In this document: positions 1-32,000 of the stretch, in pieces
Position numbering within the stretch: position 1 is the first letter of the stretch
Layout: each line of letters begins with the position of its first letter
NCBI RefSeq assembly: GCF_000756615.1
Contig: NZ_CP009288.1
Span: forward strand, 4,289,000-4,320,999
DNA: 32,000 nucleotides
DNA from: Paenibacillus durus
Lineage (GTDB): Bacteria; Bacillota; Bacilli; Paenibacillales; Paenibacillaceae
Reading direction: 5' to 3'
Notes under the pieces: generated by a model
Told to the model about the DNA's origin: nothing
The model's input: the letters and a program-made list of their open reading frames with translations, nothing else
Database searches by the model: none
Position numbers and translations under genes: made by a program

Positions 1-351
1 ACAGAACGTGATTGGAAACAGACTCCAGAACTGAGCTATAACAAGAGTCAGGCATCTACAATTTTCCGGTATTGCTGATGCCTTATTAAGATAGACGCTC
101 TAACTGGAATAAAGTTGCACAAATTGGAAATAAATTTCCTGTCCAAATGAGATGTTCTCCTATAGAAATGCTTTTGCTTCATCATTTGTCGTTTTCTAGC
201 CACTGTTGGAACGCTTCTAATGTTAGAATTCCACGTACACATGAATCTCGTTGTTCCCGCGCCTTCTCTAACCACTCATATAAAGCTTCTTTTGTAATCT
301 TTCCATACTTAATCCAGGCCAAACGCTTCCTATATGCCTTGCGGTATGCCT

Positions 352-756
352 TTAACGCCGGGCTTTCGGCTTTTTTCTTCTCTTTCCAATCTCCTTGCAG
401 GTATGTCCTGCCGCGTCATAAGGCCTGTTGTAATATTCCGTATTGAAGTAGGTTGCCATCTTTTTCTGAATGGGTTCGTCCGGTGAAAGGATATCCAGCA
501 CGTGGCTCCACAAATTCTGGTTTTGTCCCTGCATCGTCTGGATGTTAGGGGGGATGTGGGTGACTTTCTTGTAAGGCAAAAGCTCTACAATGTCCCGATA
601 CTCCTGCTGCCGCGCCTGCTCCAACCGCTTCAGCCAATCCAGTCGCAAAAACTCAAAATAAATATGTCGCGTCACAAACGCATCAAGCCCCTCTCGAATC
701 TCGTTTTCCCATTGGCTCTCTTTGCTGTAATACAACTTTCGAATCGCTTCCCCCAT
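352..756 (-). CDS. hypothetical protein with Lys/Arg-rich C-terminus; possibly the 5' part of a frameshifted longer gene
   Basis: 134-codon ORF from the track; I recognise no motif. After its stop, another minus-strand frame stays open (..KAYRKRLAWIKYGKITKEALYEWLEKAREQ..) down to ~150, which hints at a broken gene. Confidence 0.3.
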   Translation of the reverse strand: MGEAIRKLYYSKESQWENEIREGLDAFVTRHIYFEFLRLDWLKRLEQARQQEYRDIVELLPYKKVTHIPPNIQTMQGQNQNLWSHVLDILSPDEPIQKKMATYFNTEYYNRPYDAAGHTCKEIGKRRKKPKARR

Positions 757-910
757 TTCTTCGGTAAGTTCCCTTAGCGATTCTGTATTCAGATCGAAAC
801 TCCATCAAGCTTTGTGAAAAGGAAGACTGACCTACTTAGTCCGGGAAGCGGAGCCATATATAAAGTGTACTTTTCCATCGGATAGGTAGACATTTTCCAA
901 AATTGACGCA

Positions 911-937
911 TAAAAAACCGCGCTGTGAGTGCGCGGT
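911..937 (-). terminator. rho-independent terminator after the receptor/pro-peptide pair
   Basis: Minus strand reads ACCGCGC-ACTCACA-GCGCGGT followed by TTTTTTA. The 7-bp GC stem is 917-923/931-937 and the T-tract follows it. It lies 30 nt after the small ORF stop. Confidence 0.75.
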
Positions 938-966
938 CTGTTCTATCAGCTATTCAGACTCGATTT

Positions 967-1086
967 CTAACCTCCCAATCCATGCGTTAATGGCTCAATT
1001 AATGCGCTGTTAGGGTCAACAATAAGAGCCGAAGTAAGGAGCAACAAACTACCGGCGATCAGCCAAATGGTCAGCTTTTTTCTCAC
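967..1086 (-). CDS. secreted signalling pro-peptide candidate (39 codons), partner of the adjacent HTH-TPR receptor
   Basis: Not in the ORF track (GTG start, <60 aa). My hand translation is (M)RKKLTIWLIAGSLLLLTSALIVDPNSALIEPLTHGLGG*. GGAGGTG at 1094-1100 sits 7 nt upstream of GTG 1084-1086. The product has a basic N-terminus, a hydrophobic core and a polar C-terminal tail. It overlaps the receptor's 3' end by 38 nt in another frame and is followed by a terminator. Confidence 0.6.
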   Translation of the reverse strand: MRKKLTIWLIAGSLLLLTSALIVDPNSALIEPLTHGLGG

Positions 1087-2428
1087 ACTTCTGCACCTCC
1101 CTTATTAATCTTTTATACTCCTTTTGTTGAATTGTTGATGCCACGTACCGATACTGCTCAAATAGCCCAATACACCTCAAGATATTGTGCTCACTCCCAA
1201 TTTTAACAGAAAATTGCAAACTTCTCAGAATGTAATCTAATCCGAACTGCCACCTATTTGTGCGCAAATAATAAGTCGCCAACTCAATTTGGAAGCACGC
1301 ATGCCGATCTTTGGTTATTTGTTGATTCAACTTTCCTAATCGGCTTCGCTGATCATAGTAGTCTAATTTTCCTTGAAATCGCAACAAAACATCGTCTATA
1401 TCAATCTGATACAGGTTTGCCGCTTGCACAATCTTGTACAGGGCTGTCGGTATCTCATCCGGACGTAGTTCTACATAGTCCACATACTCCCTCAGAACCT
1501 CCACCTCTCCAGACATCAGGCGATATACATATATATTGGCGGTGCTCCATTCCTGGAACTGGCTAACCACTCTTTGTTCATCTTCAGTATATTCGCTATA
1601 AGAAGATTCTCCAATGTTGCTATAAAGAGATGTATAGTAAAGAGCCTGTCTATAATCACTTCGCTCATCGTAGACTGCTGCTTTGAGTAAGTACGAATAA
1701 AGAATATAATATATCAGAGGCCGTTCCGGCTGCTTATCCAACGAATACTTCGGATGCATCTTAGCTTTCTCCTCCATTTTATCCGCTAAATTCACGACCT
1801 TCTCCCAGCGGTGTAAAGAAGCATATACATCTGCGAGTCTCTTTAAAGCATCTAGCTGATCGGCGTCGTCAAGCCGGTCCACAAAAGGCTCGAACCGATG
1901 GGCAACCTGCAGATTTATGTCCTGATCATCTCCAAGACCAAGCGTAAACAATCGGTATTGACATAAAGCGAGACGTTCTGAATGCTGAAGCCGCTCTCCT
2001 TCAGCTACGCATTCATAGAGCAATACCGCTGCATCTTTGAAGCCTAAAGCAAGAAAGGTCTCAGCCGTCTCGAATAACATTGGCAGATACATTAAATTCT
2101 CCGTGAGGAATGAAACAATACGCTTCATGCAATCAAGCTTTTCCAGTTCAGCACAGCGATGTAGCAAGGGTCTCACTCGCCGCCAATTCGGTCGCATATT
2201 CAGAATGTAATCGTTGATGTACTGATCATAGAAAATACCTGCTTTCTTTTGCATTCCCATCGTAATTATGTCGAGATGATGAATGGAGATCGGACGATGG
2301 CCATGTACCAGATTGCTGAGTGTAATGGGATTCAAACCAGAACCCTCTGCAAATTGGGTGATCGTTAACTTTTTCTCAAGTAAGTAATCTTTTAAAACGT
2401 TTAAAATGGATGTCCCTTCCGTGCACAC
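1049..2428 (-). CDS. RRNPP-type transcriptional regulator (N-terminal XRE-family HTH plus long TPR-like helical repeat domain)
   Basis: 459 aa with a GTG start preceded by GAAGGG. The N-terminus LTITQFAEGSGLNPITLSNLVHGHRPISIHHLDIIT looks like an XRE HTH. The remaining ~390 aa are helical-repeat-like, rich in Y/L/A, with the size and layout of PlcR/NprR/AimR-like receptors. Confidence 0.65.
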   Translation of the reverse strand: MCTEGTSILNVLKDYLLEKKLTITQFAEGSGLNPITLSNLVHGHRPISIHHLDIITMGMQKKAGIFYDQYINDYILNMRPNWRRVRPLLHRCAELEKLDCMKRIVSFLTENLMYLPMLFETAETFLALGFKDAAVLLYECVAEGERLQHSERLALCQYRLFTLGLGDDQDINLQVAHRFEPFVDRLDDADQLDALKRLADVYASLHRWEKVVNLADKMEEKAKMHPKYSLDKQPERPLIYYILYSYLLKAAVYDERSDYRQALYYTSLYSNIGESSYSEYTEDEQRVVSQFQEWSTANIYVYRLMSGEVEVLREYVDYVELRPDEIPTALYKIVQAANLYQIDIDDVLLRFQGKLDYYDQRSRLGKLNQQITKDRHACFQIELATYYLRTNRWQFGLDYILRSLQFSVKIGSEHNILRCIGLFEQYRYVASTIQQKEYKRLIREVQKCEKKADHLADRR

Positions 2429-2794
2429 AATAACCCTTCACCACCATATTTCCAAATTGTGTATTCTCTATGTCCCAATATTACACTGGTCAATATCAGG
2501 AAATCCATACCATATTGAATGTTTTTGAAAGTTATCCACAATTTGTGTATTGGTGCGCCAAAAAAATAGCGAACCGCTTAAACCGTTTTACGCTGTCCCC
2601 TCGGGGTCTTTACCTTGCACTTAATAGGAAAATTCAAGTGTCGATTTCGTGTTTCGTTTGCGGTATAAGGTCCTCATCCCTCTAATAATACAAGTAACCT
2701 AATCTTTCAAGAAAAGGTATTCCTTCTAATCAACAATCCAAGTTTCAGAAGTTACATTGCCGCCTGGCAATGACACCTAAATCAGATTGTCGGA

Positions 2795-2947
2795 CATCAG
2801 TTAAGCAATATTCTACCGCGTCATAATCTTTAATCATCAAAAAAAGGCCTATCTTCATGTATTTTGCATAAAATAGTCTGTAAAGGATTCATAAAGATTT
2901 ACATCAAAAACTTATTTGTTATTTTACTCCCTTATAGTTCAAATGGA
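2795..2947. repeat. 153-bp direct repeat, copy A (partner at 4071-4223)
   Basis: My manual alignment to 4071-4223 shows about a dozen differences over 153 bp. This copy contains a decayed version of the terminator hairpin and a remnant of the 3' end of the SMI1/KNR4 gene (..PFEL*). Confidence 0.85.
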
Positions 2948-2957
2948 TTTGGTATCT

Positions 2958-3470
2958 TCAAAAATAATATTCGGTTTCAAAATCTCCGAAAAAAGTTGGA
3001 GTAGTTTCTTCTCTCTTTAGTAAGAGTTCAAACATCAGTTCCTCATGATCCTCTTTTTCTCCACATAAAATATCTACCGAATACCAACCGTTGTCAATAT
3101 TGAATGTCAGACTATTATTCGAATTAATTGAATCTATGTTTTTAAAAAAACCTATCCCCACAATACAAAGTTTTTCTGAATATGTATAGTATATCCAACC
3201 AGAGGATCTTGCTTTTATTTCCTCTTTTTTCAATTCTAATGAATCTTCATCAAAGACAACATTAAAATTATAATAACCAGTGTTAACTCCTATAATCGGT
3301 ATAGCTATTCCATTTTTAGTAATAATCTCACCATGATCGGTTTCTGTAAAGTATTGCAAAACATCACTTTCTAATAAAACATTATTTTCCAAGTATTTCT
3401 TTAGTACTGCAGGTTCATATACTACAAATCCGTTGAGTTCAGAAAACAAGCTTTTTATTTTAATCGACAT
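2958..3470 (-). CDS. putative immunity protein, orphan module; same family as 12191-12769
   Basis: 170 aa, AT-rich, immediately downstream of an rhs C-terminal toxin remnant. It shares blocks with the 192-aa protein at 12191-12769: GIAIPIIGVN / GAWIPFVPIN and CIVGIGFFKNID / WIAGLGVFLDFN. Confidence 0.55.
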   Translation of the reverse strand: MSIKIKSLFSELNGFVVYEPAVLKKYLENNVLLESDVLQYFTETDHGEIITKNGIAIPIIGVNTGYYNFNVVFDEDSLELKKEEIKARSSGWIYYTYSEKLCIVGIGFFKNIDSINSNNSLTFNIDNGWYSVDILCGEKEDHEELMFELLLKREETTPTFFGDFETEYYF

Positions 3471-3548
3471 CCTTTTTTCGATATTTTGTTATGCTATTCC
3501 ATTAATGAATCACAAGCTTGTGATGGTGTAACATTGTGAGCAATTACT

Positions 3549-4030
3549 TCACCAGTACCTGGAATTTTTAGACCGCCTATAAATATCATCAACATCTTTT
3601 AATCCTTTTTTAGAGGCTTCAAATAACTCTTCTGCGGTACCTTTCCATCGCCCTTGCCTTGGACCTACGTGAGGCTTTTGAGCAGCATGAATTCTTTCGT
3701 GAGGACCTTCCACATATGTTTCTTTGAAAAAGAATGTAGGAGTAGATTGATACGATGCTAAATGATCCAAAGCAATACTTTTTGCTTTTCCAGCATAAAC
3801 AAGGTGATGTCCACTCTTACTAGGATTGATTCCATGGGAAGAGTCCCATAGAATCAATCCATGAATTTTGATCATGTACATAGCTATACAGCACCATCCC
3901 GCCATTATAGATCACGATCCATGGTGATGTGAGTGCCCACCTTGATCTAGCCAGCTCGTCGTATGTCCACGTTCGGACGCCGCCCTCGGGATCGGTCATG
4001 TTCATGATCCATCCGTCGTCTCCATACTTT
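3549..4030 (-). pseudogene. orphan rhs C-terminal fragment: end-of-core motif plus GHH-signature toxin domain, frameshifted and 5'-truncated
   Basis: Frame 1 reads ..TDPEGGVRTWTYDELARS..NGGMVLYSYVHDQNSWIDSMGL, matching the main Rhs ..AGNNPTLYGYVGDPNRNVDVFGL. Around 3845-3850 the sense continues in another frame: SSHGINPSKSGHHLVYAGKAKS..HERIHAAQ..WKGTAEELFEASKKGL. That matches the main toxin GMGHHLMP..IHKQLH..FTGTADEFFDKAMKAY. There is no start codon or SD. Confidence 0.7.
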
Positions 4031-4070
4031 AAAAATAGAAAATATCAAGTCAAGTAGTCACGGAATCAGG

Positions 4071-4223
4071 CATCAGTTAAGCAATATTCTGCTGTGTCAT
4101 AATCTTTAATCGTCAAAAAAAGGCCTATCTTCATGCATTTTGCATAAAATAGGCCGTAAAAGGATTCATACAAGATTCACATCAAAAACTTATTTGTTAT
4201 TTTACCCCCTTAGTTCAAATGGA
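4071..4223. repeat. 153-bp direct repeat, copy B (partner at 2795-2947)
   Basis: See copy A. This copy spans the 3' end of the SMI1/KNR4 gene and its terminator. Confidence 0.85.
4115..4155 (-). terminator. rho-independent terminator downstream of the SMI1/KNR4 gene
   Basis: Minus strand reads GGCCTAT-(20-nt loop containing the ATGCAaaaTGCAT palindrome)-ATAGGCC followed by TTTTTTT (4115-4121). Confidence 0.6.
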
Positions 4224-4741
4224 TAAATATCCGACAGCCCTTCTTTGATTTTTTCAACTTCACCAAGCAATTCTTGTCTGTACTCGTTTTTAAGATTCAA
4301 ATTTTCATCAAAGTAAATATCGGCTTGTGTGTCTAATAATTCTTCCATTTGCGATATAAGATCAGCCAATATAAACCATTCTTTTAAATCTACAGACATA
4401 TTTAATATATTTGCAGATTGAAAGTCTTCTGTATCATGATCATAAAAATAAACAGTACTATCAAAAGTGTTACTTAAATTAATTAACCAAAAATCACCTT
4501 GTCCAGTTTCCGCAAATATCCACATGTTCTCGTCGAATTCTGCAAAATCTTTGTGATAGTCTTTATTTTACTGCTTTGCTTTTTCATACGAAAGAAGAAC
4601 ATAGTCTGCGGATATTTTGTTTTCAGAAAAACTTTTACAAACCCACAAATAATCTTCTGGAAATTGTTCGTTTACAGAAACTGGTTTTTTCCTTTTTTGC
4701 AAACCATTTGCTATTTCCTCGTAGTTTCTCTTTTTAAACAT
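4202..4741 (-). pseudogene. SMI1/KNR4 (SUKH-type) immunity gene with an in-frame TAA stop
   Basis: ATG at 4739-4741 follows GAGGTGAGG. The translation is MFKKRNYEEIANGLQKRKKPVSVNEQFPEDYLWVCKSFSENKISADYVLLSYEKAKQ*NKDYHKDFAEFDENMWIFAETGQGDFWLINL..VYFYDHD.. The TAA lies at 4568-4570, and the track ORF 4202-4525 is the same frame downstream of it. The motif pattern (GDFWLIN, YFYDHD) is typical of SUKH immunity proteins. Confidence 0.6.
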
Positions 4742-4908
4742 ATCCTCACCTCTACAAGGAACATTTTTAATCGATGTAGCACTTCTTTATTTATCTTGCT
4801 TTTCTTTGCCATATTGTCTAAAACCATTTCAAAGTAGTCTTTCATTTCTTGCTTTGAAGCATTAGGAAACTTAACTTTAGCTTCATGTTGGGTGACAAGA
4901 ACATAATC
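4711..4908 (-). pseudogene. 3' tail of a toxin gene whose 5' part is cut off by the R-M insertion
   Basis: A 66-codon open frame with no start reads DYVLVTQHEAKVKFPNASKQEMKDYFEMVLDNMAKKSKINKEVLHRLKMFLVEVRI... It overlaps the start of the downstream SMI1/KNR4 gene, the usual toxin-immunity arrangement. The frame opens exactly where the foreign AT-rich block begins. Confidence 0.45.
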
Positions 4909-4916
4909 TCATTAAG

Positions 4917-4945
4917 AGCCGCGTAAATCGCGGCTTTTGTATTTT
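4917..4945 (+). terminator. orphan plus-strand rho-independent terminator at the left edge of the insertion
   Basis: AGCCGCG-TAAAT-CGCGGCT followed by TTTGTATTTT. No plus-strand gene lies upstream of it in the window. Confidence 0.55.
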
Positions 4946-4947
4946 AT

Positions 4948-4990
4948 GGGATCAAGTTCTTGTCAGAGCCAATGACAAGAACTTGAACCC
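4948..4990. repeat. 18-bp near-perfect inverted repeat with 7-nt spacer
   Basis: GGGATCAAGTTCTTGTCA-gagccaa-TGACAAGAACTTGAACCC, matching 17 of 18 positions. A third half-site, TGACAAGAAC, occurs at 4893-4902. Confidence 0.8.
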
Positions 4991-5329
4991 ATTCTCGACG
5001 GAATCGATTCAAGAAATCTTTGGTAACTCAGAACGATAGTTAAAAATAAGGTAGCGGATTGCCGCGGCAGGCAGCTGTTCCTTTTTACATTAAAGTAACG
5101 AGGCAGTTATGCGCAATCCGTTTATGTTATGATATGATATAAGATTAGTATCTAATTAGTTTTCTTAAACTGAAAGGAGACACAATTTGGATAATTTAGC
5201 CCTCCAGAATTTCATATCAAACCATAATGTCATACAACGCACATTGGATGGTTTTTGGATTTGGATGGATTATTGGAGAGTAGATCATCCAGAAGATTTT
5301 GATAAAGCATGGAATAATATTGATAATCG

Positions 5330-5551
5330 ATGAAAAAGCAATTGGCAATTTCAATGCAAGGAAGTACTGTGCCAAAATTTACTCCAGCGATACTAGAAAA
5401 GTTGGAAATCAAGTTTCCAAGTATTGAGAAACAACGGACGATTGGTAAAGCTTATTTCATTTTGAGAAAGCGTCAAGCTTTGGCAAAGAAACAAGCAGAA
5501 CTTGAAGAGCAACTTTATTTTGAAGTATTGAAGCAATTAGACCAACAATAG
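5330..5551 (+). pseudogene. hsdS: type I restriction specificity subunit (HsdS) fragment
   Basis: The 73-aa ORF ..QGSTVPKFTPAILEKLEIKFPSIEKQRTIGKAYFILRKRQALAKKQAELEEQL.. has the HsdS conserved-region pattern (P-x-(I/L)-x-E/K-Q-x-x-I then a coiled coil). There is no target-recognition domain upstream. Confidence 0.55.
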
Positions 5552-5570
5552 AAAAAGTGAGGAACGCAAC

Positions 5571-6665
5571 ATGGCTGAATTAAACTCAAAATTATTTAGT
5601 GCCGCAGACAACTTGCGAAGCAAGATGGATGCATCGGAATACAAAAATTACTTGTTAGGATTAATCTTTTACAAGTATTTATCTGATAAATTATTAGAAA
5701 AAGTTGTTGAAATAGCAGATGAATCGCTAGAAGAATACAACACACAAGAAAAACAAATTCAATTATATAGGGATTTATTGGCAGATAAAGATGTAAAAAA
5801 TGACTTAATTGAAACATTAGTAGATACATTGGGCTATGATATTGAACCAGATTATTTATTCAATGAATTAACCAATCAAGCAAAACAAAATACGTTTCAG
5901 TTGAATGACTTGAATAAATCCTTTATTGATTTGTCTACGAAATATGACCAATTCAACGGATTATTTGATGATGTGGATTTGAAATCAAAAAAATTGGGAT
6001 CAGATGATCAACAGCGGAACATTACCATTACAGAAGTCCTGAAGAAACTAAATAATATCGATGTGATAGGACATAATGGCGATGTGATTGGGGATGCCTA
6101 TGAGTTCTTGATTGGTCAATTTGCTTCAGAAGCTGGCAAGAAAGCTGGTGAATTCTATACACCTCATGAAGTTTCTGACATGATGGCTCGTATTGCCGCA
6201 ATAGGTCAAGAAGACAAAAAATTGTTTAGCGTATTTGACCCGACCATGGGATCAGGCTCCTTGATGTTGAATATTCGAAACTATATTAACCATCCAGATA
6301 GTGTAAAGTATCACGGACAAGAACTAAATACAACGACCTATAATCTAGCGAAGATGAACTTGATCTTGCATGGTGTTAATAAAGAAGATATACGTTTACG
6401 CAATGGGGATACATTGAACAAGGATTGGCCGACAGATGAGCCTTATACTTTTGATTCGGTCCTTATGAATCCACCCTACTCTGCAAAATGGTCTGCAGAC
6501 GATACATTTTTAGATGATTCTCGTTTCAATCGTTATGGGAAATTAGCGCCACAAGATTGTTCCGAGTGGCGAACTACATTACGAGTTTATTTTTCAGAAT
6601 CTAGAAAAGCGGTACGAGGAGTTACGTTTGATTTCATCGGGAGATGGGACTCGTGGGGGTCTTAA
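5571..6665 (+). pseudogene. hsdM: type I R-M methyltransferase HsdM, C-terminally truncated by a deletion
   Basis: The N-terminus LFSAADNLRSKMDASEYKNYLLGLIFYKYLSD, the AdoMet motif FDPTMGSGS and the catalytic NPPYS are all present. After ..RYGKLAPQ (~6550) the sequence becomes unrelated (DCSEWRTTLRVYF..) and stops at 364 aa. Typical HsdM proteins are clearly longer. Confidence 0.75.
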
Positions 6666-6831
6666 CAAACAACTAGTCTTTGATGTAGAAATATTGTCAC
6701 CATCTATTCAAGAACAAATCAAAATAGGTAGCTTTTTCAAACAAATTGACGACATTATCGCTCTTCATCAACGCGAATTAGATGCCTTGAAAGAAACGAA
6801 ACAAGCATTCCTACAAAAGATGTTTGTCTAA
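6547..6831 (+). pseudogene. hsdS: HsdS 3' fragment fused to truncated hsdM by a deletion
   Basis: A frame open from 6547 reads ..IVPSGELHYEFIFQNLEKRYEELRLISSGDGTRGGLNKQLVFDVEILSPSIQEQIKIGSFFKQIDDIIALHQRELDALKETKQAFLQKMFV*. This is the characteristic HsdS C-terminal conserved region. It has no start or SD of its own except an internal TTG. Confidence 0.65.
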
Positions 6832-6854
6832 GCAAACAGAAGAGAGGAAGAAAC

Positions 6855-9800
6855 ATGACAAAGATACCACATAACAATGAGGATGAAGTGGAACGTCGCC
6901 TGATTGGAGTGTTAGGGGAAGGGCATAATCAGTGGAATTATCGTCCGGATTTAAAATCTGAAGAAGACCTATGGAAGAACTTGCGTCAGAAAATTACGCA
7001 AAATAACTTATCAGAAATTGGAGATCATACAATTTCTGATAAAGAATTTGACACGATTAAAACAGAGTTACTATCAAAAACACAGACACCCTTTGATGCT
7101 GCTAGATGGCTCAAAGGGGAGAATGGAATTGCTCGTATTACGATTGAACGTGAAGATGTATCTTTAGGTTCGATGTCTTTAGTGCTATATTCCAATCAAG
7201 ACATTGGTGGCGGAATCTCTACATATGAAGTCGTTCATCAGATTGCGAAACAAAAGGTAAACGTTGATGATCGTGATCGCCGATTTGACGTGACACTCTT
7301 AATCAACGGGTTGCCAATTGTTCAAATTGAATTGAAACAAATCAGTGCTAAAGACGGCGTATTTCAAGCCTATAATCAAATTAAGAAATACGCAGAAGAA
7401 GGAATGTTTAGAAATAATATCTTTTCTACTCTTCAGGTATTTGTCATTTCCAACGAACAAACGACTCGCTATTTTTCCAATGCGATGCCAAAAGACATGC
7501 ATAAGAAATTTGTCTTTAGTTGGCGGACATCGGACAATCGAAAAGTAGAAAATCTCTATGAATTTGTAAAACAGTTCTTAAATATTCCAGATGCACATAG
7601 ATTGATTGCCAATTATACGATTGTTAGCGAGGACCAGGACAACAAAGCATTAATGGTATTACAGCCTTATCAAATTCATGCGATTGAAGCCTTGTTTACA
7701 TCTGCAATGAAACATGAATCTGGATATGTTTGGCATGCGACCGGTTCAGGAAAAACGTTGACAAGTTTTGTTTCTACGAAGTTATTAGCTCGCAAACCAG
7801 GTGTAGATCGTACAATTATGCTCATTGACCGAAAAGACTTGGATAATCAAACGACGACAGAATTTACTAAATTTGCTTCCGAATTTAATACCGGTATTTC
7901 TTCTGGTAAAGCCAAGTCTAATAGCTTGATTGTCGGAACCGGAAGTGCGAAAGAACTAAGTAATACTCTACTATTTGATGCCAATTCCAATACAGTGATT
8001 ATTACCACTCGTCAAAAATTAGAAGCTGCCTTACGCTATGCCCAAAGGCAAGAGGATCGAAAAGGTACCCAACGATTTAAGAAGCTACTGGGGCAACATA
8101 TTGTCTTTGTCGTGGATGAATGCCATCGAGCGTTGAGTGCTGAAGGGATGGAAGAGATTAAGGGATTCTTTCCAAACTCTACATGGTTTGGTTTTACAGG
8201 TACGCCGATATTTAATGAAAATAAAAAACAAGCTAAAGGCCAATTAGCTCGCACCACTCGTGATCAATATGGAGAAGTTTTGCACACTTATACCATTAAG
8301 AATGCATTGGATGATGGGGCCGTTCTAGGGTTCCAAGTAGAGCATGAAGATACGATTGAACCCACATCATTAAATAATTATATCTTTAATCAACTGCGTG
8401 CAAATGGAAAATATGCCGATTTTAGTGATGATGAAATTAACGATATGATCGATCAAATGGATGGCGTGCAAAAGGAAGCATATCTTGAACCATCTTTTTT
8501 TGAACGTGATGAACATATTAAAAAAGTCATTCATAAGATTTTTCGACCAGATAATGCTTATATCAAATTTGATTTCCAAAACGGTCGCCCGCAGAAGTCT
8601 GCCATCTTAACAACTAAATCCATTGATATGGCGAAACGCTACTATCAGGCAATCAAGGAAATGACCAAAGATCCAGAATGGTTGACGAAAGAATTTGCTG
8701 GACATCCGATCCGAACAGGGCGTACGATTGAAGATCCGAACTTCCCTCGTATTGCCGTCACCTATTCGATACAAGAAAACGAAGATAATTCCAAACAAAT
8801 TCAAGATGAAATGAAAGAAATTATTAAGGACTATAACGATTATTATAATACAGCTTGGTCGATAGAAGATATTGAACGATATAATGGCGATATCAACAAT
8901 CGTTTAGCTCGTAAGAAAGCAGAATTCAAAGAATTTGGGAAACAAATTGATCTTGTCATTGTTGTAGATCGCCTATTAACTGGATTTGATGCACCCACGA
9001 TTCAAACGTTATTTGTGGATCGAAATTTAAGTTATGCCAATTTGATTCAAGCCTTTTCTCGGACTAATCGTACCTATCCCGGGAAGATAAAAGGATTAAT
9101 TGTAACATTCCGAAAACCTTCGACAATGGAACAGAATGTAGAAGATGCCACGAAGTTATATTCTCACGCACAAGAGGAATCTAATCTTGTTTATCCAACA
9201 TATGATGAGTCGAAGAAACGCTTCCAAAAGGCTCACAAAACATTGAAAAAACTGGTGCCAAATCCAACCGACATTAACGAGCACTCTCCACTTGAAACTC
9301 GGATTGAATTTGTGAAAGTTTTTCAAGAACTAAATAATGCTTACGAAGCTTTAGTAACGTATGATGATTACAACGATGAAATAGAGAAATCAAAAGTCCT
9401 CCAAGAACAGGTCAAGACCCTAGAAGAATATTTTGGCGTATACAACACGGTTAAGGGATCGCTAGTTGTTGAAGGGGAAGATGGACCTGATCCAAATTTC
9501 TCGGACATTGAATTCTATGGAGAAAATGCGGTTAAGATTTATGATATTGACTCAACCTATATTGACCGTTTATTAGAAACGTACTCAGCCAATAATCAGA
9601 ATATCCGTGACGAGATCGAAATAGCACTTCAAAAACTGAAAAAATCAGAAATTGTTAAAGAAGTATACCGCGCGATTTTAAACGCCATTGATGCCAAAGA
9701 AATAAATTCAGAGGAAGATACTTTTGTAGTGAAACGACGTTTCTTCACCGAATCCTATAATAAAGCGATTGGAGAATTTGCGAAAGCTTGGTTTGTGGAT

Positions 9801-10010
9801 GAAGGAGAGCTGCATTCATCTGCTGTTCAATATGTAATAGGATCAGAACCTATTCCAAATATCGGGGGAATTATTGACAGCAAGCAATTTGATAAGTTTA
9901 AAGCCGTACATCCAGATGTAAAACCGTTAAAATACGGGCCAGAAATGAAGCGTCAGTGGAGAAAGACGTTAGATGAAGTCATTGTTCCTTTGAAGGATGA
10001 GTTGAGATAA
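6855..10010 (+). CDS. hsdR: type I restriction enzyme R subunit (HsdR), apparently intact
   Basis: 1051 aa. Helicase motif I is HATGSGKT and motif II is VVDECHRA. Length and N-terminal nuclease-region layout are typical of HsdR. AGAGGAAGAAAC precedes the ATG. Confidence 0.9.
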   Translation: MTKIPHNNEDEVERRLIGVLGEGHNQWNYRPDLKSEEDLWKNLRQKITQNNLSEIGDHTISDKEFDTIKTELLSKTQTPFDAARWLKGENGIARITIEREDVSLGSMSLVLYSNQDIGGGISTYEVVHQIAKQKVNVDDRDRRFDVTLLINGLPIVQIELKQISAKDGVFQAYNQIKKYAEEGMFRNNIFSTLQVFVISNEQTTRYFSNAMPKDMHKKFVFSWRTSDNRKVENLYEFVKQFLNIPDAHRLIANYTIVSEDQDNKALMVLQPYQIHAIEALFTSAMKHESGYVWHATGSGKTLTSFVSTKLLARKPGVDRTIMLIDRKDLDNQTTTEFTKFASEFNTGISSGKAKSNSLIVGTGSAKELSNTLLFDANSNTVIITTRQKLEAALRYAQRQEDRKGTQRFKKLLGQHIVFVVDECHRALSAEGMEEIKGFFPNSTWFGFTGTPIFNENKKQAKGQLARTTRDQYGEVLHTYTIKNALDDGAVLGFQVEHEDTIEPTSLNNYIFNQLRANGKYADFSDDEINDMIDQMDGVQKEAYLEPSFFERDEHIKKVIHKIFRPDNAYIKFDFQNGRPQKSAILTTKSIDMAKRYYQAIKEMTKDPEWLTKEFAGHPIRTGRTIEDPNFPRIAVTYSIQENEDNSKQIQDEMKEIIKDYNDYYNTAWSIEDIERYNGDINNRLARKKAEFKEFGKQIDLVIVVDRLLTGFDAPTIQTLFVDRNLSYANLIQAFSRTNRTYPGKIKGLIVTFRKPSTMEQNVEDATKLYSHAQEESNLVYPTYDESKKRFQKAHKTLKKLVPNPTDINEHSPLETRIEFVKVFQELNNAYEALVTYDDYNDEIEKSKVLQEQVKTLEEYFGVYNTVKGSLVVEGEDGPDPNFSDIEFYGENAVKIYDIDSTYIDRLLETYSANNQNIRDEIEIALQKLKKSEIVKEVYRAILNAIDAKEINSEEDTFVVKRRFFTESYNKAIGEFAKAWFVDEGELHSSAVQYVIGSEPIPNIGGIIDSKQFDKFKAVHPDVKPLKYGPEMKRQWRKTLDEVIVPLKDELR

Positions 10011-10023
10011 AATCGTTTTGAAA

Positions 10024-10838
10024 TTAATGTTTTTCTTTAAAAGGAGTCAGAGTCGCAGAAATGAACGGGCATGCGCCGCGTGCTCCTTGAAGGTCAAAAT
10101 TCTGAACCTTCCCATAGATGTCCAGTTCGCACGCCCAGATACGTTCTCCAACTTCGTTATACATCTCCACAGGCGTACCGATGTGGTCTGTAACGATGCT
10201 GTACTGGCCATCGGTTGTTAGTTTCGCTGCCGGGCTAAACGTTCCGTCTTCAAACACCCATTTAGTGAGTGATTGCGGATCTTCTTTCCACTCATGCAGA
10301 ATCGTATTTCCATCCCACACAAAGCTTGTCTTGACCCCATCATACACTTTTTCAATCAGTCTTCCAAGCGGGTCATACGTGAACGTTACTTCTTTGCCGT
10401 CCGGTCGCACAACCCGGCTCATCATCCCGTTGCCGTAGTATTCGAAGCGCCAATGCGTGCCGTCCGGCTCGATTTTCTCAACCAGATTGCCTTCTTCGTC
10501 GTAACTGTAATGCGTTCCCTCGAATTCCAGAAGACGCCCGCCGGGACCATATGTCCGGTCGGTTTTGTGGCCGCTGCTGTACAAGTTGCCCACATCATCG
10601 GCCATGCGGAAGATCTTGCCGAAGGGATTCGTTGCCCCGATCAGATTACCGAAATCATCATAGTTGTACTGGGTTTTGTGTCCGGTCAGTTCGTTCACCA
10701 TCGACTTCAGACGGTAGTTGACGTTCCGTCCGTACCTTCTCCTGTGGCTTTCTCTTCCGCCTGTCTTCACGCTATACTGTTCAGGCCGTCCGGCTTCATC
10801 ATTCCGCCACTCGCTGATTACGCCGCCCGTAGTGAAAA
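10024..10838 (-). pseudogene. orphan rhs core fragment (YD repeats), 5'- and 3'-truncated
   Basis: It translates to ..TTGGVISEWRNDEAGRPEQYSV..NYRLKSMVNELTGHKTQYNYDDFGNLIGATNPFGKIFRMADDVGNLYSSGH..WVFEDGTFSPAAK..TDHIGTPVEMYNEVGERIWACELDIYGKVQN..CPF. This is colinear with main Rhs residues ~1437-1730. It begins directly after a terminator, has no SD, and its homology ends at 10063. Confidence 0.85.
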
Positions 10839-10877
10839 AAAACAGGTCTACTTCATGCTTTCACATAAAGTAGACCT
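10835..10877 (-). terminator. strong rho-independent terminator
   Basis: Minus strand reads AGGTCTACTT-(14-nt loop)-AAGTAGACCT followed by G and T8 (10835-10842). It lies downstream of the DUF1963-like gene. Confidence 0.8.
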
Positions 10878-10931
10878 TCATAAATTTTAACTAATACGGG
10901 TACATTGAAATTTCTGGATTATGCTGAAGAG

Positions 10932-11516
10932 TCACGAAAGTTGCCAAAATCCTGCAATCGGATTTTGAATCTCATTATCCATTATTTGGGTGAATTTATA
11001 CAAAGCTCCAAAACCAAAAAGCAAATTTCCTTTAACAAAATTTCTCGGATAACCATCTTCATCTACCTGAAACATAAATGCAAATGAGTCTTCCGTTAAC
11101 TTCGAAAAATAATAGTCCTCATCTTGAATTAGCCTCGGAGTGCCACCAATTTTAATCAAAAAAGATTGCTTTATAGATTTCTTGTCATTGATTATTTCCC
11201 CGCCTGTAATTGAATGCTTTTTAAGTCTTGGGTGTGTAAAAATATCTTTGGTGCTTTCTGCTTTGATTGGGTGATCAAATACCTGTATCGAACAATTGGG
11301 ATAAATATTTTTTTCTAAATACTCTTTAAAATCATTTGGAATGAAAATGCAAATCATACGATCATGTTGAAAAGGGTTAACTAAACTTAAATAAAAATAA
11401 TGTTTGTTACCATTTTTGTTTACCAATTCGACCTTATCGTCAAAGAACAATGGCGCTCTTCCGCCTATCCAACTTGTGCAAGTTTCAATAGGCAGCTTGC
11501 TTGAAAAACCATACAC
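10932..11516 (-). CDS. DUF1963/YwqG-like protein (putative orphan immunity protein)
   Basis: 194 aa, AT-rich. The pattern ..WIGGRAPLFFDD..YFYLSL..GGTPRLIQDEDYYF..FAFMFQVDEDGYP.. resembles the two GG-x-P blocks of the YwqG/DUF1963 family, which occurs in polymorphic-toxin loci. GTG start. Confidence 0.45.
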   Translation of the reverse strand: MYGFSSKLPIETCTSWIGGRAPLFFDDKVELVNKNGNKHYFYLSLVNPFQHDRMICIFIPNDFKEYLEKNIYPNCSIQVFDHPIKAESTKDIFTHPRLKKHSITGGEIINDKKSIKQSFLIKIGGTPRLIQDEDYYFSKLTEDSFAFMFQVDEDGYPRNFVKGNLLFGFGALYKFTQIMDNEIQNPIAGFWQLS

Positions 11517-11745
11517 TGAGTTCTTTCTTCGAAAATTTTCTTGAAATTTTAATCTTCAGGTGATTGTCTAGGTAATGATGAATAAAATGAATATCATGGA
11601 TCTCTAAGAATTTATTTACATATTGCTTCCATAAGGAATACTCGACACCATTGAGAAAACGTTTACAGTAGTTCGAGATAAGGTCTTCAGTAGATACTTT
11701 AAAACGAGGCGATTTAAAAAAGACTCTTGTTATTTTCTTGTACAT
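11485..11745 (-). CDS. hypothetical small protein
   Basis: MYKKITRVFFKSPRFKV.. preceded by GGAGGG. It overlaps the next ORF by 32 nt in a different frame. No recognisable motif. Confidence 0.3.
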   Translation of the reverse strand: MYKKITRVFFKSPRFKVSTEDLISNYCKRFLNGVEYSLWKQYVNKFLEIHDIHFIHHYLDNHLKIKISRKFSKKELSVWFFKQAAY

Positions 11746-11885
11746 AAACCCTCCATAAATAGTCAAAAGATCAGATACACTTAAAGCATAGAACAAGCTA
11801 TAAACAAATTAAGCCCTTTTATATCCAAGAGAATGTTTGCCTAGGCCTTCCTTTTCGTATTTCACAAGCCTTTTTGGCTTGTCAT

Positions 11886-12005
11886 TTATTTTTCTGACTT
11901 TTTTGTGTGTTCTTTACCTAAAATATCTTGAACATCGGAAGGAGACATAGAAAATTTTATTTCACCTAAACCAACCTTTGGATATATTCTTAGTTTTTGT
12001 GTCAT
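11886..12005 (-). pseudogene. remnant of an immunity-type gene
   Basis: MTQKLRIYPKVGLGEIKFSMSPSDVQDILGKEHTKKSEK* stops early. A neighbouring frame continues ..VKYEKEGLGKHSLGYKRA*, which suggests frameshift decay. Confidence 0.3.
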
Positions 12006-12190
12006 CCTTAATCTCACTCTCATTCTCTGAAACGAGTAGTTGCTAAAATAGTTGTTCCGGCAAAAGGTTGTCAAGAATATTAACAAACCCTTTCGCCGGA
12101 CAAAACTTCATTTTCCTGCACTCCAAGGGCTATTGCTACTCTTTAGCATGGAAACGATTTAGATGACACTGAAAGAACCCATTTTACTAA

Positions 12191-12769
12191 TTACATATCA
12201 GCTACATTAAAATTATATATCTCATCTTCTCGTGGATCATTTAAGCCATCAAATTCATTAGTTTCAACAAGCGAGAATGAAAATCCATAGTTTGCATTAG
12301 GATATTCTAATTCCTGTTTACGAGCGTATCCCGAAATTTTAAGAAAATATTTTCCGTTTTTAAAGTTGTATCTAAATCCATAATATAAAGGCTCTCCATC
12401 AAAGGTTTCAGATTTAATTACATCCTCGTTAAATCTTTCCTTATTAAAATCCAGAAACACTCCTAAACCCGCTATCCACAGGTAATCTTTGATTTGTATA
12501 TTGAAATCTACATGCTCAAAAACTTTTTTCCACTCATCATTAAAAAACTCTCCATTGTTCTCCAATTTTATTGAATACTTTATTGCATTTATAGGCACAA
12601 AAGGAATCCAAGCACCCTCTCTAAGAGACTGTAAATAACGATCATGATTATCTTGAAAGTTTTTTAACACCTTTTTTGTTCTCACTTTTTCTTTCTTCAA
12701 AAACTCATGAAGAACATCAAGAGAAAATACACTAACCCCATAGCTTGTGGCTGTTAAAACTTTATCCAT
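12191..12769 (-). CDS. putative cognate immunity protein of the Rhs C-terminal toxin
   Basis: 192 aa. It starts 13 nt after the rhs stop, preceded by GGAGCTGGGG, and is AT-rich like the toxin tip. It is homologous to 2958-3470, which follows the homologous orphan toxin. Confidence 0.6.
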   Translation of the reverse strand: MDKVLTATSYGVSVFSLDVLHEFLKKEKVRTKKVLKNFQDNHDRYLQSLREGAWIPFVPINAIKYSIKLENNGEFFNDEWKKVFEHVDFNIQIKDYLWIAGLGVFLDFNKERFNEDVIKSETFDGEPLYYGFRYNFKNGKYFLKISGYARKQELEYPNANYGFSFSLVETNEFDGLNDPREDEIYNFNVADM

Positions 12770-12781
12770 TACCCCAGCTCC

Positions 12782-15700
12782 TTATTTTTTTCTGCAAGGA
12801 ATTGTTCCTTGTGCGTTCAGTTCCTTTAACTTTTTTAATGCTTCTGAAGGAGTTAAGTTCATAAACAAATGGTTATCTGTAAATGGAATTTTCATAAATC
12901 CTTTAACATCAATATCTGTATATGCCTTCATTGCTTTGTCAAAAAATTCATCAGCGGTTCCCGTAAATTTGGAACCATGGAATGGAACACCTGCATCAAT
13001 AAGATTTCTGTGCAATTGTTTATGGATATCTGCTGTTCCAATTCCCTTGTTCGGATACCATGCAATTGAATCAATTTGACTCAATTCAGAAATACCTAAA
13101 GTCTTCGCTATAGATCTTGGCATTAAATGATGGCCCATTCCAGTATCTAATAAATCAGAGTAAAGGCCAAATACATCAACATTTCGATTCGGATCTCCCA
13201 CATACCCATACAACGTAGGGTTATTCCCCGCCAGCCCTATCGGGTCCTGCTGTGTATAAATCCCCTCATGCGGCGAGTAATAGCGGAAACGGTTGTAGTA
13301 AAGACCTGTTTCCTCGTCTTCGTATTGACCTGAGTAACGGAACGGACAATCGGATCTTTTGCCCTGGAGATAAATATTTTGGACGTTGCCGTAAATGTCC
13401 AGTTCGCAAGACCATACGCGTTCCCCGTGTTCATTATACATCTCTACCGGGGTGCCCAGGTGGTCGGTGATGATGCTGTACGTACCAGTGGCCGTAATTT
13501 TGGCGGCCGGGCGGAAGGTTCCGTCTTCAAACACCCAGGTCGTCAAAGTGGCAGGGTCAGGTTCTTGTGCAGCAACGGGATGAGATAGCAGGTGTCTAAA
13601 TTTTTCTGCCGCTCCTTGAGGGGCAGCTAAGCCAGATTCAGGCTTTCTATCATGCTCGTCCTGCTTGCTCTCCGCTGTCCATTCATGCAAAATTTGGTTC
13701 CCGTCCCACATATAACAGTATACTACGCCGTTGAAGTGCTTCTCAATCCGGCGTCCTAGACTGTCATAGGTGAACACCACTTCCTGGCCGTCCGGACGTA
13801 CGACCTTGCTCATCATACCGTTGCCGTAATACTCATAGCGCCAACGGCTGCCGTCTTTCTCCAGCTTTTCGATCAGTTGGCCTTCTTCATCATAGCTGTA
13901 TTTCGTTCCTTGGAATTCGAGCAATCGCCCGCCTGCGCCGTATTTTCGGTCTGTGCGATGACCGCTGCTGTACAGGTTCCCGACATCGTCCGCCATGCGG
14001 AAGATTTTATCGAACTCGTTGCTGGCCCCGATCAAGGTGCCGAAATCGTCATAGTTATAGCGGATTGCCTTACCTGTCAGTTCGTTCGTCAGCGATTTCA
14101 GGCGGTAATTGATATCCCAAGCGTACTTTCTTTTCCGGCTTACGTGGCCGCCGCTGCTCACACTGTGCCGTTCCGGTCTTCCGATGATATCGTATTGCCA
14201 TTTACTTACTACACCGCCAGGGAGCAGTCTTTCGATTTCTTGTCCCAGCTTGTTATAGGTCATTTGCGCAGTCCATGGCATGCTCGTTGCAGTTGGGGAC
14301 GTGCCGTGCCCAGTCTGCTCTAGCTCCTGTACTTTTTGCTCCGCCTGCAACTGGCTAATCTGACCCAACATATCCCGGTCCATCTTGATGTGTGCGCCCA
14401 GGCTGCTGCTTACTTCCGTCCGGTTGCCGAGTTCATCATACTTGCTGGCGATCCAATATTTGTCCCGCCATTCCTGGATCAGACGGCCGGTTGCATCATA
14501 CTCCAGCTTGACCGTGGCAAACGGATTGGTGGTCTCCAGCAAAGCCCCGATCCGGTTGTACTTGTACGTTTCGATCAGACCGTCGCTGTAAGCCGTTTGC
14601 GCTATGCGGCCCATTTCGTCGTAACTGAACGCCGTCCACCGGCCGGCGGAGCGCTCCACCCTTTCCAGCAATCCGCCAGAGCTGCGTACATATTGTCTGA
14701 CGATGCCGTCAAACCCAGTTTCCCGAACAATTTTACTGTTGGCGTCACGTTCCAGCGCATACCGCTCCCCATGCTCGTTGATGACTGCCGTCAGCTCTTC
14801 CTCGTTGTTATATACCAGCTCAACCCGCTTTCCTTTTGCTTCGCGCCAGGTCATTTGCCCGAGCGGGGTATATCCGAATGTGACGCGCTGCTTGGAATCC
14901 TCCGCGGCGATGACTTCTTCGTACGCATTATATTGCAGCTTGATCACGTTGCCATCCGGCAGTTCGGCCCGAACCACCCGGCCCAAAGCATCGTAGGTAA
15001 AATACTGTTTTGCGCCCAGTGGGCTCGTCGTTTGCAAACATTCTCCCCGGTGATTGTAGCTCCACTCGGCACTCGTTCCGTCCGGCAGCGTCATCCGGGT
15101 TAAATTATAGTGATCGTCATACGCCAGCATCGTCGCTGCGTCCTGCGGGTTTCGCACCTCGCAAATCCGGTGGCGTTCATCGTACACAAACGTTGCCGCG
15201 GTCCCATCCGCGCTGGCGACCCTGTTTAATCTCCCCTGTTCATCATAATCCCAGGATTGGCTCCCGCCTTCCGGGTCGATTACTTGCAGCAGTTGCCCCT
15301 GCTCGCTGTACATGTACTGCCAGCTGCTGCCGTCCGGCTGGATCGTCTGCACCAACTGGCCCTGCTCGTCATACACATACTGCGTCAATCGGCCATCCTC
15401 GTCCGTTTCGCTCAAAAGGTCGGCCGTATCGCTATAGGTATATTCGTATCTGCCGCCTAGCGGGTTGATGATTGCTGTACAGTAATACTCCGGCGTATAT
15501 TCATACTTTGTCGTATGTCCCTGACTGTTCGTCACCTCATTGTATCCGTCAAAATAAGCGATTCGCCCTTCCAACAGCCCGTCTTCGCCCCATGTATGCA
15601 CGCAGCGCGCTCCCGTGGTTGGGCCGTCATAGCGCCAGTAGAAGCTATACCCGTTGCGGTCCTTTTTCTCGGTCATCAGATGCTGGTCATAGGTTTGATA

Positions 15701-18529
15701 CGTGGTCTGGCCCAGCGCGTCCGTAATAGCAATGAGGTCGCCCGCTTCGTTGTACCGGTACTGCACCAACACTTCGCGTTCCTGTTGATACAGATGGGTC
15801 ACCTTCACGATCCGTCCGGCTTCGTCGGTCTTGATGTCCAGCACCCGGCCTACGCTATCGGTCACCTGCTGCAAGTAGCCGCGCGCATCATAGGTTAAGA
15901 CGATCCGACGACCGATCTCATCCTCGATGCGGGCCAGACGGTACGGCCTGGCTGCTTCCTCCTGCGGCGAAGCCTGCTGAACATCGCCTTTCTGCGGAAC
16001 CGGTTTGTTTATACGGTACCCAACGCCCCGTATCTCCTGCGACTCCTCTGCTGTCCTGTGCTGGACCTCTGCCCTCTTCATCGCTCCTGACGGACGATTC
16101 GCTGCGATCGCAGACTCGAAGACATACGTCAGGCGGCTTTCTTCCTCCACCATCGCATATCCGGTTCCCTCGCGGCGCAAGGTGAGCCGTTCTTTCGGGT
16201 TCCGTGTTTCCATTAGGCCCCGGTGCAAGCGTTCAAATCCGGCTGCTCGCCCATCCGCTAACAGCACGCCGATGCAGTCGTCCAGCACCTCCAGCCGCAT
16301 ATCGAAGCTGTGATGCACGCCATGCCCAAGCCATCCTTGATGGCGGCTGTCGCTGATCCAGCGGCGCTCCCAACGGAGCGGCAAGGAACCCGGAAACTCG
16401 AAGTCGGTCGCTTCGCTCATCATCCGCCCGGTAATCAGGTCTACCGGCTCGAAGCCCCATTTACAGAAACGGTCCCCAAGGCCCTTGGTGCACTCGAATT
16501 TCTTCAACACTTTATGGTTGAACTTGGTAAGCGCATTCTTCGCGCCGGATTTCTCCAATGCCTTTTTGAACAGCGCCTTGCTCTTCTCCGCCAGCCTCCG
16601 CTCCATCGCAGCCAGCTTCTTGGCCAGCAGGTCCTTTAAGGCATCGGCCTGGCCCTTCAGCTTCCGCGCTCCGGTTAGCACTTTGTTCAGTGAGTTTTTG
16701 CCGAACTGGACAGCCCTTTTTGCTGCGGCCCGGCCGATTTTCCCGGCCATTTTCCCCGCAAGCTTGCCGCCTGCTTTCACCGCCGCCTTGGCCGCTACCT
16801 TCGCCGCACCTTTCGCCGCCAGCTTCGCTGCCCCAAACGCCGCGCCCCCGAAAGGCAGCATCGTGCCGATGGATAACGCCGCGCCGAAAAAGTCGCCCCG
16901 GCAGAGGCTCACGACCGCGCTTGCCGCTCCCGCGATAACGCCAAGTCCCGGCACCATGCTCAGCACATCCAGCGCGGTGCCCAGCTTCTCCAGGAATCCG
17001 TCCCGCTCCTTATCGCTCTTGGCTTGCTCCGCCTCTGGATTGCTCAAGGGCTCAAACGATTGCCGCTCGCTTCCCTCCATCGTCACCTCCGGCCCCATCA
17101 CATCGGTCGTATCGTTTAGGATAAGGCTGCTTTGCCCGCCGGCGATCCACAGCTCTTCTTCCGCTTCGGCGCGAAACGTCTTCAGTTCGCTAAAGGCCAG
17201 CTCCTGTTCCGCCGTCAGCACGATGTCTTTGTCGCTTTGCAGCGTGATGCCGCCTTCTTCCCCGATGGTGACGAATAGCGTGCCTTCCTTCGCCGTAAAC
17301 GAAATATCTGTCGTTCCCAGCTCAAATTCCTTCCCCCCGCCGGTAGAAAACGATTTGACGGTAGAGTCTGCCATTTTCTTGTTTGCTTTCTCCGCCGCCT
17401 CCCCTTGCGGGGAGAACGGGGTGCGGACCGACTGGATCAGCATCGCGTCCGCTTCCTCATGGCTCGGGAAATACAGCTTGATCCTGGAGCCGATCGGCGG
17501 CATGGCGTGAAAGATGTGACTCGCTGGGGAGGAATACGGAAACCAGACCGCTTCCTGCTCCGGTTGGTCTTCGTCGATATCCAGATGCACCTTCGCTTTC
17601 TTGACTCCGATGGCGAGGATGCGCCCTTCCATGGCCAATCCTGCCAGATTTTCGTTGTACCGCTTATTCTGGCGAAGTCCCACGGGCGTCGTACACAAAT
17701 ACGTAAACTCCAACATCCCTTTACTCAGTTGGCCCAGGACCCCTGCGACCACAAACCGGCGTCCGGCCGCTTCCACTTCGGACCCAAGCTCAAGCCACTG
17801 ATCCATTCGCACCGTAAAGCGGGTAAAGTCCTGCTCCTGGAAGCCCTCGGCCCCCGTTTGCACAGCGGTCAGGAACGATTGTACGTCATGCTCAATTTGG
17901 TACAATCCTTCTTCCAGCTTCACCTGCTGCTTTACCGTCGGCGTGCCGATCCATACCCGCGGCTCATGGGTACTGACATCCGGCGTCACCACGGCCCCCG
18001 CATGGGAAGCCACCCGCTGAATAAAATCCCAGTCGGTCTCTTCGTACTGGAGCAGCAGATCGCCAATCGTTGCTCCGTGCTCAAAGGCATCGGTTTCCAG
18101 AAAATCGCCGCCCGGATACGCATGGATCACTTCTTTCAGCACATCGGTATACGCCATATCCGCATGCTGGAAGGAACGGCTTATCCGCTTGACATCCATC
18201 TGATAGGAATGTGAAATGATGTCCACTTGGACAGTCCATACATCGTGGAAGCGATCCGCCTGAATGTTGTGCAACTGGCCGAGAAACAGCGGGTAATCCG
18301 CCTGCCCTTCCCGAACCGCATACAGCCCGGCCCGGTCGCGGCTGCTGCCTTGCCGTACCAGCTCATGGCTGTCCTCCTCGCTCATGACGCCCTGAAGCTG
18401 CAAGACCGCATGCATGCCGGGGTATCGCTTCAGCTTCACTCCCTCAAGCCGCAGCTTTCCATACGGCCATTTGAGCGCGATGTCCTGCACGGTCAAGCCT
18501 GACAGGCGCCCCCATTCGTTTCCTAACAC
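12782..18529 (-). CDS. VgrG-like::linker::Rhs/YD-repeat polymorphic toxin with C-terminal GHH-signature HNH/EndoVII-type nuclease domain
   Basis: 1915 aa; GTG start after GAGGGGGG.
- aa 1-~490 (17060-18529): paralog of the 496-aa VgrG-like protein, with gpD-like blocks, a WFPY..PPIGSRIKLYFPSHEEAD OB-fold block and a beta-helix-like tail.
- aa ~517-572 (16814-16981): Gly/Ala hydrophobic segments.
- aa ~573-680: Lys/Ala-rich segment.
- aa 692-730: GFEPVDLITGRMMSEATDFEFPGSLPLRWERRW, the Rhs N-terminal plug.
- aa ~866-1745: YD repeats.
- Core end: YYNRFRYYSP..DPIGLAGNNPTLYGYVGDPNRNVDVFGL.
- aa 1790-1915 (12785-13162): GMGHHLMP..HKQLH toxin. A sharp fall in G+C starts near 13200. Confidence 0.9.
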   Translation of the reverse strand: MLGNEWGRLSGLTVQDIALKWPYGKLRLEGVKLKRYPGMHAVLQLQGVMSEEDSHELVRQGSSRDRAGLYAVREGQADYPLFLGQLHNIQADRFHDVWTVQVDIISHSYQMDVKRISRSFQHADMAYTDVLKEVIHAYPGGDFLETDAFEHGATIGDLLLQYEETDWDFIQRVASHAGAVVTPDVSTHEPRVWIGTPTVKQQVKLEEGLYQIEHDVQSFLTAVQTGAEGFQEQDFTRFTVRMDQWLELGSEVEAAGRRFVVAGVLGQLSKGMLEFTYLCTTPVGLRQNKRYNENLAGLAMEGRILAIGVKKAKVHLDIDEDQPEQEAVWFPYSSPASHIFHAMPPIGSRIKLYFPSHEEADAMLIQSVRTPFSPQGEAAEKANKKMADSTVKSFSTGGGKEFELGTTDISFTAKEGTLFVTIGEEGGITLQSDKDIVLTAEQELAFSELKTFRAEAEEELWIAGGQSSLILNDTTDVMGPEVTMEGSERQSFEPLSNPEAEQAKSDKERDGFLEKLGTALDVLSMVPGLGVIAGAASAVVSLCRGDFFGAALSIGTMLPFGGAAFGAAKLAAKGAAKVAAKAAVKAGGKLAGKMAGKIGRAAAKRAVQFGKNSLNKVLTGARKLKGQADALKDLLAKKLAAMERRLAEKSKALFKKALEKSGAKNALTKFNHKVLKKFECTKGLGDRFCKWGFEPVDLITGRMMSEATDFEFPGSLPLRWERRWISDSRHQGWLGHGVHHSFDMRLEVLDDCIGVLLADGRAAGFERLHRGLMETRNPKERLTLRREGTGYAMVEEESRLTYVFESAIAANRPSGAMKRAEVQHRTAEESQEIRGVGYRINKPVPQKGDVQQASPQEEAARPYRLARIEDEIGRRIVLTYDARGYLQQVTDSVGRVLDIKTDEAGRIVKVTHLYQQEREVLVQYRYNEAGDLIAITDALGQTTYQTYDQHLMTEKKDRNGYSFYWRYDGPTTGARCVHTWGEDGLLEGRIAYFDGYNEVTNSQGHTTKYEYTPEYYCTAIINPLGGRYEYTYSDTADLLSETDEDGRLTQYVYDEQGQLVQTIQPDGSSWQYMYSEQGQLLQVIDPEGGSQSWDYDEQGRLNRVASADGTAATFVYDERHRICEVRNPQDAATMLAYDDHYNLTRMTLPDGTSAEWSYNHRGECLQTTSPLGAKQYFTYDALGRVVRAELPDGNVIKLQYNAYEEVIAAEDSKQRVTFGYTPLGQMTWREAKGKRVELVYNNEEELTAVINEHGERYALERDANSKIVRETGFDGIVRQYVRSSGGLLERVERSAGRWTAFSYDEMGRIAQTAYSDGLIETYKYNRIGALLETTNPFATVKLEYDATGRLIQEWRDKYWIASKYDELGNRTEVSSSLGAHIKMDRDMLGQISQLQAEQKVQELEQTGHGTSPTATSMPWTAQMTYNKLGQEIERLLPGGVVSKWQYDIIGRPERHSVSSGGHVSRKRKYAWDINYRLKSLTNELTGKAIRYNYDDFGTLIGASNEFDKIFRMADDVGNLYSSGHRTDRKYGAGGRLLEFQGTKYSYDEEGQLIEKLEKDGSRWRYEYYGNGMMSKVVRPDGQEVVFTYDSLGRRIEKHFNGVVYCYMWDGNQILHEWTAESKQDEHDRKPESGLAAPQGAAEKFRHLLSHPVAAQEPDPATLTTWVFEDGTFRPAAKITATGTYSIITDHLGTPVEMYNEHGERVWSCELDIYGNVQNIYLQGKRSDCPFRYSGQYEDEETGLYYNRFRYYSPHEGIYTQQDPIGLAGNNPTLYGYVGDPNRNVDVFGLYSDLLDTGMGHHLMPRSIAKTLGISELSQIDSIAWYPNKGIGTADIHKQLHRNLIDAGVPFHGSKFTGTADEFFDKAMKAYTDIDVKGFMKIPFTDNHLFMNLTPSEALKKLKELNAQGTIPCRKK

Positions 18530-18558
18530 GTCTTTCCCCCCTCGATCACCGGATGATG

Positions 18559-18960
18559 CTACGCTTTTTTCTGCCCGTCATCGGCGATGTAGATGACTCC
18601 CTCCGCATGCTTGGTGCACATGATATACGAATCGCTGGTTAACACGGCTTTTCCGTCAATGAGCACATCCGCTTTCCCGTTCATCCACTCCATGTTCACT
18701 TGCGGCTCGCATGGCTTGTCCAGCGCTTCGCATACGCCGAAGGTGGCCGGGATGTTGACGACGGCTTTGCTGTCCGCCACATTCATCAGCGGCTGCCCCT
18801 GAATATAAGCGCCATGACAGGTCGGCAAATTGAGCAGATTGGGGTTGCTGCCGCACTGGCACTCCAATATCGCTCCCCTCACCACATAGCTGGCTTCCGC
18901 TCCCGCCGCCGCCTCCACGCTGGGGGGGCTAGGTTTCCTGAACGCTATAAAGCTTGCCAT
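18559..18960 (-). CDS. DUF4280 (PAAR-like) domain protein
   Basis: 133 aa from ATG 18958-18960, preceded by GAAGGAGGG. The pattern GAILECQCGSNPNLLNL..GQPLMNVADS..NIPATFGVCEALDKPCEPQVNMEW..VLIDGKAVLTSDSYIMCTKHAEGVIYIADDGQ matches my recollection of the DUF4280 Cys/Gly signature. It ends 29 nt before the rhs start. Confidence 0.7.
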   Translation of the reverse strand: MASFIAFRKPSPPSVEAAAGAEASYVVRGAILECQCGSNPNLLNLPTCHGAYIQGQPLMNVADSKAVVNIPATFGVCEALDKPCEPQVNMEWMNGKADVLIDGKAVLTSDSYIMCTKHAEGVIYIADDGQKKA

Positions 18961-19027
18961 TTGTTGTCCCTCCTTCAAGCTTCTTCGCAAGTGTTGCCGG
19001 TTTTCGTCTTATGCTTCGCGCTTTGCT

Positions 19028-19519
19028 TCAGGCAAGCTCTACCGGGGTAAAGTGAAGCCCTGTAAATCCCCGTCTTTGCAAACTTTCCGCTACATCCAGA
19101 CGGACGATCAGGATGTCTTCCTTTACTCCCGCCACGCGAAAGATGCGCTCCCGCCTCACTTTTGTTTCCGCCAGTACCAGCCGTCTACAGGCTCCGCTTG
19201 CATCCACTTGCGTTCGTTCGGACAAGCTGTCCGTTTCGCCCGGCTCCATGAACCAGTAGATATCCTGACGCCGGGTGCTGCGTCCCGTTAAGACGGCGGA
19301 ATAAAACCGCAGGAAACGATCGTATTTCTCCAGCAAGCCTTTCATCCGGTCCGATACGAGCCAACGGGGATGGTCGATGAAGTCGAGATAGACCGGTTGT
19401 TCCCCGTCTTCCTTCACAAATACAATATTCCGCTCGTAGATTTCCATGTCCCTGCTGACGTGTTCCAAACGCATGCCATCGACAAACCGCTTGTCCTGCT
19501 GCAATCGAAAGTAGTACAC
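19028..19519 (-). CDS. hypothetical protein; candidate immunity or adaptor protein (weak Imm11/DUF1629-like pattern)
   Basis: I prefer GTG 19517-19519, preceded by GGAAGGAG 7 nt upstream (163 aa), over the track ATG at 19582, which would overlap the upstream gene. The pattern ..PRWLVSDRMKGLLEK....IFRVAG..ILIVRLDVAESLQRRGFTGLHFTPVEL resembles Imm11-type proteins. The assignment is weak. Confidence 0.35.
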   Translation of the reverse strand: MYYFRLQQDKRFVDGMRLEHVSRDMEIYERNIVFVKEDGEQPVYLDFIDHPRWLVSDRMKGLLEKYDRFLRFYSAVLTGRSTRRQDIYWFMEPGETDSLSERTQVDASGACRRLVLAETKVRRERIFRVAGVKEDILIVRLDVAESLQRRGFTGLHFTPVELA

Positions 19520-19547
19520 CTGCCTGCTCCTTCCCCCTGTGCGTGGT

Positions 19548-20678
19548 CTATGGGCGAACTTCCACCAATTGCCCCGTCTCATCCTCTTCCATCCAGATGA
19601 CCTGCCGTTTCTGCTCTTCGCTTAACGCAAATTGCGCGGCATCCTGCCAGATGATCTTGGCCCCATCCAGATTGGCGCCATGAAAGTAAGCGCCTTCCAG
19701 ATCCGCAAACAGCAGGTTCGCCCCTTGCAAATTCGCATGCGTAAAATTCACGCCGAAGGTCCCCAGGATTTGCCCTTCCAGGATCAGCGGCTGTCCGCCC
19801 GCTGCATGCCAGAAATTCGCTCCTTGCAGGTCGCAATGGCTGAAATTGGCATCATAGAGCACGCTTTGGCTGAGATCGACGCCCTGCATGTTGCTGCGGC
19901 TGAAATCGACCCCTGCGCATATGCTTTTGTTGAGGCGGCTTCCCGCCAGGTTAGCGCCTGTTACATGACTGTAGCCTAAGTCGGCGCTTTCGTAGTTGCC
20001 GCCGCTCAAATCCAGGCTGCGCCAGTCCTGGTAGCGGTGAAGCGAACCGTCTCGTTGCTCCAGCCGGGCACGGATGGCCGCAGCATCTTTTTCTCGCCGT
20101 TCCTCTACCCATACGTCCTCGCTTAGATCCATATATTCGCCTGCACGAATGCGGAAAATGTCGGCGCGCCGGAGCTGTTGAAATTCCGGAAGCTCCACGA
20201 TGCGCGGAACCGCCGCACGAACGAGGCTGATCACATAATGTCCGGCTATGGCCGTATCTTCCATCCATACGCGGTCACTTTCCAGCGGCAAGATTTCGCT
20301 TCCATAGCTTTTGCGCGACGCCTCTATGGTGTTTCGGTAGGTTTCCAGGTGGGCGTACAGCCACGGCGCTTCGTGCAGTTCGATGCTGGCCTCCCGGTCC
20401 AGATACCAAGTGTCGTCATACGCTTCCAGGCTGCACATGAGTTTTCCCTGCCCTAGCCAGGAACGCAAATACGAAACGTGCATGTAGGCGATGGGCCGCT
20501 TGTGTCCGGCTTCTTGCATCGCTTGAATGCGAAGACACAGCTTGCGAAAGGGTTCGATCCACTCCTTGGTATACGCATGAGCCTGCGCGCGAACCTCTGC
20601 GCCCATTTGCCGGATCATCGCTTCCCGCTGCTGTGCGACACCTTGCGTAAGCCATTGTTTCAACGCGTCCTGCTGCAA
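19548..20678 (-). CDS. pentapeptide-repeat protein with an unknown ~225-aa N-terminal domain
   Basis: 376 aa; TTG start preceded by AAGGAGA. The C-terminal ~140 aa carry obvious A(D/N)LxG pentapeptide repeats: ADLGYSHVTGANLAGSRLNKSICAGVDFSRSNMQGVDLSQSVLYDANFSHCDLQGANF..NFTHANLQGANLLFADLEGAYFHGANLDGA. Confidence 0.8.
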   Translation of the reverse strand: MQQDALKQWLTQGVAQQREAMIRQMGAEVRAQAHAYTKEWIEPFRKLCLRIQAMQEAGHKRPIAYMHVSYLRSWLGQGKLMCSLEAYDDTWYLDREASIELHEAPWLYAHLETYRNTIEASRKSYGSEILPLESDRVWMEDTAIAGHYVISLVRAAVPRIVELPEFQQLRRADIFRIRAGEYMDLSEDVWVEERREKDAAAIRARLEQRDGSLHRYQDWRSLDLSGGNYESADLGYSHVTGANLAGSRLNKSICAGVDFSRSNMQGVDLSQSVLYDANFSHCDLQGANFWHAAGGQPLILEGQILGTFGVNFTHANLQGANLLFADLEGAYFHGANLDGAKIIWQDAAQFALSEEQKRQVIWMEEDETGQLVEVRP

Positions 20679-20709
20679 TGGTTTTCTCTCCTTAAATGGT
20701 TTTTTCTCG

Positions 20710-22200
20710 TTAGTTGGTATGGACTTGCGTTCCCTTCACATCGGCGCGGTCTTCGAGCATCACGGAACTGCCCTTACACGTCATCTCCAATTTTTCCTGG
20801 GCGGAAATCGTGATTTTTTTCGAGGCCAACATCACTTCTTCCGTCGCTTTCACTGTCACGTTTTTGCTGCTGACAATTGAAATGCCTTCTTCATCGCTCA
20901 GCATAATGGACACGCCATCGCCCGTGATGAGGATATGATCGGGAGCGAGCACGATCATCTTGCCGTTCTTGGTCTTGATGGTTTTGATGCTCGGATCTTC
21001 CATCGGATCGCTTCCGCCGCCGCTTGCTGATGCCATGCCTCCGCTGGGCACTCCTGCCATGCCGACGCTTTGCCCTCCGCTTGCCGATGCCGGTTCCGCT
21101 TTCGGTTTCGGCACGGAGCTGATTGCAATAACATCCTCTTCTTTATGCGTTGGAAAATAGACGCGCACATCGTCGCCGATCTCCGGCATGCAATACCAGC
21201 CCGCATTGTCTTCCGAAGCGTAGATGGTTGAGTACGGAAACCAGAACGCCTTACCCGCGTCTTGCTCGGGATCAATGTTCAGATGTGCCTGAATCCGGTC
21301 TTTGGCTACCGCAATCACTTTGCCCTGCAGTGAGACCCCGACGATAGCCATGTTATATTGCTTTCGCCGGCTCAAGCCCAGCCGCGTGCCTAAGAAGTAC
21401 GTATGCTTTAACAGCCCGTCCTTCAGATCCGTTCTGACTTCGCTTACGACAAGCTGCTGGTTGTCGAACGCAACCTCCATGCCGATGTCGAATACTTGAT
21501 CGGTCTCCACTTCATAGAAGATGCAATCGCTCTCGCTCAATTCCGGCACTTGTCCCTGGACGGATAGCTGATACAGCTCCATCCGTTTATGTATCCGGTA
21601 ATGGTAAGCGTTAACTTCCTCCTTAAAACCAGGCTCCGGAATGCCAAAGTGCACCTTCGGGGAATCAAAGCCGATCGCCGGTACAAGTCCGGTGTTAAAG
21701 TGGGAGGCTAACCGTTTCAATAATTCCCAGTCGGTCTCCCGGTACTGTAAAATCATGCGGCCAATAGCAGCGCCATTCGAAGCTTCATCCATAACGTCCG
21801 CGCCGTCGTAATCCTGTACGATCTGATCCACCAACTGCGCATACGCAAGTCCCGTATCTTGAAATGTACGTTCCTTTCGCGTCACATCGAACTGATACGA
21901 TAGCGATACCGCCTCCATTTCGAGGTGGTATACGTCCCGAACGTGATAGATTTGCATATTCGTGACCATGCCTTGAAACAGGGTTCTCTTCCCGCTATGT
22001 TCCAGCCTTTGCGTAACGGCCACATTCATTCGGGCATAATCCATCCCGGCATAACCGGCCTTCTGTTCTTCCGGCACGATGCCTTTCAGACGAAGTGTAG
22101 CGTGCTCGTTGATTTCCTGTACAATGGTCAGCTCCCGGATCGACTCTAACGCAAACGGCGTGACTTCAATGTCCTGATAAGTCGCATAAGATCGTTCCAT
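20710..22200 (-). CDS. VgrG-like spike protein (gpD/gp27-like hub, gp5-type OB fold, beta-helical C-terminus)
   Basis: 496 aa from ATG 22198-22200, preceded by GAGGGGGA. The track start at 22299 is unlikely. Blocks include ILQYRETDWELLKRLASH (gpD-like) and WFPYSTIYASEDNAGWYCMPEIGDDVRVYFPTHKEEDVIAISSV (OB-fold). A Gly/Ser linker follows, then repetitive beta-strand-like ..ILITGDGVSIMLSDEEGISIVSSKNVTVKATEEVMLASKKITISAQEKLEMTCKGSSVMLE... It is a paralog of the Rhs N-terminus. Confidence 0.75.
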   Translation of the reverse strand: MERSYATYQDIEVTPFALESIRELTIVQEINEHATLRLKGIVPEEQKAGYAGMDYARMNVAVTQRLEHSGKRTLFQGMVTNMQIYHVRDVYHLEMEAVSLSYQFDVTRKERTFQDTGLAYAQLVDQIVQDYDGADVMDEASNGAAIGRMILQYRETDWELLKRLASHFNTGLVPAIGFDSPKVHFGIPEPGFKEEVNAYHYRIHKRMELYQLSVQGQVPELSESDCIFYEVETDQVFDIGMEVAFDNQQLVVSEVRTDLKDGLLKHTYFLGTRLGLSRRKQYNMAIVGVSLQGKVIAVAKDRIQAHLNIDPEQDAGKAFWFPYSTIYASEDNAGWYCMPEIGDDVRVYFPTHKEEDVIAISSVPKPKAEPASASGGQSVGMAGVPSGGMASASGGGSDPMEDPSIKTIKTKNGKMIVLAPDHILITGDGVSIMLSDEEGISIVSSKNVTVKATEEVMLASKKITISAQEKLEMTCKGSSVMLEDRADVKGTQVHTN

Positions 22201-22838
22201 TATGAATCCCCCTCTTCCCGTTCCATCGGGTTGATGTGCAGGGAATCCATGATGCCAAGCGCAATCGGACGCCACTGCTCCTGATATCGCTCCATGCAAT
22301 TGAGACCGAAGAAGAGCCCTTTCCCCTCCAGTTCAATGAAAAATATGCCATTATACATCACACCGTCCAGCACAGGCACGGTAAATTCATAAAAGCCCAT
22401 CTTGCGGCCTCCGACCTCGCGCACCCCTTCTCCCAACCACTTCGCATTCGGCTGCATCCGTTTGATCAGGAAGCTGAGGTCCTGTACAAACTGTTCCATT
22501 TCATGGTTAACCATTCTGTTGTTCGTCGGATTTACGGTCAGATTAATCTCCAGCGTCTCATCGGTGTAGATGATTTGGGGACGCCGTTCGGCGGGATATT
22601 TGATCCTGGCGTACTCCTCCGGCATGGGTTCGAAGGAATCAGGCACAAACATAAAGACTTGATCGGGCACTACCTCCGTCCTTTGAAATGTAATGACCTC
22701 ATCGCCTAATGTAAGCTCTCCCGCTTGAATCGCTTGGCTGACGTTTTCCGGAGTTAATGCAGCCTTCAACGCCTCTTGCTTCTCCATCTGTTCCTGCTTG
22801 CCAATCAGCTCAAGCCATTGTTCGTCCATATGTTCCAT
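22200..22838 (-). CDS. hypothetical protein, first gene of the operon; candidate chaperone/adaptor
   Basis: Track ORF 22200-22886. I prefer the ATG at 22836-22838 (MEHMDEQW..), 5 nt after AGAGGGA, because the ATG at 22886 has no SD. Its TAA overlaps the VgrG-like ATG (TAATG at 22198-22202). No motif recognised with confidence. Confidence 0.6.
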   Translation of the reverse strand: MEHMDEQWLELIGKQEQMEKQEALKAALTPENVSQAIQAGELTLGDEVITFQRTEVVPDQVFMFVPDSFEPMPEEYARIKYPAERRPQIIYTDETLEINLTVNPTNNRMVNHEMEQFVQDLSFLIKRMQPNAKWLGEGVREVGGRKMGFYEFTVPVLDGVMYNGIFFIELEGKGLFFGLNCMERYQEQWRPIALGIMDSLHINPMEREEGDS

Positions 22839-22892
22839 ATGCATCCCTCTTTCCGTTTCCGATTGGAATACGTCTTGTCTATTCATAGCTGC

Positions 22893-22927
22893 AAAAAACG
22901 AAGCGACCGTTCCCCGGCGGGACGGTC
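22893..22927 (-). terminator. terminator-like hairpin in the leader just upstream of the operon's first ORF
   Basis: Minus strand reads GACCGT-cccgccgggga-ACGGTC gcttcg TTTTTT, 7-40 nt upstream of the candidate start codons. Confidence 0.45.
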
Positions 22928-23126
22928 TGATTGATTTCTCGTAAGCAGGAATATAAGCAGCAACTCAAATCCACCGATCTTGTTGAAAAAAAAGGAATTC
23001 AAAGAATAAATTCTCATCTTATCCTTTGTTTCTTAATATCGGAGACACATCCTGATATTTTTAGAGTAGTTTAGAAATTATCGTCATACATTGTAATTAG
23101 GTTTCAATTATTGATATTTTTTTACG

Positions 23127-23288
23127 TTAGGTGATTATAGCTGTGGTGAGATCGGCAATGGCCCGTTTGACTGTGCTGCAGGACAGCTTCAGTTCCCGGA
23201 CGATGGTGCCGATGGCTAGGTAACAGGTGCTATCGGTATCGGCCCGGTGCGGCAGCTTGGAATGGTACAGGACAGTGTAATAGCCCAT
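23127..23288 (-). CDS. small HTH-like protein or fragment (53 aa)
   Basis: Not in the track. MGYYTVLYHSKLPHRADTDSTCYLAIGTIVRELKLSCSTVKRAIADLTTAIIT* is preceded by AGAGGAGA. The ..IGTIVRELKLSCSTVKRAIADL.. stretch looks like a helix-turn-helix. It is probably truncated. Confidence 0.35.
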   Translation of the reverse strand: MGYYTVLYHSKLPHRADTDSTCYLAIGTIVRELKLSCSTVKRAIADLTTAIIT

Positions 23289-23598
23289 CCGTCTCCTCTT
23301 TATTCCACGCGCGCCACTCCTTTAGGCTGGGGCCCTGGTTTCCCCTGTTCCGCTGCCGCGTGATTCTCCAACTCCCAGTCTTCTTCCGCCGCAGAATGTC
23401 CCCCTACAATTCCGACCGGTTGGCAAAAGCCACTCGCCGGGCGGCTTTTTATAAGGAGGCGAGAGACATTGCAAACAGCCGCCGTCTGCTGCTTGTCAGG
23501 CAAGGAGTCTCAATACACCATTTTGGGTTGGATGTCTAACAACACCTCCTCCCCCCAATCCCCTCATTACCGTATAGACGAAGAGAAGCCTTAGTTTC

Positions 23599-24206
23599 AT
23601 GCAAGCAGGCTTTACAGGTCTGGAAATTGAAGATCTGCACAAAAGTGCTGTCCAAGAAAACTGATATCGAAGGGACGTCCATCGAAACGGTCCCCTATCC
23701 CCTAATCGTACCGAAGGTCAGATCCAAGCACAGCAAGCGGTGCAAAAGCTAGAGCAATATAAGCGGAGTGAAGAACGGAAATCCAAAGGCGAAACTAAAA
23801 ATGATCGGAAGCCTGATGAAACCCTTGTTGGCGCAGTAACCGTTGCAGCGGAGGGTTGTAGTTGTAGTTGTAGTTGTAGTTGTAGTTGTAGTCGGAGTAG
23901 GCATTGCTTTGGGCTGGACAGGTGTGGGGCTCGAATCGCCGGGACAGGAGCAATGGCTATCTCCGCAGGAGCGTATACGGAGCATGGGGAGTAGCCGATA
24001 TAGCGGAGGGTGTGCAAGACTATTATTATGTAAGCAAGGGAGGCACTCAGACTCCTACCTTTAACTTTGTAAGGGATACGCTGTTTAATAGGAACGAAGA
24101 AGCCTACCGGATGTCCATGGATATTTCCCTGATCACCGGCGGGTTAGCCGCAGAAATTGTAGTCCCTACTTGCTATTGTCGTCCGTCCTGGGTACGGGTA
24201 GGATGA
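23599..24206 (+). pseudogene. multiply frameshifted remnant of a toxin-like gene (possible pre-toxin TG-type region)
   Basis: Sense-looking stretches hop between the three plus frames:
- MQAGFTGLEIEDLHKSAVQEN*
- ..QIQAQQAVQKLEQYKRSEERKSKGETKNDRKPDETLVGAVTVAAEG..
- ..GVGIALGWTGVG..
- ..AWGVADIAEGVQDYYYVSKGGTQTPTFNFVRDTLFNRNEEAYRMSMDISLITGGLAAEIV..
No single intact ORF with an SD exists. Confidence 0.35.
23856..23891. repeat. hexanucleotide microsatellite (TTGTAG)x6
   Basis: Six perfect tandem copies, counted by hand. Depending on frame and strand they translate as (CS)6, poly-Val, poly-Thr or (LQ)6. Confidence 0.95.
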
Positions 24207-24310
24207 TGAAACGAAGTAATAGCAGCCCAAAACCTCCAACAACACAAAAAGGTGGGGTCAAGTATATCTTGTTTCTGCTACCGCATAATGTCCAAAAGAA
24301 GATGGGATAG

Positions 24311-24714
24311 GTTGTCCGGAAATAGCTGGAGTAGTTGTCCGGGACCGTGAACCCGTCAAGGCCGCGAAGCGTTTATATAGCCTTGACGGGTGTTTCCAAC
24401 CTGCAAAGCTATCTTATAGCCCAGCAAACCCTTGCTGGGCCTGCCACGCGGTGAGCGATGGGGTGCAGGGGAGAAATCCCCTGCGTGTTCCCCTCAGGGG
24501 GACGGAAGGGGGGGCTTTCAAGTAATTACCGTATTCTCCCATGGCAAGTCGGCCGTCAATGTCCACCAGGTAGGGCGAAATGGCCAATCCTGTCCGTCAG
24601 GGGCCTTTTTAGCTGAAAAACAGAAGAAATCGGACAATTCCGCCTGTCAAAGTAGCATTGTGAAATAGCATATTCATGGGCTTTGGACAAGATCCCCAGC
24701 AAAATGAGGACAAC
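24311..24714. mobile_element. ~400-bp non-coding module bounded by structured imperfect inverted repeats (MITE-like or protein-binding sites)
   Basis: The left end is GTTGTCC-N7-GCTGG-N5-TTGTCC (24311-24340). The reverse complement of the right end (24685-24714) has the same blocks and spacing: GTTGTCC tcatttt GCTGG ggatc TTGTCC. Extra TGTCC/GGACA boxes occur at 24289 and 24632. The interior is packed with GC-rich hairpins, for example a 12-bp stem at 24351-24362/24380-24391. No ORF with an SD is present. Confidence 0.45.
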
Positions 24715-24985
24715 TTAACCATCAACCTTTGGACTGGATAGATTGGTAATAACAATATCTTCTGGGAGGCGGGAGAAATTCCCTAAACCTAAGCATGTAC
24801 CAAAGGATACTAATGGAAATCTACTGCAACTTCCTTGATCCGATGGGAAAATGGTAAATGGTACTATTCACATCCAGATCAAAGAATTCAGAGGTAAAAG
24901 AAGAGGTTACGGCTAGGCCCCTTAAATCCGGAGTCATGCCCTACAATTAACAAGCGTTTGTAAAATAACTCTTTATTTCGAGGTG

Positions 24986-25479
24986 TTACATGGCTTTATG
25001 AAATTTCGAGGAGTCCTCCAGTGTCTTGACCCATTCTGAAAACCTCGCAGGAGGCATTAACTTCAAGCTGCCATGCATCTTGCGGTTGTTGTAGAAGTCC
25101 ATATATTGATCAAGGGCCTCGTAAGCTTCCTCGAAGGTCCTGAACTCTGTTTGGCTGAATAGATCGCGTTCCAATAAGCTATGAAAGGATTCAATGTATG
25201 CATTCATATTTGGTGTCCGTGGCGGGATGCGTTCGTGAATCATCTCCAGGCTTTCACAGGTATCTCCAAATAACTTACTGACGAATTGCGGTCCGTTATC
25301 TGTTCGAATCACGGGCAGGGCTTCTCCGGATTGGAGACGACTCTGTAGCGCCCGCCATAGGGTTTGGACCGCATGTTTGGCCTCACATACGGGTCCTCTG
25401 TACTGCTGGACCACGACACGGTCAAATACATCAATGATACTAAGCACGAAAAAGAAACGTTCCTGACCGATGATGTAGC
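24986..25479 (-). CDS. IS3 transposase OrfB, 3' exon (rve/DDE domain, second Asp and Glu)
   Basis: ..YIIGQERFFFVLSIIDVFDR..VIRTDNGPQFVS..NAYIESFHSLLERD..YNNRKMHGSL.. It is in frame with exon 1 when the intron (25480-27765) is removed. Confidence 0.8.
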
Positions 25480-27765
25480 GTGAAGTAAGAGACGGGGCGT
25501 AGTCGAACTATTTCCCCGTTTCTCCTTCCCGAACCGGACATGCACCTCTCAGCGCATCCGGCTCTCCATTTAAGTGTTGCTCATAGCAAAGGCGACATCA
25601 TCATAATAGGATTCAATAGTTCGTCGTTTGTCTGAACGTAGGATATATGGATTTTCGGTAGGGTTTCGCCATGTGAACCAACCTTTGCGGCTAGTGATTA
25701 GCCTTCTCAGTGCTAGTTCACCATAGAATCCGCGACTGTTCTGACCCTGCAGTACCCAGATTTTAGCCTTTCCTTTTTCTGGTGAGCGGACATAATCTCG
25801 CATCAAAGCTCGGAAGCCACGCTTGTACTTTCTTGCCAGCCAGTAGCCGAGTTTCCAGAACACCGCGCGATCTACTTTACCGAATATCGTCGCTGTATGG
25901 TCTGTGTATTGATAAAAGTTTGCCCATCCTGCAAGTTGTCGGTTTAGGCTTTCGACCAAGTCCATAACGTTCATGCTGTAATTTCCCGACAATTGCTTGA
26001 CAAGTTTTTCCGTGAAGCGGCGGTATTTCTCCCATGGAATGGATGAGACAGGGCGCATTCGTCCCCGAGCCCCACGTTTGCGAATGATACGATGTCCGAG
26101 GAAGACAAAACCGTCATTGACGTGCGTGATATGCGTTTTCTGCATGTTGAGCGTGAGTTTCAACTTATCTTCGAGAAACTCCCGACATGCTTCACGAACT
26201 TCTTCTGCATGTGCCTTGGTTCCTTTGACAATCACCACAAAATCATCCGCATAGCGGCAGTACGAAATAGCTGGCTTCCACTGCCGATTTTCACGTATCG
26301 CGATAGGGCGCTCTTTCTGAATGCCGAAGTTCCAAGCCCAGCGATCTTTTCGTACCTTCTTACTCAGAAATTTCGCTTCCATCCATTGATCAAATTCGTG
26401 TAACATTATATTGGATAGGAGGGGCGAGATAACCCCACCTTGCGGAACTCCCTCGCTTGAGGCGCGAAATAAACCGTGGTCTACGCATCCTGCCTTGATC
26501 ATCTTCCATATCAAGGAAAGGAATCTCTGGTCAGAGATACGTTTACGGACAGCCTTCATGAGCAGCCGATGGTGTACGGTATCGAAATAACTCGCCAAGT
26601 CTCCTTCAATGACCCAGCGACCGGCGGTTGCGTTCAGTTGTTCATTTCCATCTTGCAATTGCATTTTGACAGTACGAATTGCATGATGTACGCTCCGTGC
26701 AGGTCTGAAACCATAGGATACCGGATGGAAATCACTTTCCCATATCGGCTCCATTACCATCAGCATTGCCCTTTGCACGATACGATCTCGAAGACATGGA
26801 ATACCTAGCGGTCTGAGTTTGCCATTGGCTTTAGGGATATATACTCGTCGGGCAGGTTGCGGACAGTATCTTCCGCTCAGCAGTTCATAGTGTAACATTT
26901 CCAGTTCTAGATCGAGCTTTCCTTCCATCTTACGCCTGTCTACGCCGTCTACGCCCGGTGTTCGAGCGCCGCTTGAAGCGAGAGTGATACGAGCCGCTTC
27001 ACTTAACCAAGACCTGTCAGCAATTAGTCTGATTAGTCGGTCGAACTTACGATCCTTGTTTTCTGTTGACCATGTCGCCAGTTTGCTTTGCATTTCACTG
27101 ATTATCAAAGGTCTTCACCTCACTAGGGTCAGTTAATGAGCCAAGCAAACCACTTAAACTGCCTCCCTTCGCCATGTAACCGGCTTTCCCGATCTCAGAC
27201 TACTACGGAGGCTCCGTCATTCTGCATAGCATCGGGGAACTCACTCCCTTGGCATCTATGCAGACTTTCCCCAGTTCACATGCTGGACTCCACACATGGG
27301 TTAGGCTGCCTATCGCAGTCTTTATCCTTGCATTCTGCAAGTCGTCGCGGACATCGCGGTCTAGCTATGCACTCTCCGTGAATCCCATCCGGTCAACTTA
27401 CATGTTTGACCGGATTTCGTGAATGCCGTCAATGCGGCTAACGGCAGTTCAGTCCGTGACCTGCCTGTTAAGCGATGTAGGCAGGGGTGACATTTCAACC
27501 CTCAGATGCGGTTTAATAGGTTTGTGTTCCTCAGCCTTCCCATGCTCAGCCTAGAGACTCATCTTGGCGTAATCGCTTCGCCGCAAGCCCCGTTTCCCGC
27601 GGACTACGTCACCTTGCCAGTGTCGGCAAGTCACCGCCGCTTCGGCTCACTTCTTCTCACAGCAGAAGAAGGGCATGTCTGTAAAAAAAAAAAAAAATCT
27701 CAACATGCATTCCAAACATGCTCGAGTAACTTGTTCCATTACAGGAACTTGTTAGCTGGGCGTAC
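25480..27765 (-). mobile_element. group II intron (2286 nt) with RT/maturase ORF in domain IV
   Basis: - The 5' end, GUACGCCCAGCUAAC, matches Ll.LtrB GUGCGCCCAGAUAGG as I recall it.
- It has a conserved CGUAGUAGUCUGAGA..UACAUGGCGAAGGGAGGCAGUU block.
- Domain V is GAGCCGGAUGCGCUGAGAGGUGCAUGUCCGGUUC (25531-25564).
- Domain VI ends ..CUCUUACUUCAC, with an A 7 nt from the 3' end.
- Removing it joins the flanks in frame. Confidence 0.85.
25570..27108 (-). CDS. group II intron-encoded reverse transcriptase/maturase (no obvious HNH endonuclease domain)
   Basis: 512 aa; TTG start after GAGGTGA. RT blocks include ..TPGVDGV.., ..RRVYIPKANGKLRPLGIP.., ..GVPQGGVISPLLSNI.. and YCRYADDFVVIV (the YADD motif). 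A maturase-like region follows. The C-terminus lacks Cys/His endonuclease motifs. Confidence 0.9.
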   Translation of the reverse strand: MIISEMQSKLATWSTENKDRKFDRLIRLIADRSWLSEAARITLASSGARTPGVDGVDRRKMEGKLDLELEMLHYELLSGRYCPQPARRVYIPKANGKLRPLGIPCLRDRIVQRAMLMVMEPIWESDFHPVSYGFRPARSVHHAIRTVKMQLQDGNEQLNATAGRWVIEGDLASYFDTVHHRLLMKAVRKRISDQRFLSLIWKMIKAGCVDHGLFRASSEGVPQGGVISPLLSNIMLHEFDQWMEAKFLSKKVRKDRWAWNFGIQKERPIAIRENRQWKPAISYCRYADDFVVIVKGTKAHAEEVREACREFLEDKLKLTLNMQKTHITHVNDGFVFLGHRIIRKRGARGRMRPVSSIPWEKYRRFTEKLVKQLSGNYSMNVMDLVESLNRQLAGWANFYQYTDHTATIFGKVDRAVFWKLGYWLARKYKRGFRALMRDYVRSPEKGKAKIWVLQGQNSRGFYGELALRRLITSRKGWFTWRNPTENPYILRSDKRRTIESYYDDVAFAMSNT

Positions 27766-28243
27766 CGTACTTGATGTCCATTTGCCACAACTGGTTGGAC
27801 CCGGTGACGACCCGGTTCTTGGGGAGCCGGCGTGGATGTGAGGGGAGGCGCTTACGGGATTGCCTCAGAATCCCTAGATCTTTACACAAGCGATAGGCTT
27901 TCTTCTTGTTCAGCTTTACGCTGTACCGGTTACGAATACATTGCGCAAGAAGTTTGTAGCCATAGACATGCTCTTCGCCTTCGAGGAGCTCAAGCAGCCA
28001 TTCCTTGATTTGTTCGTCACTGACTTTCTCTCCCGTAACCGTAAAGGAGTAGCCCGGCACCGGACGTCCCATCTGGCCTTCTGATGGGCGTTTTGTTGCC
28101 GGTCGGGCAGCCCGTTTTTTACGATCATAGTACGTCGATTCAGATAATCCAAGTATTCGCAGAACCCGTGCTACCGGTTCCCCCCGCTTAATAAATAGGT
28201 CTGCTACTTCGAATTTTTCGGATAAGCGGGGTCTTTCTTTTTT
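27766..28243 (-). CDS. IS3 transposase OrfB, 5' exon (reached by -1 frameshift from orfA)
   Basis: The -1 frame from the slippery site reads KKERPRLSEKFEVADLFIKRGEPVARVLRILGLSESTYYDRKKRAARP..GRPVPGYS..EHVYGYKLLAQCI..NQLWQMDIKYG with no stop. It ends at the intron 5' splice site, four codons after the first catalytic Asp (QMDIKY). Confidence 0.75.
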
Positions 28244-28533
28244 AGCAGTTCTCGTAGAATCTCAAGCTCAAGTTCTTTTTCCCCGAGCACCTTCATGGCC
28301 TTTTCGTAGCGCTGTTCCACATCCTGAAGTCGCTGAAGTTCTTGCAGATGCTCGTCTGCAACCGGAATTTCTTCGGGTGGAATGGAGTCACGATGATCCC
28401 TAATCCATCCGCGTATGGTTTCTGGATGGATGTCGTACATGCGGGATAATACCCCCACCTTAACTCCAGCCAACGCTTCCTTAACGATTTTAAGCCGTGC
28501 TTCCTCTTTCAGCCTCTTTCCCATCCTCGTCAT
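28204..28533 (-). CDS. IS3-family transposase OrfA (HTH plus leucine-zipper-like region)
   Basis: 109 aa: ..EEARLKIVKEALAGVKVGVLSRMYDIHPETIRGWIRDH.. followed by a coiled coil, LQELQRLQDVEQRYEKAMKVLGEKELELEILRELLKKK. The true start may be the second ATG (28524). Confidence 0.85.
   Translation of the reverse strand: MTRMGKRLKEEARLKIVKEALAGVKVGVLSRMYDIHPETIRGWIRDHRDSIPPEEIPVADEHLQELQRLQDVEQRYEKAMKVLGEKELELEILRELLKKKDPAYPKNSK
28237..28243 (-). promoter_or_regulatory. programmed -1 ribosomal frameshift site A AAA AAG
   Basis: Minus strand reads CTG CTA AAA AAG AAA near the end of orfA. The -1 frame is open from here into orfB. A AAA AAG is the classic IS3-family slippery heptamer. Confidence 0.75.
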
Positions 28534-29116
28534 CTCTCCCTTATCTCTAGTTTAAATTATTGGGTGGGAGGACTCCAGTTTAATTAGGGGGCCTAGGAGG
28601 TTAAGGAACAAAAATGGATTTTCTTTTAGGAAACGAAAGTGATTGATAAAGCCGCGACTGGATGCTAGTGCCTCACTTATTTTGGGTGCGCGGCCGATCT
28701 GGATTCAGCTTCAAGAAAAAGTGTGCATCATTAAAGAACCTGCTTTACTAGACTGTGCAACCTTGATCTGTAGTAACGACACGGCACCATTACTATTGAA
28801 AAAAGTAACCTGGGCTTGAATCTCATGATCGTTGACAGAAAGGGGGATGAAAATGAGCAACTTTGAACTCACCTTGGCCAGCCAGGAGATCAAGCATTTT
28901 AAATTATTCGGCAGTTGAATGAGCATGCGCGTATCTGATTTACTGCTGTTATCCCTGACGTACATCTTGAGAAGTACATGCAAATGAGCACTTGTATCCT
29001 GCGGAAACAAAGTGCTCATTCACACTAATAATACGAAGCCACCCGTTAGATAACAGGCGGCTCTTGTTCAATGTGGGGAAAACAGGTAGAATTCAAGCCT
29101 ACCTCCGTTGCAAAAC

Positions 29117-29617
29117 CTAATTTCTTAATTCTGCTTTTCCTTGTTCAAATTCTGTGAAAATTTGGTCGACAGTTTTCTTGCCCTCAGCTATTTCTTGATC
29201 AATTCGCTCGACCATCTTCTTCTTTTTATCAATTTGTGCTAAAACCTCAATGACCTTTGGATCAGTTAAATCAACATCCGGATTATTTTGATAGTAGCTT
29301 TCATGAATTTTGATCATTTCTTTGTACACGCTTAATTTTCGGTTCAGTTGATCTTCTGTCTTCTCAGGGGCTACTTCTGTTTTTAGGCGACCAATTTCTG
29401 CCCCTAATTCCTTAACCTGCTTTCCTTGTTCACTAGTTGCATTTGGATTAGCCAACAGGTCTGCTTTCTGCTTTTCAAATTCTGCTGTCTTTGCACTGAG
29501 AACCTCTTGTTTAGAAGGATTATTGGCGTAAGCATGATAGCCCGCAAAACTACCGGCACTTAAAACAATGGCCCCAGACAAAAACAATATTGTCAATTTC
29601 TTTTTTGTTGAGAACAT
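29117..29617 (-). CDS. secreted or membrane-anchored coiled-coil protein, unknown function
   Basis: 166 aa. The N-terminal signal/anchor is MFSTKKKLTILFLSGAIVLSAGSFAGYHAYA. The rest is charged and helical (K/E/Q-rich). Confidence 0.6.
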   Translation of the reverse strand: MFSTKKKLTILFLSGAIVLSAGSFAGYHAYANNPSKQEVLSAKTAEFEKQKADLLANPNATSEQGKQVKELGAEIGRLKTEVAPEKTEDQLNRKLSVYKEMIKIHESYYQNNPDVDLTDPKVIEVLAQIDKKKKMVERIDQEIAEGKKTVDQIFTEFEQGKAELRN

Positions 29618-29659
29618 TTCAATTCATCCCCTTCTATTCTTTATGAACCTGATTTGATC

Positions 29660-29988
29660 TTAAGTGTAACTACCCACATGGTAACCTTTTCCTGAAAAGG
29701 ACTCACTCCATGATTCCACCGTTGACCAATCGCTACCGCTTAAGCGTTGAAGCTCAACCGTGAGGGTGGAATCATACTCATCCGATACGTACACATCCCC
29801 GCTGGAAACAGCGCGGCCCCACTGCCCAATCGAAAGAGACGCTCCAACGAATGAAATATGCTGGTAATAGGGAACAACAGAACCTCTTTCACCTAATGCC
29901 CCTACGCTTCCGCCAGCCTGTACAACAGCACCTGATGCAAGCAAAACAAAAAAACAAAGAGTAATGATACCATTCGTTTATGTACCAT
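29660..29988 (-). pseudogene. small secreted protein gene interrupted by a frameshift in a homopolymer tract
   Basis: ATG 29986-29988 follows AGGGGG and encodes MVHKRMVSLLFVF.. The body (track ORF 29660-29944, ..LLASGAVVQAGGSVGALG..) is in another frame. One extra T in the T7 run (A7 at 29948-29954 on the plus strand) would restore a signal peptide, MVHKRMVSLLFVFFVLLASGAVVQA|GG. The length of 329 nt is not a multiple of 3. Confidence 0.55.
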
Positions 29989-30072
29989 TGAAAACCCCCT
30001 TTTCCTTTTTTTCCCTACCATCATATAAAACGATCTAAGCTCTTATTTTACAACACCCTTCGTGCAATAAAA

Positions 30073-30849
30073 TTATTGGAGCAGCGTGACACTTTCCGCT
30101 ATGTCCAGAAACTGATTTTGGCTTAATCCCGTATGTTCACCCATGAACATGAATAATTGGGAATGCTTTTGCCAGATGACAGTCCACTTGTCTCCTTTTC
30201 GGATAATAATCCCTTGCGACCCTTGAACTGTAGTTTGAATGACCTCATCGGCATCCTCAGTATCTACATTCGTGCCACTGCCTTCTCGTTTTTGTTGGAA
30301 CAAAATGTACCCTCCGTTGTCATGGGCATACTCGATCCCTTTCATATTCTCAAGGTTTGTCACATTGACAATGTGATAATCTTCCGGGATTCGTATCGGA
30401 ACATAGGCATGCTCCCAATTGATTTCCAGATGGTTCCCGGTTACCTCATCTGCATTTTGACGTCCCAATCGGATTTCCGTATATTCGTCTTGCAGTTGAA
30501 CAAACAGAGTAAACACTTTAACACGCACCGCCTCTACTGTCATGGAAGATACGGCCAACAATACAAGCAACAAGGAACAAACAAGCGCCGTTTTCTTTGA
30601 ACCTATAAAACATATTCTGACCATCTTTTTGATCTGAAGGAACGCAAGATGGCGATTCAATCGCTTCAGGAACTTGTTTCTCTCTGCTTCCGTCGGAAGA
30701 AAAAAGGGATTCCGATGCATTTCCTCATTCTCTTCCAGAAGTTTTTTCCCTTCTTGCTCCACGTAGCTGGCCAGAGCCAGCTTCAATTGGATCTCCTCGT
30801 ACTCTTCCATAAGTGAAGTCCGATCCATCGAATTATTCGATTTCGCCAT
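30073..30849 (-). CDS. anti-sigma-factor-like membrane protein with DUF4367-type extracellular domain
   Basis: 258 aa. It overlaps the sigma gene by 17 nt. It has a single TM segment (ALVCSLLLVLLAVSSMTV). The C-terminal pattern PEDYHIVNV..IEYAHDNGGYILFQQK..DTEDADEVIQTTVQGSQGIII..WTVIWQK..LFMFMGEHTGLSQNQFLDIAESV is typical of DUF4367 proteins encoded next to ECF sigma factors in Firmicutes. Confidence 0.65.
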   Translation of the reverse strand: MAKSNNSMDRTSLMEEYEEIQLKLALASYVEQEGKKLLEENEEMHRNPFFLPTEAERNKFLKRLNRHLAFLQIKKMVRICFIGSKKTALVCSLLLVLLAVSSMTVEAVRVKVFTLFVQLQDEYTEIRLGRQNADEVTGNHLEINWEHAYVPIRIPEDYHIVNVTNLENMKGIEYAHDNGGYILFQQKREGSGTNVDTEDADEVIQTTVQGSQGIIIRKGDKWTVIWQKHSQLFMFMGEHTGLSQNQFLDIAESVTLLQ

Positions 30850-31414
30850 CCTGCTCCCCCCTTTCTTTAGTTAATGCAGCCTGGGCACGAGGCCGGGCAC
30901 GGGTTAAATACCCCTGGATATTTCGAATTGGAATGTCCATGATGCTGGCGATTTCTTTATCCTTCAGTCCCATAAGATATTTGTAAACCAGCAGATGCCG
31001 ATCTCTTTCCGGTATGTACTCCAAGGCTCTGCCTAACGCCTCATAGCTCTCCCTTTTGATCGTTTGTTCTTCCGGCGAGGCTTGGGCATCCGCAACTTCT
31101 TCTACAGGATCGACCGTTCCATCCATCCTCAATTTTTGAGAACCGCGGGCTTGCTTACGAATATGATCCATACAAACACTTCTAATGGTATAAACGATAT
31201 ATGACGTTCTTTTACAACTGTCCAAAGATTGTAAAAGAGATATTTTGGGGACTAATTTTATAAAAGCATCCTGAAAAAGATCACCCGTGATTGCATAATC
31301 CCTAACCATGTCGTATGCTTTCTTTTTCATTAATGGATAGTACTGCTGGTATAAATCGGTCATGTAAGCCCGGTCACTGTCATCTTCAATCATGGATATA
31401 AACAAAGGGAGCAT
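30833..31414 (-). CDS. ECF-type sigma-70 family RNA polymerase sigma factor
   Basis: 193 aa from ATG 31412-31414, preceded by GGAGGTG. The region 2-like stretch is DLFQDAFIKLV. The region 4 HTH is LLVYKYLMGLKDKEIASIMDIPIRNIQGYLTRAR. Confidence 0.8.
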   Translation of the reverse strand: MLPLFISMIEDDSDRAYMTDLYQQYYPLMKKKAYDMVRDYAITGDLFQDAFIKLVPKISLLQSLDSCKRTSYIVYTIRSVCMDHIRKQARGSQKLRMDGTVDPVEEVADAQASPEEQTIKRESYEALGRALEYIPERDRHLLVYKYLMGLKDKEIASIMDIPIRNIQGYLTRARPRAQAALTKERGEQDGEIE

Positions 31415-32000
31415 ACGACACCTCCGTATTAGAGAGTAAGCCAAAACAGCAGGCATTCAAAAAGTAATCGGCAGATGTCTGTTATGACCCTCCCTTTGTG
31501 TAATCCCGCGGCCATTGAACTGCTGGCTTATATTTTCTACTATATCTCTCCTTTAGTTTCCAACAAGTTCAAAATATCACATTTTCTTATAAATGAGCGT
31601 GCTTAAGCAAGCTCGACTAATAAATATAGAGCATCAGCATGCTTTAAGCCGGGAGATAATCCTGGTTTAGACTGTTTTCATTCAGATGATTCGGATTCAA
31701 AGCTTTTCTGTTTTATGCATTCGGTGTGACTTCTTGTATATTAAACGACGCTAGCATAGCTTTTGTTGCTTATGCCGTAGTCTATGCTGCTGCCACCCTC
31801 TTCTTGCCGCTGCGATTTCCCGCACCAAGGTCATGCGCATTCACTCTATAGCTTACTTGGTTACATACGCTCCCCGGGGATCGCGATCAAATGAACATTG
31901 GGATGATGGCCTTCATTGTGAAACGCCGCATACTATCTCAGGTTGTTCGGGTGGAATTTCAATATGCAATATCTCATTTCGCTGGCTACGTAGCAGCGCC

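Follow-up and report, generated by a model that had tools for sequence, protein, structure and literature searches.

We found that positions 967 to 2428 (minus strand) of a 32,000-nucleotide stretch of the Paenibacillus durus chromosome (NZ_CP009288.1, positions 4,289,000 to 4,320,999; hereafter, the window) very probably hold an aloR-aloP cassette of the Alo type, Alo being a Paenibacillaceae subfamily within the RRNPP peptide quorum-sensing systems. The locus is an ordinary, poorly annotated representative of the Alo signaling family, which was published in 2020, and not a new system. An earlier note, made from the letters of the window, had named Alo among several analogues; this was borne out, and the locus in fact belongs to the published family and is not merely similar to it.

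Organization of the aloR-aloP operon

As read from the DNA, aloR and aloP are encoded by one operon on the minus strand (approximately 2628 to 910), in which AloR comprises an XRE-type helix-turn-helix (HTH) followed by a TPR-like domain, and aloP, the product of which is a 39-aa pre-pro-peptide, has a strong ribosome binding site (RBS) of its own inside the end of aloR. The receptor gene (1049 to 2428, minus strand) has a GTG start and encodes 459 aa, identified by ORF and homology as a cytoplasmic receptor and transcription factor; its existing label is just "helix-turn-helix domain-containing protein." In the sequence search AloR was 100% identical to a Paenibacillus durus protein and had 901 Paenibacillus homologs, and all named matches came from Paenibacillus, in keeping with the Paenibacillaceae host range of Alo.

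The HTH domain (2267 to 2395, minus strand) was recognized by Pfam HTH_3 (23.6 bits, barely over the cutoff of 23), by the family profile, which matched C-protein/XRE regulators (controller proteins) in PDB with an E value of 5e-4, and in the AlphaFold2 (AF2) model. That model (pLDDT 91.5) has five N-terminal helices forming the HTH and then 18 helices at pLDDT >90, the latter making up a TPR-like superhelical domain (residues ~82 to 458; 1055 to 2185, minus strand) that is presumed to bind the peptide. All Foldseek matches of the model in PDB were TPR proteins, with RapH at rank 5 and RapF at rank 19; probabilities were 1.00 but E values were weak (1e-3 to 1e-4), and the top 50 contained no AimR, PlcR, or NprR structure. 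Pfam TPR models stayed below threshold (TPR_12 reached only 12 bits), and most AloR TPR domains are described as too divergent for TPR profiles in the available text of PMC7425212. Searches of PDB by sequence and profile returned HTH matches only and no solved relative of AloR. The RRNPP-type receptor fold proposed in the earlier note is thus seen in the model and its structural matches, and the locus has the combination that defines RRNPP systems in general, a cytoplasmic TPR-type receptor adjoining a small gene for a predicted exported pro-peptide.

The pro-peptide gene aloP (967 to 1086, minus strand), placed by ORF and comparison, has 39 codons and a GTG start and is not annotated in this genome. 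Its product is MRKKLTIWLIAGSLLLLTSALIVDPNSALIEPLTHGLGG. The 5' end of aloP and the 3' end of aloR share 38 nt in different frames (1049 to 1086, minus strand), and a Shine-Dalgarno sequence, GGAGGTG (1094 to 1100, minus strand), lies exactly 7 nt from the GTG, inside the receptor codons for E-V-Q, which are conserved in the receptor consensus. By heuristics only, an export signal was assigned to the N-terminal part (1018 to 1086, minus strand), with the n-region M-RKK, the h-region LTIWLIAGSLLLLTSALIV (mean Kyte-Doolittle hydropathy of 2.29 over 19 residues), and candidate -3/-1 cleavage sites after LTS or TSA. The C-terminal EPLTHGLGG (970 to 996, minus strand) is the conserved core, within which the mature signal (THGLGG or longer) is predicted to lie. 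Downstream, a GC-rich 8-bp hairpin followed by TTTTTT forms the putative intrinsic terminator of the operon (~910 to 938, minus strand; minimum free energy of -17.5 kcal/mol, with a z-score of only -1.8).

The earlier note had described much of this arrangement. Its GTG-start small ORF with a 38-nt overlap in another frame was confirmed from the ORF positions, the GGAGGTG and the terminator were found where expected, and the layout of the export signal resembles the n- and h-regions of published AloP peptides, again by heuristics. Calling the small gene unannotated was roughly right, in that no record held exactly this product: neither the exact 39-aa product nor P0001 was on record as a called gene (gene map, the window's own genome). 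The orthologous 39-aa ORF was called in two sister-strain assemblies and uncalled in CP011114.1.

Family membership and conservation of the small ORF

AloR was 43% identical to AloR11, the plasmid receptor of Paenibacillus polymyxa ATCC 842, over 441 of 459 aa (E = 8e-120), and the overlapping downstream ORF of the ATCC 842 receptor is identical to published AloP11. Identity was ~45% to receptors preceding AloP16-type peptides (e.g., L057) and ~54% to the P. wynnii homolog P0015, whose coordinates agree exactly with those of an AloR listed by Voichek et al. 2020 (Table S2, Ga0060271_121318). The homology limits of Voichek et al., as given in the available text of PMC7425212, are E <1e-10 and a length of at least 250 aa, and AloR lies within them. 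Bernard et al. 2023 used at least 30% identity and at least 80% mutual coverage to a reference AloR, theirs being AloR13; here, this level of homology was reached with AloR11 and P0015, which took the place of AloR13 as references.

Likeness to Alo11, Alo16, and Alo13 extends beyond this full-length homology. The locus shares with them a Paenibacillus host, an N-terminal HTH with a divergent C-terminal TPR-like domain, and an aloP of 30 to 50 aa (39 aa here) that overlaps the aloR 3' end (by 38 nt here) and encodes an M-(K/R)KK n-region, then a hydrophobic helix, recognized here by heuristics. It also shares a C-terminal core of the H-G-x-G type, comparable with SHGRGG, the signal of AloP13, and with SHGLGG, which is internal in AloP16. 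Unlike in those systems, the P. durus aloP starts with GTG and not ATG, no Spo0E-like gene adjoins the locus downstream as one does in Alo13, and the ending EPLTHGLGG is absent from the peptide tables in the available part of PMC7425212, which span P. polymyxa and P. terrae only. Table S2 also holds a 459-aa plus-strand entry for P. durus ATCC 35681, Ga0071013_114811. Its IMG coordinates (4967833-4969212) are 821 kb from those of P0002 in CP011114.1 (4146733-4148112), so the entry is a possible but unproven match to P0002; for P. riograndensis the IMG and GenBank positions are 371 nt apart, and for P. wynnii they match exactly.

Across the related loci (L004 to L083, n = 80), 68 had a signal-like small ORF with HGxG near its C terminus, compared with 1 of 1,473 random control anchors, and the motif was present in all 68 of these peptides. 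The start offset of -38 was found in 59 of the 70 nonredundant loci that have a signal-like small ORF, an RBS-like core preceded 71 of 72 homologous small ORFs, and GTG starts were rare in the family (2 of 70). The nonsynonymous/synonymous ratio was lowest in the core codons (0.54 versus 1.83 in the linker); conservation is concentrated in the short HGxG core at the C terminus, the pattern that a ligand would be expected to show. Variants of the core in sister clades read THGWGG and THGAGG. The small ORF is therefore kept downstream of receptor homologs as a protein and not just as DNA, which was one of three computable checks proposed in the earlier note; all three came out in its favor, that of the export signal by heuristics.

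The two P. durus strains provide a closer comparison. The block from 897 to 2628 is 91% identical to ATCC 35681 and its flanks are unrelated. Receptor nucleotides differ at 7% of positions, and AloR is under purifying selection as judged by codon comparison with the orthologue (dN/dS = 0.19). The aloP orthologue of ATCC 35681 has the same length and frame, EPLTHGLGG is nucleotide identical, and all changes in aloP (6 nonsynonymous and 2 synonymous, dN/dS ~1) fall in the signal or the linker. The terminator hairpin is also kept in ATCC 35681, its outer stem pair having changed from A-U to G-C.

These data bear on three other readings of the locus. That aloP is a chance open frame made up of the receptor 3' end and downstream spacer might be suspected of an ORF of 39 codons that is uncalled in this genome and in CP011114.1, but the count of 68 of 80 loci against 1 of 1,473 anchors refutes this reading, which we regard as practically impossible; moreover, some two thirds of its length extends past the receptor stop into DNA that cannot otherwise be aligned between species, and still the product always ends in HGxG. 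It is also very improbable that the small ORF specifies a membrane or secreted peptide of another role, such as a bacteriocin-like product or a membrane anchor, and that the HTH-TPR protein binds no peptide. The long h-region (19 residues) could be a transmembrane helix, TPR domains serve many functions, and peptide binding by AloR is just predicted; against this, the architecture of receptor and peptide is the same as in the verified Alo13 and for AloP11 and AloP16, which were detected by mass spectrometry (MS), no double-glycine leader and no modification enzyme or transporter genes were found next to aloP, and conservation is centered on the short C-terminal core.

We consider it unlikely that a real AloR is accompanied by a decaying or orphan partner, the 39-codon ORF being a remnant whose product has ceased to be made or to signal. 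The dN/dS of ~1 in aloP, the GTG start that is unusual in the family, the 12 of 80 related loci without a good small ORF, and the lack of an adjacent target gene would fit such decay, as would the cases of aloR5, aloR14, and aloR18, for which the available text of PMC7425212 reports aloP genes that are orphan or degenerate. However, the ORF is intact and of equal length in both strains, with an identical EPLTHGLGG despite the 7% divergence of receptor nucleotides; a perfect 7-nt Shine-Dalgarno sequence is kept at optimal spacing in both; the six amino acid changes are all conservative and outside the core; and the receptor itself is under purifying selection.

Proposed signaling and relation to known systems

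We infer, by analogy with characterized Alo systems and as the earlier note had proposed, that aloR and aloP form a functional signaling pair. The precedent comes from P. polymyxa, where the supernatant held fragments of 9 of 14 predicted AloP peptides, their N termini missing, and where AloP11 and AloP16 were detected by MS (PMC7425212, available text). The verified mature peptide of AloP13 is SHGRGG, and at 10 nM to 5 uM it shuts off AloR13-dependent activation. According to the same text, secretion with removal of the N terminus was shown just for P. polymyxa AloP peptides and a transcriptional effect for Alo13.

If the P. durus pair operates similarly, AloP would be exported via its N-terminal signal, with cleavage in the h-region or beyond it (one candidate site follows TSA, at residue 20), and extracellular trimming would then reduce the pro-peptide to a short C-terminal fragment. 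The mature peptide would be THGLGG if it has 6 aa like the AloP13 signal, or else a longer fragment of the PLTHGLGG type; by this analogy, THGLGG or a slightly longer C-terminal fragment is the likely signal. In RRNPP systems generally, the mature peptide re-enters the cell through Opp and occupies the TPR groove of its receptor. Here, at high cell density, the peptide would be re-imported and bind the TPR domain of AloR, and binding would switch its DNA-binding or activator function; in Alo13, activation is turned off.

Other RRNPP systems share parts of this scheme. The AimR-AimP systems of Bacillus phages likewise pair a receptor built of an HTH and a TPR-like domain with a short secreted pro-peptide encoded after it; the C-terminal 6 aa of the pro-peptide are the signal, and, as in Alo13, the peptide switches an activator off. 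Membership in AimR was rejected, the NCBIfam equivalog NF038310 giving 17.5 bits against a cutoff of 70 and covering only residues 12 to 105 (the HTH); the setting here is chromosomal and not phage, and no aimX-like downstream transcript is evident. A receptor of Brevibacillus phage SecTim467, 25% identical and adjoining a Spo0E-like gene, was set aside as it lacks an AloP-like small ORF. Rap-Phr systems of Bacillus resemble the locus in the TPR fold (RapH and RapF were among the Foldseek matches), in the downstream, partly overlapping phr-like pro-peptide gene, and in Sec-type export with a C-terminal mature peptide, both predicted here. Rap proteins, however, lack an HTH and are phosphatases or anti-activators, and PDB sequence and profile searches detected no similarity between them and AloR. 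The same searches gave no match of AloR to PlcR or NprR. PlcR-PapR and NprR-NprX of the Bacillus cereus group are HTH-TPR transcription factors controlled by re-imported C-terminal fragments of peptides encoded directly downstream; in those systems the regulator is turned on by its peptide, and in the sole tested Alo system it is turned off.

Genomic neighborhood and possible targets

No Spo0E-like motif appeared in the 1 kb downstream, either in the window or at loci L001 to L003. A downstream Spo0E-like gene occurred in 36 of the 80 related loci and also in L086 and L087; it is frequent in the Alo family but not defining. With no such gene at this locus, the targets of AloR are probably elsewhere or the operon itself. 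The downstream 134-aa and 40-aa ORFs had no Pfam match, DNA past the terminator is not shared with ATCC 35681, and an Rfam search of positions 1 to 3500 returned nothing. Upstream of aloR, a conserved region with a putative promoter and the leader (2429 to 2628, minus strand) extends to the end of the block shared with ATCC 35681, its last ~130 nt being nearly identical between the strains. It includes a palindrome, ATACACAAATTGTGGA (CACAA-A-TTGTG; 2535 to 2550, minus strand), which is a speculative operator seen in P. durus loci only. The distance from this palindrome (CACAAATTGTG) to aloR is 119 nt. The motif has no second copy in the window, and none of the other 80 receptors is preceded by it, so it offers no clue to a regulon.

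The neighbors of the locus are RHS toxin, restriction-modification, and insertion sequence genes, and not phage genes. The earlier note had placed the pair at the border of a toxin/immunity array, and this part stood: in the window aloR marks the conserved edge of a larger VgrG/RHS-type island, and in ATCC 35681 it is divergent from a VgrG/RHS-type toxin cluster across a 365-bp intergenic region, with the window cluster only 28 to 36% identical to that one. The same neighborhood was not found in relatives outside P. durus; in the closest clade (L004 to L011), the neighboring ORFs, read by eye, were unlike the island genes. The border therefore does not point to the regulon. It is accordingly doubtful, at long odds, that in P. 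durus the polymorphic-toxin island next to the cassette (VgrG-like, DUF4280/PAAR-like, and RHS) has come under its control as a density switch, but if true, this would tie RRNPP peptide signaling to contact-dependent antagonism in a nitrogen-fixing Paenibacillus.

The locus opens no new kind of biology. Its description corrects an annotation gap, aloP being uncalled in this genome, and brings out two regularities of this subset, the near-universal HGxG core and the fixed -38 overlap with the aloP RBS in the receptor E-V-Q codons. Neither is stated in the available text of PMC7425212, and both could help in finding aloP genes automatically and in designing peptide libraries. The analysis also supplies a candidate signal, ending in PLTHGLGG, for a diazotrophic Paenibacillus of agricultural interest.

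Cassette layout and receptor family

Every element described in the earlier note, comprising both ORFs, their overlap, the Shine-Dalgarno sequence and the terminator, was found in place on the minus strand. The 459-aa receptor gene aloR starts with a GTG at 2428 and stops at 1049; the 39-codon aloP, from a GTG at 1086 to a TAG at 967-969, is in a different frame and overlaps it by 38 nt (1049-1086). The product of the small ORF is MRKKLTIWLIAGSLLLLTSALIVDPNSALIEPLTHGLGG, and this exact peptide was not recorded as a called gene. A perfect Shine-Dalgarno sequence, GGAGGTG (1094-1100, minus strand), lies 7 nt 5' of the aloP GTG and is embedded in conserved E-V-Q codons of aloR. About 30 nt 3' of the aloP stop, a GC-rich hairpin with an 8-bp stem precedes TTTTTT (fold energy -17.5 kcal/mol, with a modest z-score against shuffles of -1.8). 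The n-region of AloP carries a net charge of +3, and its h-region spans 19 residues at a mean hydropathy of 2.29; by heuristics only, cleavage under the -3/-1 rule could fall after LTS or TSA. Located 119 nt upstream of aloR, the palindrome ATACACAAATTGTGGA (CACAA-A-TTGTG, 2535-2550) is kept in both P. durus strains, absent from all 80 related loci of other species, and has no second copy within the window; it may be an operator or have no role.

Pfam assigned an XRE-type HTH_3 domain to residues 12-54 of the receptor (23.6 bits, cut-off 23), the sole other match being a sub-threshold TPR_12; the NCBIfam AimR model matched far below threshold and within the HTH alone. A large protein search returned 901 homologues, of which every named one was Paenibacillus. 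The best-scoring was a protein of 100% identity named Paenibacillus durus, and a second P. durus protein, P0002 of strain ATCC 35681, was 91% identical. The AlphaFold2 model, built with 62 homologues, was confident (pLDDT 91.5, pTM 0.87), with five N-terminal helices followed by 18 more. Foldseek against the PDB retrieved TPR proteins only (probability 1.00, E 2e-4 to 1e-2), with RapH ranked 5th and RapF 19th; the model supports a TPR-like fold, and this result alone is not enough to single out RRNPP receptors. The best structural match in BFVD was S5MC02, an unnamed viral protein (E 2.8e-13, TM 0.66-0.71).

Voichek et al. 2020 (PMC7425212) defined Alo (autoinducer peptide locus) systems in Paenibacillaceae and, according to their methods, searched explicitly for aloP ORFs that overlap the 3' end of aloR; in later surveys (PMC10075063, PMC9765709) AloR is an established RRNPP subfamily. 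On P. polymyxa ATCC 842 plasmid NZ_CP024796.1, an ORF encoding MKKKMVFFLAVSFGLMFVASAQLPFEQHQASGLISTQGYIGGA lies downstream of the gene for the receptor WP_029515185.1 and overlaps it by 35 nt; because this product is identical to the published, MS-detected AloP11, we identify WP_029515185.1 as AloR11. Across 441 aligned residues, the window receptor is 43% identical to AloR11 (E 8e-120). Receptors of the P. polymyxa group (e.g., locus L057), 45-46% identical to that of the window, are followed by peptides identical or near-identical to the published AloP16. The P. wynnii receptor P0015 (~54% identity; JQCR01000002.1 1502544-1503932, minus strand) has exactly the coordinates of entry Ga0060271_121318 in Table S2 of Voichek et al. 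2020. For P. durus ATCC 35681, that table (PMC7425212) also has an AloR homologue of 459 aa on the plus strand; this is probably P0002, although the IMG and GenBank coordinates lie 821 kb apart. Through its sequence links to AloR11, AloR16-type receptors and Table S2, the window receptor is assigned to the AloR family. The cassette is thus a member of the family described in 2020 and already surveyed across Paenibacillaceae, including P. durus, and new content is limited to the unannotated aloP with its predicted signal, the absent usual Spo0E-like target, and regularities across the family.

Conservation of aloP

ATCC 35681 carries a 39-codon ORF at the same offset, called as a gene in two assemblies and missed in CP011114.1. 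Its product differs from that of the window by six amino acids, all conservative and all in the signal or linker, and the last nine codons are nucleotide-identical. Between the two strains, dN/dS was ~1 for aloP (6 nonsynonymous, 2 synonymous) and 0.19 for the receptor.

Of the 80 related loci in other species, 68 carried a small ORF at the 3' end of the receptor gene whose product has two or more K/R among positions 2-7, a strongly hydrophobic stretch and HGxG within its last 20 residues. When anchors were placed at random in this DNA, signal-like ORFs appeared in 45 of 1473 cases and included the motif in one. After a few loci were re-anchored to an in-frame start codon at -38, 70 non-redundant loci had a signal-like small ORF, 59 of them starting exactly 38 nt before the receptor-gene end. 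Start codons were ATG in 67, GTG in 2 (both P. durus) and TTG in 1, and 71/72 small ORFs had an RBS-like core on their 5' side. Across the receptor 3' ends of the related loci and of separately fetched P. wynnii and P. riograndensis loci (L004-L083, L086, L087), the GAGGTG of this RBS coincides with the conserved receptor E-V-Q codons. The bulk of each small ORF lies past the receptor stop, in DNA that is unalignable across species, and its conservation is therefore at the protein level. In most peptides HGxG sits 1-2 residues from the C-terminus, with x varying (L, F, V, W, A, S, T and others). Differing codons, compared over 117 related, non-independent pairs, had a nonsynonymous/synonymous ratio of 0.54 in the core, defined as HGxG plus the two residues that precede H; the corresponding values were 1.83 for the linker and 1.68 for the remainder of the h-region. 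By these comparisons, the small ORF is a conserved gene. The earlier reading of the pair as an RRNPP-type receptor with an exported pro-peptide is supported by AloR homology, the TPR-like model and the conserved small ORF.

The adjoining toxin island

The 'toxin/immunity array' that the earlier note placed beside the cassette is real: a polymorphic-toxin cluster occupies 12782-22886 (minus strand) and encodes, from 22886 to 12782, a 228-aa ORF, a VgrG-like protein (529 aa, Phage_GPD/Phage_base_V), a pentapeptide-repeat protein, Imm11, DUF4280 (PAAR-like), and a 1915-aa RHS toxin with a weak N-terminal Phage_GPD (VgrG-like) match, DUF6531 and RHS repeats. As a VgrG/PAAR-like delivery module found in a Firmicute, the cluster may merit separate study. 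Orphan RHS pieces follow at 10024-10770 and ~3497-4026; the latter, a C-terminal tip on the minus strand, aligns in three pieces with residues 1772-1903 of the 1915-aa protein (E 1.7e-7), suggesting frame breaks. Next after this tip, immediately 5' of aloR and likewise on the minus strand, comes a 170-aa ORF (2958-3470) that is possibly an immunity gene.

The block common to both P. durus strains spans only 897-2628 of the window (promoter region, aloR, aloP and terminator). On the 3' side of the terminator, ATCC 35681 has a convergent Dabb gene and the window has ORFs without family matches. ATCC 35681 carries a toxin cluster of the same architecture, divergent from aloR, with proteins only 28-36% identical to those of the window, and a remnant at 28597-28983 (plus strand) is near-identical to its DUF4280/VgrG junction (72-95% aa, 81% nt). 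In P. durus the cassette thus lies at the edge of a fast-changing island. The remnant suggests that, in the window strain, ~4 kb between it and aloR gave way to ~26 kb made up of an IS element, an intron, a second toxin cluster, an R-M system and orphan toxins. The closest Alo relatives in other species have other flanking ORFs (agmatine-deiminase- and amidase-like, as read by eye), and since the flanks differ, adjacency is weak evidence for regulation; we consider control of the toxin island by aloR/aloP very unlikely.

The window also holds an IS3-family transposase (24986-28533, minus strand) that appears to be split: HTH_Tnp_1 (28204-28533) and HTH_21 (27752-28072) are separated from the rve core (24986-25447) by an ORF for a group II intron reverse transcriptase/maturase (25570-27108; RVT_1, GIIM). 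A type I restriction-modification locus on the plus strand (5330-10010) looks damaged: its HsdS is a 73-aa fragment (5330-5551) and its HsdM (5571-6665) has only 364 aa, with the N6_Mtase profile matched to position 164 of 311. Its 1051-aa HsdR (6855-10010) is intact. At 30073-31456 (minus strand), an ECF-type sigma factor (Sigma70_r2/r4_2, 207 aa) and an overlapping DUF4367 protein (258 aa) are likely a sigma/anti-sigma pair.

Downstream genes and the predicted signal

A Spo0E-like gene follows aloP in 36/80 related loci (PF09388, E 1e-11 to 1e-14 for four representatives) and in the P. wynnii and P. riograndensis loci, and a second aloR follows in at least 8/80. Neither was found downstream in P. 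durus or its closest clade (L004-L007). The P. durus cassette differs here from Alo13, in which AloR13 activates the adjacent spo0E-like gene. Brevibacillus phage SecTim467 (KT151957.1, 1149-2972) encodes a receptor distantly similar to AloR (E 6e-34, with 25% identity across 95% of the query), whose gene comes immediately after one annotated as Spo0E; the 45-aa ORF that overlaps it downstream lacks a signal-like N-terminus.

AloP, in an operon with aloR, combines an n-/h-region layout with a conserved C-terminal core. By analogy with Alo13 and AloP mass spectrometry, it would be exported with loss of its N-terminus and trimmed to a short C-terminal peptide, which would be re-imported, bind AloR and alter its activity. 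The Alo13 signal is the last six residues, SHGRGG, which from 10 nM up switches off AloR13-dependent activation of the adjoining spo0E-like gene (Voichek et al. 2020, PMC7425212); the P. durus signal would, by analogy, be THGLGG. A signal of 7-9 residues is also possible, because P-[LM]-T-H-G-x-G-G is conserved across the nearest clades (QPLTHGWGG, QPMTHGAGG, TPLTHGSGGW). The AloP of Paenibacillus sp. 22594 (locus L015, ~4343-4480) ends in MTHGLGG, with the same last six residues as in P. durus, next to a receptor only 52% identical. If the signal is the hexapeptide, cross-species crosstalk between P. durus and Paenibacillus sp. 22594 is conceivable.

Follow-up and report, generated by a model that had tools for sequence, protein, structure and literature searches.

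The operon described here is probably a spare spike-plus-toxin cartridge for a T6SS-like injection machine of spore-forming Gram-positive bacteria, whose genes lie elsewhere in the genome. It appears to be an auxiliary version of the spike module that belongs to a larger conserved Bacillota cluster, whose presence in this strain we infer from Paenibacillus durus. The oddity of such a spike and tip in Firmicutes is already in print: Lays et al. 2016 (PMC5349215) and Zhang et al. 2021 (PMC8651086) place DUF4280 (PAAR_H2) next to Phage_GPD, the same pair in the same phylum as in the window (the whole 32-kb stretch of DNA that was analysed), and their passages on this pair end there, describing neither core partners, nor main and auxiliary loci, nor an upstream block. 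What is new is the context, namely a five-gene core, the division into main and auxiliary loci and an upstream block encoding FHA, PP2C, TssF-like, Hsp70-like and Hcp-like proteins. We found no published description of this core apparatus in the literature and, if our reading is correct, a T6SS-like injection machine is widespread in spore-forming Gram-positive bacteria.

The spike, tip and Rhs operon

An ORF check of the window recovered seven co-directional minus-strand genes (22886-12191), as an earlier note on this DNA had described, and confirmed the TAATG stop/start overlap between genes 1 and 2 at 22198-22202. They encode, in order, a DUF1795/Eag-like protein, a VgrG-like protein, a pentapeptide-repeat protein, an Imm11-like protein, a DUF4280 protein, a VgrG::hydrophobic linker::Rhs fusion of 1915 aa and a putative immunity protein (Table 1). 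The host is the Firmicute that the note had supposed, a Bacillota member of the Gram-positive genus Paenibacillus rather than a Gram-negative bacterium with a canonical T6SS, and the best homologue of the spike is a P. durus protein of the 'VgrG/Pvc8 family' (96% identity).

Table 1. Features of the operon and of the neighbouring Rhs remnant, in window coordinates.
Feature	Coordinates	Strand	Basis or content
Gene 1 (N215), putative chaperone	22200..22886	-	acidic coiled N-terminus, then DUF1795/DcrB/Eag-like domain
VgrG-like spike protein 1, 496 aa	20710..22200	-	gp27-like hub, gp5 OB fold, beta-helix
Pentapeptide-repeat protein, 376 aa	19548..20678	-	Pentapeptide 6e-24
Imm11-like protein (I11), 163-184 aa by start choice	19028..19582	-	Imm11 7.7e-8
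DUF4280 PAAR-like tip protein, 133 aa from ATG	18559..18960	-	DUF4280 4.8e-25
VgrG-like module 2, first ~490 codons of the 1915-aa protein	17060..18529	-	Phage_GPD 2.4e-6
Gly/Ala-rich hydrophobic segment, residues ~516-560	16850..16984	-	joins spike module to Rhs cage
Rhs/YD cage	13250..16450	-	DUF6531 plug, YD repeats, RHS core with DPIGL motif
Putative C-terminal toxin domain, ~126 aa	12785..13162	-	GHH...HxxxH motif
Putative cognate immunity protein, 192 aa	12191..12769	-	directly 3' of toxin
Orphan Rhs core remnant, 248 aa	10024..10770	-	RHS_repeat 5e-20, RHS 8.9e-9

The proposed combination of spike, tip and Rhs cargo was borne out at the profile level. VgrG-like protein 1 matches the Pfam families Phage_GPD (8.3e-7), Phage_base_V (3.9e-5) and DUF2345 (5.8e-4) as well as TIGR01646 vgr_GE (1.8e-14), and the profile of its family finds the solved T6SS and eCIS spikes 8gra (3e-13), 7aef (3e-12), 7b5h (6.5e-10) and Pvc8 (6e-3). 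Phage_GPD is also found at the N terminus of the 1915-aa protein (12782-18529), and the gpD/gp5 (VgrG) assignment holds for both modules, which are paralogues as had been proposed (29% identity across 493 aa, E 1.4e-68). The large protein then continues into the predicted canonical Rhs cage, with DUF6531 (1.2e-21), RHS_repeat (9.6e-66) and RHS core (1.5e-9) matches. The suggested PAAR-like tip also holds: the ORF 18559-18990 matches DUF4280 with 88.7 bits at a cut-off of 26.3, its 133-aa form begins at the same ATG as in P. durus, and the sequence contains six Cys.

The hydropathy maximum of the 1915-aa protein falls at residues 516-526 (19-residue window >1.5), in the segment between spike and cage. 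By analogy with prePAAR/Eag-dependent T6SS effectors, this segment is a putative membrane-insertion element and chaperone client, and N215 would be the corresponding DUF1795/Eag-like chaperone. N215 probably starts near 22838, which would make it 212 aa long, the length of its P. durus counterpart; a single-sequence Pfam search returned no match, and the profile of its family (A9, 27 sequences) matches DcrB 13cz (1e-6) and the DUF1795 protein 6e8a (2.9e-6). The 376-aa protein consists of an N-terminal domain of ~215 aa, which has no Pfam match, and C-terminal pentapeptide repeats; it is a conserved partner of the spike and probably an adaptor. The Imm11 match is an addition to the earlier gene list, and the profile of the I11 family matched no PDB sequence; I11 may be an adaptor or an immunity-fold protein.

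Profile searches across the whole 32-kb window found nothing from the sheath, tube, baseplate, ATPase or T7SS families, in agreement with the earlier note. Sec (WapA type) or T7SS is the export route usually given for the Rhs/YD toxins of Bacillota (PMC3482391), which favours a reading in which T7SSb, Sec or another general route exports the Rhs toxin and the VgrG-like and DUF4280 proteins serve as passive carriers or surface anchors. We consider this most improbable, since Pfam places an LXG or WXG domain in none of the seven operon proteins, their N-termini lack a signal peptide as judged by eye, T7SS genes occur neither in the Pfam-annotated loci nor among the conserved neighbours of the 87 loci described below, and the genes to which the module is closely linked encode baseplate-like and Hcp-like proteins.

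Main and auxiliary loci in the Bacillota

A genome scan returned at least 591 relatives, every one of them in the Bacillota. Clustering of the ORFs from 87 loci, the window included, shows that the five core families (chaperone, VgrG, pentapeptide, Imm11-like and DUF4280) are each present in 68-86 of them: the N215 family adjoins the VgrG gene in 73, the pentapeptide-repeat gene directly follows it in 80, I11 is kept in 78 and DUF4280 is found in 68. The module runs from DUF1795/Eag-like through VgrG-like, pentapeptide, Imm11-like and DUF4280 to a second VgrG, fused to or placed before a polymorphic toxin, and then immunity. The five-gene core of the synteny that had been suggested as a check across Firmicutes recurs in Bacillota and, in 34 of the 87 loci (~40%), a conserved block lies directly upstream of this core, the block families occurring in 26-35 loci each and in fixed order.

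Both locus types coexist in Brevibacillus sp. 179-C8.1 (L017 and L031), B. porteri (L015 and L037), Brevibacillus FIR094 (L025 and L035) and L. sphaericus SDF0037 (L029 and L064). In P. durus ATCC 35681 (CP011114.1), the closest complete genome, the orthologue of the window operon lies at 2.10 Mb and the core cluster at 3.64-3.67 Mb, some ~1.55 Mb away; it is from this arrangement that the window operon is taken to be an auxiliary effector module. The VgrG gene of that core locus is frameshifted. A second P. durus genome encodes the 722-aa protein of the cluster (98% identity) and a 474-aa VgrG that is 84-86% identical to core-cluster VgrGs from two other Paenibacillus species. Several Paenibacillus genomes have auxiliary-type loci only among the 80 retrieved, and core proteins were found for many of them. 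The suggestion that the module is loaded onto a contractile particle encoded elsewhere holds in part, namely for the location, given the conserved P. durus cluster, and the distant machine may be contractile.

The upstream cluster and its components

The cluster opens with a VWA membrane protein, the very strongly conserved 722-aa soluble protein, a 141-aa Hcp/TssD-like protein and a J-domain protein. Two FHA proteins follow, the first of them a membrane protein, and then a membrane PP2C and a PP2C-like/TM/TPR protein. Last come proteins of 425 and 231 aa, the Hsp70/actin-like ATPase (~880 aa) and a 261-aa protein, downstream of which lies the module. The genes from the first FHA gene to that of the 261-aa protein make up the block next to the module, and the four before them lie farther upstream. 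Its components partition into soluble and membrane proteins. The extended upstream block is identical between P. durus and B. laterosporus, Ser/Thr kinase genes are present in the B. laterosporus and Acetivibrio clusters, and at two MAG loci the 722-aa and 141-aa genes adjoin the VgrG operon, in differing orientation.

Four of five members of the 141-aa family match Pfam TssD/Hcp (best 1.2e-5, with the only reported score lying below the curated cut-off) and the top PDB profile match is Hcp1 6bdc; judged from these matches, the protein is Hcp/TssD-like. The 425-aa protein has no significant counterpart in BFVD and none by sequence. Its AF2 model (pLDDT 82, pTM 0.78) has only two PDB Foldseek matches at E<=1e-3, to 9gtp (S. 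coelicolor CIS baseplate, 1.6e-4) and 6n38_I (T6SS TssK-F-G complex, 2.8e-4, probability 0.98), with 6giy_B fourth in rank and low Foldseek TM-scores of 0.16-0.31; the model tentatively suggests a TssF/gp6-like baseplate protein. All 18 members of the ATPase family show weak HSP70 matches with invariant DFGTTNT and DCGGGTTD motifs. No TssB/C, E, G, J, K, L, M or ClpV is recognisable in the core cluster, and T6SS profile models reach none of its families at curated thresholds. The earlier proposal of an uncharacterised delivery route is borne out to the extent that the cluster matches no known T6SS, eCIS, tailocin or T7SS.

The candidate for a sheath is the 722-aa protein, for which neither its sequence nor a 59-sequence profile gave a Pfam, PDB or PHROG match; its AF2 model reaches a pLDDT of 35.6, and hhalign comparison with TssB and TssC profiles was insignificant (P 0.13 and 0.32). 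That no sheath family emerged from Pfam, PHROGs, PDB profiles or hhalign, and that the cluster always includes an ASKHA ATPase and a J-domain protein, could indicate a spike-and-baseplate apparatus devoid of a contractile sheath, in which the Hsp70-like ATPase and J-protein, with the membrane FHA, PP2C and VWA proteins, push or hand the VgrG/DUF4280/Rhs complex through the envelope and the 722-aa protein has a role other than that of a sheath. We think this unlikely, because a tube protein such as the Hcp/TssD-like one would ordinarily come with a sheath or tail, and because the 722-aa protein is soluble, encoded beside the hcp-like gene and 79-98% conserved across genera, as is typical of sheath subunits. 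Moreover, where this protein aligns locally with TssB and TssC, although without significance, its best alignments follow the order of a TssB-TssC fusion.

Tailocins are known from Paenibacillus and Brevibacillus, and some homologues carry database names such as 'phage baseplate assembly protein V' or 'late control gene D', as would be expected if these were ordinary hub genes of a prophage or PBSX-like tailocin baseplate, the Rhs spike riding on a distant tail-like particle released by lysis. This explanation is hardly tenable. No prophage tail lies next to the operon, whether in the window, in P. durus or in 80 related loci (10 kb flanks); tail, capsid, terminase, holin and lysin genes occur in 0 of 86 related loci (10 kb); no component matches any PHROGs phage family; and the conserved FHA, PP2C, J-domain and Hsp70-like partners are non-phage genes. 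The immunity genes and orphan toxin cassettes, for their part, point to a polymorphic toxin system that is resident in the host.

Known systems, proposed delivery and toxin exchange

The operon shares its parts and logic, orphan C-terminal remnants included, with the auxiliary eag/DUF1795-vgrG-PAAR-rhs-immunity islands of Proteobacterial T6SS, and, like them, is encoded at a distance from its presumed core cluster. Some vgrG/DUF4150 islands also carry pentapeptide-repeat proteins. It differs in its monoderm host, a DUF4280 rather than a canonical PAAR tip, a hydrophobic linker that directly joins VgrG and Rhs in one protein, the presence of two VgrG paralogues in each module, an Imm11-like protein as a fixed member, and a core cluster devoid of the recognisable Tss and ClpV proteins listed above. 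Canonical T6SS (subtypes i-iv) resemble the Bacillota system in their VgrG-like, PAAR-like, Hcp/TssD-like and TssF-like parts and a VWA-domain membrane protein, and the FHA, PP2C and occasional Ser/Thr kinase genes recall the PpkA/PppA/Fha1 threonine-phosphorylation pathway. However, the Bacillota system has no outer membrane to cross and no TssJLM, and where T6SS use the AAA+ ClpV it has an Hsp70/actin-like ATPase together with a J-domain protein. Among the eCIS and cytoplasmic CIS (Pvc/Afp, AlgoCIS, Anabaena tCIS and Streptomyces CIS), the spikes 7aef, 7b5h and 6j0m match the spike-family profile and the S. coelicolor baseplate matches the 425-aa model; CIS do occur in Gram-positive Actinobacteria. 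Yet no eCIS sheath, tube, gp25, tape-measure or AAA+ ATPase family was detected in the Bacillota system, the cargo is a VgrG-fused Rhs with immunity, and the other gene content is unrelated. VgrG modules are reported never to be fused to PVC-pathway toxins (PMC3482391).

In the delivery model that we favour, VgrG-like protein 1 would assemble with the VgrG domain that the Rhs protein carries into a trimeric spike capped by DUF4280, with the hydrophobic linker shielded by the Eag-like protein. The spike would dock onto a TssF-like baseplate belonging to the distant core apparatus, heading an Hcp-like tube, and be expelled across the Gram-positive envelope into a neighbouring cell, where the C-terminal toxin would be freed from the Rhs cage while the immunity protein guards siblings. 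Firing may be gated by FHA, PP2C and Ser/Thr kinase proteins, and the Hsp70-like ATPase and J-protein could take the energising or recycling role that ClpV plays in T6SS.

The S. coelicolor match of the 425-aa model is to a cytoplasmic CIS, all named host genera are known endospore-formers, and control by Ser/Thr phosphorylation suggests developmental gating; the system might accordingly act inside its producer, for instance in regulated cell death or in a process tied to sporulation, as with the cytoplasmic CIS of Streptomyces, rather than in interbacterial delivery. We judge this very unlikely, as polymorphic toxins with adjacent immunity, orphan cassettes and recombination of the Rhs C-terminus are hallmarks of intercellular antagonism, as is an Eag-like chaperone paired with a hydrophobic linker.

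From its sequence, the locus behaves as a polymorphic toxin system, with a mosaic Rhs C-terminus, a displaced orphan core and a diverged toxin/immunity pair. The toxin domain, which has no Pfam match and looks HNH/Tox-GHH2-like by eye only, shares 50% identity with the C-terminus of the P. durus Rhs and 42% with that of a Lysinibacillus Rhs, and the immunity candidate, likewise without a Pfam match, retains 23% identity (E 9e-6) to the P. durus gene in the equivalent position. The Rhs gene is mosaic, because the stretch 13190-15892 has 91% nucleotide identity to a P. oralis allele and the remainder 88% to P. durus. The orphan Rhs remnant lacks an N-terminus and toxin and terminates at an inserted type I R-M island; it shares 61% identity with the window Rhs (residues 1457-1730) but 91% with that of P. 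durus (residues 1458-1693), and is therefore read as a displaced ancestral C-terminus.

Spike, tip and Rhs cargo of the window operon

All seven co-directional minus-strand ORFs that an earlier note on this DNA had described were found between 22886 and 12191 of the window, together with the TAATG stop/start overlap at 22198-22202, and both profile matches and genome context indicate that the finding was real and correctly read. The two VgrG-like modules, VgrG-1 and the N-terminal part of the Rhs fusion, are paralogous as had been supposed (29% identity over 493 residues, E 1.4e-68), the 133-aa protein is a DUF4280 member (PF14107, 88.7 bits against a cut-off of 26.3, full model 1-109), and the big gene encodes the expected Rhs cage in Pfam (DUF6531 1.2e-21, RHS_repeat 9.6e-66, RHS core 1.5e-9).

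Features of the window, in window coordinates
Feature	Coordinates	Strand	Evidence
N215, ~215-aa family (gene 1)	22200-22886	-	
VgrG-1, 496 aa	20710-22200	-	Pfam Phage_GPD 8.3e-7, Phage_base_V 3.9e-5, DUF2345
Pentapeptide protein, 376 aa	19548-20678	-	Pfam Pentapeptide 6e-24
Imm11-like protein	19028-19582	-	Pfam Imm11 7.7e-8
DUF4280 tip	18559-18990	-	Pfam DUF4280 4.8e-25
VgrG::Rhs, 1915 aa	12782-18529	-	N-terminal Phage_GPD 2.4e-6, then DUF6531, RHS_repeat, RHS core
Putative immunity protein, 192 aa	12191-12769	-	no match in Pfam scan
Three small ORFs, 194, 103 and 66 aa	10932-12086	-	low GC; no match in Pfam scan
Orphan Rhs core	10024-10770	-	amino acid identity to P. durus Rhs
Type I R-M island	5571-10010	+	low GC, 32-39%
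IS3-family transposase split by group II intron	24986-28533	-	Pfam and Rfam
IS3 part, HTH_Tnp_1	28204-28533	-	
IS3 part, HTH_21	27752-28072	-	
IS3 part, rve core	24986-25447	-	
Group II intron, RT/maturase ORF	25570-27108		
Group II intron, Intron_gpII domain	25480-25566		Rfam, 60.9 bits
HTH_3 regulator, 459 aa (RRNPP-like gene of the earlier note)	1049-2428	-	Pfam
ECF sigma/DUF4367 pair	30073-31456	-	Pfam

The hub domain of VgrG-1 scores below threshold (Phage_GPD, 28.9 bits against a cut-off of 30.1; TIGR01646, 1.8e-14, also below its cut-off), as does that of the Rhs N-terminus, though the hits agree with one another, and its gp5-type OB fold scores above in VgrG-1 (Phage_base_V, 24.3 bits against 23.8). 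A family profile built from 12 sequences of this first module matches solved T6SS VgrG and eCIS spikes in the PDB over profile positions 300-503 (8gra 3e-13, 7aef 3e-12, 7b5h 6.5e-10), with Pvc8 at 6e-3; from these matches VgrG-1 is predicted to carry a gp5-type OB fold followed by a C-terminal β-helix. It is also 96% identical to a P. durus protein named ‘contractile injection system protein, VgrG/Pvc8 family’ at NCBI. Six cysteines were counted in the DUF4280 domain of the window; the family is defined by four (PMC5349215).

The Eag chaperones of T6SS have the DUF1795 fold and cover the hydrophobic helices of PAAR and Rhs effectors. A profile of 27 sequences of N215, the first gene of the operon, matches DcrB (13cz, 1e-6) and a DUF1795 protein (6e8a, 2.9e-6) over ~150 residues, and N215 is predicted to adopt the DUF1795/DcrB fold. 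A Gly/Ala-rich hydrophobic segment at residues ~516-560 of the Rhs protein separates its VgrG module from the DUF6531 plug and is a linker that the putative chaperone N215 may bind. With a chaperone-like N215 and a hydrophobic Rhs segment, the operon order of chaperone, spike, adaptor-like proteins, tip, spike-fused Rhs and immunity thus reads as the layout of a T6SS auxiliary island.

Main and auxiliary loci in Bacillota

The Gram-positive host claimed for the window was borne out, since the best homologue is from P. durus at 96% and all relatives are from Bacillota. Besides this P. durus protein, 524 further homologues were found in Paenibacillus, Lysinibacillus, Brevibacillus, Aneurinibacillus, Solibacillus and Clostridia, and a genome scan with one genome per species returned at least 591 relatives, every one in Bacillota. 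From the scan 80 loci were kept with 10 kb flanks, and ORFs were called and clustered in 87 loci, the window included. Five families form a fixed core in these 87 loci: N215 (73 loci), VgrG-like (86), pentapeptide (80), Imm11-like (78) and DUF4280 (68). A second VgrG follows, fused to Rhs in 21 loci and elsewhere either fused to other toxins or ~510 aa long and succeeded by a separate PT-TG toxin, and small immunity-like genes come last. With fused Rhs in some loci and separate PT-TG toxins in others, one spike module thus serves at least two toxin architectures. In Lysinibacillus core loci (L003; CP073713.1, 16074-20726) the second VgrG is unfused (512 aa), and separate PT-TG-domain toxins (434 and 520 aa) come after it with small genes downstream.

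In 34 loci the five families are directly preceded by a block of further genes, hereafter the core block, whose order is invariant: two FHA proteins, the first of them a membrane protein, next a membrane PP2C and a ~553-aa PP2C-like/TM/TPR protein, then proteins of ~425, ~231, ~880 (with Hsp70/actin-type phosphate-binding motifs) and ~261 aa. Composition, synteny and the division into main loci with this block and auxiliary loci without it are thus shown directly. The window, a P. durus locus (L001) and a Lachnospiraceae MAG locus (L005) are auxiliary, and one locus of each kind occurs in Brevibacillus sp. 179-C8.1, B. porteri, Brevibacillus FIR094 and L. sphaericus SDF0037.

Both kinds are also found on the chromosome of P. 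durus ATCC 35681 (CP011114.1), where the orthologue of the window operon lies at 2,096,306-2,117,796, with ordinary housekeeping genes upstream, and the cluster of the 425-aa family member at 3,643,968-3,665,275. The latter is more extended and runs from a VWA membrane protein on the opposite strand through 722-aa, 141-aa, J-domain, FHA, FHA, PP2C and 601-aa PP2C-like proteins to the 435-, 229-, 883- and 257-aa members of the four families, followed by its own N215, VgrG, pentapeptide, Imm11-like, DUF4280 and VgrG genes. The extended cluster of B. laterosporus has the same order with a Ser/Thr kinase in addition, an Acetivibrio locus holds a rearranged version, kinase included, and in two MAG loci the 722-aa and 141-aa genes adjoin the VgrG operon in divergent orientation. 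As the core block is known in this closest relative, we infer its presence in the window strain. The operon is therefore best regarded as an effector module of the auxiliary kind, one that hints at a conserved Gram-positive apparatus, and is in our analysis of greater interest than an isolated orphan operon would be.

Within the core cluster of P. durus (L087) the VgrG gene is frameshifted at 16213-17621 of the locus, frame 1 encoding residues 1-129 and frame 3 residues 131-472, and the terminal VgrG is truncated to 245 aa. Such damage implies that the intact spike set of this strain may come from the auxiliary operon.

Core-block proteins and known injection systems

Database annotation says little about the parts of the cluster: the 425-aa family goes by ‘normocyte-binding protein’ and the 722-aa family by ‘transcriptional regulator’. 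An AlphaFold2 model of the 425-aa protein, computed from a 31-sequence alignment (pLDDT 82.3, pTM 0.78), gave just two PDB matches at E<=1e-3 in Foldseek, both of them injection-system baseplates, namely the S. coelicolor CIS (9gtp_2G, 1.6e-4) and the T6SS TssK-TssF-TssG complex (6n38_I, 2.8e-4, probability 0.98), all at low TM-scores of at most 0.31; 6giy_B ranked fourth. We infer from chain length that the matched baseplate chains are TssF/gp6-type subunits, and on this model the 425-aa protein is probably TssF-like. Foldseek against BFVD gave no significant match for it, hhalign of its family against E. coli TssF gave nothing, and PDB profile searches with the 425-, 231-, 261-, 722-aa and Imm11-like families yielded nothing meaningful; the 231- and 261-aa proteins had no match in profile searches. 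For the 141-aa protein, four of five members match Pfam TssD/Hcp (best 1.2e-5) and one also matches T4 gp19. The P. durus member reaches 19.8 bits for TssD, below the cut-off of 25.8, the top PDB profile match of the family is Hcp1 (6bdc) at E 0.17, and hhalign against E. coli Hcp found nothing. The ~880-aa protein has weak HSP70 matches in all 18 members, with invariant DFGTTNT and DCGGGTTD motifs, and a J-domain gene belongs to the core cluster. Hydrophobic anchors are present in the first FHA protein (FHA-a), the PP2C, the PP2C-like protein and the VWA protein.

The 722-aa protein (L087 2665-4833), the candidate for a sheath, is soluble and adjoins the Hcp-like gene. Its identity between Paenibacillus, Brevibacillus, Lysinibacillus, Aneurinibacillus and Sporosarcina is 79-98%, far above that of the spike (~42%) and the 425-aa protein (~45-55%); such conservation is unusually strong for a protein with no detectable domain. 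It has no match in Pfam, PHROGs or the PDB, a 59-sequence profile included, and of its 593 relatives in a search of 1.84 billion representatives the distant ones likewise lack a Pfam domain. Its AlphaFold2 model is unusable (pLDDT 35.6), probably because the usable alignment is 79-98% identical. With TssB and TssC profiles, each made of nine sequences (E. coli Sakai plus eight plasmids), hhalign gave no significant alignment (P 0.13 and 0.32), nor did it with single E. coli TssB and TssC. The best local alignments, themselves insignificant, fall on the C-terminal motif of TssB (residues 117-148) and on the conserved core of TssC (residues 459-571), arranged as they would be in a TssB-TssC fusion, a colinear resemblance that offers a lead only. 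A spike-and-baseplate device that works with no sheath at all is a serious alternative, and a function inside the producing cell, resembling that of the Streptomyces CIS, is a further one that we favour less strongly.

Several features set the system apart from a canonical T6SS. That machine spans a diderm envelope, whereas the present hosts are Bacillota, and the TssJ/L/M membrane complex and ClpV were found in none of the examined loci, the cluster ATPase being Hsp70-like instead. Among baseplate parts, the 425-aa protein is a candidate TssF, with TM-scores no higher than 0.31 to TssF-containing complexes, and no TssE or TssK was detected. The window itself contains neither the TssB/TssC sheath nor Hcp, for which the 722-aa and 141-aa proteins of the distant cluster are candidates. 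FHA and PP2C genes, and in B. laterosporus and Acetivibrio a kinase gene, recall the H1-T6SS threonine-phosphorylation pathway. The hub-like spike could also belong to a prophage or tailocin, but this is unlikely: sheath, tube, gp25, tape measure and tail fibre genes were sought within 10 kb and none occurs in the window or the annotated loci; no conserved tail-gene block lies beside the hub in the 87 clustered loci, 86 of them relatives of the window; a PHROGs scan of ten system proteins matched no annotated phage structural family; and none of the conserved neighbours is a phage gene. The neighbour genes and phage-family membership that define eCIS, tailocins and prophage tails are thus missing from the window system. 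In reviews as late as 2026, type VI secretion is still presented as a machine of Gram-negatives. Firmicute Rhs toxins are assigned to Sec or T7SS. Export of the present Rhs by either route is unlikely, as Pfam finds no LXG/WXG domain in the seven window proteins, no signal peptide is visible by eye, and T7SS genes are absent from the annotated loci; the claim that the 32 kb hold no sheath, tube, baseplate, ATPase or T7SS gene also stood. Because the defining features of canonical T6SS, eCIS and T7SS were each looked for and found wanting, we place the system outside all three and file it as a phage-tail-derived, T6SS-like injection variant.

The oddity of spike and tip is already on record in two papers. 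Lays et al. (2016; PMC5349215) report DUF4280 in Gram-positives and raise a T6SS-like system there as a possibility, and Zhang et al. (2021; PMC8651086) note that Phage_GPD adjoins PAAR_H2 (DUF4280) in Firmicutes, T6SS and eCIS genes being absent from the vicinity; neither paper found an apparatus for the Firmicute VgrG-like and DUF4280 genes. Searches of openly accessible full texts found no account of the extended cluster or of the FHA, PP2C, TssF-like, Hsp70-like and Hcp-like genes in it. The window operon is now tied to a fixed block of ~12 genes with baseplate-like, tube-like, chaperone-ATPase and phosphorylation-control members, which turns the Firmicute VgrG/DUF4280 puzzle into a concrete and testable candidate machine, and one that occurs in culturable, genetically tractable Brevibacillus, Lysinibacillus and Paenibacillus.

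We tentatively propose, with somewhat less than even confidence, that endospore-forming Bacillota (Paenibacillus, Brevibacillus, Lysinibacillus, Aneurinibacillus, Sporosarcina and some Clostridia) own a type VI-like injector that fires VgrG-fused Rhs and PT-TG toxins, the window being an auxiliary cartridge. Such an injector would combine a cytoplasmic Hcp-like tube, a VgrG/DUF4280 spike and a TssF-like baseplate with the 722-aa protein as a fused TssB-TssC-type sheath; the Hsp70-like ATPase and J-protein would replace ClpV, and a membrane complex of FHA, PP2C, kinase and VWA proteins would replace TssJLM, with firing through the Gram-positive wall. The broader mechanism that we deduce, whether or not a sheath contracts, is likelier: a VgrG trimer, possibly mixing free and Rhs-fused VgrG, would be capped by DUF4280, loaded on a TssF-like baseplate at the head of an Hcp-like tube and expelled into a neighbouring cell, where Rhs self-cleavage would release the toxin. 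FHA, PP2C and kinase could control assembly, as in the H1-T6SS pathway, and the ATPase and J-protein may supply energy or recycling. If confirmed, the machine would mean that phage-tail-derived injection also operates across the envelope of monoderm Bacillota, that such a system can have an Hsp70-type motor and that many Gram-positive polymorphic toxins leave the cell by a new export route.

Toxin exchange and the insertion site

By sequence the window Rhs protein qualifies as a Rhs/YD polymorphic toxin, with plug, repeats, core, variable C-terminus and downstream immunity gene, and its core contains the DPxGL cleavage motif as QQDPIGLAG. The gene is mosaic: the window is 88% identical to P. 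durus in nucleotides over 13740-22865, and the C-terminal third of the resident Rhs (13190-15892) matches a P. oralis allele at 91% nucleotide identity. The orphan Rhs core is 91% identical in amino acids to residues 1458-1693 of P. durus Rhs and only 61% identical to the resident Rhs, which marks it as the displaced former C-terminus; together these observations provide evidence of C-terminal replacement. The toxin domain is 50% identical to its P. durus counterpart and the immunity protein only 23%. With its mosaic Rhs, orphan core and diverged toxin/immunity pair, the operon behaves as a polymorphic toxin locus. Neither toxin C-terminus nor immunity protein matches Pfam; a GHH...HxxxH motif seen in the former resembles, by eye only, the Tox-GHH2 signature given in PMC3482391.

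The operon has a GC content of 49-61% between ~13 kb and 23 kb; values of 32-39% apply to the toxin tail, the immunity gene, the region of orphan immunity genes and the R-M island. This island carries an intact HsdR (1051 aa) and an apparently truncated HsdM (364 aa; N6_Mtase match at model positions 3-164 of 311 only), and no HsdS was recognised in it. With its end only 14 bp away from the truncated orphan core, the island probably severed the orphan Rhs cassette when it inserted. At the other end, homology to P. durus goes no further than 22865 and the flanking DNA is wholly different, so that the module occupies different chromosomal sites in close relatives. The HTH_3 regulator and the ECF sigma/DUF4367 pair are conserved beside the operon in none of the related loci. 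The three small ORFs between the immunity gene and the orphan core may be orphan immunity genes; the 194-aa ORF bears a weak resemblance (35% over 66 aa) to a small ORF that follows a Lysinibacillus Rhs gene.
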